The notes beneath the pieces are model-generated. The model ran no database searches and had not been told where the DNA came from. It worked only from the letters and a program-made list of their open reading frames with translations. A stretch of DNA of 64,000 nucleotides from Acinetobacter phage phiAB441: sequence record PV420835.1. One strand, written 5' to 3'. A program made the translations under genes and the position numbers. The first letter of the stretch is position 1; each line of letters begins with the position of its first letter. This document shows positions 1-64,000 of this stretch, one piece after another.

Positions 1-170
1 CCTTAGACAAATAAATACAACTACTTTAGTGTAAAATAATTTAATAAAACACAAAATAATTAAAATTAATTTAAATTAGTTACAATTACACAGAAATAAA
101 CTTAATTATTGACTTGTTACAATTTGATTTATCTTGTTTTAGTGTTATAATTAGTGTTCTTATAAGAAAG

Positions 171-202
171 AGGGATTAGAATGATCGATTGATCTAATCC
201 CT
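171..202. other. Perfect 10-bp inverted repeat agggattaga/tctaatccct with a 12-nt loop containing the atcgat palindrome. Hairpin in the leftmost non-coding region.
   Basis: Read directly. Arms at 171-180 and 193-202. No clean U-tract follows on either strand. Confidence 0.4.
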
Positions 203-499
203 TATATTATAAATAACCTAATAGTGTATATTAGTGTTATAGCACTAACAACTTGTACATACGGTAGTAGACTACAGCTAGCACAAACTATGCTGTTCTT
301 CTTTGTTGTGTTATATTATCTTAAACAGATTGTTTTCTTTTGTTGTTTTCTTAACAGAAAGAGAATAGAATAAGATGTTGTTTTGTTGTTGTGTTATAAT
401 GAACGAAGTGATATAATGTTTGGTGTTGATGTGTTGTTGTTTGCTCCTAAGACTATCGTCTTAGCTTGATACGAGCATTAGATTAATTGGAGATGTATT

Positions 500-670
500 A
501 TGTTAAAAGAAGCTACTTGTTTTTACTACAACGGTGAACCTCACACTATTATTTGTGCAGACCCATTGAATAGAAAATATTGGTGTGCATATGTAGATAT
601 GTATGATATGCAATATCGTTGGTTAGATATGAAGATTGTTGAAGATATTGTAGAAAAGAAACTAAAATGA
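500..670 (+). CDS. Small hypothetical protein (56 aa, Cys-rich). Not in ORF track (<60 aa).
   Basis: ATG at 500 preceded by ggag with 5-nt spacing. Open to tga at 668-670. Tandem TATAAT-like boxes (gttataatg, gatataatg) lie about 80-100 nt upstream. Confidence 0.4.
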   Translation: MLKEATCFYYNGEPHTIICADPLNRKYWCAYVDMYDMQYRWLDMKIVEDIVEKKLK

Positions 671-700
671 CTGATTGTATGGTAATTATGGAGATGTGTT

Positions 701-913
701 ATGTTGTTAGGTAAAGTATTTGTTTGTATTTCTTTATTGTTTATATTTCTAACAGTGTGTTGTATGATTTATTCTGTTTATAATGAGATGTGTTTATCTA
801 GAAAAGAAGAAAAGATATGTAGTTTTGTATATTTGGTTTCTACGATTCTGTTGATCATTTGGTTAGGTATTGGTTTAACATTTACTGGATTAAAAATATG
901 GGATGCAGTGTAG
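701..913 (+). CDS. Small hydrophobic membrane protein (2 predicted TM segments)
   Basis: ORF track. ggag RBS 7 nt upstream. Strongly hydrophobic composition. Confidence 0.5.
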   Translation: MLLGKVFVCISLLFIFLTVCCMIYSVYNEMCLSRKEEKICSFVYLVSTILLIIWLGIGLTFTGLKIWDAV

Positions 914-998
914 GATATTCTTGACTTTTAAAACAAAATGCCGTTGCTTTTGATGGCACCCCCTCCCTTCTGTTAATTTAGCAATTGTAGAGTGTTTT

Positions 999-1208
999 AT
1001 GTTTTATTTAAATTTGTTTTTAACTATTGGATTAATATCTTGTTGTGTTTCTTTAGTGTGTATTGTTATTAATGTATTGTGTTGCTACAACACACCTAAG
1101 ATTATTGAAAAGATTGGTAATGTCGCTATACCGATTAGTTTATTCTTCTTGATTATAATTCTTTGTTTTATAGTTGTTGTGTCATTAATCTCAATATGGA
1201 CTAACTAA
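999..1208 (+). CDS. Small hydrophobic membrane protein (2 predicted TM segments)
   Basis: ORF track. Hydrophobic Cys-rich sequence similar in style to 701..913. Confidence 0.45.
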   Translation: MFYLNLFLTIGLISCCVSLVCIVINVLCCYNTPKIIEKIGNVAIPISLFFLIIILCFIVVVSLISIWTN

Positions 1209-1237
1209 CCAATTAAATCTTGTAAAAATTCTTGAGC

Positions 1238-1260
1238 CACCCTCTCACGCGAGGGTGTTG
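1238..1260 (+). terminator. GC-rich hairpin caccctc-tcacgc-gagggtg followed by ttgt. Weak candidate terminator.
   Basis: 7-bp perfect stem read directly. Poor U-tract. Confidence 0.35.
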
Positions 1261-1644
1261 TAGAAAAATTGGGGGAATTGCAAATTTATTTGAAATGCGT
1301 AAATTTCGGATTTGGTGGTGGAAAAACGATCAACCATAGTTTATCTTTTTGTAGAATGAAAGGTAAAGAAATGTAATTTTTCTTGATTTACAATTATTTC
1401 TATGTTATTCACACGCACGTTCTATTTATACGAAATATGAAATGGTGCATCTCAGTCTTTCAACTGGTGAATATCCTTTGTTTCCTTGCTAGTAATGATA
1501 AAAGACAGTGGTCAATTCACCTAAATAAATGATTTTCTATAGCTATTCATAAAAGATTTAATAAAATAACTAATTAAATTATCTTTATTTTCATGTGTTT
1601 ATGATAATTTTTAGTATTATTTTAAAATTATTTAGAAAAAGTAA

Positions 1645-1673
1645 TTGCAATAAATCTAAAATTTGTTATTATG
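1645..1673 (+). promoter_or_regulatory. Sigma70-like promoter TTGCAA-16-TATTAT inside the 70-bp repeat copy 1. Drives 1720..2049.
   Basis: Hexamers read directly. AT-rich UP-like tract upstream. Second copy at 3903..3931. Confidence 0.5.
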
Positions 1674-1719
1674 GACTCATCGAAAGGCAACAAGCTAAAC
1701 AGCTTAAAGGAAATACGTT

Positions 1720-2049
1720 ATGTCAAACTTTACTATTGATACAAAACACATGAGTCGTAAACAATTAATTAACGTAGGTCGGTTAATTGCTAAAGCTGGG
1801 GAATTAGATTTTCCAATTGACAATGCAATGACTCAAGTAGGCTATAACACAATATATGGGAATACTTACTTATGGTGCGAAGACGTACAATACTCAATCT
1901 TTATCAGTGATTTTGATAGTAAGATTAAAGCTTGTTATTCATGCCCTTATGACGGAGAAGAAACAATTAGAAATTGTTCAAGTGATGAAAGATTAATGAA
2001 TAAGTGGGTAGAGAAACTTATTCAAAAGTCAGAAGCTAAAGACCAGTAA
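1720..2049 (+). CDS. Hypothetical early protein
   Basis: ORF track. RBS aaggaaa upstream. Confidence 0.55.
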   Translation: MSNFTIDTKHMSRKQLINVGRLIAKAGELDFPIDNAMTQVGYNTIYGNTYLWCEDVQYSIFISDFDSKIKACYSCPYDGEETIRNCSSDERLMNKWVEKLIQKSEAKDQ

Positions 2050-2124
2050 TAACTAAACAACCTTGCATTGTATTAATAACAATATGATGCACAATACTAA
2101 ATGATTTAGAGAAGGTGTATAAAG

Positions 2125-2457
2125 ATGAATATTTCTAATATTTACTCAGCAAGATTTGCAACATTTAATGACATTGGCACTATAGTATTGAACGATGGCA
2201 GTGAAAAATACATTAAAAGCATGAGTAATTCTACTGAGTCAATTATTTTAGTGTTCCGTGCTTATGGTAATTATAAAGATTGGTTAAAGTGTAACGGGCT
2301 TAATGATAATTTAAAATCGTGGAAATGTTTTTATAACTTAGTTTTAACGTGTGACTGGAAAAATGAGGCTGACAAAAATATTGCAACAGCTAGAAACATT
2401 TTAGAATGTCATATTAAACACCCGATTTTCTACACTAAAATGATCAATATTAAGTAA
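2125..2457 (+). CDS. Hypothetical early protein
   Basis: ORF track. RBS gagaagg. Preceded by 47-bp repeat copy 1. Confidence 0.55.
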   Translation: MNISNIYSARFATFNDIGTIVLNDGSEKYIKSMSNSTESIILVFRAYGNYKDWLKCNGLNDNLKSWKCFYNLVLTCDWKNEADKNIATARNILECHIKHPIFYTKMINIK

Positions 2458-2468
2458 GGTATGAGAAA

Positions 2469-2612
2469 ATGAAACATTATCAAATCATTCATGATGGCTT
2501 AGTTTATTGTGTAGACGTTTACGCATCATCTAAAAGAGAAGCTATTGCACAATATAGACAACAATGGAATCTTGAAGGAAAACGTATTAACTTGCAATGT
2601 TGGGAAGTTTAA
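2469..2612 (+). CDS. Small hypothetical protein (47 aa). Not in ORF track.
   Basis: ATG 2469 with gaga RBS. In-frame taa at 2610-2612. Confidence 0.3.
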   Translation: MKHYQIIHDGLVYCVDVYASSKREAIAQYRQQWNLEGKRINLQCWEV

Positions 2613-2707
2613 ATATGACATACTCATTAAACAATATGAACAACCGTGCATTGTATTAATAACAATATGATGCACAATACTAAATGAATCTTTTGGAGTA
2701 ATACAGT

Positions 2708-3112
2708 ATGAATACAATTTTAGAAACAAACAAGCTTTACTATTTTGGTGATGTCAATCCAGAATACGGCGGGGTGGTATTTCGTAAACTAGAAAACGGC
2801 AGTATTGATGCTTATGAGATTAATGAGTTTAGTCCAATAAGCTTTTGTAACTTCATTTGTAACTTAATAGTTAATGAAGACTACGAAACTATGGAACAAG
2901 TAGAAGATGCTTTTTATAATGGTGAAATGTCTATAGAAAGTTATAGCGATTTTAAATTTATGAAAAGTATTGATTGGGAGTTTACCAATGAAAGTGACAA
3001 ATCCATGATTGATAAGTTTGTTCGTTATGATTACAATATTTGGACTCTGATTAAATGTTATATTGGTGTATCTAAACACACTAAAATATACACTTATAAC
3101 GGAGTAATGTAA
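2708..3112 (+). CDS. Hypothetical early protein
   Basis: ORF track. RBS ggag. Preceded by 47-bp repeat copy 2. Confidence 0.55.
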   Translation: MNTILETNKLYYFGDVNPEYGGVVFRKLENGSIDAYEINEFSPISFCNFICNLIVNEDYETMEQVEDAFYNGEMSIESYSDFKFMKSIDWEFTNESDKSMIDKFVRYDYNIWTLIKCYIGVSKHTKIYTYNGVM

Positions 3113-3331
3113 TGTTAATCATTAATCGTTACAAATGCCCTATTACTGGTAAAACTTCATATGTGCCCATAAAGTTAATAACATGAAAGTGATTAAAAGC
3201 TACAAGCCATGTGATGAGTCCTTTATTGAAATGTTATCTCAGGGACATAAACAATTTCTTTTGTGCGACGTTCCTGCTTATAGTATGTTATCTAAAATCA
3301 ATATTGTTAAAAGTTAATGTAATCGGAGTAT

Positions 3332-3526
3332 ATGAAAATGATTAGCTTAGTATCAATACATGAAATGACAAATACACCAGATAAAAGAGAAGTACTTGAG
3401 AACCTAATGGACAGTGAAAAGTTAGAAATTATTAAACAATTAACCGATTCTAAGAGCTTTGTTGAAATTCTATATTTTATTGAATCCGCCAATGAGGATT
3501 CTAAATGGTGTCAATCGTACAGATAA
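3332..3526 (+). CDS. Hypothetical small acidic protein
   Basis: ORF track. RBS cggagtatatgaaaatg. The same RBS-start context recurs at 3554. Confidence 0.5.
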   Translation: MKMISLVSIHEMTNTPDKREVLENLMDSEKLEIIKQLTDSKSFVEILYFIESANEDSKWCQSYR

Positions 3527-3553
3527 ATTAAAAATTTTATTAAATCGGAGTAT

Positions 3554-3760
3554 ATGAAAATGATTAAATCGTTCAGTAAAAATGGCAAATATTACTACTG
3601 CAAAACAGATTTAAACAATTGGTCACAATGGGCATGTCGCCACGAAAATGGATTGGAAACATTTGCAAAAGTAAGTGTAGCATCATATAAATTGAAAAGA
3701 CAAAATGTAATTGATGCGATTGATAATGTAGAGAACCGTTATTCAAATGATGAAGTTTAA
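3554..3760 (+). CDS. Hypothetical small protein
   Basis: ORF track. Upstream context aatcggagtatatgaaaatg is identical to that of 3332. Confidence 0.5.
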   Translation: MKMIKSFSKNGKYYYCKTDLNNWSQWACRHENGLETFAKVSVASYKLKRQNVIDAIDNVENRYSNDEV

Positions 3761-3785
3761 TAGTTAAACTTTAGTTTCACCGTGC

Positions 3786-3808
3786 AGCGCCTTCATTGGC
3801 GCTTTTTA
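3786..3808 (+). terminator. Rho-independent terminator agcgcc-ttcatt-ggcgct plus TTTTT
   Basis: 6-bp GC stem plus U-run read directly. Follows the stop of 3554..3760. Confidence 0.65.
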
Positions 3809-3902
3809 TTGTCTGAATAATTAAAAAATAGTATTGCATCTCTTTATTTTCATGTATTTATGATTATTTTTATTATTATTTTAAAATTATTTAAAGAAAG
3901 TC

Positions 3903-3931
3903 TTGCATTGAGTAAGTGAAATTGTTATATT
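3903..3931 (+). promoter_or_regulatory. Sigma70-like promoter TTGCAT-17-TATATT inside the 70-bp repeat copy 2. Drives 4055..4357.
   Basis: Hexamers read directly. Paralogous to 1645..1673. Confidence 0.5.
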
Positions 3932-4054
3932 TGTTTCATCAGATGAATGATCATTGGCTAGCAAGCTCGATTGAGACAGTGCATAGATTGATCGCCACAC
4001 CTTTTTAGGATTAAGCGGCATCTGATAAGTTAAAATTAATCGGAGTAATACACT

Positions 4055-4357
4055 ATGAAAAACTTATTTATCGCTTTAATCGTTACATTGCTTGCAATCT
4101 TAAATGTAGCTTGTACAGATTCAAAAAATGATCAAGTTGAAGTAGTGGATACGGTTAAAATGTTTAATGATGCGATTGCTAATAAAGATTCTAAATCTGC
4201 TTTAGTTGCAATCGAGTTAGATGTAAAAAATGACGGTGAAGCTATCCACAAATGCAAAAAAGATACTGTTACTAAAATGTCGAAATTCATTGATAGTGAT
4301 GACTATATAGTGACATATGAAGCATTAAATGCTCAGTGTGCATTTGCTACGATGTAA
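4055..4357 (+). CDS. Putative lipoprotein (signal peptide plus lipobox LNVAC)
   Basis: ORF track. N-terminus MKNLFIALIVTLLAILNVAC fits a type II signal peptide. Confidence 0.55.
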   Translation: MKNLFIALIVTLLAILNVACTDSKNDQVEVVDTVKMFNDAIANKDSKSALVAIELDVKNDGEAIHKCKKDTVTKMSKFIDSDDYIVTYEALNAQCAFATM

Positions 4358-4401
4358 TTAAACCAAACAAACAAGCTAAACAAGCTTAAAGGAAACACAG
4401 C

Positions 4402-4587
4402 ATGGTAAATCAGAAACAATTAGCTATCGAGCTTAACGAAGCTTACATTGAGTATTACAACGATTTTCTAACAATAGAACGTTATGCAGCGTACAAAGGT
4501 TGGTCCTTGTTCTTCACTAAACAAGTAATTAAGTCAGGTCGAAAGATCAATCATAACCAAGCGTTATTAAACAAACTTTATTCATAA
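4402..4587 (+). CDS. Hypothetical protein
   Basis: ORF track. RBS aaggaaa. Confidence 0.45.
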   Translation: MVNQKQLAIELNEAYIEYYNDFLTIERYAAYKGWSLFFTKQVIKSGRKINHNQALLNKLYS

Positions 4588-4598
4588 GGAATATAACC

Positions 4599-4763
4599 AT
4601 GCTATTTAAACTTATCTTACTCGTAACAATGAATGGTAACGTATACGCTGATGTAGTAGACTATGATCTAACTAGAGAGGATTGTATTAATCAAATGGTT
4701 TATGTTAATAGTAAGTTAAAGAATGAATCTATAGAGTATATCTGTCAAGGTGAATCAGAATAG
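4599..4763 (+). CDS. Small secreted protein (54 aa, signal-peptide-like N-terminus MLFKLILLVTMNGNVYA). Not in ORF track.
   Basis: ATG 4599 with aagga RBS at 8-nt spacing. Followed directly by a terminator. Confidence 0.45.
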   Translation: MLFKLILLVTMNGNVYADVVDYDLTREDCINQMVYVNSKLKNESIEYICQGESE

Positions 4764-4783
4764 TAACCAACTAAACACACAAT

Positions 4784-4806
4784 GCCCGCTATATGCGGGC
4801 TTTTTA
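4784..4806 (+). terminator. Rho-independent terminator gcccgc-tatat-gcgggc plus TTTTT
   Basis: Read directly. Closes the rightward early block before the convergent leftward operon. Confidence 0.7.
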
Positions 4807-5292
4807 TTGCCTATAGAAAACATATCCTAGAATACTCATAATATCCTTCATTATAACGCCGTATAGCAGCTTTATAGTAATGTTATTGAATGTTAAGCTA
4901 GGGTAGTACCTTAGTGTATTAAAGTGTCTGTAATAAGCTTATATGTGTGTTTAATTGAATGTGTTGTCAGTATTGTTGTTAGCAATGTTTCTATTGTTGT
5001 ATCTCTAAATTAAATATCAAATCTTTTTTGCTTAGAGGATAGTTGTTGAGATGTTTGTTTGTGTGTTTGTTAATAAAGATATAAGAAACAATTTAAATCA
5101 AGTGCGGTGAATCTTAGAAGCTTTGCAGGGATATACCAGTGATGATAAAAAGAAAAGTGTTAATCTTTGAAGCGATATTATACGATATTTTGCTTGACAA
5201 ACCACTTGAAAAATGGTAGACGTCTCTTGGTGTTTAATGGTAGAGTATATAAATAGTCAAATTTTAAACCGTCTACACACTCCACCAACAAA

Positions 5293-6258
5293 TCAAATCA
5301 CTTCAATTTCACCTATCTTAAATTTCAAAGAAGAAACACTGATATACTGAGGAAGATCAATCATCCCACTCTTTACACCATCGAGATTACTTTTGATATT
5401 TTCTAACTTTTCTACCAACATTTTATCTTTATTTTCATCTCTAAAATTTTTTCTTTCAAAAATTTCCGATAAAGATTTTTCTAAGGTGTCAATTCGATTT
5501 TCGAGCTTCTCAATAACACACTCTCTCACGCATGTAAAAGATTTCTTACTGGCGTGTCTGACACCTCGGTTTGAAAAAGACCACGAGTATTTACCATTAA
5601 AGCTAATACCAGACATTATGTCAGTATCGTCTTTAATTAACAAACAAGCAGAATAAATAGCGTTTGCGCTTTCCCTGTCATCCCACTCTTCTTGTGTCAA
5701 CCTACCTTCACTTAAAATAGTGTGCGTATGATTTGATTCCTTTATAAAGAACTCCAAAACATCATCATCTAAACAATCAAACCACTCATCAAAAACCCTT
5801 AAAAACAACTCTCTTTTTTCTTTTACTGTTTTTGTGTGATAATTCCGAATAGAGTGATTCATATTTCTAGGAACAAAACAACATGTGTCCTCAGAATATA
5901 AATTACCATCTCCAAACAAATCTTTATCTTGCTCAAAGATTTTACCATTTTCATCTAAACACATAAAACCGTGTTTAGTTTCAGCCCAAGCAACCCAAGA
6001 ATCATAATTTGAAAACAACTCCGAACAATGTGCATCCTTATAAGCATCAAATCTTTTCTTGTAAGAACCACCTTCAGAACATCTTCCGTACATTGCTGTC
6101 CATTGTGCATAGGGTCTTGTTTTAACCCTCTTACCTCGCTCATCAAAGTAATAACAAAAATTATTCCACTTATCTGAATTTTGATAAATGACATCTCCAT
6201 CATAAACTTTAACAATCACACCCTTGTTTTCTTTTTCAATATAATCTAACTTAATCAT
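5293..6258 (-). CDS. Homing-endonuclease-like protein, AP2/HNH-associated family. Paralog of 47613..48410.
   Basis: Shares the motifs YAQW-AMYGRC and YSEDTC-F-P-N with 47613..48410. A W..M..RC motif is typical of phage AP2-HNH endonucleases. RBS aggagg. Confidence 0.55.
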   Translation of the reverse strand: MIKLDYIEKENKGVIVKVYDGDVIYQNSDKWNNFCYYFDERGKRVKTRPYAQWTAMYGRCSEGGSYKKRFDAYKDAHCSELFSNYDSWVAWAETKHGFMCLDENGKIFEQDKDLFGDGNLYSEDTCCFVPRNMNHSIRNYHTKTVKEKRELFLRVFDEWFDCLDDDVLEFFIKESNHTHTILSEGRLTQEEWDDRESANAIYSACLLIKDDTDIMSGISFNGKYSWSFSNRGVRHASKKSFTCVRECVIEKLENRIDTLEKSLSEIFERKNFRDENKDKMLVEKLENIKSNLDGVKSGMIDLPQYISVSSLKFKIGEIEVI

Positions 6259-6281
6259 TCATTTCCTCCTAAGATACTTTA

Positions 6282-6303
6282 CCCCTAACACCCACCCCAC
6301 CCC
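6282..6303 (-). other. G-quadruplex motif GGGG-T-GGGG-T-GGG-TGTTA-GGGG on the transcribed minus strand
   Basis: C-tracts read directly on the plus strand in an otherwise AT-rich intergenic region, just upstream of the HEG RBS. Confidence 0.4.
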
Positions 6304-6354
6304 AATTCCAAAAACACACTTCCAAAAATTTTTCGGAAATTATTTTAGGGAAAA

Positions 6355-6690
6355 TTATTCACTCTTGAGAGCTTGCTCTATCTTCTCTCTAATAGATATA
6401 ACATCGTTCCCTTTAATCTGATATGCGTCTAATCCATATCGCAGAGCTTCTTCTAATAGGTTTTGTAGCTCATCAATCTTTTTTTGCTGCTGACAAAACA
6501 TCAAAAAAGCAAAGCTAAAATACGCAGAATGTTGGCAGTGAAAATCGTTTTTGTGATTAATAGGTGCGTATGTTTTACCTTTGAAATACACATTATTTTT
6601 CAACCAGTTCTTGTGATCTGCACAAATTGCTATCGAAAGACTTTCAAACTCTTCTCTACATTTATGTAAATTGCGCATAATTCTCTCCAA
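6355..6690 (-). CDS. Hypothetical protein
   Basis: ORF track. In-line within the leftward operon. Confidence 0.5.
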   Translation of the reverse strand: MERIMRNLHKCREEFESLSIAICADHKNWLKNNVYFKGKTYAPINHKNDFHCQHSAYFSFAFLMFCQQQKKIDELQNLLEEALRYGLDAYQIKGNDVISIREKIEQALKSE

Positions 6691-7042
6691 TAAACTTTTT
6701 CAATTCATCACACACCCAAGACTCAATCCAATATTGTTTTTCATGAGTAAAGTCTTTCCAATCGAAGTGTTCTCGTTTTAATGTCACTGTAGCAACTTTA
6801 ACATCAGTCTCAGATTCAACAAAACCAACTTCATCGTAATCATACCACTCATCTGTTCTTTTTTGTGTATACCTTTCGTATTTACGTACAGCTTCAGGTA
6901 TTCCGTACTTACGAACAAGTACGCTGGCTAAAAATTCAAGTCTTTCGTCAACTAGACGATGTGCTTTTCGCATCTCTTGATATTCGTAAAAGAATGAAGT
7001 TGGTGTTACTTTTATATCATCATCCCAAAAATAATTATCCAT
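6662..7042 (-). CDS. Hypothetical protein
   Basis: ORF track. Confidence 0.5.
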   Translation of the reverse strand: MDNYFWDDDIKVTPTSFFYEYQEMRKAHRLVDERLEFLASVLVRKYGIPEAVRKYERYTQKRTDEWYDYDEVGFVESETDVKVATVTLKREHFDWKDFTHEKQYWIESWVCDELKKFIGENYAQFT

Positions 7043-7044
7043 AT

Positions 7045-7314
7045 TTATTCCTTATTTATAACAGGGTCTTGATCTGTACATATACTCTTTCCGCAAGCAT
7101 GACTTGATTCAATTGAATTAATATTCAAGTTTTTTGGACAGACCCAATATCTATCTCCTTTAAATAAATATTTAGTACAACCAATTGAGTTCACTTCTAG
7201 AACATATGGTGTTGTTTTTCCTCTATCTCTTCCATTTGCTGATATACCAATTAACACGGAGAATGGTATTAATATCATCATAACTCCTATCATTACCAAA
7301 TGCCACAACCTCAT
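7045..7314 (-). CDS. Membrane protein (N-terminal TM, Cys-rich C-terminus)
   Basis: ORF track. Hydrophobic N-terminus. Confidence 0.45.
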   Translation of the reverse strand: MRLWHLVMIGVMMILIPFSVLIGISANGRDRGKTTPYVLEVNSIGCTKYLFKGDRYWVCPKNLNINSIESSHACGKSICTDQDPVINKE

Positions 7315-7323
7315 TTTACTCTC

Positions 7324-7536
7324 CTAAATTTCCCTCTTCCATTTGTCATAAAACTCTAACAAATCTTTTGTTGTACCAAACCACCCAACAAACACTGTTC
7401 TTATCACGCCTTTATCATCAATTAAGATGTGTCCAGCATGAAATACTACATTGTATTCCAACATGTAATAATGTGTAAGTTCTAAAGGTTCATTATCTTT
7501 GATTCTATGTATGTTATTAAATAGATAACTCATCAC
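7324..7536 (-). CDS. Hypothetical protein
   Basis: ORF track. Confidence 0.45.
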   Translation of the reverse strand: MMSYLFNNIHRIKDNEPLELTHYYMLEYNVVFHAGHILIDDKGVIRTVFVGWFGTTKDLLEFYDKWKREI

Positions 7537-7718
7537 TTACCTCCAACATACAATGGTACTTGTTGAAAATCACATCTGACTACTCTTGTCGATGTCTCAT
7601 GAAACTTCTTTTGTTTCACACACAATTCTCTTGTTGCATATGTTAGTTGATAATTAACTGACTTCTCATATTGTGCATCATACACTGTTAATACCCATAC
7701 TGTCAACCATGTAATCAT
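7533..7718 (-). CDS. Hypothetical protein
   Basis: ORF track. Start overlaps the next gene's stop. Confidence 0.4.
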   Translation of the reverse strand: MITWLTVWVLTVYDAQYEKSVNYQLTYATRELCVKQKKFHETSTRVVRCDFQQVPLYVGGK

Positions 7719-8131
7719 AAATCATACTCCTTCTTCAATTGTTCCAATTCTTCCCAAGTATTCCAAGTTTTACTTGTTGATGCTAAACCATATTGTCTAG
7801 GTAAGAAACTTAATTCACCACATCGGTCATAACACACTTCATACCATTTAATCCACAACTGACTATCCTTGAGACTACCAAATTCATCACCCTTAACAAT
7901 TGTGATGTCTTTATCCCAACCATACTCTTTATAAACTCTATTGTTGTACCATTGACAATCTTGATTGAAGAGGTTATGTGGATTATAGAATGAATAACTT
8001 TTCTTCGTGTACACTTTGTTGAACATAGTTTTAAGTTTACCTAACTCCTCTTCACTAAACTCATTAACAATTAGTTTATCAACATTAGTACAGGCTTTTA
8101 TTAAGTTTAACATATCAGTTAATATTTTCAC
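7715..8131 (-). CDS. Hypothetical protein
   Basis: ORF track. Confidence 0.5.
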   Translation of the reverse strand: MKILTDMLNLIKACTNVDKLIVNEFSEEELGKLKTMFNKVYTKKSYSFYNPHNLFNQDCQWYNNRVYKEYGWDKDITIVKGDEFGSLKDSQLWIKWYEVCYDRCGELSFLPRQYGLASTSKTWNTWEELEQLKKEYDL

Positions 8132-8334
8132 AAATTAACCCTCCCAAGATCAGACGAATATTTCATATACTTATCAATACGTTCTTTCTTTTCAGCTACA
8201 GCTTTCCAATCAATATTATCAAAGTCGAAATCAAAATCATACTCATAATTTAAATATTGCACAACAGCAATAAATCCTTTCAAGATAGAGTCTCCAAATA
8301 AATTAAATAAGTAAAAAGTAAAGCTAATATACAA
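8128..8334 (-). CDS. Hypothetical protein. Start uncertain because it overlaps 8280..8462.
   Basis: ORF track. DFDFDFD repeat. N-terminal part may be untranslated. Confidence 0.35.
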   Translation of the reverse strand: MYISFTFYLFNLFGDSILKGFIAVVQYLNYEYDFDFDFDNIDWKAVAEKKERIDKYMKYSSDLGRVNL

Positions 8335-8462
8335 TCAATAATCTTACGAATCCAGAAAGTCACTTTTTCTGTGTAACTTGTATAGGTAATTACAAATAAG
8401 TATAAAAATGCAATTGTAAAAGCTAACAATATAAACATAACAACCTCAAAGTGTAGATGCAC
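8280..8462 (-). CDS. Small membrane protein (2 TM)
   Basis: ORF track. Strongly hydrophobic. Confidence 0.35.
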   Translation of the reverse strand: MHLHFEVVMFILLAFTIAFLYLFVITYTSYTEKVTFWIRKIIDCILALLFTYLIYLETLS

Positions 8463-8787
8463 TAACTAAGTATTTACCTTTCTCACCAAACATGTCATCA
8501 ACTACAGCTTGTGCAAAACGATAATCTTTAGCTTTAATAAATACACGATTACCAAAAGCATTTTTAATGTGATACTTGTACTTAGGAAACTTATTGTTTC
8601 TAGGAGCGTGACAACTAATAAAAACAACTTTCTTTTTACCTTCATACTCAAATGTATATTGAGATACTCCACCGTTCACAAGAATTCTTTCATCAAATAT
8701 TACAACTTCCTTTTTTTCTTTCTTCTTAACCACCTTCAAGTCTTGTTTCTTTGATGCTTTCAATAAGGCTTGTAACATTGCAGTCAT
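8446..8787 (-). CDS. Hypothetical basic protein
   Basis: ORF track. Lys-rich N-terminus. Confidence 0.5.
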   Translation of the reverse strand: MTAMLQALLKASKKQDLKVVKKKEKKEVVIFDERILVNGGVSQYTFEYEGKKKVVFISCHAPRNNKFPKYKYHIKNAFGNRVFIKAKDYRFAQAVVDDMFGEKGKYLVSASTL

Positions 8788-8891
8788 TTAAATCTCCAGA
8801 TAACACTATGTGTTTTACATTAAACATTTCTACAGACAATAATAAAGCGACACTCAACTAATGTCAAGTGTCGCTTATGATAAATTTGTAA

Positions 8892-9437
8892 TTATTGTGT
8901 ATTGTATTTTTCTTCTAATTGCTTCCATGCGTCCTGCAAAGTAGACACGGACTGTCTGAGCTTATCCCCATCCTCTGCCATGTCGAGATATCGTTCTGTG
9001 CAGCTTCCAAACGACTCTTGTAACCATTGTAAGTCTCGCCTTGATACACTGACGGAGCTTTCGGAATTACCACTTTGATCGGTACTACTCCCACTTCCGA
9101 CTTTATTGATTTGTTCGCGCAACCGCTTAACATCAGTATTGAGATTGTTCCTAGAAACAGTAATTTTATCGATTTCACTTTGATGTTTCTCCTGTAAAAT
9201 TGTATACTCTTTATTTAATTCATTAAGTTTCTTAATTGAATTATTTTGCTCTTCAATCAGTTTGGAAGTCATATCATTTTTAAGAGAAACATAAGCTACA
9301 TCTTTATCAACTAGCTTTTTCTCATATTTATTTTTAAGACTTTCATTCTGCATTAACAAACCAAGTAATCCAATAAATAAAATAACGATTAAGAATTCCT
9401 TCCAAAATCTAATAATATAAGAAATAGCTAGTGTCAT
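8892..9437 (-). CDS. i-spanin (Rz-like): N-terminal TM anchor plus periplasmic coiled coil
   Basis: N-terminal hydrophobic helix FLIVILFIGLLGLLM, then heptad-rich segment. A lipoprotein ORF is embedded in its C-terminal half in another frame. Confidence 0.55.
   Translation of the reverse strand: MTLAISYIIRFWKEFLIVILFIGLLGLLMQNESLKNKYEKKLVDKDVAYVSLKNDMTSKLIEEQNNSIKKLNELNKEYTILQEKHQSEIDKITVSRNNLNTDVKRLREQINKVGSGSSTDQSGNSESSVSVSRRDLQWLQESFGSCTERYLDMAEDGDKLRQSVSTLQDAWKQLEEKYNTQ
8915..9178 (-). CDS. o-spanin (Rz1-like) outer-membrane lipoprotein, embedded in the +1 frame within the i-spanin gene
   Basis: Signal peptide plus lipobox LSGC. Pro-rich mature part. Entirely inside 8892..9437. Confidence 0.5.
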   Translation of the reverse strand: MKSIKLLFLGTISILMLSGCANKSIKSEVGVVPIKVVIPKAPSVYQGETYNGYKSRLEAAQNDISTWQRMGISSDSPCLLCRTHGSN

Positions 9438-9438
9438 A

Positions 9439-10119
9439 TTACTTCTTCCGTTTCTTAAGTTCGTTTTGAATCATCTTCACATCTTCTTTGTATAAGGATA
9501 ATTCATTTTCAAGTTCTTCATCTGTGTATTGTGACATATCGAGAGGTTTATCCAATTCACTCATACGCGCTTCAATACGAGTATTTTCACGTTTTTGTAA
9601 ACGCTCACGAATCTCAAAATCCTCTAAGTATATCTCTTTTCCAGCGATAACACTTTGAATTTCTTCTTCTGTCAGGAAGTCCTTGTATGTCTCTTTGATA
9701 AATCTTTCGTTCACTTTCTTATTGTGTTCTGCACGAGTCACAATCTTATGTGCATCATCATAACCAGTGCCACAAATCATATTATGAATCATTAAACAAG
9801 AATCATCATGAACCTGATAACTATGAGCATCTTCCAAAAATAATGCACCACCAGCACTCGCAGCCATACCAAGAAGATTCATGTGAATGTTTGCTTGTGT
9901 TGATCTGATAGCGTTTCTTAAAGCAATTAAACTGTATAAACTTCCACCATCTGAGTTGATGTTGAACACAATGTGATCATCTGGACTAGATATACTTAAT
10001 ATATGAATGACCTCATCAAACGTGTATGCATCTCCAAAAACTTGACTGACATTTACTGTGTAATTTACACCATTACAAGGTGTAGCAAAAATTGCTGGGT
10101 ATTTATTTTCTTCTTGCAT
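9439..10119 (-). CDS. ClpP-like serine protease with C-terminal coiled-coil extension
   Basis: Motifs NSDGGS, GMAASAG (Ser) and LMIHN (His) match ClpP/S14 catalytic positions. Its stop abuts the i-spanin start. Confidence 0.6.
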   Translation of the reverse strand: MQEENKYPAIFATPCNGVNYTVNVSQVFGDAYTFDEVIHILSISSPDDHIVFNINSDGGSLYSLIALRNAIRSTQANIHMNLLGMAASAGGALFLEDAHSYQVHDDSCLMIHNMICGTGYDDAHKIVTRAEHNKKVNERFIKETYKDFLTEEEIQSVIAGKEIYLEDFEIRERLQKRENTRIEARMSELDKPLDMSQYTDEELENELSLYKEDVKMIQNELKKRKK

Positions 10120-10127
10120 ATCATCTC

Positions 10128-10313
10128 CTATAATTTTCGTGGTGGCAGTTTGATTTCTAAACCAATATCAGGACGCATGTGACGAATCTTGAAGCCCATC
10201 TTCTGAACCTTTCGTAAAGCAGCATCTTCTGTTTCTGCTGAAACACGAAGCTCACCTTCGATGTCATCAGTGTACACGGTAAAGATTGTTCGTTTGTTTG
10301 GTTTATATCCCAT
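10128..10313 (-). CDS. Hypothetical small protein
   Basis: ORF track. Confidence 0.45.
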   Translation of the reverse strand: MGYKPNKRTIFTVYTDDIEGELRVSAETEDAALRKVQKMGFKIRHMRPDIGLEIKLPPRKL

Positions 10314-10564
10314 TACTCCTCCAAATCTTCTTCTAAAATTACAAAATAACTTTCACCTTCAAGTCGATTAAAACTATCAAGAAAATCATTTAACTCATCA
10401 ACATATGCCCAATACGTTTCTGCACAATCACGATTATCTAAAATTTCTTTTTCAAGAGCATCAATTTTCTTAAAGACCTCTGAATACTCCTGATAAGGAA
10501 TCAGATATGTATGACCATTATCATCTTCATATGTTGCATAAATTTTATTTGGATTAATGTTCAT
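10313..10564 (-). CDS. Hypothetical acidic protein
   Basis: ORF track. Confidence 0.5.
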   Translation of the reverse strand: MNINPNKIYATYEDDNGHTYLIPYQEYSEVFKKIDALEKEILDNRDCAETYWAYVDELNDFLDSFNRLEGESYFVILEEDLEE

Positions 10565-11343
10565 TACATCAAACCTTCTTTAGTGAAAACTTTAATCCAT
10601 TCACGACACTCTTTACTACGAACAATATCACCAATTTCATCAAAGTTAATCAACCCCATAGTCTCTTGAAGTTTTGCATATTTAGAATACAAATCAATAG
10701 CAACCTTTAATCCACTATCGTGTTTTAATGCACTTTGACGAACATCACCTTCAATAACAAGAGTACACCCATTCTGACGTGTGAGCAAACTCATAATTTC
10801 TTCAACCGTACAATCTTCAGCTTCGGTAACAATTACAGCAGTTGTATCATCAAAGCTTCGACCCTTAACAGTTTCCATAGGAACGAACTCAATATCACCA
10901 TTCTCAATTGCTAATAAGGTTGCTGCACGACCAATGCGTTTAAATAAAACATCAATAACTGGAGCCAACCAAACAGAGGATTTCTGTTCGATCGTTCCAG
11001 CGAAATAACCTAAAGATTTACTATTTGACACAGCAGGACGAACAAGAACAAGTTTCTTAATTCTTCCAGTTCTGTACCAATCAGCAAATGTTGCAGTTGG
11101 AATATAGGTTTTAGATGTTCCAGCATAACCAGTTGCTAAAATACAGCGTTTATCTTCAAGAAGTTCCATATACTTACGTTGCTTTGGATTCATAGGCAAG
11201 ATTGGATTATTCTTTACAAACTCATCTCGCTCTTGCTTATGTTTTTCACTTAAATACTGTTGTTTCTCACCAATTTCTTGTCTGTAACTTCGATTAGAAA
11301 CACCACGACCATCTTGTAATTGTCTATTACGAGCTTTACCCAA
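10564..11343 (-). CDS. phoH: PhoH-like ATPase
   Basis: Walker A ATGYAGTSKTY and overall PhoH-family layout, by established knowledge of the family. Confidence 0.75.
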   Translation of the reverse strand: MGKARNRQLQDGRGVSNRSYRQEIGEKQQYLSEKHKQERDEFVKNNPILPMNPKQRKYMELLEDKRCILATGYAGTSKTYIPTATFADWYRTGRIKKLVLVRPAVSNSKSLGYFAGTIEQKSSVWLAPVIDVLFKRIGRAATLLAIENGDIEFVPMETVKGRSFDDTTAVIVTEAEDCTVEEIMSLLTRQNGCTLVIEGDVRQSALKHDSGLKVAIDLYSKYAKLQETMGLINFDEIGDIVRSKECREWIKVFTKEGLM

Positions 11344-11367
11344 ATCATCTCTCCTTAATGTTAGGAA

Positions 11368-11538
11368 TTATTTATTAATAATTTCACTTGGAATAATAAA
11401 ACTTGTTTTACCTTCCACACTACATAAAAACTTAATAAACAAACTCTGTTCTTTTTTAGAAAGTTTCTTTAAAGTCTCAATCTTCGATTCATTTGTACTT
11501 TTAAGATTATTTGCATTCACTAAATTAATTTCTGACAT
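11368..11538 (-). CDS. Small hypothetical protein (about 56 aa). Not in ORF track.
   Basis: Minus-strand ATG at 11538 preceded by ggag with 6-nt spacing. Open to a taa. Confidence 0.35.
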   Translation of the reverse strand: MSEINLVNANNLKSTNESKIETLKKLSKKEQSLFIKFLCSVEGKTSFIIPSEIINK

Positions 11539-11625
11539 AATTTTCTCCTAATCAATATAAAACATCCATGTTAATAATTCCTATTTAATTGAGATTAACC
11601 GTCCCAACCTTCCATAATAAACACC

Positions 11626-11925
11626 TTACTTCTTAGTAGTGGTTTTTGTTGTTTGTGTTTTAACAGAAGTTTTAACTGGTGTCTTAGCAGGATTAGCCGA
11701 CTCAGTGGTTTCAGCAGCTTCTTCTTTAGCAACATCCTTCACTACTTCAGACTTTTCTTCAGATTGTTTAGCTGAACGCTGGAAGTTAGCTGTAAATTGA
11801 ACACCACCAATAGTTGCACTACCATTTGCTACAAAAGACCAACCATTTTGAATCAACTCTTGAACTTCAAGTAAGAATTGTACATAATTAGTGTGACGAA
11901 TACGTTTTGTTTCTACATTTGACAT
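11626..11925 (-). CDS. Hypothetical protein with Lys/Thr-rich C-terminal tail (possible DNA-binding). Promoter-proximal (first) gene of the leftward operon.
   Basis: Start moved to ATG 11925 (MSNVETKR), which has an aaggaa RBS. ORF track's upstream extension has no RBS. Promoter lies just upstream. Confidence 0.5.
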   Translation of the reverse strand: MSNVETKRIRHTNYVQFLLEVQELIQNGWSFVANGSATIGGVQFTANFQRSAKQSEEKSEVVKDVAKEEAAETTESANPAKTPVKTSVKTQTTKTTTKK

Positions 11926-11956
11926 TTTTGTTTCCTTTATATATAAATGAATAATA

Positions 11957-11985
11957 TTTATAACATTGTTAAATTCACATGTCAA
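11957..11985 (-). promoter_or_regulatory. Leftward sigma70-like promoter TTGACA-17-TATAAA
   Basis: Read on the minus strand. About 30 nt upstream of ATG 11925. Confidence 0.5.
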
Positions 11986-12043
11986 GTAAAATAACAATAC
12001 TTAACAATGATAGTGAGTATATTGTTATTTTTTGTTAAAACTA

Positions 12044-12072
12044 TTGACATTCACTCTTGACAAGGTTATAGT
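12044..12072 (+). promoter_or_regulatory. Rightward sigma70-like promoter TTGACA-17-TATAGT, with tandem overlapping TTGACA
   Basis: Hexamers read directly. Divergent from the leftward promoter. Confidence 0.55.
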
Positions 12073-12321
12073 GCAAGGACAGGGTTGGGTTGGATATGTT
12101 ATTATGAGTGAAACGAAATAATAATACATTAATGTCAATCTTTAGATTGCTACAATATATTGAATGAGTGAAACGAATGAAATATATTGGGATATAAGAA
12201 TAATATTATAAATATAACACTATAGAATATAACACTTACAATATACTATATGTTTTCTATGCGTAGCATAATATATTATATAATAATATTGTAAAATAAT
12301 ACTTTGGAGAATTAAAAGAAT

Positions 12322-12987
12322 ATGTCAACATTAGAAGATTATCTATCTTTAAGAATACAAGACTGTTACTACGATAGCAATACATACTTCAACAGAGATA
12401 AGAATTTATATCATGTGTATTTGTTTTATTATGATAATGAATTAGTTTATGTTCATTACGGACATGATGGAACAGAAGAAATACATTATACACCAGAATC
12501 ACCATGTCCTAAGTTTAGAAAGATTTACAAAGAGAATAAGACACACCTGATATCACACCATCACCTTACCAAGTTTAGTGTTTTACATGATTGTTTATTT
12601 TATGTTGATTTCCTGATTAGTAAACTTAAACCTAAATACAATAAGAAGATTGAGTTGTTGGATGAGACTGTGTACAACAAACAGATCAGATTTACACATG
12701 CTCCAGATGAAATACCTCATACTAATAAATTAACTTTGTTGTATTTGTTTTGTTTACTTGGTTATCCACTTCAGTTAATATCTGATTACACTGGTGTTGA
12801 TCTTAAAGAATTAAGTAAGATTAAAAACAGAGAAGGAAAATATTCTTATCCTGTGTTTTGTTTTGAATATGTAAGCAAACAAGGATTTCCTGTTGTGGAT
12901 AAAGCATTACTTAATCATTATTGCAATGTTGTGTTTAAGACAGATATTGATTGTATTGAAGAGCTTTATGGTGTTGCTTATTTTTAG
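12322..12987 (+). CDS. Hypothetical protein (His/Tyr-rich)
   Basis: ORF track. ggag RBS. First rightward gene after the divergent promoters. Confidence 0.55.
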   Translation: MSTLEDYLSLRIQDCYYDSNTYFNRDKNLYHVYLFYYDNELVYVHYGHDGTEEIHYTPESPCPKFRKIYKENKTHLISHHHLTKFSVLHDCLFYVDFLISKLKPKYNKKIELLDETVYNKQIRFTHAPDEIPHTNKLTLLYLFCLLGYPLQLISDYTGVDLKELSKIKNREGKYSYPVFCFEYVSKQGFPVVDKALLNHYCNVVFKTDIDCIEELYGVAYF

Positions 12988-13046
12988 CACATATACCAAT
13001 TAAAAATCATAGTCAATAATAATTTTGTAAAGTTATGTAAAAAAGC

Positions 13047-13075
13047 TTGACTAATCTTTAAAAGGTTGTTATTCT
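13047..13075 (+). promoter_or_regulatory. Promoter-like TTGACT-17-TATTCT
   Basis: Read directly, inside the 430-bp non-coding region. Confidence 0.35.
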
Positions 13076-13151
13076 TATCAACATAAAGAAAACAATAAAT
13101 AATAATTTCTGAATGGACTCCTTAATTCAGAAAGGATTCACTTTCCTCCAA

Positions 13152-13217
13152 CATCACTCTCTTATTCTACAAACAATAATAATAAAGACTCTCCTGTAAG
13201 AGAGTGATGTATTTTCT
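13152..13217 (+). other. 12-bp perfect inverted repeat catcactctctt/aagagagtgatg with 34-nt loop, followed by tattttct
   Basis: Read directly. Terminator-like or protein-binding site. Confidence 0.45.
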
Positions 13218-13418
13218 AATATGCGGAAATCAGTATGATGTAGTGAAGTAAGTGCTATAGTAAACTTATGAATCGAGAGTTGGTTAGAATCCAATAATTC
13301 CGCTCCATATTTTAGATTTCACCCATGATCAGATTACGGTGGGAATGAAACGTGTAGTGGTGTCGCTACCATGTAAGCGAATGTGACACATCTTTATTAG
13401 CAACAAATAGGTAAAATA

Positions 13419-13781
13419 TTGAACGAAGCTATTCTATGTTTAGCAATTGCAATATTCAACGAAAGTCGTGGTGAACCAATTAAAGGTCAATATGCTGTAG
13501 CTGAAGTTATTCATAACCGAAGTAGGCATGATGATTTTCCTAAAGGGTATTGTGATGTCGTTAAACAACGAGGTCAGTTTTCTTGGTATAAAAGCTCAAA
13601 AGATTTAAAACCACCTAAGCACGATAAGGATGCTTGGAATGATAGCGTGAAAGTCGCTAACTCCTTTTACACCAATAAAACAAATTATACGAAAGGCGCA
13701 TTATACTTTAATTCTAGTAGATTAGGTGTTCGCTTTAATAAACAATTAAAATGTAAAATTGGAAAGCATGTTTTCTTTTGA
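13419..13781 (+). CDS. SleB-like cell-wall hydrolase (Hydrolase_2 family)
   Basis: N-terminal motif ESRGEPIKGQYAVAEVIHNRS...QRGQFSW matches the SleB/Hydrolase_2 signature, by established knowledge. Confidence 0.65.
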   Translation: MNEAILCLAIAIFNESRGEPIKGQYAVAEVIHNRSRHDDFPKGYCDVVKQRGQFSWYKSSKDLKPPKHDKDAWNDSVKVANSFYTNKTNYTKGALYFNSSRLGVRFNKQLKCKIGKHVFF

Positions 13782-13800
13782 TTACATGCTTTTTTATTTT
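13764..13800 (+). terminator. Intrinsic terminator aagcatg-(14-nt loop)-catgctt plus TTTTATTTT, overlapping the SleB-like gene stop
   Basis: Read directly. Confidence 0.5.
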
Positions 13801-13810
13801 CGAGGTATTT

Positions 13811-14164
13811 ATGGCAGCAAGAAATTTCGATAAGGTTTATGACGCTAAAGTAATTAAAGCTAAGATGAACGCTGATGTTGAGTTAGCAATTAAAATCTTA
13901 CGTGATGGATTAGTGTCAACTACCCTAAATGAAAAAGATAAAATTAAATTAGCTTCAGATTATCTTGGTTGGTTCATCCGTCTAGATAACAAGATTATTC
14001 AAGATGAATTCAATAAAGAAGCTTTAAAACAATCAAAATTAAAAACTCTCTCAATTCAAAACGATTTACATGAAAAAGAGAATGAAGAATTTTTAGAAGA
14101 AACAAAACCTTTAAATCAACATAAATTTAATCCGTATATGAGTGATGACGATAACTATAGTTAG
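13811..14164 (+). CDS. terS: Putative terminase small subunit
   Basis: Sits immediately upstream of terL. Start moved to ATG 13811 (gagg RBS) from ORF-track 13778. No recognisable motif, so the call is by position only. Confidence 0.4.
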   Translation: MAARNFDKVYDAKVIKAKMNADVELAIKILRDGLVSTTLNEKDKIKLASDYLGWFIRLDNKIIQDEFNKEALKQSKLKTLSIQNDLHEKENEEFLEETKPLNQHKFNPYMSDDDNYS

Positions 14165-14174
14165 GAGGTAGAAT

Positions 14175-15977
14175 TTGAGCGCACAATTCAGACCAACCTC
14201 AAAACGACAAGAGTTATTCCTTGCATCAAACAGTTTTCTAACTATATTTGGTGGTGCAGCATCAGGTGGTAAATCGTATACAGGATTAATGAGATTCTTA
14301 AACTACGTTCATGACCCTAACTTTGTTGGTTATGTGTTCCGACAAATTGGTGCGGACATTAAAAAAGAAGGTGGTCTTTTCTGGACTGCTGTTAAGATGT
14401 TTCAGCAATATGATCCTGATGTAACTTACACAACCCAACCGATGGTTATTAAGTTTCCTCATCCTGATCCAGCTAAAAGAAAAAGAAAAGTTAAAGGTGC
14501 AACAATATCATTTACTGGTCTTGATGATCAAGATGGCATGAATGCAATTCAAGGTATTAACATTTCTGCTGCAATGGTGGATGAAGCAACACAAATTGGT
14601 GAAGAAGAATTCTGGTGGTTAATCACTCGTCTTCGTACCGAAGCTAATATGACTCCCAACCTATGGTTAACCTGTAACCCTGATGATCAATCTTTTGTAT
14701 TAAGACAATTTGTACATTGGTGGTTATATCCACGTGGTACTATTGCTGATATTGTCTCAACCAATATCTACGAAAAAGACCTAAAACATATTCAAGTTAA
14801 TGATCGTGTCTTTATTGAATTATACGAAGACGGTGAGTTACTTAAGACTTATGAAACTGGTGGTCATATTACACTTTCTGACAACATCCAATTCTTTAGT
14901 GTTGCTGGAAGTTTATCTGTCCATCGTGGATATGTTGAGAATGGTGTTAGATTGTTTACATCAATTCCAAGATTAACAGAAAATCAAGTAGCTTTTTTAG
15001 TATTAAAAAGAAAAGGGAATGAAGTCTTTAAATCTGAGATGGTTGTTGATGGTCAAGAAGATGTTGGTGGAAGACCAGACATTGAGAAGAATGGTAAACA
15101 ACTTTATTATTTAAACGTTGAGAATAAAGTTCACCTTGCAACATCACTTGATGAGTTGTACAAAGAACTTCCAGAATACAAAGGGCACCCAACAATTGTT
15201 CCAGATACAGTAAGTTTCATCGGAGCAACGTGTAAAGACAACCCAACATATCTTCTTAAAAACCCTGCTTATGAATCTAAACTTCAAAACCAACCGAGAT
15301 TAAAAAGAGAACAACTCTATTATGGTAACTGGTATGCGAAGGAAGAAGGTGCTGGTTACTTCCGAAGAGAGTGGTTATTTGAACCACTAAAACAACCTTT
15401 TCCAGAAGATCAAATTCAATCTCGTGTTCGTTGTTTTGACTTAGCATCTACCGAACCAACAGAAGCAAATCCAAATCCCGACTGGACAGTTGGAGTTTTG
15501 ATTGCTAAAACAAAATCAGGTCTCTATGTAATTGAAGATATGGTTCGATTTAGAAAACGTGCTGGTGAAGTTGAACAATTAATAATTGATATTGTTGAAA
15601 AAGATGTTGACTTATATGGCAGTGATAAATACAAAGGATATCTTCCGATAGACCCTGGGTCTGCTGGAAAAACATCTAAGATTTATTATGCAAAGTTATT
15701 TGCTGAACGTAAAGTTCCAATTAGATTCATTAAAGTTGGTACAAAGAATTCTAAGATGAAACGATTTGAACCATTTTCTGCATCTTCAGAAAACGAATTG
15801 GTTCGTATTGTTAAAGGTGATTGGAATGATGAATTCTTTTATGAGCTAGAAGCATTCGGTGGGAACAATAAGAATGTCCACGATGATATCGTGGACTCGG
15901 TGAGTGACGGATTTAATGTTCTAGCAACTAAGAAAGAACTACCAAAAATTAATGCAAAATTATTAAAAATGTCGTAA
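14175..15977 (+). CDS. terL: Terminase large subunit
   Basis: Walker A GGAASGGKSY and Walker B MVDEAT. Size and position fit. TTG start after taggagg RBS. Confidence 0.9.
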   Translation: MSAQFRPTSKRQELFLASNSFLTIFGGAASGGKSYTGLMRFLNYVHDPNFVGYVFRQIGADIKKEGGLFWTAVKMFQQYDPDVTYTTQPMVIKFPHPDPAKRKRKVKGATISFTGLDDQDGMNAIQGINISAAMVDEATQIGEEEFWWLITRLRTEANMTPNLWLTCNPDDQSFVLRQFVHWWLYPRGTIADIVSTNIYEKDLKHIQVNDRVFIELYEDGELLKTYETGGHITLSDNIQFFSVAGSLSVHRGYVENGVRLFTSIPRLTENQVAFLVLKRKGNEVFKSEMVVDGQEDVGGRPDIEKNGKQLYYLNVENKVHLATSLDELYKELPEYKGHPTIVPDTVSFIGATCKDNPTYLLKNPAYESKLQNQPRLKREQLYYGNWYAKEEGAGYFRREWLFEPLKQPFPEDQIQSRVRCFDLASTEPTEANPNPDWTVGVLIAKTKSGLYVIEDMVRFRKRAGEVEQLIIDIVEKDVDLYGSDKYKGYLPIDPGSAGKTSKIYYAKLFAERKVPIRFIKVGTKNSKMKRFEPFSASSENELVRIVKGDWNDEFFYELEAFGGNNKNVHDDIVDSVSDGFNVLATKKELPKINAKLLKMS

Positions 15978-15986
15978 GAGGGAGAC

Positions 15987-17465
15987 ATGGCAACAACAAG
16001 AAAGAAAAAAGAACCTGTCTTACCTAAAGAGATCGGAACAACAGATAGTGGTCGTTTTGATCCAATGCGATTAGATAGACGTGGCGGTTTACCAAGAGAA
16101 CTTGTATTTCCTCATAGTATTTACACTTATGATGAGATGGCAAAAAACCCTACAATTGCAGCAGCTTTAAATGCTATCTCATTAATTGCTTTACGTGTAC
16201 CACGTTATATTGAACCTTATGATGGCTCAGTTACTCACAAGAAGAGAGCAGAATTTCTTAATGAGTGTTTAGGTGTTACAACCCCTTCAAACGACATGAC
16301 TCATACATTTGATGATTTCATTCGTGAAACTCTATCAATGAATAAATATGGCTTCTGTATCACAGAGAAAGTGTTCCGTGTTAGACGTTTGAAGAATGGT
16401 AGTAAATATGATGATGGTAAAGTTGGTATTAAAAGATTACCAATTCGACCTCAATATTCTATTGAAGATTTTGTATACGATGAAGAAGGTCGTGATTTAC
16501 TAGCAATCAAACAAGCTGTCAATACAAAGAACTTTAAGAAATCTGCTTTATCTTCATTGATTGATGGAAATCTAAAAGTAATTCCTAGAGAAAGCTTCAT
16601 GCTATTTAACGCAGAAGCGACAAATGGTAGCGCTATTAGTATTTCACCTTTAGCTCATGTTTATGAAGTTTGGTCAGAATTAATTAAATATAAAGACCTT
16701 GAGAACATCGCATCATCTAAAAACTTAAACGGTTTACCTGTTCTGTGGATGCCTGCTGAAAACATGGTTGATGATCCAGAAGACCCAGCAAGTGAAGTGT
16801 TTAAAGTATTACGAGATGGTATTAGTAAGATTTCAGTTGGTCAACAAACATCATTAATGCTTCCAAGTGATCGTGAACAAGATTCTGGTGCTGGTGGCAA
16901 GCTTTATGACTTCCAGTTAATGTCTGCATCATCTTCAAACATTACAGCTATTCAGCAAACAATCAAACGGCTTACTGATGAGATTCTTCAATGTTTATCT
17001 GCCGACTGGTTGAAAGATGGTAATGAGATTGATACTGCCAAGACATCTTTAATGATCATGTTAGTTGAGGGAAGAATTAGAGAAATCTTCACTCGTTTAA
17101 ATACCGACCTTATTCCTCATTTGTGGAGATTGAATGGTTGGGATGATACAAAGCTTCCTCAGATTAAATATGGAACATTGAAAGAAGTCAGTATGGCAGA
17201 TTTTGCGAAAGCTATGCAACAACTTAAAGCTACTAAACTAGTTGCTGTCACTCCTAAGAACATTAACTACATTGCTGAGAAGACAGGTTTACCTGAACGT
17301 CTAGATGAGAATTTAACTCAAGATGAATTAAATAAGATTTTAGGCGTGGAAGATTCTGACGACAGTCGATCAGGGGATGGATTAGCAAAAGGAAATGCTG
17401 GAAATGGTACAGCAGATGAAGTTGCTAGTGATGATCGTAGTGCTGCAAACCTAGATAATAAATAA
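15987..17465 (+). CDS. Portal protein
   Basis: 492 aa directly downstream of terL and upstream of the prohead protease. Synteny only. Confidence 0.7.
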   Translation: MATTRKKKEPVLPKEIGTTDSGRFDPMRLDRRGGLPRELVFPHSIYTYDEMAKNPTIAAALNAISLIALRVPRYIEPYDGSVTHKKRAEFLNECLGVTTPSNDMTHTFDDFIRETLSMNKYGFCITEKVFRVRRLKNGSKYDDGKVGIKRLPIRPQYSIEDFVYDEEGRDLLAIKQAVNTKNFKKSALSSLIDGNLKVIPRESFMLFNAEATNGSAISISPLAHVYEVWSELIKYKDLENIASSKNLNGLPVLWMPAENMVDDPEDPASEVFKVLRDGISKISVGQQTSLMLPSDREQDSGAGGKLYDFQLMSASSSNITAIQQTIKRLTDEILQCLSADWLKDGNEIDTAKTSLMIMLVEGRIREIFTRLNTDLIPHLWRLNGWDDTKLPQIKYGTLKEVSMADFAKAMQQLKATKLVAVTPKNINYIAEKTGLPERLDENLTQDELNKILGVEDSDDSRSGDGLAKGNAGNGTADEVASDDRSAANLDNK

Positions 17466-17474
17466 GGAGACTTA

Positions 17475-18920
17475 ATGGCTAAGTACAAAAGAGGGAGTTT
17501 GGCGTTAGCTAGACAAGTCTTTAACACCCCTCAATTAATTGTAGAATCTGATCTACAACGAATCTCTCAATACCTAGTAGATCGTGCAAACGGTGTTGAA
17601 GTCAACGTTATTAATACAAATGATGTTGAGCAAAAAACAGAAAAACAAGAATTACAGTCTCTTCTTGAATTAGCATCTTACGAGACAGAAGAAGAAAAAC
17701 AACGTTATCATCGTAGATTAAATATTACTAATGATGGTAAACGAGGTAATCTTTTCATTGAAGGTGCTTTAGTTGCGAAAGCTGGTGAGATCGATGCTGA
17801 TTGCATGGAGTTAACTTCCTATGAAAAGCTTCTATCAACTTTCCAGATGCAAGTCAAGGAAGGTGTTGAAGAATTAGTTCTACATGTAGACTCAGGCGGT
17901 GGCGCTGCTGCAACGTGTTTTGAGATGGCTAACGAAGTCAAGACTCTAGCTAATGAGAATAATATCAAGATTTATGCTTACATTGACGGAATGGCAGCTA
18001 GTGCAGCTTACGCTTGGACATCTATTGCAGATGAGATTATATCTCGACCAGATAGTGAAGCAGGCTCTATTGGTGTAGTTGTGCAACTTATCAATAATTC
18101 AAAAATGCTTTCTGATATTGGTATTACAAGAAAATTTATTACTTACGGTGATAATAAAGTTCCTTTCGATGATCAAGGAGAGTTTACAGATAAATTCTTA
18201 GAATCGATTCAGAAGAAGGTTAATAAAACAGGTTTAGAATTTAGCAATTTTGTTGCTAAAAACCGAAACATGAATGTTGAAGATGTAATTGCGCTACAAG
18301 CAGAAATCTTTACTTCAGAAGATGCTTTGTCTTTAGGTTTGGTTGATAAGATCATGACTCGCTCAGAGTTTTTTGATAAGTATCTTCCATCAGCCAAAGC
18401 TAGTTCAAATAATCAATATTATTTACAACAAGAGGACATTATGTCAAAAGAAAAAGATGTAACTGTTGACACACAATTGAGTGTTGAGCAATTACAAGAA
18501 CAATTAACAAACTTAAATGTAGAAAAAGAACAACTAACAACTCAAGTTGAAACATTAACTCAACAATTAGTCGACTTTCAATCTACAAAAGAACAGTTAC
18601 AAACACTACAGGCAAATTATGATGCTTTGTTAGGTGAAAAAGAAGCTTCAGATAAAGCTGCTAAATTAGCAACTCGTAAAGCAGCAATTGAAGATGCTAT
18701 TGGTAAAGATAATGAACAAGTAGCTTCTCTATTATCTTCTACTGAACAATTAGAAGATGCAGCTTTTGATATCATTGTTCAAAGCTTATCTACACAACAA
18801 GAGTTAAAGCAAGAAAAATTAAAAGAGAAAGGTAACGAAGGAACTCAAAGTCCATCACAACTTAGTATTGAAGAACAACTTGCTGCAACAGCAAAAAAAA
18901 TGACAAAGCAGTCTGCTTAA
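17475..18920 (+). CDS. Prohead protease (S49/ClpP-like) fused to a scaffold-like C-terminal coiled coil
   Basis: HVDSGGG and DGMAASAAY serine-protease motifs. C-terminal 160 aa are Q/E/L-rich heptads. Confidence 0.75.
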   Translation: MAKYKRGSLALARQVFNTPQLIVESDLQRISQYLVDRANGVEVNVINTNDVEQKTEKQELQSLLELASYETEEEKQRYHRRLNITNDGKRGNLFIEGALVAKAGEIDADCMELTSYEKLLSTFQMQVKEGVEELVLHVDSGGGAAATCFEMANEVKTLANENNIKIYAYIDGMAASAAYAWTSIADEIISRPDSEAGSIGVVVQLINNSKMLSDIGITRKFITYGDNKVPFDDQGEFTDKFLESIQKKVNKTGLEFSNFVAKNRNMNVEDVIALQAEIFTSEDALSLGLVDKIMTRSEFFDKYLPSAKASSNNQYYLQQEDIMSKEKDVTVDTQLSVEQLQEQLTNLNVEKEQLTTQVETLTQQLVDFQSTKEQLQTLQANYDALLGEKEASDKAAKLATRKAAIEDAIGKDNEQVASLLSSTEQLEDAAFDIIVQSLSTQQELKQEKLKEKGNEGTQSPSQLSIEEQLAATAKKMTKQSA

Positions 18921-18938
18921 TAAAAGGAATATAAACAA

Positions 18939-19418
18939 ATGGCAGTTATTACAAATTTATTTAATTCACCTGTAGTTCCTTCTGACGTATTTGGTTACGA
19001 AGTTAACACAGATGTCGGTTATGGTCGTGAGACATTCAACATCACTATTACAAGCGGTACAGTTCGTGTTGGTACAATCTTAGTTGTTGATTATGCAGCA
19101 GGTACAGCTACTCCATTAGCTGCTCCAGCAGACGCAGCAGCAGTTGAAGCTCTTGGTGATTTAGCAGTTTGGGTTGGTCGTGATCTTCCTACAAACCCTG
19201 CAACAGCACAAGATTTTGATCGCCTCACTCAAACAGCAACAGGTAAAGGTGTTGCAATTGTTAAAGGTGATGGTCGTGGTATCTTGAAAAAAGGTTACTT
19301 GGACGTTGCTGGTACTCAATACTACGCTCTTCCAGCAGATGTTCAAGCAGCATTAGACGAAAAATTAACTAAAGAAAACCGCTTCAAAATGGTTGAACAA
19401 CAATATACACCAGCTTAA
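18939..19418 (+). CDS. Head decoration or minor head protein (Ala/Thr-rich)
   Basis: Position between scaffold and major capsid. Composition only. Confidence 0.4.
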   Translation: MAVITNLFNSPVVPSDVFGYEVNTDVGYGRETFNITITSGTVRVGTILVVDYAAGTATPLAAPADAAAVEALGDLAVWVGRDLPTNPATAQDFDRLTQTATGKGVAIVKGDGRGILKKGYLDVAGTQYYALPADVQAALDEKLTKENRFKMVEQQYTPA

Positions 19419-19439
19419 TAAAAAAGGAATTAAAATAAC

Positions 19440-20516
19440 ATGGCATTAGCTCGTAACCCTATTAACCCTAATACTACGATTGATCTTGGTTCGGTATTAA
19501 AGGTCATTAATCCGCAGTATGGTCGTATTGATCAATCAGGCTTATTTGAAGAACAAGGTATCCTTGCAACAACTCACATGTATAAAGTTGTTGATCAAGG
19601 TGTAACAAAAATGACTAAGCTCACTTCTCGTACAGAACGTGATGCAATGGCAGTTGAAAAACCAAAAGAAAAGTTCGTTACTATGGGTAGCGTAACTATT
19701 AAAGAAACTGGTGGTGTTCACGTTGAAGACTTAATTGGTGTTGTTTCAGATGTCATCAACTTTGAATCTGAATCGTTCCAAGAAGCTTTAGTGAAAGAAG
19801 CTACTCGTTTAGCAAACGTTGGTGCAGCCAACATGGAATATGTTAAGCTTACTGCTACTCAAGGTCGTGTACTTGACCCGTATAACGGTAATGTAGCGAT
19901 TGACCAATATGCTAACACTGGTACTACTCGTACAGCAGTTACTATTAACGCTGCTCCTACAGCAGATTTAATTGGGCAATTAACAGCTTTACGTAACCAA
20001 TTAGCTGTATTAAATGGTTATAATGGTAATATCTCTGAAGTTGAAATCATTCTTGGTGAAACAGCTTTCAATGATGTTGTTAACCATCCTGACTTTGCTA
20101 CACTTTACCAATTAGCATTCACTGGTTTAGGTAATCTTGCATTACAACAACCAGTTCTTAACGGTAGTCTTGGTTTACAACAAAAAGGTCAATTTGGTTT
20201 CTCTCGTGAATTCCGTTGGGAAAACCTTGTGTTCCGCACTTACCCACAAAAGTTCTATCGTTGGAACGGTGTAGCAGTTGATGCTGTTGCAGCTAACAAA
20301 GGTTGGACAATTGTTCATGGTGTATCTGGTCTTTACCAAGTTAAATATGTACCAGCACCTTACGTATCACGTTATAACCAAGTTGGTCAAAAATGGGTAG
20401 CTCGTTCTACTGGTATCATTGACGATACTCACGCAGATATTACTCTCGAATCTCACTTGATTCCGTTTATGCAACGTCCTGAAATGTCTCTTGACATCAC
20501 TGTGACTACAGCGTAA
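19440..20516 (+). CDS. Major capsid protein (HK97-fold expected)
   Basis: 358 aa right after protease-scaffold and decoration genes. Weak stem-loop follows at 20526. Synteny-based. Confidence 0.6.
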   Translation: MALARNPINPNTTIDLGSVLKVINPQYGRIDQSGLFEEQGILATTHMYKVVDQGVTKMTKLTSRTERDAMAVEKPKEKFVTMGSVTIKETGGVHVEDLIGVVSDVINFESESFQEALVKEATRLANVGAANMEYVKLTATQGRVLDPYNGNVAIDQYANTGTTRTAVTINAAPTADLIGQLTALRNQLAVLNGYNGNISEVEIILGETAFNDVVNHPDFATLYQLAFTGLGNLALQQPVLNGSLGLQQKGQFGFSREFRWENLVFRTYPQKFYRWNGVAVDAVAANKGWTIVHGVSGLYQVKYVPAPYVSRYNQVGQKWVARSTGIIDDTHADITLESHLIPFMQRPEMSLDITVTTA

Positions 20517-20525
20517 TAGGAATGG

Positions 20526-20552
20526 GAGCTACGCAATGTAGCTCTCTACATT
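20526..20552 (+). terminator. Weak hairpin gagctac-gcaat-gtagctc after the capsid gene. A second arm pair tctctacatt/aatgtagaga lies at 20544-20553 and 20582-20591.
   Basis: Read directly. Poor U-tract. Confidence 0.35.
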
Positions 20553-20614
20553 CTTTAGTAACTTAATAACAGGTTATTAAACAATGTAGAGACGCATTAT
20601 TATAAGGAAAATAC

Positions 20615-21100
20615 ATGGCAGATTTAGACCCAATAAATAATCCAATTGACGCTCTACGTCTTGAGTTTGGTGATACAGATGAATATGATTATGTTCTTTC
20701 TGATCAAAGTTATCAATACTTTATTAACGCCTACGGAAATTCACCTACACTTTTAAGAAAGAAACTTGGTATGGCGATTCTAGCTGTATTTGCTAAGGAA
20801 GGTTTTAGACAACGTGTTGGTCAAGAAGAAGCTTATCTTGGTGAACGCTATACAAACTATCGTGAATGGCTTAAAGATAAAGTTACAAACCCAATGCTTT
20901 CAGGAAACATTCCTAAAGTGTATGTTGGTGGTGTAGTGAGAGAAACTGTTGCTGAATATGAAAATCGATTAGATTTAATTGATAGTTATTTCTATCGTGG
21001 TCAAGGTTTTAAAATGCCTGATTGGAAGTATAAACGAGATTTCTTTTTCAATACTGTAGTTGAACCAGAAGAACAAGCTTGTCGTTATCTTTACAAATAA
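20615..21100 (+). CDS. Head-tail connector or head completion protein (putative)
   Basis: Position in module. Confidence 0.4.
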   Translation: MADLDPINNPIDALRLEFGDTDEYDYVLSDQSYQYFINAYGNSPTLLRKKLGMAILAVFAKEGFRQRVGQEEAYLGERYTNYREWLKDKVTNPMLSGNIPKVYVGGVVRETVAEYENRLDLIDSYFYRGQGFKMPDWKYKRDFFFNTVVEPEEQACRYLYK

Positions 21101-21109
21101 GGTGATGAT

Positions 21110-21709
21110 ATGGCTAAAATGAGTAAAGCTAGGATTCGACAATTAGCTCAAGGTGTTGATGTTGATTTAAATGTTATTGAAGATTTATCTGGTTTTGAAA
21201 AGTTAATAAAAGCCTGTAAAAAAGCACATAACAGGCAAATTAGATTTGGTTGGTTAGAAAAGAAAAAGTACCCAGCAGGTAAGAATAAACCTTCATTATA
21301 CGTTGCTCAAGTCGCTTTCTGGCAAGAGTTTGGTACAGAACGATTCGTAGCAAGACCTTACTTTAGGCAACTCATAAATCAAGTTAAATACCGTTTTAAT
21401 GGTGATATAAAAGAGTTTATGACAGGAGTTGCCAATGGTGTTGTTAATGAACAGAAGTTACTTAATTTAGCTAATGAAATTGAATATACGTATCATTCTA
21501 CTGTTAGTCGTCAACAATATAAAAAACTATCTCCTATCACTATTAGAATTAAAGGGCATGACTTCCAGTTAGATAACACAGGGGTCATGCTTAATTCGTT
21601 TAAAGCAAAAGTATTTTATCAAAACATCGAGAATGTTAAACAACATGATGTAAAAATTGATGATTATAAAAGCTATTGGCAAGCAGTTAAGTCAAGGAGA
21701 ACATCATGA
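21110..21709 (+). CDS. Hypothetical structural protein
   Basis: ORF track. Position. Confidence 0.4.
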   Translation: MAKMSKARIRQLAQGVDVDLNVIEDLSGFEKLIKACKKAHNRQIRFGWLEKKKYPAGKNKPSLYVAQVAFWQEFGTERFVARPYFRQLINQVKYRFNGDIKEFMTGVANGVVNEQKLLNLANEIEYTYHSTVSRQQYKKLSPITIRIKGHDFQLDNTGVMLNSFKAKVFYQNIENVKQHDVKIDDYKSYWQAVKSRRTS

Positions 21710-22110
21710 GTAGTATTACAAAATTAGGTAAACGTGTTCACACCTTATTAAGAGATGATCCAAATAATCAAGGTGAATATGTTGATGGTGAATGGATTCC
21801 ACCTGCAAAGACAGTGATTAGTTTTTTTGCAAATATTCAACCTGCATGGAGTTTTACTCAAACACAACTTCTTCCAGAAGGTGAAAGAGATAAGCGATCT
21901 ATTTGGATTAGTAGTAATGATTGGTTGTATGAAGCTAGACACGGAGCAGTTCCTTTAGAAGCTGACATTATTCAATACAATGGTGCTTTATGGGAAGTTA
22001 AAGCTGTTATGCCTTATGGTAACTTTGGACAACATTGTGAAGCTATTGCTACAAAGAGAGATGATAGTCAAAGACCTAGAATTGATGGTGAAGTAGGAGT
22101 GATAGATTAA
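21706..22110 (+). CDS. Head-tail joining protein (putative)
   Basis: Position. Overlapping start-stop coupling. Confidence 0.4.
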   Translation: MSSITKLGKRVHTLLRDDPNNQGEYVDGEWIPPAKTVISFFANIQPAWSFTQTQLLPEGERDKRSIWISSNDWLYEARHGAVPLEADIIQYNGALWEVKAVMPYGNFGQHCEAIATKRDDSQRPRIDGEVGVID

Positions 22111-22637
22111 TGAAATTTGAATCTGCTATCATCAAATCTCTCCAAACATGTTTACCAACATTTAAATTCATTCTTGCAGATAGAAATGGTGTAGAACCTG
22201 CTGCTCCGTATTGTTTAGTAACTATTATTGATGTTATTAATCATGGTAGACCCTACCTAACAACAGCTAATAAAGATGGTGTTGAAGTAGAACAAATTTC
22301 ACAAAACAAGATTGTTAATTTCTCTTTAACACTTCATGCTTTAGCAACTGACCAACAACAGGATGATTTTGAAAGATTCCACATGGGAATTGGAAGTACA
22401 TTTGTTACCTCAACATTTGCTAATAATGGTTTAGGAATTCTAGAATATACAGATATTATTTATCAATCAACCCCTGTTAATGAAATTTCATACAAGAGAG
22501 CTATTATTGATATTAGTATTTTCTGTGAAAGAACAGAGGAATATTATTCTCCATTTATTAAAGTTGTTGAAACACATGGTGATCTTATCGACTCGGATAA
22601 AGATTTTGATTTAACAACTGATTTTAATATTAATTAG
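22110..22637 (+). CDS. Tail completion or neck protein (putative)
   Basis: Position. Confidence 0.35.
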   Translation: MKFESAIIKSLQTCLPTFKFILADRNGVEPAAPYCLVTIIDVINHGRPYLTTANKDGVEVEQISQNKIVNFSLTLHALATDQQQDDFERFHMGIGSTFVTSTFANNGLGILEYTDIIYQSTPVNEISYKRAIIDISIFCERTEEYYSPFIKVVETHGDLIDSDKDFDLTTDFNIN

Positions 22638-22644
22638 GTGAAAT

Positions 22645-23994
22645 ATGGCAGAACAAAAAATAAATGAATTACCAATTACACCACCTTCCAATTTCACAGA
22701 TAATGATAGCTTTGTAATTATTGATGATAATAAAGCAAGGTTACTTCCTAGACCAACATTACTTTCTTGGATTCAAGATAATGTTCAAGGTGAGAAAGGT
22801 GATCAAGGTATTGCTGGTATTAATGGTACAAACGGTAAAGATGGGAAAGATGGCGAAGACGGTGAAGATGGATTATCTGCATATCAAATCGCAGTCAATA
22901 ATGGTTTCGTTGGAACTGAAGCACAATGGTTAGCTTCTCTAAAAGGACCTAAAGGTGATCAAGGTATTAATGGAACAAACGGATGGAGTCCAAGACTTGC
23001 TGTAGTTACGACAGGTGAACGTAGAGTATTACAGATTACATTCTGGACTGGTGGTACAGGAACTCCTCCACCTACAGGTTATATTGGCGCGACAGGTATT
23101 GTTGATAACATTGCTAATGCTGTTGATATTCGTGGTTCTCAAGGTTTACAAGGTATTCAAGGTGATAATGGTTGGAATCCTGTTTTAGCAATTGCTAACA
23201 ACTCTAGTTCACAACAAGTCATTAGAGTTTTAGATTGGACTGGTGGTACTGGTACAAAACCAGCAACAGGTTATGTATCTTCAACAGGACTTGTAGCGAC
23301 AGCAGATGAAGCAACAGCTTTAACAGTAACAGTTAGTCAAAATGATGTGAGATCAACGACTCTAACAGGTCTTAGTTTATCAACTAAAACAGATGTTGTA
23401 GCAGCAGACACAATATTAACTGCAATGGGGAAACTACAAGCACAGTTAGATAATTTATCAAACCAAGCTGGTCAAGTTAAAGTAGTTTATTCTGGATTAA
23501 CGTTAACCAATTTTACTGCTAACACATATAAGACTTTTGATTTTGCAGCAGCAACACCTACTGTTGTTTCTCCACCGACCACAACATATCCAAAATCAAC
23601 ACCCAACAGCTACTTAGGTGTATTTGATGCAAATAGAGGAACATCTCCGACAGGTAGATTAATTGAGAATCCTATTAGTGGTCAAATTCATGGTTGGAGA
23701 ATTCAGGGTCAATTTAGTGGTAAGTCTACGAGTGGAACATCTACAGAAGTTTTAACTCTACGTATTAGAAATCCTGTGAGTGGCTTCACATATGTCAAAG
23801 CAATCACATTACCAAACAACCTTTCTTCTGGTACTTTTGCAGATGAGTTAATTACAATTGCTGACAATGATAGTATTCCTTCTCCAAACGGTTATATTCT
23901 TGAAGCAGCAATGTCTCAAACAGATGCTGGGTTATCACTTCAAATTAATGCGTTAACTAGATTCTCTTATGCTAAAGAAGTCTATGTTTCTTAA
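22645..23994 (+). CDS. Collagen-like repeat fibre protein
   Basis: Two G-X-Y runs (GEKGDQGIAGINGTNGKDGKDGEDGEDG and KGPKGDQGINGTNG) flank a SAYQIAV-GF-GTE-QWL-SLKG motif typical of phage collagen-like fibres. Confidence 0.6.
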   Translation: MAEQKINELPITPPSNFTDNDSFVIIDDNKARLLPRPTLLSWIQDNVQGEKGDQGIAGINGTNGKDGKDGEDGEDGLSAYQIAVNNGFVGTEAQWLASLKGPKGDQGINGTNGWSPRLAVVTTGERRVLQITFWTGGTGTPPPTGYIGATGIVDNIANAVDIRGSQGLQGIQGDNGWNPVLAIANNSSSQQVIRVLDWTGGTGTKPATGYVSSTGLVATADEATALTVTVSQNDVRSTTLTGLSLSTKTDVVAADTILTAMGKLQAQLDNLSNQAGQVKVVYSGLTLTNFTANTYKTFDFAAATPTVVSPPTTTYPKSTPNSYLGVFDANRGTSPTGRLIENPISGQIHGWRIQGQFSGKSTSGTSTEVLTLRIRNPVSGFTYVKAITLPNNLSSGTFADELITIADNDSIPSPNGYILEAAMSQTDAGLSLQINALTRFSYAKEVYVS

Positions 23995-24005
23995 TAGGAG
24001 TAATT

Positions 24006-25151
24006 ATGTTTGATATAAACACTTCTCCTGTTAAAGTAGATATTAACATTGAAAAAGATGTACTAACTACAGATGGGTTCTACCAAGTAGGTTTTATCAC
24101 AGAGAATGATGTTGCACCAAGAACTTTAATTGTAGAAAGATTGAAAGACCTTTTAGATAACGGCTATGACAGAGCTTCTAAGGCTTATAACTTTTGTTTA
24201 GGTGTATTTGCACAGAATCAAATGAAACGTGTTGTAGTGCGAGCTAAACGATCTTCTGAGACGTATTTTGAAGCATATTCAGCAGATGATAACTCAGAGT
24301 ATTATTATGTTGTTATAGAATCAAAAGATATTAATGATATTGTGACATTCAACACAGCAATTCAAGATGAGTTAAAGTTACAGTATTTTTCATCTTCAGA
24401 GAATGCATCTGATCAAGTTTACGGTAGAAAATTAGTTTATTACTATCAACCATATTTCGGTAATGGTTGGTTGTTATATGATTCTTCAAACATCGTTGAG
24501 ACAGATGAAGGTAAATGGTTTTATATTGGTGAACTTGGTAACTATTCAGACGGTAAAGGTAGTTGGTCTTTCGATGACAACTCTATTACCGATTGGGACA
24601 CTTCGGATAATGTTCTTTTAGAATACCAAGATTTAACAGAAGAACAAGCACAAAGTAAATCTTTAGAATATCCTGAAGGTGCATGGATTGGATACTGTGG
24701 TTGGTTTTTCCCAAGTCAAGTTCAGTGGTTATATAAAAACTTAACACGAGTTGACTACTTCAATTTAAAGCAAATACCAAATTATTCAAATACTACAATT
24801 ATGCTGTACTTTGACAGCAAGTCTACTGTCGGTACAGGTAAAACTTGTCAAGAGGTAGAAATTAATGAGCATATTTCTCTTGACTGGTTGAAGTATGCTT
24901 TACAAAGAAAACTGTGGAAATCTCTTTATACAAATAAGAAGATAAACGCAACAGTTTATGGACTACAATCTTTAGAAAATCAAATAAAAGAAATATTAGA
25001 TGTTTCTGTAGAGCAAGGTATTTTCTCAAGCTATATCATAACAGACAGAAAACTTGATCGAATAAATAATAAAGCATCTTTTAAATTTTCAGCAACTTTA
25101 ACTCATTCTATCTTAGGGGTAGATAAAGTTGAAGGGACTATTTATCAATAA
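24006..25151 (+). CDS. Hypothetical structural protein
   Basis: ORF track. Confidence 0.4.
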   Translation: MFDINTSPVKVDINIEKDVLTTDGFYQVGFITENDVAPRTLIVERLKDLLDNGYDRASKAYNFCLGVFAQNQMKRVVVRAKRSSETYFEAYSADDNSEYYYVVIESKDINDIVTFNTAIQDELKLQYFSSSENASDQVYGRKLVYYYQPYFGNGWLLYDSSNIVETDEGKWFYIGELGNYSDGKGSWSFDDNSITDWDTSDNVLLEYQDLTEEQAQSKSLEYPEGAWIGYCGWFFPSQVQWLYKNLTRVDYFNLKQIPNYSNTTIMLYFDSKSTVGTGKTCQEVEINEHISLDWLKYALQRKLWKSLYTNKKINATVYGLQSLENQIKEILDVSVEQGIFSSYIITDRKLDRINNKASFKFSATLTHSILGVDKVEGTIYQ

Positions 25152-25163
25152 AAAGGAAAAATA

Positions 25164-26207
25164 ATGTTAACAATTGATCAAATTGTTCGTGTTGTAATTC
25201 GCAGAGAAACATCAACAAAAACTGTTCGTGATCTTCAAAAGATTGCTATTCTCTCAGAACACACACGTTTTGCAGAAACTTTCAGACGCTATCAATCTAC
25301 AACTGCTATGTTAGCTGATGGATTTTTAACTTCTGACTTTGCATATATTGCAGCAAATCGAATCTTCTCTCAAGACCCTCAAGTAAAAGAAATCATTGTT
25401 GGTAAGGTAGTTGATGGTGGTACAGGTGTTGACTATGTATCAGAGATTACTAAGTTACAATCTGAAGCTGCTGACTGGTTCTTCTTGATTACAGATGCTA
25501 CTGATGATGCAGATAAACTAGCTATTGCTAACTACATTGAAACACAAACTGCTATCTACGTATTCAGTGATCACAATACAGCAACTATCACTAACGCTAC
25601 AACTGACATCTTCTCAACAATGAAAGAGCAATCTTTAATGCGCTCTATTGGTATCCACGTTAAAGATGCAGCAGTAGTTGCAGCAGAAGCAGCGCTTGTT
25701 GGTAAGTTTGCAGTTGATGTAATTGGTAGTAATTTATGGTTGCATAAAACTCTTACAACTCTAAGTGCTGAAAACTTTAGTGCTACCGAAGTTGGTTATT
25801 TAAATAGCAAGAATGCTCTTTATTACACTAAAGTTGGTGCTGATTCAGTTGTTGAAGGTATGGCTAACGTAGTTGGTGGCGAGAAGATTCATGTCATCTT
25901 AGGAGCTATCTGGTTAGAAGTTCGTATTGGTGAAGCATTCTGGAATTTACTATACACCAAGAATCGAATTCTTTATACAAATGGTGGTATTGATCAGTTC
26001 AAAGCTGTTCTTGTTACTATCTTAAATCAAGCTGTTGATAATAACATTTTAACAGATGATACACCTTTCCAAATCACTGTACCAGATGCTAATAAACTTA
26101 CTTCTGCTGAACGTGCTAGTGGTGTTCTTTCTAAGATCACATTCCGCGCTCGTCTTGCTGGAGCTATTATCTTTGTTGATGCTGTTGAAGGCACTGTTTA
26201 CGCTTAA
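25164..26207 (+). CDS. Putative tail sheath protein
   Basis: Position immediately upstream of a tube-sized gene and the chaperone/tape-measure set. gp25-like and J-like baseplate genes downstream imply a contractile tail. No motif evidence. Confidence 0.35.
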   Translation: MLTIDQIVRVVIRRETSTKTVRDLQKIAILSEHTRFAETFRRYQSTTAMLADGFLTSDFAYIAANRIFSQDPQVKEIIVGKVVDGGTGVDYVSEITKLQSEAADWFFLITDATDDADKLAIANYIETQTAIYVFSDHNTATITNATTDIFSTMKEQSLMRSIGIHVKDAAVVAAEAALVGKFAVDVIGSNLWLHKTLTTLSAENFSATEVGYLNSKNALYYTKVGADSVVEGMANVVGGEKIHVILGAIWLEVRIGEAFWNLLYTKNRILYTNGGIDQFKAVLVTILNQAVDNNILTDDTPFQITVPDANKLTSAERASGVLSKITFRARLAGAIIFVDAVEGTVYA

Positions 26208-26225
26208 TAAAAGGAAAATAAAAAC

Positions 26226-26762
26226 ATGGCAAATACAATTACTTCATACATTCCATCAGCGTTAACAATTGTTATCAACCATCCAGCAACTAACACAACA
26301 CACGTTATTGGTGGTTATTCACAAGATTCAGTTGTTTCAATTGAGTTTCCTGATGAGACGTGGACAGAAACAGAAAGTATTGATGGTATTACAACTCGTA
26401 CACATCGTAAAACAACTACATATCGTGCAACTATTAGCTTAGACCAAACATCTCGTAGTAATGATGTTCTTTCAGCAATTTCACGGTACGATGAACAAGA
26501 TTTGACAGGTATTCAAGGAATTTTCACCTGCACTATTACTGATAAATCGGGTCGCTCATATATTTATTCAAGTCAATCATTTGTTAAGAAACCACAAACA
26601 CAAGAATTTGGTAGTTCAACTTCTACTCGTGAGTGGATGATTGTCTTAGCAGCTAGTGATGCTTGGGTTGGTGGCTCTGGATTAATTGACCAAGAAACAC
26701 AAGATGTTTTATCTGCATTTGGTGTTGTTGTTGATGATCAATGGAAAGCAATGACAGCTTAA
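26226..26762 (+). CDS. Putative tail tube protein
   Basis: Size and position. Confidence 0.35.
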   Translation: MANTITSYIPSALTIVINHPATNTTHVIGGYSQDSVVSIEFPDETWTETESIDGITTRTHRKTTTYRATISLDQTSRSNDVLSAISRYDEQDLTGIQGIFTCTITDKSGRSYIYSSQSFVKKPQTQEFGSSTSTREWMIVLAASDAWVGGSGLIDQETQDVLSAFGVVVDDQWKAMTA

Positions 26763-26770
26763 GGTGATAT

Positions 26771-27346
26771 ATGTCTTTATTACATAGTTATGTTCCTAGC
26801 GCAACTAGAGTTAAACTTTTCGGTATTAATGTTGAGGGATTTGGTACAACAAACTTATTTGAGATTGAACGTGATGCTCCAGCAACAACATTCCGAAAAG
26901 CAATGGATGGTAGTCACACAGCATTCGTTGATAAATATGGAAGCTATAGAATTAATGTCTATGTAATGCAATCAAGTGAAGCTAACACATGGCTTCATTT
27001 GATTTTTAAAGCTTATCAGAAGTTTGGTGCTGACTTAAAGATTCCTTTAGAGATTGAAGATAAGAGTGGAAAATTACACTTCACTTCAATGGATTGTTTC
27101 TTTGAGACTGAACCAACAGTTACTAGAGGTTCAGAATTAGGTGAAGTTGTTTGGACATTTGTTTGTCACAATGGAGCTTATAATATTGCTGGTAACGGTA
27201 GTGTTGATGATCTTTATGATAAGTTAGCTTCAATCATTCGACTAATTGAAATTGGTGGATTAATTGGAATTGACTTTAGTGACTTCACTGACAAGATTAT
27301 GGAGTCTGCTGATACAGCAATGACAAGATTAAGAACTTTAGTTTAA
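26771..27346 (+). CDS. Hypothetical tail protein
   Basis: ORF track. Confidence 0.35.
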   Translation: MSLLHSYVPSATRVKLFGINVEGFGTTNLFEIERDAPATTFRKAMDGSHTAFVDKYGSYRINVYVMQSSEANTWLHLIFKAYQKFGADLKIPLEIEDKSGKLHFTSMDCFFETEPTVTRGSELGEVVWTFVCHNGAYNIAGNGSVDDLYDKLASIIRLIEIGGLIGIDFSDFTDKIMESADTAMTRLRTLV

Positions 27347-27360
27347 TAGGAGCTTTACAA

Positions 27361-27888
27361 ATGGGTATTCTAAATGAGATTGCTTCTAAAGCTAAAGATT
27401 TAATTCAAGGAAATAATTTACTTAATCGAAGAACACGTTCTTATGATGCAAGTAAGAATAGAATTGTTGTTGCTGGTTTTGAGTTAGATGGTGTTGTTGA
27501 AGCGACACTTTCCGCTAAAACAGTAGCTAAGTCAGATCAAGGTGTCAGTAAGTATTACTACACTTATTATGAAGTACATGAACCATTAACTTTAAACATA
27601 ACCGTATTACCAACAGCTAAGTGTAATGAGATTCTACAATTACTAGCATATACTCAGAATAAGAAAAAAGGATGGTTTACAACATACATTGTTGAGAATG
27701 GAGTTCCTGTTGATGTTTATAAATCAGTATTCTTAAACTTATCTGAAATTGGTATGCAAGCTGAAGGGCAAAATAGAACATACATTTTAGGCATCTGTGA
27801 TGCAAACAACAATGCTGTAGAACAAACAGAAAGTGTTATTGGAGAAGAGACTTCTTTAGACACTCCTGTGGCAATTGTTCCAGAATAA
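27361..27888 (+). CDS. Hypothetical tail protein
   Basis: ORF track. Confidence 0.35.
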   Translation: MGILNEIASKAKDLIQGNNLLNRRTRSYDASKNRIVVAGFELDGVVEATLSAKTVAKSDQGVSKYYYTYYEVHEPLTLNITVLPTAKCNEILQLLAYTQNKKKGWFTTYIVENGVPVDVYKSVFLNLSEIGMQAEGQNRTYILGICDANNNAVEQTESVIGEETSLDTPVAIVPE

Positions 27889-27911
27889 GAATAAATTTTA
27901 GGAGAAATTAA

Positions 27912-28307
27912 ATGTCTACTAAGACAAAACAAGTTATTAAAACAATTAATGATCGCGCATATGTGATTAACGCCTTTCGTGGAGAGAAGGGTTGGGAATT
28001 TCTTCCTCGTGTAGCCAAATACATTTTCCCATTCATCGGATTACTTGGTGGTGGAGAAGAAATGACAGAAGAAGAAGCTGGTAAGAATCTTATGCTTTTA
28101 CTGGAAGGTGAAAACGCTAAAGAGTTATCAGCTTTGATCAAAGAATTGGTTGCTGACATTGAAGTTGGCGGTATGCGTATTAACTTCAATGAAGAGTTTG
28201 AAGAAAACTATGATGCATTATTAATTCTAACAATTGAAGTTATTAAATTAAATTACGCTAAATCTTTTCAAAGACTCGTTACGAATTTACAAAGCGTTCT
28301 AGCGTAA
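27912..28307 (+). CDS. Tail assembly chaperone (G-like)
   Basis: Acidic 131-aa protein immediately upstream of the tape measure. A -1 frame ORF opens at 28262, overlapping its 3' end. Confidence 0.5.
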   Translation: MSTKTKQVIKTINDRAYVINAFRGEKGWEFLPRVAKYIFPFIGLLGGGEEMTEEEAGKNLMLLLEGENAKELSALIKELVADIEVGGMRINFNEEFEENYDALLILTIEVIKLNYAKSFQRLVTNLQSVLA

Positions 28308-28552
28308 GTGAATCGTCAACGAGGGTAAATAAAGCAGAAATAGAGAAGATTGAAAAGACCTTCTCTATGCCTTTAGCTTGGATTTCCATTCTTGATAATG
28401 CAGAAACAGATTATGTATCTACATTACAAAAGCTCAAGTATGAATTAACCGTTGATGATGTTTACGATCTTTTAGAATATCTTGAGTACAAGAAGTGGAA
28501 AAATCACGAAGAAATGTTAGCACAGCAAGAACAACATAATAATAAAAGGTAG
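28262..28552 (+). CDS. Possible -1 frameshift extension of the tail chaperone (GT-like). ATG at 28367 is the alternative independent start.
   Basis: Frame open from 28262 (checked by hand). No RBS before ATG 28367. Typical G/GT or P2 E/E' arrangement. Confidence 0.35.
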   Translation: MFSKTRYEFTKRSSVSESSTRVNKAEIEKIEKTFSMPLAWISILDNAETDYVSTLQKLKYELTVDDVYDLLEYLEYKKWKNHEEMLAQQEQHNNKR

Positions 28553-28557
28553 ATAGA

Positions 28558-30606
28558 ATGCAGATAGCAAGTTTATTCGCATCATTAGGGTTTAAAGTAG
28601 ACACTAAAGGGTTAGATGCATTCCAATCTAAGCTTCGTGAAGTTCGTGGTGATACAGCACTATTTGCGCGTAATGCTAGGGCTTTAGCTGCTAACCTACG
28701 TAGTATGTCATCTGGATTAGACGGTGTTACTACTCGACTTGATAAGCTTTCATTGAAAAGAGCAAATGCTAATATTTCTGAAAGTTATACTGAAGTTGCA
28801 AAATCTGTTGCTCGTGTACATAATGCTTTAAATGGAATTGCAAACAATCAGAAACGAATTACATTAAGTTTAGGGAAAATTCATTCATCAGTTAAAGCTG
28901 GTGAACCTATTTGGGACAAATACAAACAGTCTGTTCTAGAAACTAAAGCTGCATTACTTCAAGTTAATGGTCAGATGCAACAGCTTAGAAAAAACTCTAG
29001 TGTTGGTGTAAGAACAAGTGGAACGGGTGGTGGCAGTGGAGGAGGTTCTACAGGTGGAAGACCACGATCTTCATTCGGGATGTCTTTAGGTGGTAGTGAA
29101 GGATTATTAGCTGGTGGTGGTTTCTTTAGAGCCATGCTCCCTGCTGTAGCTACTGCTGGTGGTTTACCTACTCTTGGTTATGCTGTAGCTAAAGTTGTTG
29201 AACAAGGACGAGAAGTTCAGAAGATGGACATCGTTCTTAAAATGGCTTCATCAAGTGCAGAAGAGTTTGGTAGAAACTTAGAGTTTGTTAGAAAGACAGC
29301 ACAAGAAGTTGGTGTTGATGTAACAGAGTTTGGTCAAGCATACGCTAAGATGCTTCAAGCAACCAAAGATGTTAAAGGTCTTGGTCTTGAAGATAAAGAG
29401 AAAATGTTTAGAGACTTATCAATTTACATGCGTACAATTGGTAGTTCTGCTGATGATCAGCAAGGTATCTTCCGTGCATTAACACAAATGTTCACTAAAG
29501 GTAAAGTTCAAGCTGAAGAACTTTTACAGATGGCAGAACGTGGTGTCCCTGCTGCTATTGAGATTAAGAAAGCTGCAATCGAAGGTCTGAAAATGACTGA
29601 GAAGCAGTTTGAATTAGCTCAGAAGAAAGGTGAGCTTGATCCAGCAAAACTTCTCCCTATTATGTCTGCTAATTTAGCTAAGTTAGCTCAAGATAGTGGT
29701 GCATATGAGAAAGCACTACAAACATCTGCAACAGCACAACAACGCTTTAAGAATGAATTAAAACTTCTATCTGATGAAATCTTACAAGGTGGTTTAGATC
29801 AAGGTCTTAAAAACTTATTTGAAAACTTAACCGATTTAATCAAAGTTACCAAAGAAGGTATTCAGTGGTTAAAAGGATTTAAGAAAGGTTTAGATGAAGT
29901 TAGTGGTGGTAATTCAGGGTTAATTCTTAGTCTTGCTGCACTTTCATTAGTTTTATTAAGATTCAGAAAACCAATCATGATTCTTTGGCAATCATTCAAG
30001 CTTGTTAGAGTAATGGGCGGTGGTTTATCAACATTCTTTAGTGGGACATTTATTAAGAGTATTCTTAGACTTGGTGGTAAGTTATTCTGGTTAGTTACAG
30101 CATTTGAAGCTGTTATAGCCATTGGTAACGCTTTAAATAAAGAAGCCGAAGGAACTCCAACATGGATTAGTTGGTGGATTCTTAACTTAGAGACACTTTA
30201 TGTAAACGTTGTTTATTATATTGCTAAGATGCGATATGAGTGGGCTAAGTTCACTAATGATATGAGCAATAATGCTAAGTTATCTTTCTTTGGTGGTGAG
30301 TTGGAATCTGATAGGATTTTAAATAAAGCCTATAACAAGGGCAACAAACAAATACCTTCTGGCTCTCCAGATACTTCAGATAAAGTTCAAGGCGGTGCAT
30401 ATGCTTTACTTGAAGCCCTCAAGTATTTAAGAAATGAAGTAACTAGTGGTCGTTTAGGCAGAATTAGTTATGAGCCTTCTCAAATGAGCAATCAAGGAAG
30501 ATTAGGTTACATTGAGATCATGCAAGATGGTAAGAGTGTTGGAAGATTGGATTTAGATTCTGCTGGTAATAACCACGCTAAAATAACATCGGGGACATAC
30601 TTTTGA
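28558..30606 (+). CDS. Tail tape measure protein
   Basis: 682 aa, alpha-helical Ala/Gln/Lys-rich N-terminal half, Gly-rich block GGGSGGGSTGG, hydrophobic segments in the C-terminal third. Position after chaperones. Confidence 0.75.
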   Translation: MQIASLFASLGFKVDTKGLDAFQSKLREVRGDTALFARNARALAANLRSMSSGLDGVTTRLDKLSLKRANANISESYTEVAKSVARVHNALNGIANNQKRITLSLGKIHSSVKAGEPIWDKYKQSVLETKAALLQVNGQMQQLRKNSSVGVRTSGTGGGSGGGSTGGRPRSSFGMSLGGSEGLLAGGGFFRAMLPAVATAGGLPTLGYAVAKVVEQGREVQKMDIVLKMASSSAEEFGRNLEFVRKTAQEVGVDVTEFGQAYAKMLQATKDVKGLGLEDKEKMFRDLSIYMRTIGSSADDQQGIFRALTQMFTKGKVQAEELLQMAERGVPAAIEIKKAAIEGLKMTEKQFELAQKKGELDPAKLLPIMSANLAKLAQDSGAYEKALQTSATAQQRFKNELKLLSDEILQGGLDQGLKNLFENLTDLIKVTKEGIQWLKGFKKGLDEVSGGNSGLILSLAALSLVLLRFRKPIMILWQSFKLVRVMGGGLSTFFSGTFIKSILRLGGKLFWLVTAFEAVIAIGNALNKEAEGTPTWISWWILNLETLYVNVVYYIAKMRYEWAKFTNDMSNNAKLSFFGGELESDRILNKAYNKGNKQIPSGSPDTSDKVQGGAYALLEALKYLRNEVTSGRLGRISYEPSQMSNQGRLGYIEIMQDGKSVGRLDLDSAGNNHAKITSGTYF

Positions 30607-31457
30607 TATACACATTAATCATTAAAAACTCAGATGGACAAACCTCTTCGGTTATTTCATTTAGCTCTGTTCGATCTTTCTCTGAATCATTAGGTGCTAC
30701 TACAACAGATAATGTTGTTGAATATGGATTCCCTGTTTCTGATCACATGTTAGTTAGTAATATTACATTTGACTTGGATGTGATTGTTACAGGTTTTTCA
30801 GTGTTTGATGAAAATCTAGAATTATTTTGGAATGGTTCTGATTTTACAACAAATTCACTAGATCAACTGACCACACAGAATGCACACTTATTAATGAGAA
30901 AACAATTAAAGGATTTGATTCTTAATCGTATTGTTTTCTCATTACTTATCACAGAAGATAATTCTTTTGTTCAAGATATTAATACCAAAGAAGCACAATT
31001 ACGTAAGAGTATTGTTGATGAGTATGTAAACTGTGTTTGTACAAATTTAACATTATCTGAGTCTGAAGCGACAACTGGTGCTATATTTGCTAAATTGAAT
31101 ATTAAGCAAATTAGATCAGCATTGGTTAAAACAAGAGAATTAGAGCAAGGTGAAAGAGTAAGACAAATTGATCGTATTGCTCCAACACCAACAGTATCTT
31201 CACAGAATTCTTCTGATGTAAGTAAAGGTGTTGATTCAGATGGTAATGCTGACCTATCTAAAGAAACTAAAGGTATCTTAGATGGTGAGAAGCAAGGTAA
31301 ATTACCTAAGTCTGCTGAAACAGGGTTATCTCAAGCTGAGATTAACAGAAGACAAGTTGAGTCTAATGCTATTGCTACAGGACATATTCAAAACAAACAA
31401 AGGTTAGCCGAAGCAGCTAGATTGGATGCAAAAAGAGAAGCTGGAGATTTTAGATGA
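30603..31457 (+). CDS. Tail protein (DNA-circulation or gpU-like position)
   Basis: Synteny with Mu/P2-type modules. Confidence 0.35.
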   Translation: MIYTLIIKNSDGQTSSVISFSSVRSFSESLGATTTDNVVEYGFPVSDHMLVSNITFDLDVIVTGFSVFDENLELFWNGSDFTTNSLDQLTTQNAHLLMRKQLKDLILNRIVFSLLITEDNSFVQDINTKEAQLRKSIVDEYVNCVCTNLTLSESEATTGAIFAKLNIKQIRSALVKTRELEQGERVRQIDRIAPTPTVSSQNSSDVSKGVDSDGNADLSKETKGILDGEKQGKLPKSAETGLSQAEINRRQVESNAIATGHIQNKQRLAEAARLDAKREAGDFR

Positions 31458-31846
31458 TTACAGACAATACTGATATTTGGTACATCATTAAACTCTCCTT
31501 ATTTAATAATACTAATTACTATAATGACATCATAATTGATGGTATCTCTTGTCGATTTACTTTTGAATATAATGAAAGATTAGGGACTCGATACCTATCT
31601 ATTGTTACTGCTTCTGGAACTGTGCTTTTAAGTAAAACACCTCTATTTGAAGATAACGAAATATATTTAGATAATAATGCTGATCTTATTGGTATTCATG
31701 ATTGTTTCCTTAAATTAGTTAAACTTGATCAAATGATTGAGAGTGACTTATTAAACTGGCAAGACAATTACATTATTTTTATTAAAGGTGTTTATGATGA
31801 CATCTACAATGACTATATGAATTTTACTAAATCATTAGTCGTTTAA
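31454..31846 (+). CDS. Hypothetical tail protein
   Basis: ORF track. Confidence 0.35.
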   Translation: MITDNTDIWYIIKLSLFNNTNYYNDIIIDGISCRFTFEYNERLGTRYLSIVTASGTVLLSKTPLFEDNEIYLDNNADLIGIHDCFLKLVKLDQMIESDLLNWQDNYIIFIKGVYDDIYNDYMNFTKSLVV

Positions 31847-31855
31847 GGAGGGAAT

Positions 31856-33169
31856 GTGGCAGACATTAAGGGCTTTCAAATCGGAAGATTGCTTGAAGTC
31901 AATATTTATAATTATAATAGTAATGAGGTTGTCACATTCTCAGGTTTTGATATTGAATGTGAATTCTATAAAACAGATGATGCTGTAAATGAAGCTTCGA
32001 TTGGTAAAGTTGCAATTTACAACATGACAGATGAAACATTCAATAAAATTAACATCACAGGATGTGAGTTAGAAGTTAAATTCGGTTATGAAGCTACAGA
32101 AGCTAAAGCTCAAAGATTATTCTTAGCTTTTGTAACTGCTGTTGATAGACATATTGATGGTAGTAACGTTATTACAGTATTTCAAGTATCTCTTAATTTT
32201 AAGGAATATAACTTCACACCAATTACAGTTTCAAAAAAAGAAAAAACTATAGGTTCAATCATCACACAAGTTGGTGAATTCTACGATGCTGTTTTTAAGA
32301 TTGATTTAGGAAATATTCCAAAAGAGCAACAAAGTAAGGTTACAGAATATATTACAACTGGTTTAATTCCAAAGTTCACATTCAATGGAACATTAGATGA
32401 ATTCTTAAAAAGAATTAATAATGATTTCGGTTTAACAAATCATAATGTAAGTGAAGATATTAAAGGAAGTAAAAATAAATTAGTTAAAGAATTAATTTTT
32501 ACATTCAGAGATAATTACGTTCCTATTATTATCAATAAAGTTAACAAACCTTTTGCAAAAATCAAAGAACAACAAGAATTAGATATCTTGTTCCAAAGAG
32601 ATACTTCGGATGTTGTTACAATATTGAATCACGATACAGGGTTATTAGGAACACCACAAGTTGAATATAAAATTCAGCGTGTTTCTGAATATTGGAATTT
32701 TGCTGAAACTGATCAACAGACATTTGAATCTCAGGTAAGGCAACAAGACAGGAATATTCGAGAAGCACAAGCTTCTATAAAAAGAGCCGAACGAGAAGCT
32801 AAAGCTAGAGAAAAAGGTAAAACACTAAAGCCTAGAAAACCTAGAAAAGCTGGAACAATTTCTGTAAGAAGAAAATACTTAAAAGCTAGGGCTTTACCAA
32901 ATCCAGCAGTAAGACCTTTAAGTATCATTGAAATACAATCTAAAATTAAAGAAAATAGTGGATTGTATCGTGTACGAGGTGTTCATTTTAGTGTTAACAA
33001 CTTTAAGCAAGATGTCTATATGGAAATGACATTAGAAAGTGTTGATACAGAAGATAAAGTTGTTTATGTTGATCCAACAACAGAAAATGATTTCGAAATG
33101 AATGGTAGCTTAGGTTATGACATCTCTGTTGGTAGTGAAAGTGATATCGAAACAGGAGGTATCGAATAA
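31856..33169 (+). CDS. Baseplate hub-like protein (Mu gpP / P2 gpD position)
   Basis: Size and synteny. Confidence 0.4.
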   Translation: MADIKGFQIGRLLEVNIYNYNSNEVVTFSGFDIECEFYKTDDAVNEASIGKVAIYNMTDETFNKINITGCELEVKFGYEATEAKAQRLFLAFVTAVDRHIDGSNVITVFQVSLNFKEYNFTPITVSKKEKTIGSIITQVGEFYDAVFKIDLGNIPKEQQSKVTEYITTGLIPKFTFNGTLDEFLKRINNDFGLTNHNVSEDIKGSKNKLVKELIFTFRDNYVPIIINKVNKPFAKIKEQQELDILFQRDTSDVVTILNHDTGLLGTPQVEYKIQRVSEYWNFAETDQQTFESQVRQQDRNIREAQASIKRAEREAKAREKGKTLKPRKPRKAGTISVRRKYLKARALPNPAVRPLSIIEIQSKIKENSGLYRVRGVHFSVNNFKQDVYMEMTLESVDTEDKVVYVDPTTENDFEMNGSLGYDISVGSESDIETGGIE

Positions 33170-33891
33170 TGAGAGATTTAGCTCCTATTATTAAAAATAT
33201 TTCAATGAATGAAATGAAGTCTCTTAATTTTTGTATGCCTGCTGTAGTGATTGGTATTGATCGAATAAAAGATGGATTAATTGATGTTGCTCCAGTTATC
33301 GATAAGTTCACTTCAACACTAGGTTACACTGAGTATGAACCAATACATGATGTCCCAATCATCACTCCTAATACGTCTACAACGTCCATACAGGTTCCTA
33401 TCAATCAAGGTGATGGTGTACTACTACTTTTCACTCAAAGTGACCCTAGTGAGTTTATACAGGGTTTAAAAGATGCTCATGAGCCTAACACAAACTCATT
33501 TCTTTCTTTAGACAATGCTGTTGCTTTAGTTGGGTTTAATCCATACCAAGAATCTGTTTACAACAATAACAATTATAAAAACGAATTAGACAACACAGCT
33601 TTAAATATTGTTCACAATAAAAATACAGAAAATGAAGTTATGATGTCATTTAAGTCAGATGGAACTATGAGTCTCATTTGTAATAAAGTGAATGTATCAT
33701 GTCAGCAAGCTGATGTAAAAGCAGAGACAGTTAACGTTGATTCAAGTCTTATTGATGCCAAAAACTCATTAATTAAAACGGATAATGATGTATCTATTAA
33801 AGGTAAATCTGTTTACACATTTATGACAACACATACACATGGTGGTGTTATGAGTGGTGGAAGTAACACAGCACCCCCTAATCCACTATAA
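33169..33891 (+). CDS. Baseplate spike (gpV/gp45-like position)
   Basis: Size and synteny directly upstream of the gp25-like gene. Confidence 0.4.
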   Translation: MRDLAPIIKNISMNEMKSLNFCMPAVVIGIDRIKDGLIDVAPVIDKFTSTLGYTEYEPIHDVPIITPNTSTTSIQVPINQGDGVLLLFTQSDPSEFIQGLKDAHEPNTNSFLSLDNAVALVGFNPYQESVYNNNNYKNELDNTALNIVHNKNTENEVMMSFKSDGTMSLICNKVNVSCQQADVKAETVNVDSSLIDAKNSLIKTDNDVSIKGKSVYTFMTTHTHGGVMSGGSNTAPPNPL

Positions 33892-33903
33892 CAAGGAAAT
33901 AAT

Positions 33904-34320
33904 ATGGACTTCTTCTTAGATCAAAACACAAAAGACCTTGTTTTAGTAGATGGTGATTTTAAAATTATTACAACACAGCAAGAACAGTTAATGCAACGCT
34001 TATTCATTAGATTAAAAACGTTTGCGAGAGATTTGTTCTGGAATCCTTCTTACGGTATTGATTACTTAAACAAGGTTTATGGCTTAAATAGAAATAAAAA
34101 TACAGTTGATGCTTTACTGTTAAGTGAAATTCAAAAAGAAGAAATGGTTGAGTCAGTGACTTCTTTTGAATCTGAAATACAGAATTACAAATATGGATGT
34201 AAGTTTTCAGTTAGATTACTTTCTGTTGATATTCCAATAATTTTCTACACTTTGGTTACTGAAAACGGATTAACACTCACAGATGAGAACGGAAATATTC
34301 TCACTGCTCAATTAGCTTAG
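33904..34320 (+). CDS. Baseplate wedge protein, gp25/GPW-like
   Basis: N-terminal pattern DFFLDQNTKDLVLVDGDFKII-T...L-QRLFIRLKTFARDLFWNPSYGIDYL matches the GPW/gp25 family signature. Confidence 0.65.
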   Translation: MDFFLDQNTKDLVLVDGDFKIITTQQEQLMQRLFIRLKTFARDLFWNPSYGIDYLNKVYGLNRNKNTVDALLLSEIQKEEMVESVTSFESEIQNYKYGCKFSVRLLSVDIPIIFYTLVTENGLTLTDENGNILTAQLA

Positions 34321-34328
34321 GAGAAATA

Positions 34329-35783
34329 ATGACTATATCGTTTAGTGAGACAGGGATTGTTGTCGACACACAAGAACAAATCAGAAACCAGATGGCAGAA
34401 AATGCCAAAACAAACTTAGCACCATTTCTAGGGCAAACAGAATTAAAAACAGATGATTCTAGTGTTATTGGTAGGCACTTAGCAACTGTAGCAAGACCAG
34501 CAGCACAGAACGCTGAATTACTACAACCAATATTAGATCAATTCGATCTTAATAAAGCACAAGGTGTTCAGTTAGATAATATTTTGTGGAGAATTCATCG
34601 CATAAAACGGAAAGGACTATCCCAAGCAGAAGGCTTATTAATATTGTTTGGTGATCTTGGTACAGTTGTTGCAGAAGGTAGTGAAGTATCTAATAGTAAA
34701 ACAGGTGATGTATATTCTATAAATAATGATGTCACTTTTAATGAAAATGATTGTAACGGTATTGAGATTGTAATTAGTTCTGTTGGTGGAACATACACAA
34801 TAAATTATTCTGTAAATGGTTACTTATCAGAATCACCAAGTGTTGTCGTAACTACAGGCGTTAATGATACTACAATCCAACAAATTGCAGATCGTATTGT
34901 AGATGCTGTTAATTCACAAACATCGTATTTAACTGCTTCTAGAAATAATGATAACAGTGTAAAAATTATTATTACAGATCAGAACAACACAGGTGATTTC
35001 TCAGTAACAGGAAGTATGTCAATCGTAAGAGCCTACAAACCTGTTTATGCAACTTCACAAACATACCAAGCTGCTGAGAGTAACATTGGTGATGTGTCTA
35101 TTGTGAGAACAACTGTTCTAGGTTGGAGAGGTGTTACCAATCCTTTTGTTATTGCAGCATCACAGGGTGTTGAAGAAGACCCCGATTATCGTTACAGAGG
35201 GAATCTGATTAAAGGTAATACTAACACATCTTCTCGTAATTCTCTACTTGCAAGAATTGAAGCTGTTCGTGGGGTAAGTTTTTTAAGTATTCAAGCTAAC
35301 AACACCCCAAATCCAACAGGATCGGGAATCATCAATAATGGATTAGCAATCACTGTTCAAGGTGGTAATGAAGATGATATTGCAATAGCCATTGCTGATG
35401 CTATCGCAGATGGAATTGAAACGTCTGGAACAATTACAAAAATCACTAAAGATAAAAATGGTGGTGACAAGATTGTTCGCTTTTCAAGACCACAGACTGT
35501 TCCGTTGAAGATTTCAATGTCTATTACTATTGCTCCAAACTTCCCTACAAATGGTAAGAATTTAATTAAACAAGCTATTGTGGATTGGTTTAATGAATTG
35601 AATGTTGGTGATGATGTTTACTATTCTCGTTTATATGAGCCAATCAACTCAATTTCTGGATTTAGTGTTCGTAATTTAAAGATTGGTAAATTAGACGGTA
35701 GTTATGTGACAGACGATATTGTTCTTGGACACAATGAAGTAGCAACTATTAGTGCAGAGAATATATTCATTGGTGGTAGTTAA
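34329..35783 (+). CDS. Baseplate J-like protein
   Basis: Size and position directly after the gp25-like gene. Confidence 0.5.
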   Translation: MTISFSETGIVVDTQEQIRNQMAENAKTNLAPFLGQTELKTDDSSVIGRHLATVARPAAQNAELLQPILDQFDLNKAQGVQLDNILWRIHRIKRKGLSQAEGLLILFGDLGTVVAEGSEVSNSKTGDVYSINNDVTFNENDCNGIEIVISSVGGTYTINYSVNGYLSESPSVVVTTGVNDTTIQQIADRIVDAVNSQTSYLTASRNNDNSVKIIITDQNNTGDFSVTGSMSIVRAYKPVYATSQTYQAAESNIGDVSIVRTTVLGWRGVTNPFVIAASQGVEEDPDYRYRGNLIKGNTNTSSRNSLLARIEAVRGVSFLSIQANNTPNPTGSGIINNGLAITVQGGNEDDIAIAIADAIADGIETSGTITKITKDKNGGDKIVRFSRPQTVPLKISMSITIAPNFPTNGKNLIKQAIVDWFNELNVGDDVYYSRLYEPINSISGFSVRNLKIGKLDGSYVTDDIVLGHNEVATISAENIFIGGS

Positions 35784-35793
35784 GGATTAACTT

Positions 35794-36417
35794 ATGACTA
35801 TATTAAACAAAGATTATGTTACTGAAGCAAGAGAAGGTAGCTCTTCTCTTCTTAATCAGAGTCCGATATATCAAGCATTCTTATCTGCAATTATTGAATA
35901 TTATGATGAACAGGAAAAGGATTTAATTTGGTTATCTGAAAATCTATTAAACGAAGATGTTGCAGAAAAGTGGCATTTAGATTTTATTGGGATGATTGTT
36001 GGACAACCAAGATTACTTGTTTCATTTAATACAGAACCTTACTTCGGATTCGAAGGAAGCTATCAATCAGAGACTTTCTCAACAGCTTCTAATCCTGAAC
36101 TTGGTGGTTATTGGAACGGGATGGATACTTTCAACACAGCATCAGCTAGACGATTGAATGATGAAGAATATCGAAGAGTTATAAAAGCAAGGGTTATTTT
36201 CAACAATAGTTTTTGTACGAGAAATGACTTGTTAAATGTAATTAATTTATTAACAGGTAATACATCTGCATCAATTACACAACCTAGTCATGGTTTATTA
36301 AAGATCAGAGCTATAGACACACAAGGATTGTTATCTTATTTCATGTCAAGAATAGATTTAGATGACAACATCCTACCTATTGCTCTAGGTGTTAGAGCAG
36401 AACAAGTGGAGGTATAA
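35794..36417 (+). CDS. Baseplate protein (gpI-like position)
   Basis: Synteny. Confidence 0.4.
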   Translation: MTILNKDYVTEAREGSSSLLNQSPIYQAFLSAIIEYYDEQEKDLIWLSENLLNEDVAEKWHLDFIGMIVGQPRLLVSFNTEPYFGFEGSYQSETFSTASNPELGGYWNGMDTFNTASARRLNDEEYRRVIKARVIFNNSFCTRNDLLNVINLLTGNTSASITQPSHGLLKIRAIDTQGLLSYFMSRIDLDDNILPIALGVRAEQVEV

Positions 36418-37582
36418 AATGTCTGTAGTTAGCAGACCAGATTATTCAGTTGGTGTATGGGCATCAAATGGTAATATTGCAGCACCAACATCTGAAAAAA
36501 TTGAGATTGGACACATTGTAGAAAAACCTCTCAAAGAGGTGATGAATTGGATTCAAAACAGACAAGATCGCGGTATTGTCTATTTAATGCAACAAGGTAT
36601 TTCTGATTGGGTTTCAACAGAAACTTATCCTTTAAACGGTTACGTAAAAAGAAATGGTGTTATTTACAAAGCATTATCTCAAAATGAAGATCGTGACCCA
36701 CTAACAAATACTGACATTTGGCGACAAGCCTTTGATACTTTTGGAAGTGCTGCAACTGTTCAATTAGAAGTAGATAACATTAAGAATGAAGATGGATATT
36801 TATCTTTCTATATACAAAAGTCAAACCCATCAGCAACCGTTAGGTTTGATGGTGTAGCTTATTCTGCATCACAAGGTTTCCCAAACTCTACTTCTGATGA
36901 ATATGGGTATGTATTTAAGAATGCAGAAACATCTGGTTTATTCTACACAACATCACCAGTTATTGCACATGAAGGTCAAGAGATTGTTAAGTTTGAAAAA
37001 CCAGAAAACTTGGCAGACAAATCAAACAAAGCTGCTACAACTGAATGGGTTCAAAATCTCCTAGCTCAGATGATGGATTCTATTGTTCCTGTTGGAGCAA
37101 TTATTGAGTACACTAATGAAGTAGTTCCAAGCGATAACTTCATGTATGCACACGGACAGGCTGTTAGTCGTACATTATATCCTACATTATTTGCCAGAAT
37201 TGGAACACGATATGGTGCTGGTGACGGAAGTACAACATTTAATTTACCAGATAAACGAGGGTTGTTCACTCGCGAATGGGATAACGGTAAAGGTATTGAT
37301 GCTGGTCGTGTATTAGGTACAGTTCAACAAGACACTGTTGAAAAACACAAACATATCCAATCACTAGGTGAAGCATACGATACTGCTGGTATTTTCGGAA
37401 AATCAACAGCAAAAGGTTATCAAGGAAGTCAGGGTGGTTTAGATAACGACAACTATCTTTGGTATACGAATGATGGTGGAGTTTATCAAGGAACAGACCC
37501 AAATTCAGAAAATCCTAATGTAATGGGTAATGAAACAAGACCCAAAAACATTGCAATGGTTTCTTTAATTCGTGTTAAATAG
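36389..37582 (+). CDS. Tail fibre protein with C-terminal phage tail-collar domain
   Basis: Motif AHGQAVSRTLYPTLFARIGTRYGAGDGSTTFNLPDKRGLFTR matches the Tail_Collar domain consensus. Confidence 0.75.
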   Translation: MLEQNKWRYKMSVVSRPDYSVGVWASNGNIAAPTSEKIEIGHIVEKPLKEVMNWIQNRQDRGIVYLMQQGISDWVSTETYPLNGYVKRNGVIYKALSQNEDRDPLTNTDIWRQAFDTFGSAATVQLEVDNIKNEDGYLSFYIQKSNPSATVRFDGVAYSASQGFPNSTSDEYGYVFKNAETSGLFYTTSPVIAHEGQEIVKFEKPENLADKSNKAATTEWVQNLLAQMMDSIVPVGAIIEYTNEVVPSDNFMYAHGQAVSRTLYPTLFARIGTRYGAGDGSTTFNLPDKRGLFTREWDNGKGIDAGRVLGTVQQDTVEKHKHIQSLGEAYDTAGIFGKSTAKGYQGSQGGLDNDNYLWYTNDGGVYQGTDPNSENPNVMGNETRPKNIAMVSLIRVK

Positions 37583-37592
37583 GGGAAGATAA

Positions 37593-37991
37593 GTGGAAGG
37601 CACAAGCACCACATCTATTATAGGTCTACTAAAGTTTTTGTACCCTTCCTTAATCGGAAGTGCTTTAGCAGTATGGTATAAAAGAAATGATGTAAAATGG
37701 AAGGAGAAAACTTTAGGTGAGAAAATATTTTATAGTGTAGTAGGTATTGGTGCAATTGTTGTTGGTGTCTCTATCGGCTTAGCACTTGGAAATGCTCTTA
37801 TTATCTACTTTGGACTTGTTGAATATTGGTACTGCTTTGGTGTTTATATGTTCTCAAGTCTATCATCACTAAAACTATTAGATGCTGTTGTAAAAAATAG
37901 TGATGAAATACTATCAACTGTTTTTTCTGGTGTCAAGGATGTCGTAAAAACCTTCTTTGATACCTTGACATCTAGGTGGAAAAATAAATGA
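37593..37991 (+). CDS. Putative holin (3 TM)
   Basis: Hydrophobic helices. Position directly upstream of the endolysin. Confidence 0.5.
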   Translation: MEGTSTTSIIGLLKFLYPSLIGSALAVWYKRNDVKWKEKTLGEKIFYSVVGIGAIVVGVSIGLALGNALIIYFGLVEYWYCFGVYMFSSLSSLKLLDAVVKNSDEILSTVFSGVKDVVKTFFDTLTSRWKNK

Positions 37992-38299
37992 TTATTTATA
38001 TCGCTCTAATACAACTACTCCTTTTAATTAATACAATTATAATTTTCATATGTGAACATAGTCCACTTTGGGCTAACACATGGAAAAGTATACTCATTCG
38101 ATTCATTGTAGCAATCATCCTTTTAGTAATTGGTAACTATGTTCCATTACTTACCTTGTTACCTTATTGGATTACATTTGCTGCTTTCTTCTTATCAATT
38201 GTAACCACTGCAATGCTTATCAAATATGTAATGGTTGAATACTTTGAACGTGTAAGAAGAGTTTCAAGATTAAGGAGAAGAAAAAGAAATGAAGATTAA
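37988..38299 (+). CDS. Membrane protein with highly basic C-terminus (holin or antiholin candidate)
   Basis: 3 TM helices and an RVRRVSRLRRRKRNED tail. Overlaps the start of the endolysin. Confidence 0.45.
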   Translation: MIIYIALIQLLLLINTIIIFICEHSPLWANTWKSILIRFIVAIILLVIGNYVPLLTLLPYWITFAAFFLSIVTTAMLIKYVMVEYFERVRRVSRLRRRKRNED

Positions 38300-38885
38300 T
38301 TTTGACAAAATTAGAAATTCACTATTTGGTGGAAAATTAAAACAAACACAAGTTGATGGTATCAACTCCATTCTAGAATCAATAAATAAACATGGTATTT
38401 CGAAAGAACAGGCTGCATATGTTTTTGCTACTGTTTATCACGAAACAGCTAGAACCATGCAACCAATTGAAGAATACGGTAAAGGTAAAGGTAGACCATA
38501 CGGCACTTGGTATAAGAATTCTAAAGGTGAGTTATTTTCTTGGAAAAATGGCAATAAGAATACAGCTTACTTATACAAAGATTATCCACACCTTTACTAT
38601 GGACGCTCATTTCCACAATTAACATGGTTTGATAACTACGAAAAAGCTGGAAAGATTCTTGGTGTTGATTTTCTAAGAAATCCTTCATTAGTTATGGATT
38701 TAAAATACGCATCTGAAATCCTAGTTGTAGGGATGATGGATGGATGGTTTACACACAAGAAATTATCAGATTATATTAATCATTCTAAAAAAGATTATTA
38801 CAACGCAAGAAGAATTATAAACTCAACAGATAGAGCAGCATTGATTGCTGAGTATGCTTCTGAGTTTGAAGACGCATTATTTTAA
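38289..38885 (+). CDS. Endolysin, glycoside hydrolase family 19 (chitinase-like lysozyme), no cell-wall-binding domain
   Basis: YHETA...GRSFPQLTW..NY motif resembles GH19 catalytic core. Position after the holins. Confidence 0.65.
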   Translation: MKINFDKIRNSLFGGKLKQTQVDGINSILESINKHGISKEQAAYVFATVYHETARTMQPIEEYGKGKGRPYGTWYKNSKGELFSWKNGNKNTAYLYKDYPHLYYGRSFPQLTWFDNYEKAGKILGVDFLRNPSLVMDLKYASEILVVGMMDGWFTHKKLSDYINHSKKDYYNARRIINSTDRAALIAEYASEFEDALF

Positions 38886-38894
38886 GAGGGAAAA

Positions 38895-39197
38895 ATGGCT
38901 AGTACAAAAATACAAAATCTTCCACTAAAAGCTCCTATTGGAGCAATGAAGATTCCTACTGGTGGCTTTGGTGACTACAGTATTACAGTTAGTAGTATTG
39001 GAGATTTTATTATTGATGAATTTAATCTAGCCACTAAAGATTATGTAGATGATCTAAAAGGTCTTTCTGGAACAACAACAGATAGACTGGTTTTGGAAAA
39101 TGTATTAACAGGATTTTACTTTTGGGATTCAGACTTAAATAAACCTGTTTGGTATAACGGTGAAAATTGGACTGATGCTAACGGAACAATTGTTTAA
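38895..39197 (+). CDS. Short fibre or receptor-binding-like protein sharing an N-terminal motif with 39207..41894
   Basis: N-terminal motif PLKAPIGAMKIPTGGFGDYSITVSSIGDF is paralogous to ENITGNEKIPTGGYGNSAITINNLGQF in the next gene. Confidence 0.5.
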   Translation: MASTKIQNLPLKAPIGAMKIPTGGFGDYSITVSSIGDFIIDEFNLATKDYVDDLKGLSGTTTDRLVLENVLTGFYFWDSDLNKPVWYNGENWTDANGTIV

Positions 39198-39206
39198 GGA
39201 ATAATA

Positions 39207-41894
39207 ATGGCAGATTTAAGAATTGCTGATGCTCCAGAAATAGCATTAGAAAACATAACAGGAAATGAAAAAATTCCTACTGGTGGTTACGGAAATTCAG
39301 CGATCACCATCAATAACTTAGGGCAGTTTGCAAAAACTGCTTTATCTTTAGCGACAGAACAATATGTAAGCAATGCTATTGGTCAAAAAGAAAATAAGAT
39401 AACATTGACAGGTGTGAATTTGACACCAAATTCTACTTATTCAGAAATTCCACAAACAAATAATATAGTTCTTAATATAATTCATCAAGACTTATTGAAT
39501 CGCATGGAGTGGATTAAGGATAATAGTTTTGGAGTTACTGATCATCAAGAATTAACTGGAAGAAGCTCTGTTAACTCTCACCCAAGTACCTCAATTAGTC
39601 ATCAAGGTTCATCTACTGTTTTCAACGAGATTGAAAATCTTAAAAATAGCATCTTAACAATAAATACAGAAACTATCCCCGAATTAAACAATGCGATTAT
39701 TGGAAAACAAGATGTAATTGTTAATGATGTTAATTTAACACCAACTTCTGTTTTAAGTCCTGTACCATCAACTAATAACTCATCTTTAAATTCATCTCTC
39801 CAAGCTTTAATGAATAGGGATGAATTTAGAAGTATTCACAATAATTTAGCTGGAAGAGACGCAACAAATGCTCATCCTGCCAGTTCTATCGACCTTAACG
39901 GGACTCCGTTAAATAACAAAATTTCAGAAATTGAATCTGAATTATTTGATCTAAAAGAAAAAACAGGTAACTCTTTAAACATTGATCAATTTAAAACAGA
40001 TACAAATACCGACACTGAAGCATTAAATTTAATGATTGCTTACGCTAAGCTAAATAATGTAAAAAATTTAAACATCACAAGAAATATATCCATATCGGAA
40101 AGAATTCAGTTGAATCAAGACAGTACAGGTTGGTTAAATGACGTAACAATTAATGCGAACAACATAAACATACACTACACGGGTGCTGGTGCAGATTCTC
40201 TTTATTTTGCAGTATTACATGTAAATGGAACTTTAAGTCAAACTACAACAACAGTTACAACCGATTATCCTGAATATACAAACGAATTAACGCTTGCTTC
40301 AACAACAGGTTTTTCAGTTGGTGATTATATTCTAATAAGAAGTACTTCAACAACAAGTCCTGATGTATATTTAAACCATATAACACGAATTGAAAGTATT
40401 TCAGGTAATGTTATAAAAACAGATTTAACCAGAAGATTAGCTGTTCGACCATCTATTGCTCAAGTTAATGTGACTAAAGTCAACACTGTTAATAATTTTA
40501 AATTGGTAGGTAATCCAAAAATAACAGCAAATAACCAGACAACAAGAAGTAATGGTATTGGCGGGGTAATTTTAACACAATGTTCCAACTCTTCAGCAGA
40601 ATGTAACAGCAGTGGTTTGTGGTTTAAAACATTAGTATTGAACAACTGTTACAAGTGTTTTGGTAAAGCAACTAATAAAGATGCTGTTGCAAAAGGTGGT
40701 GGTGAAGGTTATTGTCTTCAACTTCTATACAGTACATTCTGTTCTGGTACAGCACAAGGAGATAATTTAAGACATACAACGGATGCAACAGCATCTTGGT
40801 ATTGTAATTTTTACGATTGTATTGACTACGGAGCATCTTCTGGTTCATTTATTCACCATTGTGCGTTTGAACATGAAATAAAATACTACAACTGTAAAAG
40901 TTTCAACTCTCTTACAAACGGGTTCTCGCTAGGTACGATAACAGGCACATTTGGTGACACTGTTAGTAAGATTGAATTACTGTCTTGTTCTGTTTTAAAT
41001 AGTGCGCTTGATTGTGTTGTTTACGCAAACAAAGGTTCTGGTGTTCGTATATTAGGTGGAGAATACACAAGCACTAATGGTTATTCTTTAAATACATCTA
41101 ATAACGGAACTTATGTTTCTGATACAAATTTACTTTCTGGTATTTTAATATCAACTTCTGCTGATATGAATACGAGCGGTGAAACAGATATTTACAACTC
41201 TATTGTGTTGATGGGAACCAATAGTCGTGCATTGAATCTGACAGCAAATCGGAAGATTCGTTTATTTAATTCACAATTAAAAGGTAGATGGAATTTAGCT
41301 GATAGTACGCAAGTTACATGTTTTAATAGTTCAATTGAATACCCAACAAGTGCACAATTACTAACTATAACAGGCTCAAATCAGAGAGTTGATTTCATTA
41401 ATGGTGATCTGACTTATCCTGTTGGCGCAACAACCTCACAAACTTTCACAGTCGGCAGGTTTTCAGCTAATGGTGTTTTATTTAATTCAAACCAAACAAC
41501 ATTTGTGACAAATTTTACAAACACGAATGATATTTCTATTGCGAACTGTAAGGGTGATATTTCTACTCTAATTACATCAGGCGCTTTAGTAAACTATAAC
41601 AACAACATGTTAAACGCTGTAGGTATAAACCTCGTATTTAACATTACAGGATTTACAGGACAACTCTTAGCATCAAATAATACTTTAACGTCTAGCGCTA
41701 CTGTTAGTTTTAGTATTCATACTTCTTGTTTAATATCAAAAAGTAGAGTTTCAGGCAATACTGTTTCAGGAAGAATAAGTGTTCCAGATGCCTCAGCAAC
41801 TTCTGGAATTTATGCTAATAATATTTGTGCAACAGCTTCAGTATTTCCAACTAACGATAGTTCAAGATATGTTTCTGGAAATATATTAGTTTAA
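39207..41894 (+). CDS. Large receptor-binding protein or tailspike (895 aa, Asn/Ser/Thr-rich, beta-helix-like)
   Basis: Shared N-terminal anchor motif with 38895. Composition typical of beta-helical tailspikes. Followed by a strong terminator. Confidence 0.55.
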   Translation: MADLRIADAPEIALENITGNEKIPTGGYGNSAITINNLGQFAKTALSLATEQYVSNAIGQKENKITLTGVNLTPNSTYSEIPQTNNIVLNIIHQDLLNRMEWIKDNSFGVTDHQELTGRSSVNSHPSTSISHQGSSTVFNEIENLKNSILTINTETIPELNNAIIGKQDVIVNDVNLTPTSVLSPVPSTNNSSLNSSLQALMNRDEFRSIHNNLAGRDATNAHPASSIDLNGTPLNNKISEIESELFDLKEKTGNSLNIDQFKTDTNTDTEALNLMIAYAKLNNVKNLNITRNISISERIQLNQDSTGWLNDVTINANNINIHYTGAGADSLYFAVLHVNGTLSQTTTTVTTDYPEYTNELTLASTTGFSVGDYILIRSTSTTSPDVYLNHITRIESISGNVIKTDLTRRLAVRPSIAQVNVTKVNTVNNFKLVGNPKITANNQTTRSNGIGGVILTQCSNSSAECNSSGLWFKTLVLNNCYKCFGKATNKDAVAKGGGEGYCLQLLYSTFCSGTAQGDNLRHTTDATASWYCNFYDCIDYGASSGSFIHHCAFEHEIKYYNCKSFNSLTNGFSLGTITGTFGDTVSKIELLSCSVLNSALDCVVYANKGSGVRILGGEYTSTNGYSLNTSNNGTYVSDTNLLSGILISTSADMNTSGETDIYNSIVLMGTNSRALNLTANRKIRLFNSQLKGRWNLADSTQVTCFNSSIEYPTSAQLLTITGSNQRVDFINGDLTYPVGATTSQTFTVGRFSANGVLFNSNQTTFVTNFTNTNDISIANCKGDISTLITSGALVNYNNNMLNAVGINLVFNITGFTGQLLASNNTLTSSATVSFSIHTSCLISKSRVSGNTVSGRISVPDASATSGIYANNICATASVFPTNDSSRYVSGNILV

Positions 41895-41900
41895 TTATTA

Positions 41901-41926
41901 TCCCTGCCTTCGGGTGGGGATTTTTT
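41901..41926 (+). terminator. Rho-independent terminator tccctgcc-ttcg-ggtgggga plus TTTTTT
   Basis: Read directly. UUCG tetraloop and U6 run. Closes the structural and lysis module. Confidence 0.8.
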
Positions 41927-41970
41927 ACGCCTATTGTTTTTACTCATATTTCGATTTCGTAATAGGCATA

Positions 41971-42020
41971 ATTCAATATCAAAATATCAATATCACGATA
42001 ATGAAAAATCAATATTTCAC
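41971..42020. repeat. Iteron-like array of CAATATC/AATATCA/CAATATT repeats, preceded by inverted repeat gcctatt...aataggc at 41930-41970
   Basis: Read directly. Immediately upstream of the winged-helix protein gene and its promoter. Confidence 0.4.
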
Positions 42021-42078
42021 AATTGAAAAATGTCTAATAGGAAAAGAATAGTTTTTAAATATTTCTTTTATAGGAGAA

Positions 42079-42107
42079 TTGACAAACAAAAAACACAAGA
42101 TTAAACT
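42079..42107 (+). promoter_or_regulatory. Sigma70-like promoter TTGACA-17-TAAACT for the replication module
   Basis: Read directly. Confidence 0.5.
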
Positions 42108-42138
42108 TCACACCTGTTGTTCGTTGTAGGGAAAGATA

Positions 42139-43017
42139 ATGATTAAAATTTTAAATCCAGCAGTAGTTAAGATCGTTGGTAGCATTGCAAGTGTTCTTTT
42201 ACGTCACTTAAAGTATTGGAAAGATTCATCAGGTAAGGAAGTTGTGTATCGTACAAACACACAACTTGTAGACGACTTAGAAGGGATGTTTTCAGCATCT
42301 CAGATTCAACGTGCTAAAAAGAAACTTATTGAAAATGGATTAATTGAAATCACTTATGGGAAAGGGCATGACAGAACAACACACTACTCACTTACAAAAA
42401 AAGCTTTAGACTTGTTAGATAGCTCTAAAACTTCATCAGAAGCCCATAGTGATAAGAAAGAGGGAAAAGGTAGTGATGTACCACACACTCCTAAAACATC
42501 GACACAACGTGCTAAAACAATTGTTAAAAAGGGTGCTATTGTACACTCATATGGAAATGTTAAATCAATGAAAGAATGTTTTGAAGAAGGAAGTGATAAT
42601 AAGAATGCAGATCGTTCTTTAACTCTATCTGAACGACTAGCTCTTATGAAAGGGGAAAAGATTGATTTAAACAAGCATAATGAATCTTTAGAGCAATGTT
42701 TAGATGAAAGTGGTACAAACGTACCAGACAATACTAAAACTGTCTATACGGAGCTTACAGACGACTTAAATGAGATGTGTAATGGTAACGAAGAAGATGA
42801 ATACTTAAACACTCTATCACAACATGATTACGATGAATGTGATCTTGCTATGTTGAATGCTTTGAATAGAAAACAAGAACATTTGACGGATGATAAGTTG
42901 ACAGTTGGTCAATTATTAGGTAGTCTAGGTTCTGTATATAAATCAGGTGTGTCAGAAGCTAGAGAGAAAATCTATAGAATGTCACAACTACAAAATGGTT
43001 ATGTGGAGGATTATTGA
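42139..43017 (+). CDS. Winged-helix DNA-binding protein, replication-initiator-like, with acidic C-terminal half
   Basis: N-terminal segment (LEGMFSASQIQRAKKKLIENGLIEI) resembles a wHTH. Iterons upstream. Inference only. Confidence 0.35.
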   Translation: MIKILNPAVVKIVGSIASVLLRHLKYWKDSSGKEVVYRTNTQLVDDLEGMFSASQIQRAKKKLIENGLIEITYGKGHDRTTHYSLTKKALDLLDSSKTSSEAHSDKKEGKGSDVPHTPKTSTQRAKTIVKKGAIVHSYGNVKSMKECFEEGSDNKNADRSLTLSERLALMKGEKIDLNKHNESLEQCLDESGTNVPDNTKTVYTELTDDLNEMCNGNEEDEYLNTLSQHDYDECDLAMLNALNRKQEHLTDDKLTVGQLLGSLGSVYKSGVSEAREKIYRMSQLQNGYVEDY

Positions 43018-43241
43018 TGAACATTGAAATAGTTAAACACATATATGAAAAAGTATGTATAGCTAGATTTGAAGGATATAATTTTGTTTTGGTAAATCTA
43101 AATAAATCATTAGGTGAAATATACACCGAAGATAATATTTTAGCTTCCGTGATGTATTTAAAGGGTATTTATCCAAACACAAGGCTTGTTAAGTCGGATA
43201 TTGGTTTATTTGATAATTATCAAGTTATGATTGGATGGTGA
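43014..43241 (+). CDS. Hypothetical small protein
   Basis: ORF track. Overlapping start and stop. Confidence 0.45.
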   Translation: MMNIEIVKHIYEKVCIARFEGYNFVLVNLNKSLGEIYTEDNILASVMYLKGIYPNTRLVKSDIGLFDNYQVMIGW

Positions 43242-43455
43242 TGTATGCTATGACATCGATATTGAAGATGGAAAACCTTTTATTTTCTGTAAAACAGATA
43301 ATTGGTCAATTGCGTTAACACGAATTAAAGGTGAATTGTTTTTTGAGTGTTACTACAGAGATTCAGAAACATACGATTATAGCAGTATTTCTATAGAAGA
43401 TGTTTTAGAATATATTAATAGTATACACGGTGATGAAGAGTTAGTTTTTTATTAG
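43231..43455 (+). CDS. Hypothetical small protein
   Basis: ORF track. Confidence 0.45.
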   Translation: MDGDVCYDIDIEDGKPFIFCKTDNWSIALTRIKGELFFECYYRDSETYDYSSISIEDVLEYINSIHGDEELVFY

Positions 43456-43467
43456 TTTGGAGGATTA

Positions 43468-43686
43468 TTGATGTTACCAATACATTGGGATATTGATGAT
43501 ATAGGAGAATTCATTATTGAGGAATTGGTTTTAAACCATTTTAATTATGATTCATTTTTATCAGAAGTTGTTCTTGCTGATGTTTACCAAGAGTCAAGAT
43601 CAGCTTACATCTTAACATTGTTAGCTAATGAGATAGGTAAAGAAAGTAAGTCTATTAGAATTAGAGTTGAAGTTGAGGATTATTAA
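43468..43686 (+). CDS. Hypothetical small acidic protein
   Basis: ORF track. RBS ggagg. Confidence 0.5.
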   Translation: MMLPIHWDIDDIGEFIIEELVLNHFNYDSFLSEVVLADVYQESRSAYILTLLANEIGKESKSIRIRVEVEDY

Positions 43687-43868
43687 TGAGAGAATATACA
43701 GAAGTTTCAATTGGTGCTGGATTGTATTACAGAGAAATGGTTGTACCGAAAGATGAAGTTCGTAAATTTATTAAACAGGGTTGGAAAATTACACGCTTTG
43801 CTAAAGTACAACCAAGTAAAGTTTATGATAAATGGAAAAACGCAATCGATGACATGGAGTCTGAATGA
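43686..43868 (+). CDS. Hypothetical small protein
   Basis: ORF track. Confidence 0.45.
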   Translation: MREYTEVSIGAGLYYREMVVPKDEVRKFIKQGWKITRFAKVQPSKVYDKWKNAIDDMESE

Positions 43869-44065
43869 TGCAAGGTTTAGAATTTTCCTTACTTCGATGT
43901 AAAGGTAAGTGTAAAGAGTGTAATGTAGAACTTCCTGTTGGTACAAAGACAGTGATTATTGGTTCATTCAGTAATAAATATAGATATTGTTTAGATTGTT
44001 TTTCTTTTGAGATTGATAAAAACTGTGATATAAGTATGGATGGTATGGCTTTAATTTTGGAGTAA
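43865..44065 (+). CDS. Zinc-ribbon protein (CxxC...CxxC)
   Basis: CKGKCKEC and CLDC pairs. Confidence 0.45.
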   Translation: MMQGLEFSLLRCKGKCKECNVELPVGTKTVIIGSFSNKYRYCLDCFSFEIDKNCDISMDGMALILE

Positions 44066-44068
44066 GTT

Positions 44069-44344
44069 ATGAGTGATTGGATTGATGAAATAGATGATAT
44101 TGATGCTTTTTTAGATCAATTAATTGAAGTTAATGAGAACTGTACATCAGCACCATCCTTAGATGCTTTTTGTTCAAGTTTTTCATTAGATACAGCGAAT
44201 GGAATGTATGACGATATTTATAAGAAGTTTCTTGATTGGAATGCATTCGGTGAAGAGTGTCCGTCTGAGTGTAATTATATGCAAGATTTGAAATGTGTGA
44301 TTGAATCTTTAGAGTTAGCACTAAAGGAGATTAAAAAAGAATAG
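44069..44344 (+). CDS. Hypothetical acidic protein
   Basis: ORF track. Confidence 0.45.
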   Translation: MSDWIDEIDDIDAFLDQLIEVNENCTSAPSLDAFCSSFSLDTANGMYDDIYKKFLDWNAFGEECPSECNYMQDLKCVIESLELALKEIKKE

Positions 44345-44381
44345 TATAATGTAGTATGGTGAATTTATTTTGGAGTGAACT

Positions 44382-44573
44382 ATGAACAACATTCTACATG
44401 AAAATACAAGATATATTGTTACATCTGAAATATTATGGGATGATAAAGAATGGTTTTACATTCAGATGAAATTTGATACAATGTCACCACTAACTGTTGA
44501 TGTTAGAGAAACATTAGAAGAAGCAATTTATTACACTGATATTATGGAGAGGTTTTATAATGAGCAATATTAA
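44382..44573 (+). CDS. Hypothetical small protein
   Basis: ORF track. Confidence 0.45.
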   Translation: MNNILHENTRYIVTSEILWDDKEWFYIQMKFDTMSPLTVDVRETLEEAIYYTDIMERFYNEQY

Positions 44574-45147
44574 ACATATTGATATTTGTGAAGTTAAGAA
44601 AGATGTAGCTGATAAGCTATTAGAAGCTGTAGATATTGTTGATACAGCAGAGGAAGAGAGACAAAGAGGGTTATATGATGATTTAGTTGCTAATTACGAT
44701 AGTATTGAAGCTGTATTGTTTACACTAAATCGTTGTGTTGATACATCATCATTAGGGTTTTACTTTGGTAATAAGAGAAAGATGAATGTACGACACTTAT
44801 TAGATAGTGTGAACAAATACAATGAATTAAAAGGATTGGACTTACCTATGTTATACTATGAACACGATAAACATAAGGATTTCTTATACATCATTAATTT
44901 TATTACATCTGACATCTTTGGTGAAGAGTATGTTTATGAATTTCATTGGGATGATTGGGATAAGTGTTTGTTATGGAAAGATGATACAATTGGAGAGTAT
45001 TTAAAGTATCAATATTATCCTAATTTAAAGTATTTTGCTTTACCAGCTATTATGTTCTTTCCTTTTACTATCTTATTCTTTGTTATTATGATTATTTGTT
45101 TAATGACATGTAAGAAGATTAGTTTAAAGACAAGGAGCTTAATGTGA
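44560..45147 (+). CDS. Hypothetical protein with C-terminal transmembrane anchor
   Basis: C-terminal FALPAIMFFPFTILFFVIMIICLM helix. Confidence 0.5.
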   Translation: MSNIKHIDICEVKKDVADKLLEAVDIVDTAEEERQRGLYDDLVANYDSIEAVLFTLNRCVDTSSLGFYFGNKRKMNVRHLLDSVNKYNELKGLDLPMLYYEHDKHKDFLYIINFITSDIFGEEYVYEFHWDDWDKCLLWKDDTIGEYLKYQYYPNLKYFALPAIMFFPFTILFFVIMIICLMTCKKISLKTRSLM

Positions 45148-45431
45148 TGTTTGATATGATATTTAATATATTATTCTTATATCCCATAACATTCATTGTA
45201 TTCATGTTATGTAGCAATCTAAAGATTGACATTAAGGAATTATTATTTCGTTTCACTCATAATAACATATTCACCCCTTGACCCCTTGAAACATAATATC
45301 ATGTCAAGACGAGGAGTCAAGCTTTTTTACAATAATATAACAAATATATTTAATTATTGTTTGTTAATTGTAAAATATATAGACTATAAATTATACTTGG
45401 TTTATAGTCTTATTAAATTTAAGGAGGTTTT

Positions 45432-45683
45432 ATGTTAGTATCGATTACTATCCTAATGGATAATAATGTTCAGGCATGTTATGTTCGTGAAGTGCGTGAT
45501 TTTGATTTCAAAGACTTAGATCAAGTTTTTGATTACTTCGAGTTATTCTTTGATATTGATGGTGTTAAAGATAAATGTGGTGAAATTAAATATTCACAAT
45601 TTGGTCGATGGTGTATTTTTCATTATGATCCAGATGGTGTTGATCAAGAAGTTTTGATTACATGGGAGAATATTGAGTTATGA
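45432..45683 (+). CDS. Hypothetical small protein
   Basis: ORF track. RBS aaggagg. Confidence 0.5.
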   Translation: MLVSITILMDNNVQACYVREVRDFDFKDLDQVFDYFELFFDIDGVKDKCGEIKYSQFGRWCIFHYDPDGVDQEVLITWENIEL

Positions 45684-45991
45684 ATTTTATACCAGAAGAT
45701 CATCTAGATCAGATTGAAACAATGTTAATGAATGGTGACGAACATGACGTTGTATTACTTGGTCATGGAAGAATGGCTCCAATTAATCTAGTAGTTTTTC
45801 AGTGTGTTGATATTGTTAACATCGATTATGATTTTAATTATGATGAAGAATACACATATTACGCTGCTGAAATTGAAAGTTGGAATTGGGATGGTGATTG
45901 TCCAGAGGAAATTTACATTGAAGATATTAAAGATGATCTTTACAGAGTTGAGAAAGTTCCAGTGACTAAATATGAATGGAGAAAAGTATGA
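45680..45991 (+). CDS. Hypothetical acidic protein
   Basis: ORF track. Confidence 0.45.
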   Translation: MNFIPEDHLDQIETMLMNGDEHDVVLLGHGRMAPINLVVFQCVDIVNIDYDFNYDEEYTYYAAEIESWNWDGDCPEEIYIEDIKDDLYRVEKVPVTKYEWRKV

Positions 45992-46239
45992 CACAGGAAA
46001 TTGAAAGACAAGCTATAAAGTCATTTACAGAAGCTTTGTTAGCCATTAATGGGGCTTTGTTGAAGTCTGGCAGTAATAAGGATGAAGCTGTTATAATGTT
46101 GCCGAAAGAGGACTTTAACTACTTTTTTACAGTGTTGCAATATCCAAATTCACCAGCAAGTAAGTTTTTTAAATATGATCCACAAGATTTAAATGAGTTT
46201 ACTTTAGCTGGAATTAAAGTTAGGAGTTTTGGTAAATGA
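45976..46239 (+). CDS. Hypothetical small protein
   Basis: ORF track. Confidence 0.45.
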   Translation: MEKSMTQEIERQAIKSFTEALLAINGALLKSGSNKDEAVIMLPKEDFNYFFTVLQYPNSPASKFFKYDPQDLNEFTLAGIKVRSFGK

Positions 46240-46472
46240 GTGATTGGAATATGGTTGCAGATTGTGATGGTCTGTTTATTTTTGATAGTTCATATAGTGA
46301 CTTTTTTGAAATACATCATGGTGGTGTATACGTAAATAAAACATGTTCAAAATTTAAAGAGGATCATAAACATAAAAGTTATCAAGAAATTAAAGAATGG
46401 ACTGAAAAGACATTTCGTTCTTTAAGTGATAAATCAACATGGTTAATGTGTTATTTTGGAGAGTGTAAATGA
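46236..46472 (+). CDS. Hypothetical small protein
   Basis: ORF track. Confidence 0.45.
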   Translation: MSDWNMVADCDGLFIFDSSYSDFFEIHHGGVYVNKTCSKFKEDHKHKSYQEIKEWTEKTFRSLSDKSTWLMCYFGECK

Positions 46473-46759
46473 TTAAACGAATACCAAGTGAAGAAATACA
46501 GAAGTTAAAAAGAACTAATGTCTGGTTGTGTCGAGACCGTACACTTACAAAAAAGATTATGCGAGAAAAGTCAGATGCTATTGTTGAAATAAACAAACAA
46601 ATGAGTTCAATGACTTATTCAAAATTAAAGGAGTATACAAAGAAAAGAAATAAGTTACTTGATGAACATGACTTACTCATAGACCTGTACATTAGAATAA
46701 ATCAAGACATTTATCAAAATGGTAAAGAGATTATGAAACTTAGAGGATGTAAACGATGA
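46469..46759 (+). CDS. Hypothetical basic protein
   Basis: ORF track. Confidence 0.45.
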   Translation: MIKRIPSEEIQKLKRTNVWLCRDRTLTKKIMREKSDAIVEINKQMSSMTYSKLKEYTKKRNKLLDEHDLLIDLYIRINQDIYQNGKEIMKLRGCKR

Positions 46760-46959
46760 ATTTAGGTTTGTATGAAATAATGGATCGTGTTTCTGTTATA
46801 CAATCTTCTCTTGAGGATAATGTTAGACATCACCAAGAAGCTGATTCAAGAGTTGTTGAATTAGTTGATGAAGCACAAGAAGTATTGAATATGCTTTATC
46901 AATATGCTGCTAGTGAATTTTATGATAGTTATGGAGATTGTGAGAGTCATGGGTCTTAA
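46756..46959 (+). CDS. Hypothetical small acidic protein
   Basis: ORF track. Confidence 0.45.
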   Translation: MNLGLYEIMDRVSVIQSSLEDNVRHHQEADSRVVELVDEAQEVLNMLYQYAASEFYDSYGDCESHGS

Positions 46960-47365
46960 ATATAAACATAAGAAGGCATATATGAAGTGTTGTGACGCAT
47001 TTGCGGAATGTTCAGATGATACAAGATTGTCGGTAGGTTCTGTAATTGTTAAGAACAACAGAATCATCTCTTGTGGGTATAATGCACACACTGAGCATAT
47101 TACAGCTCCAAATCAATTACCTAGTGGTGAAACAGATGCTAGAGTACGCCATTCAGAGAAAAATGCTTTAATGGGGTTGATTAGAAGCAATGAAAGTGCT
47201 GTAGGGGCTATTATGTTTTGCACACATGCTTGTTGTTATTTCTGTGCTATAGATATTGTAGATGCAGGTATAGCACACTTTGTATATCGAGATGGTTATA
47301 GAAGTGAAGATGGGCTAAATCACCTAAAACAACATGGTGTTATTGTTGAGCAATTTGTTGAGTAG
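46904..47365 (+). CDS. dCMP / cytidine deaminase family zinc enzyme. Start may be the ATG at 46949.
   Basis: HSE (H-x-E) and CTHACCYFC (PCxxC-like) zinc-binding motifs of the CMP/dCMP deaminase family. Confidence 0.7.
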   Translation: MLLVNFMIVMEIVRVMGLKYKHKKAYMKCCDAFAECSDDTRLSVGSVIVKNNRIISCGYNAHTEHITAPNQLPSGETDARVRHSEKNALMGLIRSNESAVGAIMFCTHACCYFCAIDIVDAGIAHFVYRDGYRSEDGLNHLKQHGVIVEQFVE

Positions 47366-47393
47366 AGAGATTAATATAGATCAACAAAAGGTA

Positions 47394-47421
47394 TTGACAT
47401 ATTGAGAGAGTGTGGTATAGT
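47394..47421 (+). promoter_or_regulatory. Sigma70-like promoter TTGACA-16-TGgTATAGT (extended -10)
   Basis: Read directly. Confidence 0.55.
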
Positions 47422-47448
47422 TGTTGAAAAGTTTAATGGAGGATTGTA

Positions 47449-47619
47449 ATGAATTTTACAGAATATTTAAATTTAATTAAAGAGATTTTAAATGATAATG
47501 GTGTTGTGTTATCAACAATGGAAGAACATCATCAGGAAGAGTTGATTAAGAAGTTTAAGAAATGTTTTAAAGATGGTGAGGATGTTGATGAGGCAATAGA
47601 CAGAGTTATGGGGTGGTGA
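47449..47619 (+). CDS. Small acidic protein (56 aa). Not in ORF track.
   Basis: ATG 47449 with ggagg RBS at 6-nt spacing. Its stop overlaps the GTG start of the HEG. Confidence 0.45.
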   Translation: MNFTEYLNLIKEILNDNGVVLSTMEEHHQEELIKKFKKCFKDGEDVDEAIDRVMGW

Positions 47620-48410
47620 ATGTGAAGTATATAAACAAAATTGAATATAAAAACTGTATAGGTAAAGTTTTTGCTTCAAAATACTATGGCTTATTTAAGG
47701 TTATTAGCTATCATAATAGGTCTAAGGTTGAAATTGAGTTTATTGAAACTGGTTATAGGAAATTTTGCGGATTATCAAATATAAGAGTTGGTGAAATAAG
47801 AGACCCTTACTTTAAATCACTTTGTGGTGTTGGTGTTGTGGGTGTAAAGTATGACACGCGTTACAAAAATGAGAGCGGTAAGAATGCAATGGTTAAGCAA
47901 TATAATATTTGGAGTCATATGATAAAAAGATGTTACTCTGAGAAAAGCGAAGACAAGGATAAAACATACAAAGACTGCACTGTTTCAGAAAACTTTAAAC
48001 ACTACGAATACTTTTATGAATGGTGCAATAGACAGATTGGTTTTAATAACGAAGGTTGGCAACTTGATAAAGATTTATTAGTGAAAGGTAACAAGATTTA
48101 TTCTGAGGACACTTGTGTATTTCTACCGCAAGAATTGAATAACTTGTTAACTAAAAGGTCTAATAATAGAGGTGAATTTCCAATTGGTGTATGTTATAGA
48201 AAACGAGAAGGTAAATATTCATCAGCGTTAAGTTTAAACAAAGGAAACCCTACCACACTAGGATATTACAACACACCTGAAGAAGCCTTCTATGCTTACA
48301 AGAAAGCTAAAGAATCATTTATCAAAGAACAGGCTTACAAATGGAAAGATAAAATCGATCCTAGAGCTTTTGAAGCTTTGATGAATTATAGAGTTGAAAT
48401 TACAGATTGA
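47613..48410 (+). CDS. AP2-domain HNH-family homing-endonuclease-like protein. Paralog of 5293..6258.
   Basis: WSHMIKRC motif and C-terminal AP2-like LGYYNTPEEAFYAYKKA. GTG start. Confidence 0.6.
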   Translation: MVNVKYINKIEYKNCIGKVFASKYYGLFKVISYHNRSKVEIEFIETGYRKFCGLSNIRVGEIRDPYFKSLCGVGVVGVKYDTRYKNESGKNAMVKQYNIWSHMIKRCYSEKSEDKDKTYKDCTVSENFKHYEYFYEWCNRQIGFNNEGWQLDKDLLVKGNKIYSEDTCVFLPQELNNLLTKRSNNRGEFPIGVCYRKREGKYSSALSLNKGNPTTLGYYNTPEEAFYAYKKAKESFIKEQAYKWKDKIDPRAFEALMNYRVEITD

Positions 48411-50263
48411 TTATTCAGGAGAATACGTTTGTATTTCTCCTTTTTGTATTGGAGGGAAAGTTGGGAATCTGTGTTGGAAAAGAACAATGTCCGAAATGTA
48501 GTGAGGAAGGTAGAGATAGGCATGGAGACAATTTAGCCATATATGACGATGGGAGTAAATATTGTTTTTCATGTGGTCACACTGAAAGTGGTAATAGTGA
48601 TTTAGGAGTTAAGGAGAGAAAATTAGTGAATTTGGAAAAAGAGTGGGAAAAGTTATTAAGTAAGAAGTTAAGTAAAGAAGAATTAGAACAAATTGGTAAA
48701 GAGGTTGGAACTGATCCTAAAGGTTGGAGAGGTTTAAAATCACAATATTTAAATGGTTTAGGTATTCGATTTAAATATGATGAACAAGACAATCCTTGTG
48801 AAATGTTAACAGCAACAACTGTGACAATGAATAATAAAACGGAATTTGTTGGTTTTAAGTCTCGTAAGTTCCCAAAAGATTTTTCAAGTCCTAAAGGTTA
48901 TGTTGGTAATTTATGTGACTTAATTGGTTATCATAAATTTAAAGGTAGTAAGCGAACATTAGTTATTGTTGAGGGTGAAGTTGACTATGCTTCAGCATTC
49001 CAAATGTACCAAATGGATATGCAATCTCGTGGTAAGAAATATGAACTCCCTGCTGTAGTTTCTGTAGTAAATGGTATTAGTTCTATTGTTAAAGTATTTA
49101 AAGAGAATGATACAAACTTTAAGTTCTTCAAACAATTTGAACGTGTTGTCATTGCGGTTGACAATGATGATGTTTCTAATAAATTTGTTGATGAATTTAT
49201 TGCAGCAATGCCACGAGAGACATTATATAGAGCTACATTACGATATAAGGATGCTAATAAATACTTGGAAGCTGGTGCTATTAGTGAATGGGTTAATGAT
49301 ACATATTGGAACCCTACACCGTGTTCTGTTGCGAGTATTACAGGTAGTTCTGATTGGTTATCAGATGCTAAAGAAGAATTAACAACTCCACGTTTATTGT
49401 TGCCTGACTTTGTACAGGGAATTAACAATGCAACTCGTGGTGGTTTACCTATGGGTCGTTATGTTATCTTTGCTGGTGCTTCTTCAATTGGTAAGACTGT
49501 ATTTGTCAATTCAATGATTTATGATTGGATTATTCAGGACACACATCGTATTGGTGTTGTTAGTTTAGAATTATCTAGAGGTCAATATTATGTTGAGATG
49601 TTATCGCGTCATATCGGTTTAAACATTGATGATATTGATGATAATGAAGAACGTGCCACTTTGCTTGATGATTTAACAATTGTTGAGAAAGGTAACGAAT
49701 TATTCATGCGTGAAGATGGTACAAGTCGTTTCCACGTTGTTGATGATCGTGACAGTAGTATTGCTAAGATTCAAGAGTTATGTGAAGAGTTGGTAATTAA
49801 GCATAATGTTGAAGTTTTAATTCTTGATCCTATTTCTGATTTAACACAAAGACTTGACAATCAAGAACAAGTAGTATTTAATAGCTGGATTAAATCATTT
49901 ATTAAGAAACATAATGTTTTAGTCGTTGGTATCAGTCATGTTAAGAAAGGTGATAAGAACTATGACAATGGTGATATTCCAGATGAAGGTGATTTGATTG
50001 GTAGTTATTCTGGAGCTTCTTCTGCTGCTGCTATCTTTTTCTTGAGTCGTAATAAGATGAGTGATGACCTTGTAGAAAGAAACACAACACTCGTTACAAC
50101 ACCGAAGATTAGATGGACAGGTAGAACGGGTGTAGTTGATCGTGTTTTCTTTGATCATAAGACACGAAAACTTATTAACTATTCAGATTATTTAAAGGGA
50201 AATATTTCAAGTGCTTTAGATGAGCCTAAAGACACTGAAGTTAAAGTTGATTGTGATTTTTGA
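48407..50263 (+). CDS. Bifunctional primase-helicase (zinc-finger plus TOPRIM primase, DnaB-like helicase). Translated start probably the TTG near 48461.
   Basis: CPKC...CFSCGH zinc finger. VIVEGEVDYASAF TOPRIM. GASSIGKT Walker A. HVKKGDK motif. Confidence 0.85.
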   Translation: MIIQENTFVFLLFVLEGKLGICVGKEQCPKCSEEGRDRHGDNLAIYDDGSKYCFSCGHTESGNSDLGVKERKLVNLEKEWEKLLSKKLSKEELEQIGKEVGTDPKGWRGLKSQYLNGLGIRFKYDEQDNPCEMLTATTVTMNNKTEFVGFKSRKFPKDFSSPKGYVGNLCDLIGYHKFKGSKRTLVIVEGEVDYASAFQMYQMDMQSRGKKYELPAVVSVVNGISSIVKVFKENDTNFKFFKQFERVVIAVDNDDVSNKFVDEFIAAMPRETLYRATLRYKDANKYLEAGAISEWVNDTYWNPTPCSVASITGSSDWLSDAKEELTTPRLLLPDFVQGINNATRGGLPMGRYVIFAGASSIGKTVFVNSMIYDWIIQDTHRIGVVSLELSRGQYYVEMLSRHIGLNIDDIDDNEERATLLDDLTIVEKGNELFMREDGTSRFHVVDDRDSSIAKIQELCEELVIKHNVEVLILDPISDLTQRLDNQEQVVFNSWIKSFIKKHNVLVVGISHVKKGDKNYDNGDIPDEGDLIGSYSGASSAAAIFFLSRNKMSDDLVERNTTLVTTPKIRWTGRTGVVDRVFFDHKTRKLINYSDYLKGNISSALDEPKDTEVKVDCDF

Positions 50264-50294
50264 GGTGATTTTTCACCTCTTTTAATTTGGAGGA

Positions 50295-51386
50295 ATGTGT
50301 AGAAAAATGACTAATGAAGTTAAATATTTTGAAGGTGATTGGATATGGGATATTGAGACTTTCCCAAATATAGTCACTTTTGCATTTCTTAAAGCAGATA
50401 AATCTGAGAGAAAGTTATTTGAAATATCTAAACGTACTAATGATTTGGATTTATTTTTAGATTTTTGTCGTGAATCTAAAATAAATGATTATAGATTTGT
50501 AGGTTTTAACTCTATCTCTTTTGACTATGTTGTGTTACATTGGATTTTAAAAAGAGCAATGGATGCTAAAGCTAAGAGAGAGAAGTTAAAGCTCACTGCT
50601 AATCAAATCTACAAATATGCAATGAAAGTTATTGAGAGCAAGAAAGATGGTCAGTTTGGTATTAATGTAAAAGTTGAAGATCACATTATTCGTCAACTAG
50701 ATTTATTTAAAATTAATCATTATGACAACAAAGCTAAGATGACTTCTTTGAAGTTGTTGGAGTTTAATATGCGATTGGACAACATTAGTGATTTACCTTT
50801 TCCTGTTGGTAAAACTTTATCAAGTGAAGAGATGGATACTTTAATTGAATATAACTTTACAGACGTTGGTGCTACACATGACTTCTATCAATTGAATTAT
50901 GATTCTATTAAATTCCGTGCTGAACTTACGCAAAAATATGGATTTGATTGTACAAACTTAAATGATTCGAATATTGGTGAGCAATTCTTTATCCGTAAGA
51001 TTGAAGCAAAACAACCAGATGCTTTTTATACATATGATGTTGTATCAGGTAAAAAGAAACTAAAGAAAACACCACGACCATTTGTTAAAATTGCTGATTG
51101 TTTATTTGATTATTTAAATTTTAAAACACCTGAAATGCAAGCTTTACATAATTGGTTTAAGAAGCAAGTAATTACAGAAACAAAGGGTGTGTTTAGTGAT
51201 ATTGAAGAACATAATTTAGGTGATTTAGCGAAGTATTGTGAACTTGTTCAAAAGGAAGTTAAGTTTAAAGACAATCCTTCTGAGAAAGAGAAGCAGGATT
51301 TTTTGAAAGAACACCCTTTGGGTTGGTTTGAGGTTAGAGAGTTAAAGACACTTGAAACATTAAAAGATAAGATGGTAACTCTGTAA
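50295..51386 (+). CDS. Family-B DNA polymerase, N-terminal 3'-5' exonuclease part
   Basis: Exo I DIETFPN and Exo II GFNSISFD. Terminates at taa 51384, but pol sequence continues in the -1 frame from 51371. Confidence 0.7.
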   Translation: MCRKMTNEVKYFEGDWIWDIETFPNIVTFAFLKADKSERKLFEISKRTNDLDLFLDFCRESKINDYRFVGFNSISFDYVVLHWILKRAMDAKAKREKLKLTANQIYKYAMKVIESKKDGQFGINVKVEDHIIRQLDLFKINHYDNKAKMTSLKLLEFNMRLDNISDLPFPVGKTLSSEEMDTLIEYNFTDVGATHDFYQLNYDSIKFRAELTQKYGFDCTNLNDSNIGEQFFIRKIEAKQPDAFYTYDVVSGKKKLKKTPRPFVKIADCLFDYLNFKTPEMQALHNWFKKQVITETKGVFSDIEEHNLGDLAKYCELVQKEVKFKDNPSEKEKQDFLKEHPLGWFEVRELKTLETLKDKMVTL

Positions 51387-52060
51387 AAGAGAATTTCATT
51401 GATGATAAAGGTAGAGTTAAACAAAGAGTAGTAAAGGTTCCAAAGAAGGCTTATTATGGTTGCTACAAGATCGCTGAGACACTTAATGTTATTATTGGTG
51501 GTATGAGGGTGGATTATGGTGTTGGTGGTCTACACGGTGCTGTACAGGGACATCATAAGAAATCTGATGACAAGTCAATTTTGTCTTGGGATGTTGCGAG
51601 TATGTATCCTAACATTGCTATTGCTAACCGTGTTTATCCTGAACATTTGAATGAAAGTTTTTGTGATAGTTATGAGGAATTTTATAATGAACGTAAAAAG
51701 TATCCTAAAGGTACAGGTGAGAACTTGGCGATTAAGCTGGGTTTGAACTGTGTCTACGGAAAATCCAACAGTGAGTTTAGTTGTTTCTATGACTCTGCGT
51801 ATACTATGAAGATTACAGTAAATGGACAATTGACATTATCAATGTTACTTGAACGACTTGTTTTGGATTGTCAAGTTAAACCGTTGATGGTTAACACAGA
51901 TGGCTTTGAAGTTATTATTGATAACGATAAGATTGATAAAGCAAATGATATTGTAAGTCGTTGGGAGAAATATGTTGGTCTACAAATGGAAGGTGTTGAA
52001 TATTCTGACATGTTTATTGCCGATGTAAATAATTATTTTGCTATTTATGTGGAGGATTGA
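51371..52060 (+). CDS. Family-B DNA polymerase, palm part (frame -1 relative to the exo part). ORF track begins at Met 51503.
   Basis: Motif A DVASMYPNI, motif B KLGLNCVYGK, motif C VNTDGFEV. Frame open from 51371 (checked by hand). Confidence 0.7.
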   Translation, partial: DGNSVKENFIDDKGRVKQRVVKVPKKAYYGCYKIAETLNVIIGGMRVDYGVGGLHGAVQGHHKKSDDKSILSWDVASMYPNIAIANRVYPEHLNESFCDSYEEFYNERKKYPKGTGENLAIKLGLNCVYGKSNSEFSCFYDSAYTMKITVNGQLTLSMLLERLVLDCQVKPLMVNTDGFEVIIDNDKIDKANDIVSRWEKYVGLQMEGVEYSDMFIADVNNYFAIYVED

Positions 52061-52713
52061 TGCAGTATATTGGATTTAGAACAAAACAAACTGGAATATA
52101 TAAGATTACTAATACGATTAATGGTAAAATTTATATTGGAAGGACTTCAAATTTTAATCGAAGATATGTACAATATTTGTATGATTTTGAAAATCAGAGG
52201 TCTAGGTCAGTTAATCAACATTTTTTAAATTCTGTTAATAAATATGGTTTAGATAATTTTGAGTTTGAGGAACTTTACTATTGTTTTACTGAAGATGAAT
52301 CTTTAGTTTTAGAAATTGAATTTATGAATATGTATAAATCTACGAATAGTGAATTTGGTTATAATAAAAGACAAGATTCAGAAGGTGGTATGATTGTATC
52401 TAATGAAACTTCTTTGAAAATATCTAACAGGTTGAAAAAAGAGTGGAGGTTAGGAGTTAGAGATGGGTATTCAGAAAAGCTAAAGGCTTCTTGGAAAAGT
52501 AGAGATAGAGTTAAGCAAAGTGAATTGTTTTCAAAGTCGTTAACAAAATGGTATTATGTTGTTAATGAAAATTATGATAATAAACTATTTTATAAAGACC
52601 TTGTTGACATGGGTTTGAAAAATTCAATAGGTAAATTTTCTGAAAAGAAATCAAATAAAGTTGTGTTTAAGGATTTTATTATAGAGAGATTTGAGTATGA
52701 AGACGAAAGCTAA
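52057..52713 (+). CDS. GIY-YIG homing endonuclease inserted between polymerase motif C and the KxY motif
   Basis: GIYKITNTINGKIYIGRTSNFNRR is a canonical GIY-YIG motif. ggagga RBS. Likely ATG 52060. Confidence 0.85.
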   Translation: MMQYIGFRTKQTGIYKITNTINGKIYIGRTSNFNRRYVQYLYDFENQRSRSVNQHFLNSVNKYGLDNFEFEELYYCFTEDESLVLEIEFMNMYKSTNSEFGYNKRQDSEGGMIVSNETSLKISNRLKKEWRLGVRDGYSEKLKASWKSRDRVKQSELFSKSLTKWYYVVNENYDNKLFYKDLVDMGLKNSIGKFSEKKSNKVVFKDFIIERFEYEDES

Positions 52714-53149
52714 AGGTAGATATGCTTATAAAGAAATGAAGGAAATGGATTTGGCTTTCATGCACAAGAATCACTCAGCATTAGTTGTACCTATGGCAGT
52801 TGAACATGAGTTGTTAGGTCGTGGTTATGCTGAAGATTTTATTCGTAGTCATAAAGATAAGTTTGATTTCATGCTTAGAACTAAAGTTCCGCGTGGTTCA
52901 AGACTGGTTCTTGAAATGGATGGTGAGGATATTGAGCAACAAAACATTTGTCGTTATTACGTTTCTGAAGATGGTGGGTATTTAACAAAGATTATGCCAC
53001 CACTTAAAGAAGGTGATGAAGATAGACGTATGAGTATTGAAAGTGGTATTAAAGTAAAAACGTGTAATGATATTAATGATTTCTCTTGGGATATTAATTA
53101 TGATTACTATGTTGAGCAAGCAGATAAATTGCTTGAATTTTTTCGTTAA
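52691..53149 (+). CDS. Family-B DNA polymerase, C-terminal thumb fragment
   Basis: KAKGRYAYKE matches the KKRYA (KxY) motif. Same frame as the palm fragment. Frame opens at 52685. Confidence 0.6.
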   Translation: MSMKTKAKGRYAYKEMKEMDLAFMHKNHSALVVPMAVEHELLGRGYAEDFIRSHKDKFDFMLRTKVPRGSRLVLEMDGEDIEQQNICRYYVSEDGGYLTKIMPPLKEGDEDRRMSIESGIKVKTCNDINDFSWDINYDYYVEQADKLLEFFR

Positions 53150-53162
53150 TTAGGAGATGTAA

Positions 53163-54236
53163 ATGTTAAAATTTAAAAAAGGTGATGAAGTTGTCGTTAC
53201 TGGTTTTATTAATGCACTTGCTGAAGAGTATGGAACTCTAGGTGAGGTTGGTGTTGTTGAAGTTGTGGATGGTTCAGAGATTCCATATTTTGTAAAACTA
53301 AAATCTGTTACAGGAGGTTCTGGTGGATTATGGTTTAAGGAGGAGAATTTAAAATCAGCTAAAGAATTTGAGAAACACAATCCTGAACTTAAAATCGGTG
53401 ATGAGGTTGTTATTTTAGAGCATCCTGTTTTAAAAGGAGGTAAAGGAATTAGTTATCCTGAATCAATGCAGAAAGAAATTGGATCAAAACAAACTATTGT
53501 TGAGATTCATGAGCATGGTTATAGATTGTCGAATCATTGGAGTTATGAAGCGAAGTATTTGCAGAAAGTTACTAATGATATTGATAAATCACAACTTCTT
53601 AAACGAGAAATTGAGGTGGGAGATTTAGTTACAGTAATTTCTCTTGAAGAAACAAGACAAGAGTATGGTATTGTTAGTCCAATGAAAAAAGTTGGAGATT
53701 CTTTTATTGTAAAAGGTGTTCATAAAGATAACGAAGATGATTTAATTGAGATTTTTGATGAAGGTAATTGGTCATACGATTCTCGTGATTTAGTAATTTT
53801 ACAGAAAGCTTCAGATATGAAAGAGCGTAAATTAACTCCTATTGATTTGAAATTACCTGTTCATTGTTCATGGGATTTAGCTGCTACTGATGAGGGTAAG
53901 TCAGTAAGTATCGTGTTAGATGATACAATTCCTACTATCCAACCTATTGAGTCAAATGGTGGAAGTAGTGATTATTATTTTACTAAATTACCGAAATGGT
54001 TGATTGATCGAATTGTAGAAACTGGTGGTATTGAAGTTAAAGACATTGTTCAATTTGTATTTGATAATGATGCTCATGCAAAAGATATCATCAAGGCACA
54101 GAAACGTATTATTGAGCAGCGTAAAGGTGGTGGTAAAGCTGGATTAAAACCACTATACGATTACAATAAGATTGTTTTCTTTGCTGAAGATCAGTTACGA
54201 GTTGCTAAGAATAATCTTGACGAGAAATCTGAATAA
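53163..54236 (+). CDS. Hypothetical protein with three internal KOW/SH3-like repeats (KKGDEVVVTG, KIGDEVVILEHP, EVGDLVTVISLE)
   Basis: Repeats read directly. Confidence 0.5.
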   Translation: MLKFKKGDEVVVTGFINALAEEYGTLGEVGVVEVVDGSEIPYFVKLKSVTGGSGGLWFKEENLKSAKEFEKHNPELKIGDEVVILEHPVLKGGKGISYPESMQKEIGSKQTIVEIHEHGYRLSNHWSYEAKYLQKVTNDIDKSQLLKREIEVGDLVTVISLEETRQEYGIVSPMKKVGDSFIVKGVHKDNEDDLIEIFDEGNWSYDSRDLVILQKASDMKERKLTPIDLKLPVHCSWDLAATDEGKSVSIVLDDTIPTIQPIESNGGSSDYYFTKLPKWLIDRIVETGGIEVKDIVQFVFDNDAHAKDIIKAQKRIIEQRKGGGKAGLKPLYDYNKIVFFAEDQLRVAKNNLDEKSE

Positions 54237-54262
54237 CTTTACATTTAATTACAGTATTATTG

Positions 54263-54291
54263 TTGACATTGATTTATAAGTTTGCAATAAT
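54263..54291 (+). promoter_or_regulatory. Sigma70-like promoter TTGACA-17-AATAAT upstream of the SSB gene. Operator-like palindrome ATGTGtcaataggCACAT further downstream.
   Basis: Read directly. Confidence 0.45.
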
Positions 54292-54478
54292 ACTCACCTA
54301 CTCTGATGAATATCCATATATTACTTCGGAGTTATAAAAAGCGTTAAACACTCAAAACATTTTAGATTTCTTTAAATGGAATTTCTAATTATGTTTTGAT
54401 TTGTTTGTATTTAAAAATTTAATTAAGCATGTGTCAATAGGCACATTATACAATAAGCATATACAATAGGAGATACAA

Positions 54479-55111
54479 ATGTCAATTAAGACTAATATTA
54501 ATTTTGAATCAGGAATTATTGAAAACGCAGTATTGTTTTACACTAAGTTAAAGAATCCACCATTAAAATACGGTTCTCAAACTGAACGTGAATACACTGT
54601 AGATGTAGTTGTTGATAAAGCTTCAACTAAAGCATGGAATAAACAATTTTCCAAGCAAAAAGCTAAAGAAATTGACAATGCAGACTTCACAGAACAATTT
54701 AAAACTGATCCAGTGTTTGCAGATCAAGATGAACAGTTTGTGATTAAACTTAAAAAACCAGCTCAGTTTCGAGACAAGGCAACAGGTGAATTAGTTCCTT
54801 TGAATGAAAAATACATTCCTCGTGTTTTCATTAAGAATGATGAAGGTGTTTTAGAAGATATTACATTTACAACAAACGTTGGTAACGGTAGTGTTGGTGT
54901 TGTTCAGTTTGATGTTAATACCAATGACTTCGGTACGTTTGCGAAACTTGGTGCAATTCGTGTTGACAGTCTTGTAGCTGTTGAGCATAAAGGTGGTGCA
55001 AACTACGATGTTCTTGGAACAGTTAAAACTCTTGCTGAAATCCCAACAGCAGCTAAGAAAGAACCAGAATCAACACAGGGTGTAGATGAAGAGGAAAATC
55101 TACCGTTTTAA
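54479..55111 (+). CDS. Single-stranded DNA-binding protein, T7 gp2.5-like (acidic C-terminal tail ending in Phe)
   Basis: C-terminus ESTQGVDEEENLPF. Acidic tail with terminal aromatic residue is the hallmark of gp2.5 and gp32-type SSBs. Position in replication module. Inference. Confidence 0.45.
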   Translation: MSIKTNINFESGIIENAVLFYTKLKNPPLKYGSQTEREYTVDVVVDKASTKAWNKQFSKQKAKEIDNADFTEQFKTDPVFADQDEQFVIKLKKPAQFRDKATGELVPLNEKYIPRVFIKNDEGVLEDITFTTNVGNGSVGVVQFDVNTNDFGTFAKLGAIRVDSLVAVEHKGGANYDVLGTVKTLAEIPTAAKKEPESTQGVDEEENLPF

Positions 55112-55121
55112 TCTAATGTGT

Positions 55122-55150
55122 AAGGAAGGACAATTTGTCCTTCCTTTATA
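55122..55150 (+). terminator. Hairpin aaggaaggacaa-t-ttgtccttcctt followed by T-rich tataatttatgttt
   Basis: 12-bp perfect arms read directly. Confidence 0.5.
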
Positions 55151-55172
55151 ATTTATGTTTAGGAGAAAATAA

Positions 55173-55328
55173 ATGACAAAGAAAATTAAAATTGGTGTTC
55201 TAGAATTGGATATGGGCAATCTTTCAGACACAATTTATGTTAATACAAAGAACCAACAACAATTAGCTACAGCACTTCAGTTTGCAACATATCAAGCAAT
55301 CTTTGAAAAGAAAAGAGGTGTTAAGTGA
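55173..55328 (+). CDS. Small hypothetical protein (51 aa). Not in ORF track.
   Basis: ATG 55173 with aggag RBS at 7 nt. Confidence 0.4.
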   Translation: MTKKIKIGVLELDMGNLSDTIYVNTKNQQQLATALQFATYQAIFEKKRGVK

Positions 55329-55504
55329 GTGATTTAGGTGAGTTATTGCAAAAAACAATTATTTTGGATAAGGTTCATGACAACGTTCTTGCTCGATTAA
55401 GTGGTATTGATAATTCTGGAGGTAATAGTGAAAATCAAACTGAACTTTTAAAACTAGAGAAATTAATTCTAAAGAAATACAAAGAGATTATTTCTGAATT
55501 ATAA
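55325..55504 (+). CDS. Small hypothetical protein (59 aa, GTG start). Not in ORF track.
   Basis: GTG 55325 with agagg RBS. Overlaps the previous stop (gtgagtga). Confidence 0.35.
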   Translation: MSDLGELLQKTIILDKVHDNVLARLSGIDNSGGNSENQTELLKLEKLILKKYKEIISEL

Positions 55505-55518
55505 TTTGGAGAGTATTC

Positions 55519-55872
55519 ATGAGTGTTGATATTGATGAAGCTCAAATCGATTACGATGAAGAAGATTATGATGATCTGAATGAGCAAGAAAAATCAGCAT
55601 ATCAATTAGCTAAAGAAAGAAAAGACTTCATTAAATACAGACGCTTTAGCGTGACACTTCATCCCAAACAAATCTACCGATCTTTCCGTAAAACAATTAA
55701 GAAAGATTTGGATGTGTTCACTGAAGAAGAGTTGATGACAATATATCGAGTTCTTTGTGATGCTATGAACATGAAGAATGAAGACTTGAATCTACAAATG
55801 TATAAATATATTAGGGCTAGGGTTGAACGAAGTTACAATCGTCAACGTCAAAAATTAGGAAGGAATAAATGA
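55519..55872 (+). CDS. Hypothetical protein (acidic N-terminus, basic C-terminus)
   Basis: ORF track. RBS ggagag. Confidence 0.5.
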   Translation: MSVDIDEAQIDYDEEDYDDLNEQEKSAYQLAKERKDFIKYRRFSVTLHPKQIYRSFRKTIKKDLDVFTEEELMTIYRVLCDAMNMKNEDLNLQMYKYIRARVERSYNRQRQKLGRNK

Positions 55873-56072
55873 CAACGAAAACAGAAGTTAAAAATTACGG
55901 AATTGGTTTATTACCAGTTCTAGGTATTGTATTTATCATACTAAAGCTGACAAATGTTATTAATTGGTCTTGGTGGTTGGTATTGTTACCATTTATTATC
56001 CAAGCTGGACTTCTAATATTAGCTTTAGCTATTCTTGGAATTGCGGTTTATATTAAATATAAAAAATCATGA
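55869..56072 (+). CDS. Small membrane protein (2 TM)
   Basis: Hydrophobic helices. Confidence 0.5.
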   Translation: MTTKTEVKNYGIGLLPVLGIVFIILKLTNVINWSWWLVLLPFIIQAGLLILALAILGIAVYIKYKKS

Positions 56073-56130
56073 TAATATTTGTAGTTCCAATATTATTTCT
56101 ATTTTTATATTATTTGTATATTGATTTATT

Positions 56131-57354
56131 TTGTTAATCAAGAGGGAGGATGTTTTGGATGTAAGTAAATTGTTTGATGGTTCTAGAAAGATTGAAGTCA
56201 AACAAGAGAAACTTGGTGATGAGTATTTCTTAATGGAACCACATAACGAAAAACCTAACAGTTGTCCTCATTCTGTTTTTGATGTATCTGATTACAATGA
56301 AAATGATGTTGTTGCTTTAATTGATGGAGATTGGTTGACATTCTCTGCAACATCAAATGAAATGGAAAGGTTCATCACTTGTGAGATTGATGGTGAAGTT
56401 CATGAGTTTTCAGGATATGAAAAATTAAAGGATTATCTAATTAGTCAAGGAAGATTAGATGAATATAAGGATATTGAAACCAAGAAGGGACAAAGAAACA
56501 AAGAACTTTACGTTTCTTTAGGTAATGTTAAAAAGAAAGTATCTTCAATTGTAAAAGAAATTGGTGCTAACAAAGTTATTATTGCTTTAGGGAGTACGGG
56601 TAACAAACGTCTTGATTTACCACTACCTAAGTATCATGGAAGGTATAAGGGTAATCGTGATGATGGTTGGATTCCTGAAACATTACCAGCATGTAAAGAA
56701 TGGACACGTAAGAAATGGAAAACTTGGTGGTCTGTTGATAAAGAAACTGATGATGATGTTACTATTATTTTTCACATGTTATTAAACAAAGGTGTTAAAG
56801 TCTATGTCTGTGGGATAGACAAAGATTACAATCAGGAACATTGGGGTGGTTTATACTTAATTGGACACCATAAACAACCAACTTGGTACGATAACACAGA
56901 AGAAAATGCTTTAGGTTATCTAGAGATTGTTGAACGAGAGGTTAAGGATCGTAAAACAAAGAAAGGAACTGGAAGGTTTACATCTGATGTTAAAGGTCAT
57001 GGTGATATGTTCTTAGCTTACCAAATCCTTTCTGAAGACAAGGCAGATAATTACTCAGGTAAAAGTTTCTTAAAGGAATTTGGAACTAAGAAGAAGTTTG
57101 GTGATAAAGAAGTTGTTAAATTATTATCTAAGTGTAAATCTAGAAAAGAACTTTGGCAGACTGTTTACAGTGTATTTAAAAAGTATTTACCAAAAGAATT
57201 TGAATATGTTGCTTGGAATGATGAGGTAATTAAATCATCTCCTTTACATGCCTGTGATTTATTTTATAAGTGTGCATGTATGATGAAGTATCAAGGATTT
57301 GAAGCTAATATTACAGACTTGTTTGATGAATTAGGAGTTGATTATGACACCTGA
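56131..57354 (+). CDS. 5'-3' exonuclease / flap endonuclease (RNase H-like). Start probably TTG 56155.
   Basis: N-terminal VVALIDGDWLTFSA and the YKGNRD (YKxxR) motif of the FEN/5'-3' exonuclease family. Confidence 0.6.
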   Translation: MLIKREDVLDVSKLFDGSRKIEVKQEKLGDEYFLMEPHNEKPNSCPHSVFDVSDYNENDVVALIDGDWLTFSATSNEMERFITCEIDGEVHEFSGYEKLKDYLISQGRLDEYKDIETKKGQRNKELYVSLGNVKKKVSSIVKEIGANKVIIALGSTGNKRLDLPLPKYHGRYKGNRDDGWIPETLPACKEWTRKKWKTWWSVDKETDDDVTIIFHMLLNKGVKVYVCGIDKDYNQEHWGGLYLIGHHKQPTWYDNTEENALGYLEIVEREVKDRKTKKGTGRFTSDVKGHGDMFLAYQILSEDKADNYSGKSFLKEFGTKKKFGDKEVVKLLSKCKSRKELWQTVYSVFKKYLPKEFEYVAWNDEVIKSSPLHACDLFYKCACMMKYQGFEANITDLFDELGVDYDT

Positions 57355-57916
57355 TGAAAAAATAGATGAAATAATCGAAAGATACCCTGAATTCTGGAAA
57401 ACAAAATCAAGTTACATGTCTTACATTCGTGGTGGTGTGAGACAGGGTTTGTGGAACAAAAACAAGATCAAGATCTTAAAGATTAAGAACAATCGTGTAC
57501 AAATCCCTAATCCAAATCCAAAAGGGAAGAAGGAGACAGTGTGGGGTGGTGAGTGTGAAGTTTGTAAAAATCTTTTCCCTACAGCTTCGTTACAAGTAGA
57601 TCATATTCGAGATAAAGGAAGTAGCTTAAAGAATTTTTCTGATGTATCTAAATTCATTGAGGATATGATTCTTATCACAGAAGATGATTTACGTATTGTT
57701 TGTAAGAATTGTCATGAAATTATCAGTCACGCACAGAAGAAAGGTTGTTCTTTTGAAGAAGCAAGAGTTCAAAAAGAATTTATTGAGATAAAAAAACAGA
57801 AGAAAGTGCTTGACAAACTTGTTAGCTTGGGGGTAAACTCAATACCTAAGCTAAAGAAAGATCAAGAATCTTTGTTATTAGAGTTGTTGTTAGGAGAAGT
57901 TAATGAAAATCAGTAA
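57338..57916 (+). CDS. HNH endonuclease
   Basis: CEVCKNL...LQVDHIRDKGSS...CKNCHEIISH matches the HNH motif with Cys pairs. Confidence 0.75.
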   Translation: MIMTPDEKIDEIIERYPEFWKTKSSYMSYIRGGVRQGLWNKNKIKILKIKNNRVQIPNPNPKGKKETVWGGECEVCKNLFPTASLQVDHIRDKGSSLKNFSDVSKFIEDMILITEDDLRIVCKNCHEIISHAQKKGCSFEEARVQKEFIEIKKQKKVLDKLVSLGVNSIPKLKKDQESLLLELLLGEVNENQ

Positions 57917-58142
57917 AGAAATTTATGACTTGATTGTGACTAGGGATTCAATACTTAATCAAATTTCAAGTGAATACCAAGATAACCAAAGTATGAATGT
58001 GATTTATGGATGCGATTGTGGTTGTGGTGGTGATTCTTCGATGGATTATTTAGATTCATTAGAACAAAATTTAATTGATGTTGAAGATGAACTTCGTAAT
58101 TTAGGTGTTGTTTTAGATTTTGAGGATGAAGTTGATGAGTGA
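57903..58142 (+). CDS. Hypothetical small acidic protein
   Basis: ORF track. Confidence 0.45.
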   Translation: MKISKEIYDLIVTRDSILNQISSEYQDNQSMNVIYGCDCGCGGDSSMDYLDSLEQNLIDVEDELRNLGVVLDFEDEVDE

Positions 58143-58443
58143 ATTATTTGTAAATCTTGAAGAGTTTGAAGAAGTGTCTGAGGCTTCAAATAAACCAAGT
58201 GAAGGAGATACTTGGAAAATGATTGAAGAAGGTGATTGGATTTCTGAAGGAAAATGGGAACATCAAGAATGTGTTGTTCAGAATATTGAAACAGGTAAGT
58301 ATTATGCTTATGGTTTGAGTCGTTCTGGAAGTTATTATTCTGATTGGTATTATCCTCATCGTGAAGATGATAAGGGTGTAACATTACAGGAAGTAAAACC
58401 TGTTGAGAAGACGGTTGTAATTACTGAATGGAAACTAGTTTAA
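58120..58443 (+). CDS. Hypothetical protein
   Basis: ORF track. Confidence 0.45.
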   Translation: MRMKLMSELFVNLEEFEEVSEASNKPSEGDTWKMIEEGDWISEGKWEHQECVVQNIETGKYYAYGLSRSGSYYSDWYYPHREDDKGVTLQEVKPVEKTVVITEWKLV

Positions 58444-58468
58444 TTAATTAAATATTTAGGAGAGAAAA

Positions 58469-58783
58469 ATGATTGATGTTAAATTTTTAGAGCAAAACGC
58501 AGAAAAGACTTTTGATGAGATTATTGCTAAACCAGATAACCGAAAAGTGTTTGTTGAGCAGATTGGTAAATTAGCATCACAGAAAGCCACTATTGCTCAA
58601 CAGCAGGAGGTTTTAAAGGATGATGTATCAATCGTAGCTGACGCTTTTAAGCTTAGCAAGACAGAGGTTAATAAACTTGTAGAAGCTCGGTTGAAGGATG
58701 ATATCGAAGGAAGTGTTGAGAAACTAGAATCGTTGATTGATAAATATCAAATTCTATTAGGTGAAGCTGAAGACGATGAATAA
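58469..58783 (+). CDS. Hypothetical acidic protein
   Basis: ORF track. RBS aggagag. Confidence 0.5.
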   Translation: MIDVKFLEQNAEKTFDEIIAKPDNRKVFVEQIGKLASQKATIAQQQEVLKDDVSIVADAFKLSKTEVNKLVEARLKDDIEGSVEKLESLIDKYQILLGEAEDDE

Positions 58784-59036
58784 TATTTTGAATGTTACGC
58801 TTTCTGACTTCTTACCAACAACAGAAGAGCTTGATAAGTTTTATGTTGTATATAAGAATCAGGAAGACATTCTAAGTGTTGACATTAAGGAGGGGGACGA
58901 AAGTCTCCTTTCTGAATACGATGCTTGGTTTGAAGATAAAGATTTAGATGCCGAGACACTCTTCAATAGTTTATTCATGTCTAAAGTTTTTTACGAAGCA
59001 ATTAATAATGTAGAGATTGTTGAGGAGCAAAAATGA
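58761..59036 (+). CDS. Hypothetical acidic protein
   Basis: ORF track. Confidence 0.45.
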   Translation: MKLKTMNNILNVTLSDFLPTTEELDKFYVVYKNQEDILSVDIKEGDESLLSEYDAWFEDKDLDAETLFNSLFMSKVFYEAINNVEIVEEQK

Positions 59037-60019
59037 AGAAGTGGCAACAAACAGCTTTAGAATACAGAAAGCAAGGATTATCATCTCGTAAGATTTGTGA
59101 TAAATTAGGATGGAGTCGAACTCGTAAAAGTACGATTAATTATTTCTTCGAACGTCATGATCGTGAACAACAAGCTGTAGATGCTTTGTTTAAATCAGCA
59201 CAAGAAGAACCTAGCGTTAAGATTCTTTATTTAGATTTGGAATACACATTCTCTTTCTCAGGACATTTCCAGAATTGGGGTGTTAACATTCCCCAAGAAG
59301 CTAAGATTCGTGAGAGTCATTTATTATCTTATGCATATGCTTGGAATAATGGTGAGATTAAAGGTGAAGTGTTAAAAGCAGAAGCTATTCAAAATGATCT
59401 ACTACGCTCTATTGTTCAGAATGATGTCAAAACAGAGATTGATTTTGACATGACATTAAAGCTTTGGCACTTGTTAGATCAATGTGATATCGTTGTGGCT
59501 CACAATTGCCGAGGTTACGACATTAAGCAATTACATTCATTATTTTTGAAATATGGTTTGTGTTTACCTTCTCCGTATAAAGTTGTTGACACTTTAGCAA
59601 TTGCTAAGAAGATGTTTAAGCTTCCGTTTAAGAGTTTGAAATATTTAGCTCAATATTTAAATGTCACACAAAAGATTGATAATGGTGGTAATGAGTTTTG
59701 GCGTTTGGCTTCAATTGGTTATTCGGATGAAGTTTTAAATGAAATGCTCACTTACAACAAAGGTGACATTGAAACGTTACGTGAAGTTTATTTGAAATTA
59801 AGGATGTATAATAATGATGGGGTTAATGTTGCTGCATTTAATGGTGGTGATGAGGTACGATGTCCTACTTGCTCTTCTAGTGACTTATCTAAGTTAAACA
59901 AACAGGCTACAACTACACGACATCAGTATGACGTTTATCGTTGTAATCATTGTCAAGCTTTAAGTCGTTCAGCGAATGTTAAAGGTGAAGCTAAATATTT
60001 GGTTCATGTGAGTGGTTAA
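59033..60019 (+). CDS. DEDD-family 3'-5' exonuclease (DnaQ-like) with N-terminal HTH-like segment and C-terminal zinc ribbon
   Basis: Exo I ILYLDLEYT, Exo II VVAHNCRGYD, C-terminal CPTC...CNHC. Confidence 0.55.
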   Translation: MKKWQQTALEYRKQGLSSRKICDKLGWSRTRKSTINYFFERHDREQQAVDALFKSAQEEPSVKILYLDLEYTFSFSGHFQNWGVNIPQEAKIRESHLLSYAYAWNNGEIKGEVLKAEAIQNDLLRSIVQNDVKTEIDFDMTLKLWHLLDQCDIVVAHNCRGYDIKQLHSLFLKYGLCLPSPYKVVDTLAIAKKMFKLPFKSLKYLAQYLNVTQKIDNGGNEFWRLASIGYSDEVLNEMLTYNKGDIETLREVYLKLRMYNNDGVNVAAFNGGDEVRCPTCSSSDLSKLNKQATTTRHQYDVYRCNHCQALSRSANVKGEAKYLVHVSG

Positions 60020-60257
60020 TATGTTAAGTTATCAAGAAGAGAGAGAGCTTTGGCAGCTTATTAAAAAGTTTTCAAAATCTAAAGAGTTTAGACATACGGT
60101 TTCTGGTAGTATTTTATTAACAGAGTATTATCTGGATGGTGATGTCTTATCTATAGAGGAAATTGATAATCTTGTTTCGGTTTCTTTAAATGATCGTGAA
60201 ATTTACGGATACATTGATGTGAAAAGTGCTTTGGAGAATCCACCTGATGAAAATTGA
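60012..60257 (+). CDS. Hypothetical small protein
   Basis: ORF track. Probable ATG 60021. Confidence 0.4.
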   Translation: MVNMLSYQEERELWQLIKKFSKSKEFRHTVSGSILLTEYYLDGDVLSIEEIDNLVSVSLNDREIYGYIDVKSALENPPDEN

Positions 60258-60315
60258 TGTTAAAGAAAATTTGGTTTAATAATTGACCAAACAGTTTGAA
60301 ATTTGAAAATATTGA

Positions 60316-60344
60316 TTGACATACTTTTCGGAGTGTGTCATTAT
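60316..60344 (+). promoter_or_regulatory. Promoter-like TTGACA-17-CATTAT
   Basis: Read directly. Weaker -10. Confidence 0.35.
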
Positions 60345-60358
60345 TGTTTTATTAAATA

Positions 60359-60441
60359 TCCCGTGTCCCCTCAAGAGTCTTCTAAACTCTCGACATTAAA
60401 TAGAGGGATGGTAGTCAAGGAGATCGTTACTTCCACGGGAT
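60359..60441 (+). other. GC-rich nested inverted-repeat element (tcccgtg...cacggga outer arms, ccctc/gaggg and agagt/actct inner arms) immediately upstream of the HNH_3 gene
   Basis: Read directly. Conspicuous in an AT-rich genome. Confidence 0.45.
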
Positions 60442-60462
60442 GCCAATATTATAGGAGATTAT

Positions 60463-60996
60463 GTGACTGAAGAGTGGAGAGATGTTGTTGGATACGAAGA
60501 ATATTTTATGATAAGTTCTTTTGGTAATGTATTTTCAAAAAGAACAAATAAGATATTAAAACAGAATACAACAGACAGAGGTTATAAGACAGTAGCAACA
60601 AAAATTGGTGGAAGAAGTGGAAAAAATTTGTGCTTTAAAATTCACAGATTAGTTGCGGAAGCGTTTATAGAAAATTTTGAAAATAAGCCTTATGTTAATC
60701 ACATTAATTCAAAAAGAAATGATAACCGTGTTGAAAACTTGGAGTGGTGTACCGCAAAAGAGAACTTTGATCATGGTCTTTCATTTGGAAACATTAAAAA
60801 CAACCAACTTTCAAAAAGTAGTTTCGTTGGAAGGAAGTTAAAAGATGATGATGTTATTAACATTCGAAATAATTATGTGAAAGGTTGTCATAAAAACGGA
60901 CTAAGAGCTTTAGCTAGAAAATACGGTGTTAATAAAAATACCATAAAAGCAGTTGTTAGCAGTGAGACATATAAAGATATAGGAGAAAGAGAGTGA
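60463..60996 (+). CDS. HNH_3 / NUMOD4-type homing endonuclease (I-HmuI-like family)
   Basis: WRDVVGYEEYFMISSFGNVFS (NUMOD4-like). HRLVAEAF...NHINSKRNDNRVENLEW (HNH_3). GTG start after aggag. Confidence 0.7.
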   Translation: MTEEWRDVVGYEEYFMISSFGNVFSKRTNKILKQNTTDRGYKTVATKIGGRSGKNLCFKIHRLVAEAFIENFENKPYVNHINSKRNDNRVENLEWCTAKENFDHGLSFGNIKNNQLSKSSFVGRKLKDDDVINIRNNYVKGCHKNGLRALARKYGVNKNTIKAVVSSETYKDIGERE

Positions 60997-61184
60997 CAGA
61001 AAAATTTTCAGAGATGACAGAAACAAGTAATGTAGAATTAACACCACAACAACAATATAAAAACATTTTAGAAAAAGCACTTCAATCAGCAATTTTATTA
61101 AACAAAATCATTCGTGGTAAATCTGTTGAAGAGTATTCAGATGAAGAATTATCTGAAGCAATTTTACACAATCTAATGTTGTAA
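60993..61184 (+). CDS. Hypothetical small protein
   Basis: ORF track. Next gene's frame is already open across its 3' end. Confidence 0.4.
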   Translation: MTEKFSEMTETSNVELTPQQQYKNILEKALQSAILLNKIIRGKSVEEYSDEELSEAILHNLML

Positions 61185-61240
61185 CTAAAGAAGAAATTAT
61201 TGAATGGATTTCTAATTACGGATTAGACACTATTGAGGAA

Positions 61241-61681
61241 TTGGATGGTCAAGTAGATGTAATCTATACACTCTCGTATTTACATTACTTAATTGAAGAA
61301 GCTAAACGTAGAGATTTTGTTGAAATTAACTATAAGCACACCAACTTAATTTTAATGTTAGGTAATGTTGTATTGTCAAATCTGTCTACCGATGACGATG
61401 GGTATTATGACACATTAGAGGAAGCTGTTGATCGAATTATTGAAAACAATATGTCTAAAGTGACAACTGATGTTGAATATTTTAAAACATGGGAATCACC
61501 AAAAGGTGAAAACTTAATTCCTAAGTCAACAGTTGTTGATGGAACACGTTATTATTTATTAGTTAATGCTGAAGGAAAGTGTCGTAAACCAGAACATTTT
61601 GTTGGTGTTGATTTAACAGATTTAGCAGAACGTTTAGATAAACAATGGAATGGGGTTACAAATGGCAAAGAAGAAAACTAA
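61241..61681 (+). CDS. Hypothetical protein. Start uncertain (TTG). Its frame is open from 61157.
   Basis: ORF track plus hand translation of upstream frame. Confidence 0.4.
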   Translation: MDGQVDVIYTLSYLHYLIEEAKRRDFVEINYKHTNLILMLGNVVLSNLSTDDDGYYDTLEEAVDRIIENNMSKVTTDVEYFKTWESPKGENLIPKSTVVDGTRYYLLVNAEGKCRKPEHFVGVDLTDLAERLDKQWNGVTNGKEEN

Positions 61682-62093
61682 AGGGAAGCAGAGTGATTAT
61701 ATTCAACATCGTGTTGGTGTTTATGCAACAGAATCAGATTTGAAAGATGACACAGTTATTTTTCTAGCTGTTCAATGTGGGATATTAACACCAAACGATT
61801 ATGATATTGTTGATGCTGTTGTTGGCGACAAGAGACCAGAAAAGAAGATTGTTGTTAAAGAATATTCTGAAAAAGCTATTCAAGCTATTTTAAAGAATCT
61901 ATTTGGTTTTAGGGATGGTTGGTATGAGGTTGAAGTTGTAGAGAAACAACGCACACGATTTGGTAACAAAGTTGTATACAATGAAAAGCGTTACACTGGT
62001 TTAGAGAGAGAAGATAAAGATTGGACATCATCATCAATGTGCAGTGATGAAATGAAGAGTTGCTTAATCTTCGGCTCGAAAGGAGAGGTCTAA
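61650..62093 (+). CDS. Hypothetical protein
   Basis: ORF track. Confidence 0.45.
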   Translation: MGLQMAKKKTKGKQSDYIQHRVGVYATESDLKDDTVIFLAVQCGILTPNDYDIVDAVVGDKRPEKKIVVKEYSEKAIQAILKNLFGFRDGWYEVEVVEKQRTRFGNKVVYNEKRYTGLEREDKDWTSSSMCSDEMKSCLIFGSKGEV

Positions 62094-62350
62094 TGCTTTA
62101 TTTTGTTGTTACTTATATTTTAATTGGAATTGTATTAACTACATTACTTTGTAAGATGGTTAATGATAATTTAGATGAGTTTAAATTGTATGTTGGTGTG
62201 GAAGACTTCGATGTATATGCTAAGTATCAATGGTTGATATTTTCAGCTTTGGTTTTTATTACTCCTACATATTATTCATATCAATTTACTGTTTGGTTTA
62301 TTAAGTATTTATTTGGTTTAACGTTGAAATTATTTGGTGGTAAGAAGTGA
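62060..62350 (+). CDS. Small membrane protein (3 TM)
   Basis: Hydrophobic helices. Confidence 0.45.
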   Translation: MLNLRLERRGLMLYFVVTYILIGIVLTTLLCKMVNDNLDEFKLYVGVEDFDVYAKYQWLIFSALVFITPTYYSYQFTVWFIKYLFGLTLKLFGGKK

Positions 62351-64000
62351 TTCATTCTGTTGTAAAGCGTGATGGTACAGTTGAAAAATTTGATTTAGAG
62401 AAACTTTCAAAGTGGGCAAAGTACGCTACTAAGGTTGGTGGTGATTGGTCGGAGTTAGCAATTGATACTTTTTCCAAATTACCTGATGTCGTTGAGTCAA
62501 AAGATATTCATCAAACTATGATTGATGTTTGTTATTCTAAGAATGATTTGGTCTATAGTCGAATTGCTGCTCGACTAGAGATGGCACAAATCAAAAAGAA
62601 TATTGAACAGAAGTTTGGTTTGATTGATTTTACATTCAAAGAAATTCGCGATGAATTGATTACTTTTGGTGTTTGGTGTAAAGATACTATTCCAGATTAT
62701 TCTGAAGCTCAAGAGAAATTATACGAAGAGCTTAAATCAGTAACTTTAGAGTCTTGGCAGATTTCACAATTTTATGACAAGTATGCTTTAAAGTTAAATG
62801 ATATGGTTGTCGAAACACCTGCTGTTGCTGCTATTGGTATCGGTTTGGGTTTACATGGCGATACTCAGGACGCTTATGATTTATCTGCTGATATTATTTA
62901 TGGTAGAACTAATTTACCAACACCTGTCTCTAATGGTGTTCGTAATGGTGACTTTAATGGTGTATCGTGTTGTGTTATTAGCGCTGGAGATAGTGTTGAG
63001 AGTATTGAGGTTGCACAGCATTTAGCTGTTCGAATGACAGCTAAGAAAGCTGGTATTGGTATTGAGTTTACTACACGATCTAAAATGGCAGCAGTGAAAG
63101 GTGGTCGTATTAAGCACCTTGGTAAACATCCTATTTATGCTCATGTGGATACTGGTGTTAAGGAATTTACACAAGAGACTCGTGGCGGTAGTGCTACAGT
63201 CGGATTCACATGTATTGATCCTGAAGTTTATAATATTGCTTTGTGGAAATCACAGCGTATTGATATTGATCAACGCTTAGATAAATTAGACTTCAGTTTC
63301 ATTTTTAATGATGCGTTTCTTGACGCCGTAGTGAGTCGTAGTGATTGGTATTTATTTGACCTTACTGATGCACCAGAAATTCATAAACTCTTCTATACGG
63401 CTTCTGTAAGCGATTATAATGAAGCAGTTAATCGTGAACTTGAGAAAGGAACAAAACACACTAAAGTTTCTGCATTGGATTTACTAAAACATGTTTTGAT
63501 CATTCGTCAAGAAACAGGTCGTATGTATGCATTCAATGTCAGTAGAGCAAACAGTCACACACCATTCTTTGATGTAATTAGATTATCAAATTTATGCCAA
63601 GAGATTTGCTTACCAACTGAAGCTTATACAGATATGGGAGCTTTATATAACGATGATGAGTGGAAGTCTGGTGAAACCGCATTTTGTTCTCTAGGTGCTA
63701 TTGTTCCTGTTAATATTAAATCTGATGAAGAGTATAAACGTGTTGCTTACACTTTGGTTAAGACGATTTCTAAATTGATTTACAAGTGTCCTAAGATGAC
63801 TAAAAACCATCAAAGAACTATGTTGGAGAGAATGTCATTAGGGATTGGGATTACTGGTTTGGCTAATTATCTGTATCAACAAGGTTACGACTATGATGGT
63901 TCGGATGAGAGTTTAGAGTTTGTTTTTGACTTAGCTGAAAAGCATATGTTCTACTTATATCAGGCATCTATTAAATTAGCTGAAGAGTTCGACCATGTTG
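62347..64000 (+). CDS. nrdA: Ribonucleotide reductase class I alpha subunit (NrdA-like). Partial, continues beyond the window.
   Basis: GTG 62347 overlapping the previous stop. N-terminal ATP-cone-like VKRDGTVEKFDLEKL. Active-site region GVSCCVISAGDS. Open frame to the window end. Confidence 0.75.
   Translation, partial: MIHSVVKRDGTVEKFDLEKLSKWAKYATKVGGDWSELAIDTFSKLPDVVESKDIHQTMIDVCYSKNDLVYSRIAARLEMAQIKKNIEQKFGLIDFTFKEIRDELITFGVWCKDTIPDYSEAQEKLYEELKSVTLESWQISQFYDKYALKLNDMVVETPAVAAIGIGLGLHGDTQDAYDLSADIIYGRTNLPTPVSNGVRNGDFNGVSCCVISAGDSVESIEVAQHLAVRMTAKKAGIGIEFTTRSKMAAVKGGRIKHLGKHPIYAHVDTGVKEFTQETRGGSATVGFTCIDPEVYNIALWKSQRIDIDQRLDKLDFSFIFNDAFLDAVVSRSDWYLFDLTDAPEIHKLFYTASVSDYNEAVNRELEKGTKHTKVSALDLLKHVLIIRQETGRMYAFNVSRANSHTPFFDVIRLSNLCQEICLPTEAYTDMGALYNDDEWKSGETAFCSLGAIVPVNIKSDEEYKRVAYTLVKTISKLIYKCPKMTKNHQRTMLERMSLGIGITGLANYLYQQGYDYDGSDESLEFVFDLAEKHMFYLYQASIKLAEEFDHV

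Follow-up and report, generated by a model that had tools for sequence, protein, structure and literature searches.

A predicted embedded spanin pair beside a ClpP-like protease gene in an Acinetobacter myovirus of the B9/TaPaz type

The 64-kb window (the whole stretch of Acinetobacter phage phiAB441 DNA that was analysed, 64,000 nucleotides) carries, at 8892..9437 on the minus strand, what sequence and structural modelling indicate is an embedded two-component spanin locus. The best explanation of the region, which we regard as quite probable, is that this is the embedded spanin of a B9/TaPaz-like myovirus, that the ClpP-like protease encoded next to it is independent of it, and that the adjacency of the two genes reflects inherited order. 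The window shares 91-95% nucleotide identity with the vB_AbaM_B9/TaPaz group of Acinetobacter myoviruses, and a tRNA scan of its 64 kb found none. The three ORFs on which the original prediction was built, those of the i-spanin, the embedded lipoprotein and the ClpP-like protease, were all recovered with the extents given below.

The i-spanin (Rz-like) gene (8892..9437, minus strand) encodes a protein of 181 residues with an N-terminal transmembrane segment (TM), a long helix, a disordered Ser/Gly-rich linker and a second helix. The predicted membrane anchor was borne out by hydropathy (Kyte-Doolittle 19-residue window maximum of 2.19 at residues 11-29); its codons lie at 9348..9398 on the minus strand (approximately residues 14-30), R10 and K13 lie on the N-terminal, cytoplasmic side, and hydropathy revealed no hydrophobic segment in Rz beyond it. 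A single N-terminal TM and a type II topology are thus predicted. In the AF2 model, residues 2-114 form one helix comprising the TM and its extension, residues 115-132 are unstructured (pLDDT below 50 at 117-127), and residues 133-179 form a further helix, so that the modelled periplasmic domain would be mainly alpha-helical, with two helices and a linker as in lambda Rz. The linker codons (9042..9095, minus strand; GSGSSTDQSGNSESSVSV) encode in the other frame the conserved o-spanin core SEVGVVPIKVVIPKAPSVY.

Nested entirely in the +1 frame of this gene is an o-spanin (Rz1-like) ORF of 87 codons (8915..9178, minus strand), which begins with GTG, preceded at a spacing of about 10 nt by an SD-like AGGAG; its product starts with MKSIKLLFLGTISILMLSGC and continues ANK. 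Hydropathy detected a signal-peptide core, and rule-based analysis delimited a signal peptide at residues 1-19 (MKSIK, LLFLGTISILM and LSG, followed by the lipobox Cys, with Ala at +2). The lipobox L-S-G-C is encoded at 9119..9130 on the minus strand, with Cys20 at 9119..9121. The residue at +2 is not Asp, as the same rules expect of a lipoprotein sorted to the outer membrane. The mature protein would have 67 residues, including Cys78 and Cys81. Its description as 'Pro-rich' in the original prediction was generous, as it contains four prolines in 67 residues, three of them within VVPIKVVIPKAPSVY; the nested position and the LSGC lipobox, in turn, were upheld by ORF geometry, by a lipoprotein scan and by conservation. 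That scan, rule-based and run in six frames over the whole 64 kb, returned 8915..9178 as its sole ORF, and no second spanin or lipoprotein was found near the endolysin in any frame of the window.

At the sequence level, homology with characterised spanins is weak. Among curated families, Pfam Phage_lysis (PF03245) matched Rz at 18.1 bits, under its cut-off of 25.4, Pfam LysC (PF23793) matched the o-spanin at E = 0.055, also below threshold, and NCBIfam gave no spanin match for either protein; the Pfam and NCBIfam searches of both returned only sub-threshold or coiled-coil noise matches. The case for a spanin rests on architecture and conservation. The lambda Rz/Rz1 architecture that had been proposed is corroborated by the helix-linker-helix model, by the match of Rz to phrog_312 'Rz-like spanin' (2.7e-10) and by the conserved lipoprotein frame. 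Homotypic disulfide bonds in two-component spanins call for one or more Cys in the periplasm (Kongari et al., 2018, PMC6139136), and such residues are predicted in both proteins here; Cys146 of Rz, which is periplasmic, is kept in at least 90% of 14 homologues, while BS46-type Rz1 has Cys at positions other than 78 and 81.

Both frames are open, with a lipobox, in all 11 close relatives (56-98% Rz identity), and also in four distant metagenomic phages (L012, L015, L020 and L021), in which Rz identity drops to 22-26%. The lipobox itself varies among relatives (LSGC, LIAC, LSAC, MLGC, QTGC, TTAC). Between B9-type and BS46-type phages, Rz identity is 45% within the overlap and 66% outside it, and mature Rz1 has 52% identity and a core that hardly varies; the lipoprotein frame is therefore at least as conserved as the Rz frame within the overlap. 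These patterns point to selection maintaining both reading frames in the relatives. If the embedded ORF were instead an unexpressed chance frame, with Rz acting alone or together with a lipoprotein encoded elsewhere, then the bare GTG start, the approximately 10-nt distance from the SD-like AGGAG and the insignificant LysC match would be readily understood. However, the 64-kb window holds no other ORF with a lipoprotein signal; the frame, the start position, the lipobox and a SEVGVVP-KVVIPK-P-VY core are kept down to 56% Rz identity; the Rz genes of only 22-26% identity have an equivalent embedded lipoprotein; and over the lipoprotein core Rz is a low-complexity linker, free to vary. We accordingly hold the chance frame to be extremely improbable. 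Because the embedded ORF is the sole lipoprotein ORF in the 64-kb scan and its lipobox is conserved in every relative examined, the sequence evidence indicates that it is more than chance.

The i-spanin was already recognised in part. The orthologues TaPaz_38 (MZ043613) and BS46_gp08 (MN276049), 93% and 56% identical to the 8892..9437 product, are labelled 'putative Rz lysis protein', and both sit after a ClpP-like gene as here; in the records of B9, Ab3, Ab5, Phab24 and MD-2021a the i-spanin is hypothetical. The o-spanin gene is unannotated in 8/8 GenBank relatives examined, including the TaPaz and BS46 records.

The embedded architecture of lambda Rz/Rz1 is reportedly treated in the work of Summer et al. 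in 2007. As in lambda, the +1 frame of the i-spanin gene contains the entire o-spanin gene, which overlaps the linker, the i-spanin has an N-terminal TM, a helix, a linker and a second helix, and the o-spanin has a lipobox without Asp at +2, with periplasmic Cys in both products. Unlike in lambda, where the mature o-spanin has 40 residues, the mature protein here has 67, with a probably helical C-terminal half, and a short PxxxxPxxP motif stands in place of the lambda penta-proline run. Sequence similarity to the lambda proteins, which form a two-component spanin of embedded architecture (Kongari et al., 2018, PMC6139136), is marginal, with Pfam scores under cut-off. Also unlike in lambda, the locus is outside the holin-endolysin cassette and, 28 kb from it and on the opposite strand, closes a PhoH/ClpP-like unit. 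In this it resembles T4, another large virulent myovirus, whose PseT.3/PseT.2 spanin is encoded away from holin (t) and endolysin (e) (PMC6139136) and whose o-spanin is likewise larger than lambda Rz1 with a predicted C-terminal helix; the T4 genes, however, are separated, whereas those described here are embedded.

The distant lysis cassette (37593..38885, plus strand) encodes membrane proteins of 132 aa (2 TM) and 103 aa (3 TM) and a GH19 endolysin without a signal sequence, in agreement with the expectation of holin-endolysin genes some 28 kb from the spanin and on the other strand. The authors of the TaPaz study remarked on the dispersal of lysis genes over the genome (PMC8228797). The 181-residue product is predicted to sit in the inner membrane with type II topology and to stretch its helical domain across the periplasm, and the 87-residue product is predicted to end up in the outer membrane after export and lipidation at Cys20; by analogy with lambda, binding of the Rz and Rz1 C-termini would then form a bridge threaded through the peptidoglycan. 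Once the holin candidates and the GH19 endolysin had destroyed the wall, the spanin complexes would fuse the inner and outer membranes and complete lysis.

Operon structure was read from consensus scans only. An intrinsic-terminator-like hairpin (8845..8876, minus strand), with a 14-bp stem and a T-rich tail, lies 16 nt past the Rz stop; its RNA fold reaches -20.2 kcal/mol (z = -5.7, with 0/200 shuffles as good), the B9 and Phab24 records have a terminator annotated at the corresponding position, and the hairpin is predicted to mark the end of the transcription unit. A candidate sigma70-like promoter (TTTACA-16-TATTAT; 12268..12295, minus strand), found by consensus scan only in a divergent intergenic region, is a possible start of a unit running from PhoH to Rz, and between it and 8876 the consensus scan found no further promoter-like or terminator-like site on the minus strand. 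The PhoH-like ATPase gene (10564..11343, minus strand; PF02562, 3e-39) probably belongs to the same transcription unit as Rz, which would be ordered as PhoH, two small ORFs, the ClpP-like gene, Rz/Rz1 as last cistron and the terminator.

The gene upstream of Rz (9439..10119, minus strand) encodes a ClpP-fold serine protease of 226 residues with the motifs NSDGGS (55-60), GMAASAG (84-90) and MIHN (110-113), and hydropathy predicted neither a signal peptide nor a TM in its product. Its assignment to the ClpP fold was supported both by structure and by profile: the AF2 model (pLDDT 90.3) retrieved ClpP chains as top Foldseek matches in the PDB (S. aureus ClpP, E = 2e-10, TM-score 0.70-0.75, rmsd 2.3 A over 157 residues), and PF00574 matched at 2.6e-11 (44.2 bits against a gathering cut-off of 20.2), over no more than positions 37-143 of the 182-position profile. 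The protein also matched phrog_1827 ('ATP-dependent protease') at 1.4e-40. All 51 homologues keep Ser88 and His112, and position 162, Glu here, is Glu in 44 and Asp in five. In the alignment with Coxiella ClpP (3q7h), position 162 falls on the catalytic Asp, which is Asp171 in E. coli numbering. From sequence and model, the protease carries a Ser-His-acid triad and looks catalytically competent. It shares with bacterial ClpP (MEROPS S14) the fold, the Ser and His in GxAAS and MIH motifs and an acidic third residue; it differs in its low identity (17-24% over structural alignments), in having Glu for Asp in most members, in its N-terminal segment and in about 60 extra C-terminal helical residues. 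ClpP itself is a double-heptamer barrel to which ClpX/ClpA dock by way of hydrophobic pockets and N-terminal loops; in the monomer model of the phage protein, the N-terminal residues, about 35 in number, have no alignment to ClpP and form a beta-hairpin. The C-terminal coiled coil of the original prediction needs a small correction: AF2 predicts two C-terminal helices (167-190 and 200-225), which may or may not pair as a coiled coil. Against the ClpP models of NCBIfam, the scores stay far under the cut-offs (TIGR00493, 25.6/308.6; NF001368, 34.4/249; NF009205, 39/228), and the protein is not a ClpP equivalog.

Nor is such a gene unusual, as had been implied by calling it 'extra': the family has long been annotated and occurs, usually near PhoH, in at least 503 records of phages from many genera of myoviruses. 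We inspected neighbourhoods in five other genera and 29 IMG/VR loci. A PhoH gene near the ClpP-like gene recurs in Otagovirus, ICP1, Vequintavirinae, Rheinheimera Barba phages and Vibrio phage 11895-B1, and homologous proteases matching phrog_1827 or linked to PhoH lie in non-structural regions of Otagovirus, ICP1, Vequintavirinae, Pakpunavirus and Rheinheimera Barba phages, which as 80-150 kb myoviruses also have a separate head protease. Unlike these relatives, only the Acinetobacter-phage clade and a few metagenomic phages have the downstream spanin and the ...ELKKRKK tail. Our literature searches on what phage ClpP-like proteases do turned up nothing beyond mentions in annotation and a single, general proposal that they are used against the host (PMC7824862).

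The junction with the spanin was as predicted, the protease stop abutting the Rz start: one base separates the TAA (9441..9439) from the Rz ATG at 9437. Translational coupling is plausible from this TAA-N-ATG geometry, which distant relatives such as L012 and L020 do not share. The codons of the conserved protease tail (residues 186-226, ending LDKPLDMSQYTDEELENELSLYKEDVKMIQNELKKRKK; 9442..9564, minus strand) finish in a purine-rich, SD-like sequence for Rz, and the 1-nt junction together with this co-inherited tail is kept in all 11 close relatives, which is compatible with some coupling of expression. The tail is near-identical among relatives, while there are at least four types of catalytic head, only 35-50% identical to one another, in phages more than 90% identical elsewhere; the catalytic body has been exchanged independently of Rz. 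The shared 3' end of the protease gene and Rz may act as a homology arm for this frequent replacement. The swapping of alleles is not special to the protease, an idea that we rejected: PhoH alleles are also mosaic and sort independently of the protease alleles, and gene swapping has been documented in this phage group, with the DNA polymerase swapped in BS46 and Phab24 (PMC11348598), which together indicate general mosaicism.

Could protease and spanin form a functional module, in which coupled translation fixes their ratio and the protease controls lysis by degrading an inhibitor or by setting its timing? The stop-N-start junction with its SD-like sequence in the protease 3' end, found in 11 genomes, the inheritance of the tail along with Rz while the catalytic body is exchanged, and the persistence of the adjacency in L012, L015 and L021 despite an Rz identity of 22-26% would all fit such an arrangement, which we nonetheless judge very unlikely. 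A cytoplasmic location is predicted for the protease, whereas the spanin acts through its periplasmic parts, and the spacing varies from 1 nt here to 7 nt in L012 and about 316 nt in L020. Catalytic alleles only 35-50% identical precede near-identical Rz genes, which argues against co-adaptation. Among the loci inspected, a spanin downstream of the protease is confined to the Acinetobacter-phage clade and to L012, L015, L020 and L021; no spanin stands beside the ClpP-like gene in Otagovirus, ICP1, Pakpunavirus, Vequintavirinae or Vibrio phage 11895-B1. In L023 and L024 a protease of the same subfamily is followed directly by a homologue of 8446..8787, and in L022 a methylase-like gene intervenes after such a protease and the spanin is absent from the site. 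We therefore rejected an obligate protease-spanin pair, and the significance that had been implied for the juxtaposition was not sustained, the arrangement being lineage-specific and dispensable. Most likely, the neighbourhood is inherited gene order in one clade and does not reflect function.

What the protease does is a separate question, on which we weighed three further readings. Its database name, 'ATP-dependent Clp protease proteolytic subunit', implies that it replaces or joins host ClpP as a core for ClpX/ClpA and so redirects ATP-dependent proteolysis; the ClpP fold with its long handle helix, the complete triad, the PF00574 score above gathering and the proposal by Iyer et al. that phage ClpP, patchy in its distribution, is used against the host (PMC7824862) accord with this. 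We consider it unlikely, since every ClpP equivalog or subfamily model scores far under its cut-off, the HMM match leaves out both ends of the profile, the N-terminal residues that in ClpP form the axial loops and helix A for the ATPases are a beta-hairpin here, and NCBIfam ranks the ATP-independent 'head maturation protease, ClpP-related' model (NF045542, 9e-14) first. That match, with several PHROG matches to 'head maturation protease' families, among them phrog_1684 (3e-27), would suit a second virion-assembly or packaged protease, whose conserved, basic, helical C-terminal tail ending KKRKK would target procapsids in parallel with scaffold/protease C-termini in other phages. This we find quite improbable: these scores lie below curated cut-offs (NF045542 reaches 51.7 bits against 120), and our literature search found no virion proteomics for the family. 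In every lineage, moreover, the gene sits with PhoH, ligase, ribonucleotide reductase or other early genes; here it lies in the PhoH unit on the strand opposite the head module, an arrangement shared by the other genera inspected. The head module has its own S49 prohead protease/scaffold (17475..18920; PF01343, 4e-27; phrog_53, 2e-73), the other ClpP-fold peptidase named in the original prediction and confirmed here, between the portal (15987..17465) and the major capsid protein (19440..20516). PF01343 (Peptidase S49) gave no match in 9439..10119 at E up to 0.1. The head-protease reading is thus unsupported by genomic position or score cut-offs. A rather long shot is that the gene combines an exchangeable catalytic head, perhaps diversified by an arms race with host targets or defences, with a fixed tail (...EELE-E...ELKKRKK) that would dock a conserved phage or host partner, the Rz/Rz1 junction tying protease dosage to the lysis programme. 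The role that we favour for this active-looking, predicted cytoplasmic protease, whose family travels with PhoH in replication or early regions, is to break down selected host or phage proteins in the infected cell without involvement of the spanin.

Some of this was already known, namely the i-spanin annotation in TaPaz and BS46, the scattered lysis genes and the distant spanins of the T4 type. To the PhoH-linked ClpP-like family the window adds a clade-specific spanin neighbour and evidence of allele swapping, and 'ATP-dependent Clp protease proteolytic subunit' is a name that claims more than the evidence on the protein allows. The o-spanin gene predicted here fills the gap left by the eight GenBank records, and a complete spanin is thereby located for the B9/TaPaz/BS46 group, whose members are therapeutic-candidate phages of A. 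baumannii.

The Rz-like gene and the lipoprotein frame embedded in it were both found as described in the original prediction. The Rz (i-spanin) ORF (8892..9437, minus strand) encodes a 181-aa product with a single hydrophobic segment (aa 11-29; R10 and K13 on its N-terminal side), and its AlphaFold model consists of an unbroken helix (2-114), a disordered linker (115-132) and a second helix (133-179). Cys146, the sole periplasmic cysteine in the predicted topology, is kept in at least 90% of homologues. Wholly within this gene, in its +1 frame, lies the Rz1 (o-spanin) ORF (8915..9178, minus strand; 87 aa, GTG start, N-terminus MKSIKLLFLGTISILMLSGC). No other ORF came out of a six-frame scan covering all 64 kb, in which a hit needed a start codon, a basic N-region, a hydrophobic core free of charges, a lipobox and then 25 or more codons. 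Cys20 is the predicted lipidation site, with Ala at +2, and Cys78 and Cys81 follow. The description of this lipoprotein as Pro-rich held only in part: it contains proline, but modestly (4 of 67 residues). Family matches were weak: phrog_312 ('Rz-like spanin') matched Rz at 2.7e-10, Pfam Phage_lysis reached 18.1 bits, under its 25.4 cut-off, Pfam LysC matched Rz1 at E 0.055 only, and an NCBIfam search with the spanin proteins returned coiled-coil noise only. The predicted spanin function has as its main basis architecture and conservation, by which most spanins get identified (PMC6139136).

By megablast, the region 8400..11400 is 91-95% identical to seven Acinetobacter phage records, including MD-2021a, vB_AbaM_B9, TaPaz, Ab3, Ab5 and Ab7; BS46 and Phab24 are more distant relatives (56% identity to the Rz-like protein by tblastn). 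These matches place the window in a B9/TaPaz-like A. baumannii myovirus of ~93 kb. A 14.8-kb contig labelled Salmonella enterica (TPA), whose ClpP-like protein and Rz are 83% and 92% identical to those of the Acinetobacter-phage locus (P0004, P0154), is probably a contaminant or misassigned. The frame, start position and lipobox LSGC of Rz1 are kept in TaPaz, B9, MD-2021a, Ab3, Ab5 and three metagenomic contigs; frame and start position are likewise kept in BS46 and Phab24, with the lipoboxes LIAC and LSAC, respectively. Between B9-type and BS46-type phages, Rz is 45% identical within the overlap and 66% outside it, and mature Rz1 shares 52% identity and has a core that hardly varies (SEVGVVP[IL]KVVIPK[AP]P[ST]VY). 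This core overlies the Ser/Gly-rich linker of Rz, unstructured in the AlphaFold model; embedded spanins of the lambda type have been described with this arrangement (PMC6139136). Rz1 of the window is longer than that of lambda. In four distant metagenomic phages of 95-99 kb (L012, L015, L020 and L021), the Rz homologues are just 22-26% identical, and a lipoprotein ORF bearing a (V)VPIP...P.VY motif is embedded in each. Some Rz homologues (P0160-P0162) are recombinant: their N-terminus and transmembrane domain are of BS46 type and their periplasmic domain is of B9 type, showing that recombination happens inside the spanin gene itself.

Immediately upstream, the proposed ClpP-like gene (9439..10119, minus strand) encodes 226 aa with the motifs NSDGGS, GMAASAG and MIHN, and its stop does abut the spanin start, a single base separating it from the Rz ATG (TAATATG). 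PF00574 matched at 2.6e-11, covering profile positions 37-143 only. The ClpP fold was recovered from the AlphaFold model (51 homologues, pLDDT 90.3), for which the top Foldseek matches were bacterial ClpP chains (E 2e-10, rmsd 2.3 A over 157 residues, target TM 0.70-0.75). The model also has two extra helices (residues 167-190 and 200-225). Ser88 and His112 are invariant in 51 sequences, and position 162, which lines up with the Coxiella ClpP catalytic Asp, holds Glu in 44 of them and Asp in five; judged by these residues, the enzyme looks active. Assignment as a ClpP equivalog was rejected (TIGR00493, 25.6 bits versus a cut-off of 308.6), and the best NCBIfam model was 'head maturation protease, ClpP-related' (51.7 versus a cut-off of 120).

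Relatives of the protease occur in 503 phage records (tblastn), including Pseudomonas, Vibrio (ICP1), Rheinheimera, Salmonella, Cronobacter and Erwinia phages. In Otagovirus M5.1, ICP1, Seunavirus GAP31, Vibrio phage 11895-B1 and Rheinheimera Barba18A, it adjoins PhoH or sits a few genes from it, its other neighbours being replication, ligase, ribonucleotide reductase or methylase genes and not head genes; no spanin-like ORF lies downstream of it in these five phages or in the Pakpunavirus locus. Wall-degrading genes recur near the PhoH-to-ClpP-like block in other genera: directly upstream of PhoH lie an endolysin gene in Cronobacter phage GAP31 (L008 1..939) and a baseplate hub/tail lysozyme gene in ICP1 (L006 1..1547). 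A literature search found no experimental paper on this PhoH-linked family; in a comparative study, host proteins are suggested as the targets of phage ClpP, which is patchy in its distribution (PMC7824862).

Phages more than 90% identical elsewhere have exchanged the protease's catalytic body. Their DNA match to the window breaks off inside the gene, at 9551-9678 (aa 147-189), and restarts at the start codon or farther upstream; the swapped cassette (9552/9680..10119, minus strand) was seen in loci L001-L004, L009-L011, L013, L014 and L017. At least four protein types, 35-50% identical (window/MD-2021a/BS46; TaPaz/Phab24; B9/Ab3; Ab5/Ab7), all precede the same C-terminal tail and Rz, and the Ser and His are kept in every type. 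The PhoH body (10565..11300, minus strand) is mosaic too, with no DNA match in TaPaz, Ab3, Ab5, L013 and L014, and PhoH alleles assort independently of protease alleles, B9 and Ab3 having the same protease type and different PhoH types. DNA polymerase swapping has already been published for BS46 and Phab24 (PMC11348598).

A terminator-like hairpin (8876..8845, minus strand; 14-bp stem, T-rich tail, -20.2 kcal/mol, z -5.7) lies 16 nt past the Rz stop, and the B9 and Phab24 records annotate terminators at the same place. Consensus scanning gave a candidate promoter at 12295..12268 (minus strand) and, from there to the hairpin, nothing promoter-like or terminator-like on that strand; from these patterns, a single transcription unit may run from PhoH through two small ORFs and the protease to Rz/Rz1. 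A near-consensus sigma70-like promoter (TTGACA-17-TATTAT) lies inside the hairpin (8839..8876, minus strand), with its -35 within the stem and its -10 within the T-tract, so that terminating one unit and starting the next overlap.

The protease and the spanins might be functionally linked as a lysis-protease module, given that the one-base junction and an SD-like purine run in the last protease codons are identical in 11 genomes, and that adjacency persists in L012 (7-nt gap), L015 and L021 (both abutting). However, about 316 nt separate the two in L020, a cytoplasmic location is predicted for the protease, and three IMG/VR relatives with the same protease subfamily have no Rz/Rz1 after it. 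In L023 (3702..3888) and L024 (3600..3780), the protease (46-57% identity) is directly followed by a homologue of window 8446..8787 (113 aa, phrog_3948), and in L022 (3711..4782) a methylase-like gene intervenes. By this order, the spanin pair is an indel between two conserved genes. We take the protease and the spanins to be neighbours by conserved gene order, with the common 3' end acting as a recombination arm, and not to form a lysis-protease module. That the protease is modular, its exchangeable head reflecting host conflict and its fixed tail and junction tying it to the lysis programme, seems quite improbable.

The distant lysis cassette (37593..38885, plus strand) is also present, with two membrane proteins (37593..38299; 132 aa and 103 aa, with two and three predicted transmembrane domains) preceding a GH19 endolysin that lacks a signal sequence. 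The two membrane proteins matched nothing in Pfam or NCBIfam and, among PHROGs, only families of unknown function; their position alone makes them holin or antiholin candidates. A second peptidoglycan hydrolase, of SleB type and without a transmembrane domain (13419..13781, plus strand; 120 aa, PF07486 4e-21), is encoded shortly before a 128-aa ORF and the large-terminase gene. The terminase ORF (14175..15977, plus strand) encodes 600 aa, versus about 848 aa (2547 nt) for the reportedly intein-containing TaPaz orthologue, and the intein thus appears to be absent from phiAB441. The S49 prohead protease-scaffold (17475..18920) sits between the portal and major capsid genes.

Overall, the observation is confirmed and its spanin/ClpP-fold interpretation supported, and the finding is an ordinary one. 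The i-spanin is already named in the TaPaz and BS46 records, the TaPaz paper describes lysis genes distributed through the genome, a survey counted 196 unannotated o-spanins (Kongari et al., PMC6139136), and in T4 the spanins are likewise unlinked to t and e (Kongari et al., PMC6139136), as is the window's spanin pair to the holin/endolysin cassette. The new points are minor: identification of the o-spanin gene and of its conservation, the demonstration that the protease is no bona fide ClpP, and the clade specificity shown for the position of the spanins.

What the first reader, a model, noticed from the sequence alone, without database searches (positions are those of the whole stretch)
12988..13418. 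430-bp structured non-coding region upstream of the packaging genes: candidate pac/cos site or ncRNA with a tRNA-like T-arm
This is the longest non-coding gap in the morphogenesis half. It contains a promoter-like TTGACT-17-TATTCT, a hairpin tctgaat/attcaga, a perfect 12-bp inverted repeat catcactctctt/aagagagtgatg (13152-13209) and a relatively GC-rich segment (13222-13380). Within that segment gcggaaa (13223-29) pairs with ttccgc (13298-13303), which is followed by t-cca. A GGTTAGAATCC element resembles a tRNA T-stem-loop. I could not fold a canonical D-arm or 7-nt anticodon loop, so it is not a standard tRNA. Proximity to terS/terL makes a packaging-initiation site plausible.
Basis: partly seen in the sequence, partly recalled or inferred. 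Interest (0 to 1): 0.55.

Follow-up and report, generated by a model that had tools for sequence, protein, structure and literature searches.

The report
Phage tRNA-like small RNA locus
The gap ahead of this Acinetobacter phage's lysis and packaging genes is probably not a DNA-packaging site but a small-RNA locus: a promoter, a conserved terminator-like hairpin and two conserved structured RNAs absent from Rfam 15, one of them a tRNA look-alike that cannot decode and whose loop seems built to pair with a second copy of itself.

Summary
The window is an Acinetobacter myophage of the B9/TaPaz/BS46/Phab24 group. In relatives the same gap holds arrays of genuine tRNA genes. This phage has none there, but keeps two discrete RNA cassettes. 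Module A (13223-13307) is exactly 85 nt in all 18 complete copies, 14 of them distinct. It runs from G1 to an encoded UCCA and folds as a cloverleaf with compensatory changes in four helices. It is not a tRNA: ARAGORN at default settings and Rfam do not call it, its central loop has 10 nt, its D arm is reduced to 3 bp, and the T-loop motif is replaced in one subtype. The loop carries a self-complementary hexamer (ACUAGU, CUAUAG or CUUAAG) that changes while staying palindromic, which suggests a symmetric RNA-RNA dimer. Module B (13314-13395) has two helices that covary and an invariant 16-nt loop. Neither module matches Rfam 15, and a motif scan of 185,579 bacterial and archaeal genomes found no copy of A. 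The pac/cos reading is not supported: the closest relative's record carries a 3,864-bp terminal repeat about 13 kb away. Function is unknown and expression is untested. My best guess is stable RNAs matured like tRNAs, comparable to T4 RNAC and RNAD.

The parts
13047..13075 (+). Sigma-70-type promoter-like site: TTGACT, 17 nt, TATTCT, with a TG two bases upstream of the second hexamer. An A/T-rich block conserved across the group lies upstream of it.
   Evidence: 9 of 12 matches, TG present. The position is conserved in eight phages, and BS46/Phab24 have TTGACA and TATAGT at the same place. Activity is not tested.
13108..13131 (+). Short hairpin tctgaat/attcaga in the leader. It is not conserved.
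   Evidence: Present. Deleted in BS46 and Phab24 and altered in TaPaz.
13151..13217 (+). Conserved long hairpin (15-bp stem, 13151-13165 / 13196-13210) with an inner alternative hairpin at 13188-13205, followed by UAUUUUCU. It looks like an intrinsic terminator or processing hairpin closing a leader of roughly 130 nt.
   Evidence: z = -5.6. (terminator-like). One search shows a compensatory CAU/AUG to CAC/GUG change in BS46 and Phab24; window 13025-13222 matches B9, Ab5 and MD-2021a at 100% over its full length and Ab3 at 100% over the first 193 of 198 nt.
13223..13307 (+). Module A: an 85-nt tRNA-like RNA gene. Acceptor stem 13223-13228 / 13298-13303. Mini hairpin 13229-13231 / 13237-13239. 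Central stem 13248-13253 / 13264-13269. T-like hairpin 13279-13283 / 13291-13295. 3' tail UCCA 13304-13307.
   Evidence: Covariance model hits of 82-110 bits for all 18 complete copies, each exactly 85 nt, plus one copy cut off by a contig end at 66 bits. 96% of cells are paired, with 10 pairs changed on both sides. Conservation stops exactly at G1 and A85. 38 G-U cells against 1 C-A cell fixes the + strand. ARAGORN calls it only at an 80% score threshold, as 'tRNA-???'.
13254..13263 (+). 10-nt central loop of module A, G-CUAUAG-UAA. The self-complementary hexamer is at 13255-13260, or an octamer at 13254-13261 if G-U ends are counted.
   Evidence: Loop variants are ACUAGU, CUAUAG and CUUAAG. 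All three symmetric pairs change on both sides and 97.6% of cells pair. Self-duplex energies are -8.6 to -9.2 kcal/mol, and the predicted dimer is 10-11 kcal/mol more stable than two monomers.
13314..13395 (+). Module B: the second structured RNA. Helix 1 is 13317-13325 with 13340-13343 and 13346-13350 (AA bulge), and its loop contains UGAUCA. The 3' hairpin is 13360-13366 / 13383-13389, closing an invariant 16-nt loop UACCAUGUAAGCGAAU at 13367-13382.
   Evidence: 93.7% paired, 7 pairs changed on both sides; model hits of 77-109 bits for close copies and 34-38 bits for L082 and L083. Five different 3' stems (GUGUCG, GUAUCA, CCU, CACUU, GGUUUU) surround the same loop.

Best explanation
The gap is the phage's small-RNA (tRNA-island) locus, not a packaging site. 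A sigma-70-type promoter starts a leader of about 130 nt that ends in a conserved hairpin plus U-tract. Two independent RNA cassettes follow on the same strand as the late lysis and packaging genes.

Module A descends from a tRNA and keeps what the tRNA maturation machinery needs: a GC-rich acceptor helix, a coaxial T-position hairpin, discriminator U and an encoded CCA. It would therefore be cut out by RNase P at G1 and trimmed to CCA like the tRNAs it sits among in related phages. It has lost what decoding needs. The loop has 10 nt instead of 7, there is no U33/R37 frame, the D arm is 3 bp, and there is no G19:C56 pair.

Instead, its loop displays a self-complementary 6-8 nt sequence that is maintained through multi-base replacements. 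I infer that the mature RNA works as a symmetric homodimer, either a kissing loop or an extended duplex with two AA bulges. Module B is a second stable RNA that presents an invariant 16-nt loop on a freely varying stem, the pattern expected for a binding site for a protein or another RNA.

Both modules are accessory cargo of the tRNA island, shuffled among tRNA genes, probably with the help of the homing endonucleases nearby. The most likely role is manipulating host RNA or translation machinery, or acting as a decoy for tRNA-directed defence.

Shown here: conservation, borders, strand, helices, and non-membership in the tRNA and Rfam families. Inferred: transcription, processing, dimerisation and role.
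For: - **tRNA island in relatives.** The same gap carries real tRNAs in relatives: Tyr and Leu in BS46; Asn, Pro and Ser in Ab3; six in L008. In L014, L016, L018 and L021 module A begins about 6 nt after a tRNA-Arg-type 3' end (ARAGORN calls that tRNA only in L014), and in L022 it lies 17 nt from tRNA-Ser. Module B directly follows tRNA-Asn in Ab3 and lies 14 nt after tRNA-Ser in L083.
- **Constant length and sharp borders.** All 18 complete copies of A, 14 of them distinct, are exactly 85 nt. Flanks are unalignable right up to G1 and right after CCA.
- **Structure.** 96% of cells are paired and 10 of 23 pairs change on both sides. Partner-slid controls give 33-44% paired. An unbiased RNAalifold run recovers the acceptor stem, the mini hairpin and the central stem.
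- **Strand.** 38 G-U cells against 1 C-A cell.
- **Conservation relative to proteins.** Phages L017 and L024 share only 38-54% terL and about 46% portal amino-acid identity with the window, yet A is 78% identical between the window and L024.
- **Palindromic loop.** The same reasoning was validated by cryo-EM for OLE and GOLLD (PMC12286853).
- **Module B.**
- **Leader hairpin.**
Against: - **No expression data.** Transcription, processing and stability are all inferred.
- **Shallow diversity.** There are 14 sequences in three or four clades, so each covarying pair reflects few independent events. The shuffle control overstates significance for related sequences.
- **Thin palindrome argument.** It rests on three loop haplotypes, and one variant (AAUAGU in L016 and L018) breaks it.
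- **Weak kissing helix.** It would be A/U-rich.
- **Terminator in the way.** The hairpin plus U-tract between the promoter and module A should stop part of the transcription, so A and B need read-through or processing.
- **Dispensability.** TaPaz has lost A entirely, and Ab3's copy has a broken first acceptor pair, so A is dispensable at least in some phage backgrounds.
- **No partner.** No protein or target was identified, so the functional role is a guess.
Confidence: 0.6

Rival explanations
1. Modules A and B are decaying remnants of tRNA genes (pseudogenes) left when this lineage lost its tRNA array, and they have no function of their own.
For: This phage has no tRNA in 64 kb, while relatives have tRNAs in the same gap. 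ARAGORN reports A only below its normal threshold. The module A model weakly hits real tRNAs at 10-22 bits. TaPaz lacks A and Ab3's copy is damaged.
Against: A keeps exactly 85 nt and its helices through compensatory changes, across phages whose terminase and portal are 38-54% identical. The non-tRNA parts, namely the 10-nt loop and the linkers GUAGUGAAG and UGAAUCGAGAG, are its most conserved parts. A coexists with full tRNA arrays (L022) and B with a 21-tRNA array (L083), so they are not what is left after tRNA loss.
Confidence: 0.1
2. The whole gap is cis-regulatory DNA/RNA for the late operon: a promoter plus a leader and terminator controlled by antitermination, as in lambda PR'-tR'. Modules A and B would be leader structures acting in cis on the endolysin and terminase genes.
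For: The order is promoter-like site, conserved hairpin with U-tract, then cell-wall hydrolase, terL and portal on the same strand. The leader is 100% identical among five phages. In BS46-type phages A ends 15-17 nt before the hydrolase start codon. In L083 B is followed by a strong terminator and then the hydrolase gene.
Against: A and B change order (A-B in the window, B-A in L017) and can be separated by tRNAs and hundreds of bases (BS46, Ab3). A also occurs in unrelated neighbourhoods next to HNH endonuclease genes, far from any hydrolase or terminase (L014, L019, L020). Sharp cassette borders and an encoded CCA fit a trans-acting processed RNA. This rival probably does hold for the promoter and hairpin part.
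Confidence: 0.15
3. The region is the pac or cos site where terminase starts packaging.
For: It lies upstream of terL and contains inverted repeats. In many phages pac or cos lies near or within the terminase genes (general knowledge).
Against: The Ab5 record, the closest relative at 96.8% identity over this region, has an exact 3,864-bp direct terminal repeat. The equivalent gap is at 17,236-17,667, which is 13.4 kb inside the genome. Window 376-483 and 4811-5270 match parts of that repeat, so the termini map about 8 kb to the left. The conserved elements carry RNA-type signatures (G-U pairs, strand asymmetry, CCA end) and occur away from terminase genes in other phages.
Confidence: 0.03
4. 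The palindromes and hairpins act at the DNA level, for example as a target or recombination site for the homing endonucleases that shuffle the tRNA island, or as a dyad-symmetric protein-binding site, rather than as RNA.
For: HNH homing endonuclease genes flank module A in L014, L019 and L020 and are present in the window. The cassettes are clearly mobile. ACTAGT and CTTAAG are strongly under-represented in the window, 3 each against 21.5 expected.
Against: 38 G-U against 1 C-A in the helices is an RNA signature on one strand. A sequence-specific DNA-binding protein would conserve the hexamer sequence, not only its self-complementarity. The loop palindrome (centre 35.5) is offset from the stem dyad (centre 36.5), so it is not one extended DNA cruciform (derived). 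The element ends in an acceptor stem plus CCA.
Confidence: 0.07

Closest known systems
Bacteriophage T4 small stable RNAs RNAC (species 1) and RNAD (species 2)
   Same: Both are non-tRNA RNAs encoded at the end of a phage tRNA array on the same strand (T4: tRNA-Arg, rnaD, rnaC). The 3' part of rnaC carries a T-arm-like hairpin, CCGGGTTCGAATCCCGG. Their roles are still unknown (PMC3014915, PMC9697503). Homing endonuclease genes sit inside both arrays: segB in T4 and HNH genes here.
   Different: No sequence or model similarity: the module A model gives only 7 bits over rnaC (E = 1.7). T4's RNAs are 139 and 119 nt, against 85 and about 80 nt here. A self-complementary loop has not, to my knowledge, been described for T4 RNAC or RNAD.
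Canonical tRNA, particularly tRNA-Gly by its acceptor end
   Same: Cloverleaf topology, a GC-rich acceptor helix GCGGA/UCCGC, discriminator U and an encoded CCA. Subtypes 1 and 2 have a 5-bp T-position stem with a 7-nt loop, UUAGAAU or UUUGAAU. Spacing and strand match the neighbouring tRNAs. The model's best hit in T4 is tRNA-Gly (22.5 bits). G1:C72, C2:G71, G3:C70 and U73 are the bacterial GlyRS acceptor identity set (my own knowledge, not tested).
   Different: The central loop has 10 nt with no U33/R37 frame. The D arm is reduced to 3 bp. Two unpaired A's lie between the T stem and the acceptor stem. C56 is absent, and the T loop is replaced altogether in subtype 3. ARAGORN at default settings and Rfam tRNA do not call it, even at E <= 10. 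In L083 the best-matching tRNA is a tRNA-Met, not tRNA-Gly, so the parent tRNA is unresolved.
ROOL, GOLLD and OLE ornate RNAs
   Same: ROOL and GOLLD are encoded in phages and prophages, often near tRNA islands, and have no known function. They assemble into homo-oligomers through kissing loops. Symmetric kissing loops in OLE and GOLLD were recognised because a loop palindrome switches between different palindromes (PMC12286853), and module A's loop shows the same pattern.
   Different: Those RNAs are 500-800+ nt with many pseudoknots, whereas modules A and B are 85 and about 80 nt. No Rfam hit to ROOL, GOLLD or OLE was found in the window or in related loci. Oligomerisation here is inferred only.
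tRNA-like domain of tmRNA
   Same: Acceptor stem plus T arm, a D region without a normal stem, and an encoded CCA.
   Different: There is no G3:U70 pair, no mRNA-like part and no pseudoknots. ARAGORN's tmRNA search found nothing, even when relaxed, and there is no Rfam match.
Kissing-loop dimerisation hairpins such as the HIV-1 DIS
   Same: A hairpin loop made of a 6-nt palindrome flanked by unpaired purines, here G-[hexamer]-UAA. Different natural variants carry different palindromes (my own knowledge of the DIS). The predicted dimer is 10-11 kcal/mol more stable than two monomers.
   Different: The palindromes here are A/U-rich rather than GC-rich, the loop has 10 nt rather than 9, and the hairpin is embedded in a tRNA-like fold. 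No experimental evidence exists.
Lambda late promoter PR' with the 6S leader and tR' terminator
   Same: A constitutive-looking promoter, a short leader ending in a terminator, then lysis genes and terminase. The comparison rests on my own knowledge of lambda.
   Different: No Q-like antiterminator or qut site was identified. Here two RNA genes lie between the terminator and the first lysis gene.

Membership tests
tRNA | Detected by tRNA gene finders and by the tRNA covariance model | tested here: not met
   ARAGORN at default settings finds 0 genes in the window. Rfam RF00005 does not hit, even at E <= 10 on 12900-13500. ARAGORN reports 'tRNA-???(atag)' only at an 80% score threshold.
tRNA | 7-bp acceptor stem, discriminator base and CCA 3' end | tested here: met
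   A 6-bp invariant or covarying helix (1-6 / 76-81), with A7 opposite A75, followed by U-CCA in 17 of the 18 complete copies (Ab3 has A at position 81).
tRNA | 5-bp anticodon stem closing a 7-nt loop with U33 and a purine at 37 | tested here: not met
   The stem is present and covaries (26-31 / 42-47), but the loop has 10 nt in all 14 variants.
tRNA | D arm with a 3-4 bp stem at positions 10-13 / 22-25 and G18-G19 | tested here: not met
   Pairing at positions 10-13 / 22-25 fails by inspection of the sequences. Only a 3-bp hairpin at 7-9 / 15-17 is supported.
tRNA | T arm: 5-bp stem and 7-nt T loop with U54-U55-C56 and A58 | tested here: inconclusive
   Subtype 1 has UUAGAAU and subtype 2 has UUUGAAU, so C56 is absent. 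Subtype 3 has a 5-nt loop GCAUA on a covarying stem.
tmRNA | tRNA-like domain with G3:U70, plus a tag reading frame and pseudoknots | tested here: not met
   Position 3 pairs as G:C. ARAGORN -m finds nothing. There is no Rfam tmRNA hit.
Any Rfam 15 family, including ROOL, GOLLD, YrlA/Y RNA, T-box, ribozymes and riboswitches | Score at or above the family's gathering threshold | tested here: not met
   The window has 0 hits. In the gap, only chance-level hits to eukaryotic snoRNA and miRNA models appear. Related loci give only tRNAs, plus one group I intron elsewhere just below threshold.
pac/cos packaging site | Coincides with the physical ends of virion DNA or the start of a packaging series | tested here: not met
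   The Ab5 record has a 3,864-bp exact terminal repeat, and the equivalent gap is 13.4 kb from its inner edge. This relies on the depositors' end determination, and reads were not available.
pac/cos packaging site | Linked to the terminase genes across relatives | tested here: not met
   Module A occurs away from terminase in L013-L015, L019 and L020. Its position relative to terL varies with array length.
Symmetric kissing-loop homodimer RNAs (as in OLE and GOLLD bridges) | The loop palindrome covaries between different palindromes | tested here: met
   ACUAGU, CUAUAG and CUUAAG all lie at loop positions 33-38. All three symmetric pairs change on both sides, with one non-palindromic variant, AAUAGU.
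Symmetric kissing-loop homodimer RNAs (as in OLE and GOLLD bridges) | Physical dimer formation | not testable with these tools
   Only nearest-neighbour estimates are available: a self-duplex of about -9 kcal/mol, and a dimer 10-11 kcal/mol better than two monomers.
T4-type small stable RNAs of the tRNA region | A non-tRNA RNA co-transcribed with the tRNA array and matured by tRNA-processing enzymes | not testable with these tools
   Genomic arrangement and strand agree. Transcription and processing need wet-lab data.
Intrinsic terminator (for 13151-13217) | A GC-containing stem followed directly by a U-tract | tested here: met
   The scan calls 13188-13205 plus GATGTATTTT. The 15-bp outer stem ends at 13210 before TATTTTCT. 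It is conserved with a compensatory change. Termination activity is not tested.

The most novel reading that the evidence does not exclude
Module A is the founding member of a new class of phage small RNAs. It would be a tRNA-derived molecule matured by the host's tRNA machinery that has replaced its anticodon loop with a self-complementary loop, so that it acts as a symmetric dimer. In that form it could be a tRNA mimic that titrates or misleads a host tRNA-binding factor (an anticodon nuclease or other tRNA-directed defence, a synthetase, or a translation factor), or a building block of an RNA-only assembly. Module B would be a second new RNA that presents an invariant 16-nt recognition loop.
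Probability: 0.3. Interest if true: 0.8.

Novelty: new variant of a known kind. Interest (0 to 1): 0.6.

Why it matters
Phage tRNA islands are known to carry more than tRNAs. The small RNAs of T4's tRNA region have had no known function for fifty years, and ROOL and GOLLD were recently shown to be self-assembling RNA cages of unknown purpose. This locus offers two short, tractable RNAs of the same genomic class in phages that infect a priority pathogen and are being developed for therapy.

Module A gives an explicit, testable structural prediction: maturation at tRNA-like ends and dimerisation through a covarying palindromic loop. Natural controls already exist. TaPaz lacks A, Ab3 has a damaged copy, and the window phage carries a different palindrome from its nearest relatives.

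There are also practical consequences for annotation. The locus is invisible to ARAGORN at default settings and to Rfam. Current records leave it blank or, in one case, place a spurious short CDS over module B.

Tried and rejected
- **Standard tRNA or tmRNA.** ARAGORN at default settings, with introns and in tmRNA mode finds nothing here. Relaxed scoring gives only an 8-nt-loop 'tRNA-???'.
- **Known RNA family.** Rfam at gathering thresholds on the window and on ten related loci, and at E-value thresholds on the gap and on three loci, gives nothing but tRNAs elsewhere.
- **8-bp acceptor stem of the tRNA-Sec 8/5 type.** The 8:74 pair fails in subtype 3, with 6 of 14 unpaired. The 7-9 / 15-17 hairpin replaced it.
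- **H-type pseudoknot in module B (GUAG/CUAC).** Invariant in close relatives but broken in L082 and L083, which have GCAG. I kept the simple hairpin instead.
- **Loop pairing within module A (UAGU at 19-22 with ACUA at 33-36).** Not maintained in subtype 2 or in L024.
- **Leader peptide.** A 28-codon ORF starts at 13113, but its start is deleted in BS46 and Phab24.
- **Bacterial origin.** Two motif scans of 185,579 genomes gave no true copy. The 46 pattern matches were chance, with a best model score of 18.9 bits.
- **Mistyped search pattern.** One viral scan used a loop one base too long and returned only chance hits.
- **Broader family search anchored on the acceptor ends.** It recovered only copies already known.
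- **Descent from tRNA-Gly.** T4 tRNA-Gly is the best tRNA hit, but in L083 a tRNA-Met scores best, so this stays unresolved.
- **Literature.** I found no description of these elements in the TaPaz or Phab24 genome papers or in four targeted full-text searches.
Full report
**Context**

The window is an Acinetobacter baumannii myophage of the vB_AbaM_B9 / TaPaz / BS46 / Phab24 group. The stretch 12300-14200 is 96.8% identical to phages Ab5 and Ab7 and 94.6% to B9. The gap 12988-13418 lies between a 221-aa ORF with no family match (12322-12987) and a cell-wall hydrolase of Pfam family Hydrolase_2 (13419-13781). A 128-aa ORF with no family match follows, then terL (14175-15977) and portal, all on the + strand. 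In the Ab5 annotation this point is where leftward early genes give way to the rightward structural block.

**Observation check**

- The 12-bp inverted repeat is really a 15-bp stem. It folds at -20.5 kcal/mol against -7.0 +/- 2.4 for shuffles (z = -5.6).
- GC rises from 0.256 (12988-13221) to 0.396 (13222-13380).
- The promoter match alone is not above chance (15 sites against 14.0 +/- 4.4).
- The gap is the largest ORF-free stretch inside the structural block, but only the fifth largest in the window.

**The gap is a tRNA island in relatives**

ARAGORN finds no tRNA anywhere in the window. The homologous gap holds tRNA-Tyr and tRNA-Leu in BS46; tRNA-Asn, Pro and Ser in Ab3-TPeters; and up to six tRNAs in more distant IMG/VR relatives. 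The gap length varies from 400 nt (TaPaz) to 1,582 nt (Ab3). Comparing these gaps shows that the window keeps two discrete cassettes that recur elsewhere in different orders.

**Module A (13223-13307)**

*Distribution.* A covariance model built from nine copies finds one copy in the window. It also finds copies in B9, Ab5, MD-2021a (two), BS46, Phab24 and Ab3, and in twelve IMG/VR or metagenome contigs. Scores are 82-110 bits for the 18 complete copies, and one further copy cut off by a contig end scores 66 bits. TaPaz and loci L008-L012 have none. All 18 complete copies are exactly 85 nt, and 14 are distinct.

*Borders.* Similarity begins at G1 and stops after the terminal CCA, and the flanks differ completely between contexts. 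In L014, L016, L018 and L021 module A begins about 6 nt after a tRNA-Arg-type 3' end (ARAGORN calls that tRNA only in L014), and in L022 it lies 17 nt from tRNA-Ser.

*Structure.* The supported fold has four helices:
- an acceptor helix, 1-6 / 76-81;
- a 3-bp hairpin, 7-9 / 15-17;
- a 6-bp central stem, 26-31 / 42-47, closing a 10-nt loop;
- a 5-bp hairpin, 57-61 / 69-73;
- then AA, the acceptor 3' strand and UCCA.

On 14 sequences, 96% of cells pair and 10 of 23 pairs show changes on both sides. Sliding the partners gives only 33-44% paired. RNAalifold independently recovers the acceptor stem, the small hairpin and the central stem. The helices contain 38 G-U cells and 1 C-A cell, which identifies the + strand as the RNA strand.

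*Conservation relative to proteins.* Phages L017 and L024 keep the same gene order. Their terL is only 38-54% and their portal about 46% identical to the window's proteins, yet module A is 78% identical between the window and L024.

**Module A is not a tRNA**
- The loop has 10 nt in every variant.
- The D arm is reduced.
- The T-loop lacks C56 in subtypes 1 and 2. In subtype 3 it is replaced by UCAGA-GCAUA-UCUGA, which itself covaries (UUAGA/UCUAA in L014).
- Rfam's tRNA model does not report it even at E <= 10.
- ARAGORN reports it only at an 80% score threshold, as an undetermined tRNA with an 8-nt loop.

The most conserved parts are the acceptor end (GCGGA...UCCGC-U-CCA), the linkers GUAGUGAAG and UGAAUCGAGAG, and the loop frame G-NNNNNN-UAA. 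With filters off, the module A model hits real tRNAs only weakly. T4 tRNA-Gly scores 22.5 bits and a tRNA-Met in L083 scores 15 bits. This fits descent from a tRNA whose identity cannot be recovered.

**The loop palindrome**

Loop positions 33-38 read ACUAGU in most copies, CUAUAG in the window only, and CUUAAG in L017 and L024. All three are self-complementary hexamers in the same register, flanked by G32 and U39, which could add G-U pairs. All three symmetric position pairs change on both sides. Adjacent bases cannot pair within one loop, and the palindrome centre (35.5) is offset from the stem dyad (36.5). The natural reading is therefore pairing between two molecules. Kretsch et al. used the same argument for the symmetric kissing loops of OLE and GOLLD and confirmed it by cryo-EM (PMC12286853).

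Nearest-neighbour estimates give -8.6 to -9.2 kcal/mol for the loop self-duplex and a dimer 10-11 kcal/mol more stable than two monomers. The variant AAUAGU (L016 and L018) loses this.

Caveats: there are only three palindromic haplotypes, there is one exception, and the helix would be A/U-rich.

**Module B (13314-13395)**

Module B directly follows tRNA-Asn in Ab3 and lies 14 nt after tRNA-Ser in L083. It precedes module A directly in L017, follows it in the window, and opens the array in BS46 and Phab24.
- Helix 1 covaries: CCCA/UGGG in the window against CUCUUG/CAAGAG in L017 and L024.
- The 3' hairpin has five different stems (GUGUCG, GUAUCA, CCU, CACUU, GGUUUU) around an unchanged loop, UACCAUGUAAGCGAAU.
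- In L083 the order is a 21-tRNA array, module B, a strong terminator, then a cell-wall hydrolase gene.
- A GUAG/CUAC pseudoknot stem that I first considered is not kept in L082 and L083.

**Promoter and leader**

The -35 and -10 elements and an upstream A/T-rich block keep their position in eight phages, and BS46 and Phab24 have hexamers closer to consensus. The 13108-13131 hairpin is deleted in BS46 and Phab24. The long hairpin is retained, with a compensatory CAU/AUG to CAC/GUG change, and is followed by a U-tract. Window 13025-13222 matches B9, Ab5 and MD-2021a at 100% over its full length and Ab3 at 100% over the first 193 of 198 nt. I read this part as a promoter plus a terminator-like or processing hairpin. 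Whether it attenuates transcription into the RNA genes and late genes cannot be decided here.

**Packaging site**

The Ab5 record has identical sequence at 1-3864 and 92738-96601, which is a long direct terminal repeat. The equivalent of the gap is at 17,236-17,667. Parts of that repeat match window 376-483 and 4811-5270, so the ends of this phage type map near the left of the window, not at 13 kb. Module A also occurs far from terminase genes in other phages. The pac/cos reading is therefore not supported. The reservation is that I rely on the depositors' ends and had no reads.

**Known families**

Rfam 15 has no match for A, B or the leader in the window or in related loci. Two motif scans of 185,579 bacterial and archaeal genomes found no copy of A. 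The TaPaz and Phab24 genome papers ran ARAGORN, and in one case tRNAscan-SE, and mention nothing here. Four targeted literature searches found no description.

The closest analogues by position are T4 RNAC and RNAD. They are encoded right after the T4 tRNA array and are still of unknown function. There is no sequence or model similarity to them.

**Most likely mechanism**

A and B are small stable RNAs transcribed with, or in place of, the tRNA array. A is released by RNase P and 3' trimming because it keeps the acceptor and T-position coaxial helix and the CCA end. A cannot decode and probably acts as a symmetric dimer. B presents an invariant loop for a partner. Both are accessory and mobile, and homing endonuclease genes lie beside them in several phages. 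A role as a tRNA mimic or decoy against tRNA-directed host functions is plausible but untested.

My rough confidences for each step:
- the locus encodes structured RNAs: about 0.85;
- tRNA-type maturation of A: about 0.6;
- dimerisation: about 0.45;
- a decoy or host-manipulation role: about 0.2.

**Limits**
- No expression data were available.
- Phylogenetic depth is shallow, with three or four clades.
- The structure was derived from the same sequences on which it was counted.
- The family searches used exact-motif scans, so divergent members may have been missed.

Noticed in passing
window 4588-5292 (also 376-483): This is the largest ORF-free stretch in the window (705 nt). It overlaps the segment homologous to the right edge of the 3,864-bp terminal repeat of phage Ab5 (Ab5 3443-3911 matches window 4811-5270). 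That makes it a better candidate for a genome terminus or repeat boundary than the finding's gap.
   Followed up: partly
L003 (BS46) ~3250-3560; L002 (Ab3) ~2870-3660; L024 ~280-690: Relatives with longer gaps carry several hundred further bases of conserved non-coding sequence between the tRNAs and module A. By eye these show apparent compensatory changes, for example GGCATT...AATGTC against GGTATT...AATACC. None has an Rfam match, so they may be additional or larger structured RNAs.
   Followed up: partly
L024 3587-3858: A group I intron model hit (49.1 bits, gathering score 50) lies inside the terL homologue of an environmental relative. TaPaz's terL is reported to contain an intein (PMC8228797). 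The window's terL (14175-15977) is uninterrupted.
   Followed up: no
L002 (Ab3-TPeters record) 2405-2572 and neighbouring short CDSs: The public record annotates short hypothetical CDSs across this gap. One of them lies over tRNA-Asn and module B and is very likely spurious.
   Followed up: partly
window 47613-48410, 5293-6258 (-), 60463-60996: These are HNH homing endonuclease genes, one with an AP2 domain and one with NUMOD4. Homologues flank module A in L014, L019 and L020, which suggests endonuclease-driven shuffling of the RNA cassettes.
   Followed up: partly
L004 (Phab24) ~2650-2790: Another tRNA-like remnant with a good T arm (GTTGGTTCGAGTCCAAC). ARAGORN calls it only with relaxed scoring, either as an undetermined tRNA or as a tRNA-Phe with a 42-nt insert.
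   Followed up: no
window 13371-13376 (module B loop): The invariant loop contains a start codon directly followed by a stop codon: AUG-UAA here and AUG-UGA in BS46 and Phab24. The single substitution keeps a stop. The significance is unknown and it may be coincidence.
   Followed up: no
window 12044-12072: A near-consensus promoter-like site, TTGACA-17-TATAGT (11 of 12), lies in the 324-nt divergent region between the leftward early genes and the first rightward ORF.
   Followed up: no
window-wide: The hexamers ACTAGT and CTTAAG are strongly under-represented (3 each against about 21.5 expected from base composition), and CTAG is also low (110 against 191). Both hexamers are used as loop palindromes in module A of other phages.
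   Followed up: no

Follow-up and report, generated by a model that had tools for sequence, protein, structure and literature searches.

Genes of the polymerase locus

The window, a 64,000 nucleotide stretch of DNA from the Acinetobacter phage phiAB441 (record PV420835.1), carries at positions 50295–53149 the replicative family-B DNA polymerase gene of a ~95-kb myophage of the B9/TaPaz/Ab3-TPeters group. The ORF list places three polymerase-derived reading frames and one GIY-YIG frame here, all on the + strand. ORF1 (50295..51386) encodes the N-terminal and 3'-5' exonuclease part of the polymerase, as judged from the ORF list, its similarity to phrog_1252 'DNA polymerase' (E=3.6e-62) and its alignment with the Ab3-TPeters protein. 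ORF2 (51371..52060) encodes the palm and fingers, including motifs A, B and C and the KxY-equivalent strand, as judged from its translation, phrog_1252 (E=7.6e-68) and alignments with archaeal PolB proteins; these two ORFs are referred to here as segments 1 and 2 of pol-N. They are followed by a putative free-standing GIY-YIG homing endonuclease gene of 217 codons (HEG; 52060..52713), identified through PF01541 and the PHROG homing-endonuclease families, and by pol-C (52697..53149), which encodes a predicted thumb subunit of 150 amino acids (phrog_15833, E=4.3e-42; phrog_1252, E=3.5e-26; and alignments). The polymerase of phage Ab3-TPeters is uninterrupted, 737 amino acids long and 94% identical in amino acid sequence to that of the window.

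The family-B assignment, which had been made in an earlier note on this DNA, is confirmed at the level of profile searches, the predicted fold of a homologue and invariant motif residues. Segment 2 has 3389 homologues at E≤0.001 (among 50% representatives), and a profile of the clade matched 37 PDB sequences (best E=2.7e-6), all of which are named DNA polymerase and belong to family B wherever the family is identifiable (archaeal PolB, Pol epsilon). The homologue P0115 is 55% identical to the window protein, and for an AlphaFold model of this homologue (pLDDT 92.6), rather than of the window protein, the 50 best Foldseek matches are without exception family-B polymerases, with archaeal PolB and Pol alpha represented (E ~1e-14, probability 1.00). 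The Pfam DNA_pol_B and DNA_pol_B_exo models do not match any of the fragments or the intact Ab3-TPeters protein at E≤0.01, and DNA_pol_B-type matches on one relative are faint and precomputed only; these misses are attributable to the clade being too divergent for those models and do not outweigh the profile and fold evidence.

The exonuclease motifs DIET, FNSISFD and YNFTD (ExoI DxE, ExoII Nx2-3(F/Y)D and ExoIII Yx3D, respectively) are in ORF1, and motifs A (DVASMYPN), B (KLGLNCVYG) and C (NTDG) are in 51371–52060, where they align with the archaeal PolB motifs in canonical order; both sets thus lie in the ORFs to which the earlier note had assigned them. In an alignment of 38 clade members the exonuclease motif residues D19, E21, N72, D77, Y186 and D190 are invariant, and other invariant residues in the clade are D433 and Y438 of motif A, K481, N485 and G489 of motif B, and N534 and D536 of motif C. 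The canonical family-B motifs are DxxSLYPS (A), KxxxNSxYG (B) and DTD (C); throughout this clade motif C is NTD instead of DTD. The KxY motif had been thought to lie in 52691..53149, but profile alignment shows that the KGRY sequence found there belongs to the strand next after the KxY-equivalent strand, whose tyrosine is the invariant Y581 (Ab3-TPeters numbering) within VNNYFAIY, in ORF2. The endonuclease gene was therefore correctly placed after motif C, but it lies downstream of, rather than before, the KxY equivalent.

The break at position 51371

The earlier note ascribed the division of the polymerase into three ORFs to the endonuclease gene. That gene explains only the break at 52057/52697; the ORF1/ORF2 break is unrelated to it and is a one-nucleotide deletion at 51370..51371 (+), where the window has AAAAGATAAGATGGTAA and all relatives have AAAAGATAAGGATGGTAA. 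In the four relatives compared by DNA alignment and a regular expression check (Ab3-TPeters, L005, L013 and L014) the site invariably reads AAGGATGG, which the missing G turns into AAGATGG (window 51369–51375), moving the polymerase from frame 0 to frame -1. ORF1 is polymerase-like through codon AAG at 51369–51371, after which it has four out-of-frame codons (MVTL) and a TAA stop at 51384–51386. The N-terminal polymerase ORF is uninterrupted in all four relatives, three of which (L005, L013 and L014) carry the same HEG. Aligning the window to Ab3-TPeters shows no other uncompensated indel in coding sequence that is well conserved, and relative to L013 (97.2% identity) the deletion is the sole gap across 6.6 kb; it maps onto a β-hairpin turn (RDKDGN) of the homologue model.

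A programmed -1 ribosomal frameshift at 51371 was considered and rejected, given the single ORF in the relatives and the lack of a slippery site; the 13-nt frame overlap 51371–51383, (AA)G ATG GTA ACT CTG, was read directly and has no X XXY YYZ sequence and no codon able to re-pair in the -1 frame. The break most likely reflects an error of sequencing or assembly or, less likely, a very recent inactivating mutation, and the true pol-N would be one ORF (50295–52060) once the G is restored. That the deletion could be a real mutation is suggested by the lack of any other sign of indel-prone sequencing in the window.

If it is real, the polymerase might be made in three pieces, a 363 amino acid exonuclease, a palm/fingers protein from a downstream restart such as ATG 51503, and the thumb, or low-level recoding might restore pol-N; we think this unlikely. 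The lack of any other uncompensated coding indel in the window, which makes the sequencing quality look good, is in its favour, as are the location of the break in what the model predicts to be an exposed β-hairpin turn, the variability of the surrounding segment (it is missing in phage phiPMW) and the retention of the invariant GG-H and motifs A, B and C in the product that would start at ATG 51503. However, the ORF is intact in the four relatives, one of them 97% identical, and IMG/VR, metagenome and genome contigs gave no instance of the deletion allele. The open frame 51371–52060 contains no ATG, GTG or TTG codon before ATG 51503, and the conserved AYYGCYKIAETLNVIIGG would be lost with the 44 in-frame codons passed over; the sole purine-rich stretch ahead of that ATG (GGTGGT) abuts the start codon, and the frame overlap has no slippery heptamer to support recoding. 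Strong purifying selection is still seen downstream of the break, which leaves room for a very recent change at most. Were the deletion genuine, this phage would have separate exonuclease, palm/fingers and thumb subunits, with both breaks in exposed β-hairpin turns. It is likewise improbable that the deletion is real and the polymerase of this genome dead; the sequence would then come from a defective variant, from a minority haplotype that entered the consensus or from a genome unable to replicate by itself. In favour of such a state, the frameshift is private and uncompensated, it lies in an essential gene and the sequence shows no rescue signal. Against it, the gene is otherwise intact and conserved, as are its neighbours, and a sequencing error would leave an assembled sequence identical to this one.

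The endonuclease gene and pol-C

The HEG product matches Pfam PF01541 with 29.8 bits (cutoff 22.6) over model positions 2–74 of 78, which confirms the GIY-YIG assignment. The GIY, YIG, Arg, Glu and GYN (Asn) motif residues are conserved in an alignment of six homologues, and we take them to be catalytic from their counterparts in I-TevI; the protein is presumably an active endonuclease. The reading frame is open from 52057/52060 to 52713 and differs from that of the polymerase. Its start is most likely ATG 52060, which is preceded by a ribosome-binding site, GGAGGA, at 52051–52056, inside the polymerase codons GTG GAG GAT, and overlaps the pol-N stop as TGATG (pol-N ends with VED followed by TGA at 52058–52060); at its other end, the last 17 nt of the gene overlap the start of pol-C. 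By its sequence, the HEG is predicted to be an intact, free-standing, Seg-like GIY-YIG homing endonuclease gene with its own translation signals. It is absent from Ab3-TPeters, B9, TaPaz and BS46, and the same gene is present with the same junctions in the independent assemblies L013, L014 and L005 (98%, 98% and 82% amino acid identity, respectively), where pol-N is intact at 584, 588 and 580 amino acids. The dN/dS values between the window and L005 are 0.06 for pol-N (dS 0.69), 0.20 for the HEG and 0.08 for pol-C; all three have been kept under purifying selection after the insertion.

The open frame of the C-terminal fragment (52691/52697–53149) is in the same frame as ORF2, with 630 nt between them, as originally reported. 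The TTG at 52691 had been proposed as its start, but this codon is TTA in L005, where ATG 52697 is conserved, and the start of pol-C is most likely the latter. The weak GAGAG reported with the TTG is indeed present, as a Shine-Dalgarno-like sequence (52684..52688, +) within the 3' end of the HEG and 8 nt upstream of the ATG, and its L005 counterpart in the same place is GAGAGG. The L005 protein P0001 is 150 amino acids long and 97% identical to pol-C, and the pol-C N-terminus MKTKAKGRYAY aligns with GKIKQKGAYEY of the uninterrupted enzyme. We note that the weakness of the pol-C ribosome-binding site (GAGAG) counts against separate translation.

The insertion junction and its flanks

The second break (52057 | 52697) is a genuine insertion of a free-standing endonuclease gene. 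Pol-N ends with AIYVED and pol-C begins with MKTKAKGRY where Ab3-TPeters has ...ALYIDGKIKQKGAY, and the two parts together account for every residue of the Ab3-TPeters polymerase. On the homologue model the insertion site falls in the middle of a five-residue β-turn after the KxY-equivalent strand, at the predicted palm/thumb boundary. The net insertion is 642 nt and the HEG ORF is 654 nt, so no non-coding sequence is left over; the earlier statement that the gene fills the insertion and leaves no room for an intron core is thus correct.

Windowed identity delimits two flanking tracts that accompany the HEG, 52013..52057 and 52714..52761 (both +), which are putative co-conversion tracts. The 5' tract, which includes the GGAGGA of the HEG, is 100% identical in L013 and L014 and 86–96% identical in L005, all of which carry the HEG, but is only ~51–76% identical to the four HEG-less alleles; directly upstream of it the identity to Ab3-TPeters is 96–100%. 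The divergent stretch on the 3' side begins at the pol-C ATG (52697), in the overlap with the HEG, and ends where the identity to B9 and TaPaz reaches ~100% (from about +71 nt; a megablast match of 98% identity begins at 52759). Identity to the HEG-less alleles stays at ~51–76% between about -55 and +65 nt relative to the insertion, which suggests that the HEG brought foreign flanking sequence with it, ~55 nt upstream and ~65 nt downstream.

The same loop in other phages

This loop is split in many further phages of the polymerase clade. It holds homologous GIY-YIG genes (41–51% identity) in L015, Klebsiella phage KpTRp1 and Yersinia phage fEV-1, and HNH genes in L007/L008 and L011/L012. Pseudomonas phage phiPMW has two small ORFs at this position, between gp196 and gp199, in place of an endonuclease gene, and L009/L010 have only a bare 45-nt spacer, with the split retained. 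The C-terminal fragments of phiPMW, L007, L009 and L015 have N-terminal extensions of 16–20 amino acids. KpTRp1 and fEV-1, whose GIY-YIG genes between the polymerase halves are 41–42% identical to the window HEG, share with it the polymerase clade as well as the loop; these two and phiPMW belong to other phage groups and have no nucleotide similarity to the window. The pieces are annotated in these three phages as 'hypothetical protein', 'DNA polymerase' or 'DNA polymerase B region' with the split unremarked, and the searched passages of the phiPMW paper do not discuss it.

Splicing of RNA or protein

In vibriophage ICP1, phage genes fragmented by HEGs turned out to be spliced (PMC10448857). 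With this precedent, and with segment 2 of pol-N and pol-C sharing a frame in this genome, the HEG could be imagined to lie inside a self-splicing intron (group I or similar) whose removal from the mRNA gives a single polypeptide, but we consider this very unlikely. A search with the Rfam intron models, suggested earlier as a check, was run permissively on 51300–53300 and found no intron and no RF00028 match at E≤10, yet the same scan recovered the group I intron of phage 25 gene 43B (64.2 bits, E=3.6e-15); none was found at the gathering threshold in five related loci. Conserved polymerase residues, including an invariant lysine (52712–52714), are encoded in the 3' overlap of the HEG, and diverged HEG-bearing genomes retain the pol-N stop as well as the pol-C ATG and the run of purines ahead of it. 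From the coordinates, the frames of pol-N and pol-C differ in four of nine lineages, and the split is kept in a HEG-less variant whose 45-nt spacer contains GGAGAAAGAGAG. The lack of a recognisable ribozyme falls short of absolute proof against splicing. A group I intron with an endonuclease ORF was rejected since there is no ribozyme match and the insertion, shorter than the ORF, has no non-coding nucleotides.

The gene order here is also that of 'fractured genes', in which an N-terminal half, a free-standing endonuclease gene and a C-terminal half follow one another (Dassa et al. 2009, PMC2677866), and the polymerase pieces could in principle carry split-intein halves and undergo protein trans-splicing. 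This is extremely improbable, and the alignment effectively refutes it at the sequence level: pol-N and pol-C align residue for residue with Ab3-TPeters and have no room for intein halves of ~100 (N-terminal) and ~35 (C-terminal) amino acids. Neither fragment has an intein or Hint match in Pfam, and the endonuclease ORF is out of frame with the polymerase.

Comparison with known split genes

PolB genes split by a GIY-YIG gene are already known, and the closest precedent is gp43A/gp43B of Aeromonas phage 25, between which lies the seg-like GIY-YIG gene seg43(25) (Petrov, Ratnayaka & Karam 2010, reviewed in PMC2988022); the two proteins purify together and show activity (PMC2988022, citing Petrov et al. 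2010). Both loci have a free-standing GIY-YIG gene between two halves of a phage family-B replicative polymerase, which in the window are predicted to be translated separately as they are in phage 25, and both have endonuclease-less relatives with the same split: phage 44RR, whose gene 43 is split without an endonuclease (reviewed in PMC2988022), for phage 25, and L009 and phiPMW for the window. The polymerases are of different clades, T4-like gp43 and phrog_1252, respectively, and the split positions differ. In phage 25, gp43A ends after motif A and gp43B begins before motif B, a position that we take to be in the fingers, whereas the window split follows motif C and the KxY-equivalent strand, so that its small piece is the predicted thumb only (150 amino acids). 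Phage 25 gene 43B also has a group I intron and the window locus has none. The mechanism is the same in the two cases, but the element is not.

Other free-standing HEGs interrupt conserved parts of essential genes whose 'genes-in-pieces' enzymes work as separate polypeptides, for example mobE in nrdA of Aeromonas phage Aeh1 (Friedrich et al. 2007; PMC3045599) and mobA in the topoisomerase large-subunit gene of phage T4 (PMC2988022). These differ from the window in host gene and in having HNH (Mob) rather than GIY-YIG endonucleases, and the Aeh1 enzyme reassembles through interaction segments derived from the mobile element, whereas the polymerase pieces of the window have no extra residues. 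The intron-encoded endonucleases of the I-TevI type have the GIY-YIG catalytic domain in common with the window HEG, and their introns, like the HEG introns of ICP1, are also inserted into conserved parts of essential phage genes; the window locus differs from both in having no ribozyme, no non-coding sequence and flanks with their own stop and start signals.

Origin of the split polymerase

We favour, as the probable explanation, insertion by homing of a free-standing GIY-YIG HEG into the PolB gene, giving a polymerase of two polypeptides, with the 51371 deletion a separate matter and likely an error. The main reading of the earlier note, a free-standing HEG that leaves the polymerase in separately translated subunits, would thus hold, with two subunits instead of three. 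Insertion at the palm/thumb β-turn would yield a pol-N of ~588 amino acids (N-terminal, exonuclease, palm and fingers domains) and a pol-C of 150 amino acids (thumb). No spacers separate the three genes, which are probably transcribed together and coupled in translation; candidate coupling signals are the TGATG overlap, the GGAGGA within the last pol-N codons and the 17-nt overlap between the 3' end of the HEG and the start of pol-C. The anatomy and the phage 25 precedent, in which reassembly of gp43A and gp43B was shown experimentally (PMC2988022), point to separately translated pieces that probably reassemble non-covalently through completion of the β-hairpin and the palm/thumb interface.

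In mixed infections the endonuclease would be expected to cut HEG-less polymerase alleles, and recombinational repair would then copy in the HEG together with its flanks, ~55 nt upstream and ~65 nt downstream. The palm/thumb β-turn of this polymerase clade is probably a recurrent landing site for endonuclease genes of at least two unrelated families, at which the two-subunit polymerase, once formed, may be inherited even after the HEG has been lost.

The polymerase gene and its family

The polymerase coding sequence of phiAB441 is spread over three open frames of the + strand, ORF1 (50295-51386), ORF2 (51371-52060, an open frame whose first ATG, GTG or TTG comes only at 51503) and a C-terminal fragment of 150 or 152 aa (52691/52697-53149), with an endonuclease ORF of 217 or 218 aa (52057/52060-52713, + strand) between the last two; these positions, from the ORF list, match those of an earlier note on this DNA. 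In the related phage Ab3-TPeters the polymerase is a single uninterrupted ORF of 737 aa that is 94% identical to the three joined window pieces. By exact look-up, the four window proteins, alternative starts included, are absent from a 15-billion-protein collection.

Pfam gives no match on the polymerase pieces, nor on the intact Ab3-TPeters protein, so the assignment to family B draws on PHROGs, on a PDB search with a clade profile and on a predicted fold. All polymerase pieces match phrog_1252 ("DNA polymerase"), and a single-sequence PDB search gives weak archaeal PolB matches that align through motifs A, B and C. A 38-sequence clade profile matches 37 PDB sequences (best E = 2.7e-6), all of them named DNA polymerase and family B where identifiable (archaeal PolB, Pol epsilon). 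The structure modelled is that of a homologue, P0115, which is 55% identical to the joined window protein; its AlphaFold model has a pLDDT of 92.6, and its best 50 Foldseek matches in the PDB are all family-B (archaeal PolB, Pol alpha; E about 1e-14). The clade-invariant residues are those expected for family B (ExoI-III, D433/Y438, K481/N485/G489 and N534/D536), and the profile, fold and residues together bear out the family named in the earlier note. That note had placed the KxY motif in the C-terminal fragment; the equivalent invariant tyrosine is instead that of "VNNYFAIY", upstream of the endonuclease gene, a tyrosine that the alignment pairs with K592-Y594, the KxY motif in KOD/Tgo polymerase, and "KGRY" in the C-terminal fragment is the following strand.

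A free-standing endonuclease gene separates pol-N from pol-C

In the inserted ORF a GIY-YIG domain with intact motif residues scores above the Pfam threshold, and the ORF matches PHROG homing-endonuclease families, as expected from its earlier identification as a GIY-YIG homing-endonuclease gene (HEG); a lenient Pfam search of its C-terminal half gave no match. The net insertion relative to Ab3-TPeters is 642 nt and the endonuclease ORF is 654 nt, overlapping polymerase coding sequence at both ends. The stop codon TGA (52058-52060) of the N-terminal polymerase piece (pol-N) and the HEG start ATG at 52060 have one A in common, the GGAGGA ahead of this ATG is encoded within the pol-N codons GTG GAG GAT, and the C-terminal, thumb piece (pol-C) opens with an ATG at 52697, so that the last 17 nt of the HEG ORF also belong to it. 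ATG 52697 is most likely the true start, in place of TTG 52691, previously proposed as the start of the C-terminal fragment, since the HEG-carrying relative L005 has TTA for this TTG but keeps the ATG and the upstream GAGAG(G). An exact DNA search for the HEG junction in IMG/VR gave no match.

An insertion of this kind might be an intein, an intron or a free-standing gene. When "...AIYVED*" and "MKTKAKGRYAY..." are joined they align with "...ALYIDGKIKQKGAYEY..." of the intact enzyme, zero residues being lost or gained. The polymerase residues are thus complete without additions, which excludes inteins and split inteins (PMC2677866), and, together with zero non-coding sequence, the lack of any lost or gained residue disfavours an intron. 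A permissive Rfam scan of 51300-53300 gave chance-level matches only and no intron, and Rfam at gathering thresholds gave no matches at five related loci; the same scan, run as a positive control, recovered at 64.2 bits the group I intron annotated in gene 43B of Aeromonas phage 25. With no non-coding sequence left and Rfam blank beside a working control, the intron reading is rejected, and the full-ORF insertion and Rfam scans uphold the free-standing HEG that the earlier note had preferred.

The upstream break

The HEG had been credited with splitting the polymerase into three ORFs, which holds for the downstream break (52057/52697) and fails for the upstream one at 51371, a private one-base deletion apart from the HEG. 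The window has AAAAGATAAGATGGTAA where Ab3-TPeters and the three HEG-carrying relatives (L005, L013 and L014) have AAAAGATAAGGATGGTAA. L013 is 97.2% identical over 6.6 kb with this deletion as the sole gap in the alignment, and against Ab3-TPeters it is the only uncompensated indel within well-conserved coding sequence, the remaining indels being compensated pairs in diverged stretches or outside ORFs. The frameshifted allele has no exact DNA match in IMG/VR, metagenome contigs or genome contigs. Pol-N is intact at 580-588 aa in all three HEG-carrying relatives, and this and the private nature of the deletion argue that the upstream break is unrelated to the HEG.

The overlap between the frames, from the -1-frame stop TAA (51368-51370) to the 0-frame stop TAA (51384-51386), reads G ATG GTA ACT CTG and contains no slippery codon, and programmed frameshifting is rejected; transcriptional slippage is rejected on a longest A run of 4, and termination-reinitiation because the TTG/ATG at 51399-51404, with no other close by, is in the wrong frame. 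In frame, a start codon comes only 44 codons past the break, and initiation there would drop a conserved segment. The break maps to the beta-hairpin turn RDKDGN of the P0115 model, within a segment missing from Pseudomonas phage phiPMW. Two candidates for natural three-piece polymerases, P0122 and P0220, are on contigs of ~900 nt (one at 0.85x coverage) whose context is uninformative. An error of sequencing or assembly is the likeliest cause of the upstream break; a genuine, very recent mutation is less likely, and is retained as an explanation because the window otherwise looks clean. If it is an error, the deletion site would read AAGGATGG and pol-N would be a single 588-aa ORF. With one of the breaks probably an artefact, to speak of "three ORFs" misleads, and an annotation of three "polymerase" ORFs and a "hypothetical" ORF is better read as a two-subunit polymerase (pol-N and pol-C), one HEG and one probable sequencing error.

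Inheritance and the homing signature

The same HEG with the same junctions is present in three independent SRA assemblies (L013 and L014, each 98%, and L005, 82% amino acid identity). Between the window and L005, dN/dS is 0.06 for pol-N (dS 0.69), 0.20 for the endonuclease (dS 0.53) and 0.08 for pol-C (dS 0.18), and these low values in all three genes indicate that pol-N, pol-C and the HEG have been kept by selection since the insertion. Comparative sequence evidence thus points to a genuine split that is inherited and works.

For the HEG-carrying genomes, the 3' end of pol-N and the 5' end of pol-C were aligned to four uninterrupted alleles, and identity to every one of these drops to ~51-76% in a tract that reaches from about -55 to about +65 nt relative to the insertion. 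Directly upstream of this divergent tract Ab3-TPeters is 96-100% identical, and B9 and TaPaz, with 67% overall protein identity in the polymerase, nevertheless reach ~100% identity beyond about +71 nt; their megablast match starts at 52759. The divergent flanks fit the pattern expected for a HEG that arrived with short co-converted flanks, and agree with the report that nuclease genes mark recombination boundaries (PMC10448857).

The last ~390 nt of the polymerase gene (52759-53149) have 98% DNA identity with B9 and TaPaz, both of which are without the HEG, and the switch to their sequence ~46 nt past the HEG stop codon is a sharp recombination boundary. We note also that codon GCC at 52019-52021, inside the co-converted tract, encodes the Ala of "FIADVN", common to the HEG-carrying Acinetobacter-group alleles and L015 (a 95-kb contig); the clade consensus and every compared HEG-less allele have Arg at this position ("IRDVNNY"). 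This Ala could be part of the cleavage resistance of the HEG-carrying allele, or a hitch-hiking substitution.

The split site and its recurrence

The split lies between D588 and M589 of the joined protein (residues 585 and 586 of the P0115 model), in the middle of a five-residue turn that joins the strand of the KxY-equivalent tyrosine (577-582) to the next strand (588-591); all beyond is the thumb. In KOD/Tgo numbering the clade-profile alignment puts it between about E599-G601 and K602, which, from the domain limits of the KOD structure, we take to be the palm/thumb boundary.

GIY-YIG genes homologous to the HEG (41-51% identity) separate pol-N from pol-C in the three unrelated genomes of L015, Klebsiella phage KpTRp1 and Yersinia phage fEV-1. 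At the same loop, other split polymerases of the clade have HNH_3 genes (L007, L008 and marine contigs L011 and L012), two small ORFs (phiPMW) or a bare 45-nt spacer containing GGAGAAAGAGAG (L009 and L010). This suggests that the loop was hit repeatedly: depending on the lineage it holds a GIY-YIG or an HNH gene, from endonuclease families unrelated to each other, and some lineages are split without a HEG. A pol-C search gave 114 clusters, nearly all of short proteins and several on contigs of 70-150 kb, and ~16 of the best 150 representatives from a motif A-C fragment search terminate no more than a few residues from the split point, some of them on short contigs. By locus coordinates, pol-N and pol-C are in the same frame at five of nine loci and in different frames at the other four, which is consistent with independent translation of the two pieces.

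The separate thumb subunit of L007, L009, L015 and phiPMW opens with a 16-20 aa extension, e.g. LDQSEELKILRELISSG, that both the uninterrupted polymerases and the window pol-C lack; added segments for interaction have been described in the split NrdA of phage Aeh1, and the extension may be another.

Expression and neighbouring genes

Between the primase/helicase and polymerase genes, directly ahead of the polymerase ribosome-binding site, the promoter/terminator scan places a terminator-like hairpin, GAGGTGATTTTTCACCTC with a T run after it (50262-50279, + strand), so that the polymerase may be under its own transcriptional control; the B9 annotation has a rho-independent terminator at the equivalent intergenic position. 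A promoter scan of 50100-53400 found 12 promoter-like sites against 16.2 +/- 4.7 in shuffled sequence, with no internal promoter above controls. Pol-N, HEG and pol-C are probably co-transcribed, their overlapping stop and start codons suggest translational coupling, and pol-N and pol-C would reassemble through the completed beta-hairpin and the palm/thumb interface.

Sequence comparison places the region in an Acinetobacter myophage of the B9/TaPaz/BS46/Ab3-TPeters group, with 92-94% nucleotide identity to these genomes over large parts of the window and nothing nearer in the phage collection. The gene order is HNH/AP2 endonuclease, primase/helicase, polymerase and a 357-aa ORF. The first of these (47613-48410, + strand, 265 aa; phrog_953, E = 1.2e-71, and a weak Pfam AP2 match under the curated cutoff) is directly upstream of the primase/helicase gene, with a 4-nt overlap with the latter's listed TTG start; it is missing at this position in Ab3-TPeters and present in L013 (262 aa) and L014 (241 aa). 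The primase/helicase-polymerase gap holds other endonuclease genes in relatives, TaPaz_94 (HNH) and a DUF723/T5orf172 gene in L005, and AB9_086 (annotated "hypothetical") is possibly another. With such various endonuclease genes around primase/helicase and polymerase, the replication module looks like a hot spot for HEGs.

The 357-aa ORF just 3' of the polymerase (53163-54236, + strand) has phrog_4521 (unknown function) as its sole match, over the C-terminal 100 aa, and no polymerase signature, although its B9 homologue AB9_088 is annotated "DNA polymerase", probably wrongly. Its homologues are labelled DUF3310 in BS46 and L013, and are 433 aa long in Ab3-TPeters, 444 in TaPaz and 453 in L013. 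GC skew in window positions 1-14000 is negative from ~4 to 12 kb and positive elsewhere; the negative stretch is the counterpart of the minus-strand early-gene block in Ab3-TPeters, an ordinary strand-biased gene organisation.

Relation to known split polymerases

The splitting of an essential phage enzyme, PolB included, into working subunits by a HEG is established biology. According to the relevant passages of PMC2988022 (citing Petrov et al. 2010), gp43A and gp43B of Aeromonas phage 25, whose genes have a seg-like GIY-YIG gene between them, co-purify and polymerise, and phage 44RR has the same split without the endonuclease gene; nrdA/mobE of phage Aeh1 and the T4 topoisomerase large-subunit gene split by mobA are further precedents (PMC2988022, PMC3045599). 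The phage 25 split is between motifs A and B (phage 25 record), and thus at a different site from the palm/thumb split of the window. A limited literature search found no discussion of a thumb-detaching split or its recurrence, and the relevant passages of the phiPMW paper do not mention the split polymerase of that phage. New in detail are the polymerase clade and the place of the split, a beta-turn beyond which the thumb is a separate piece, and also that different lineages are apparently split here repeatedly, with two endonuclease families involved and with HEG-loss variants among them.

The split polymerase does not challenge current understanding. To the few split replicative PolBs on record it brings a second split point, different in structure, at which the thumb is detached as a 150-aa subunit, and it offers a natural setting in which to ask how a polymerase copes with a separate thumb and what part homing endonucleases play in setting the recombination boundaries of phage replication modules.
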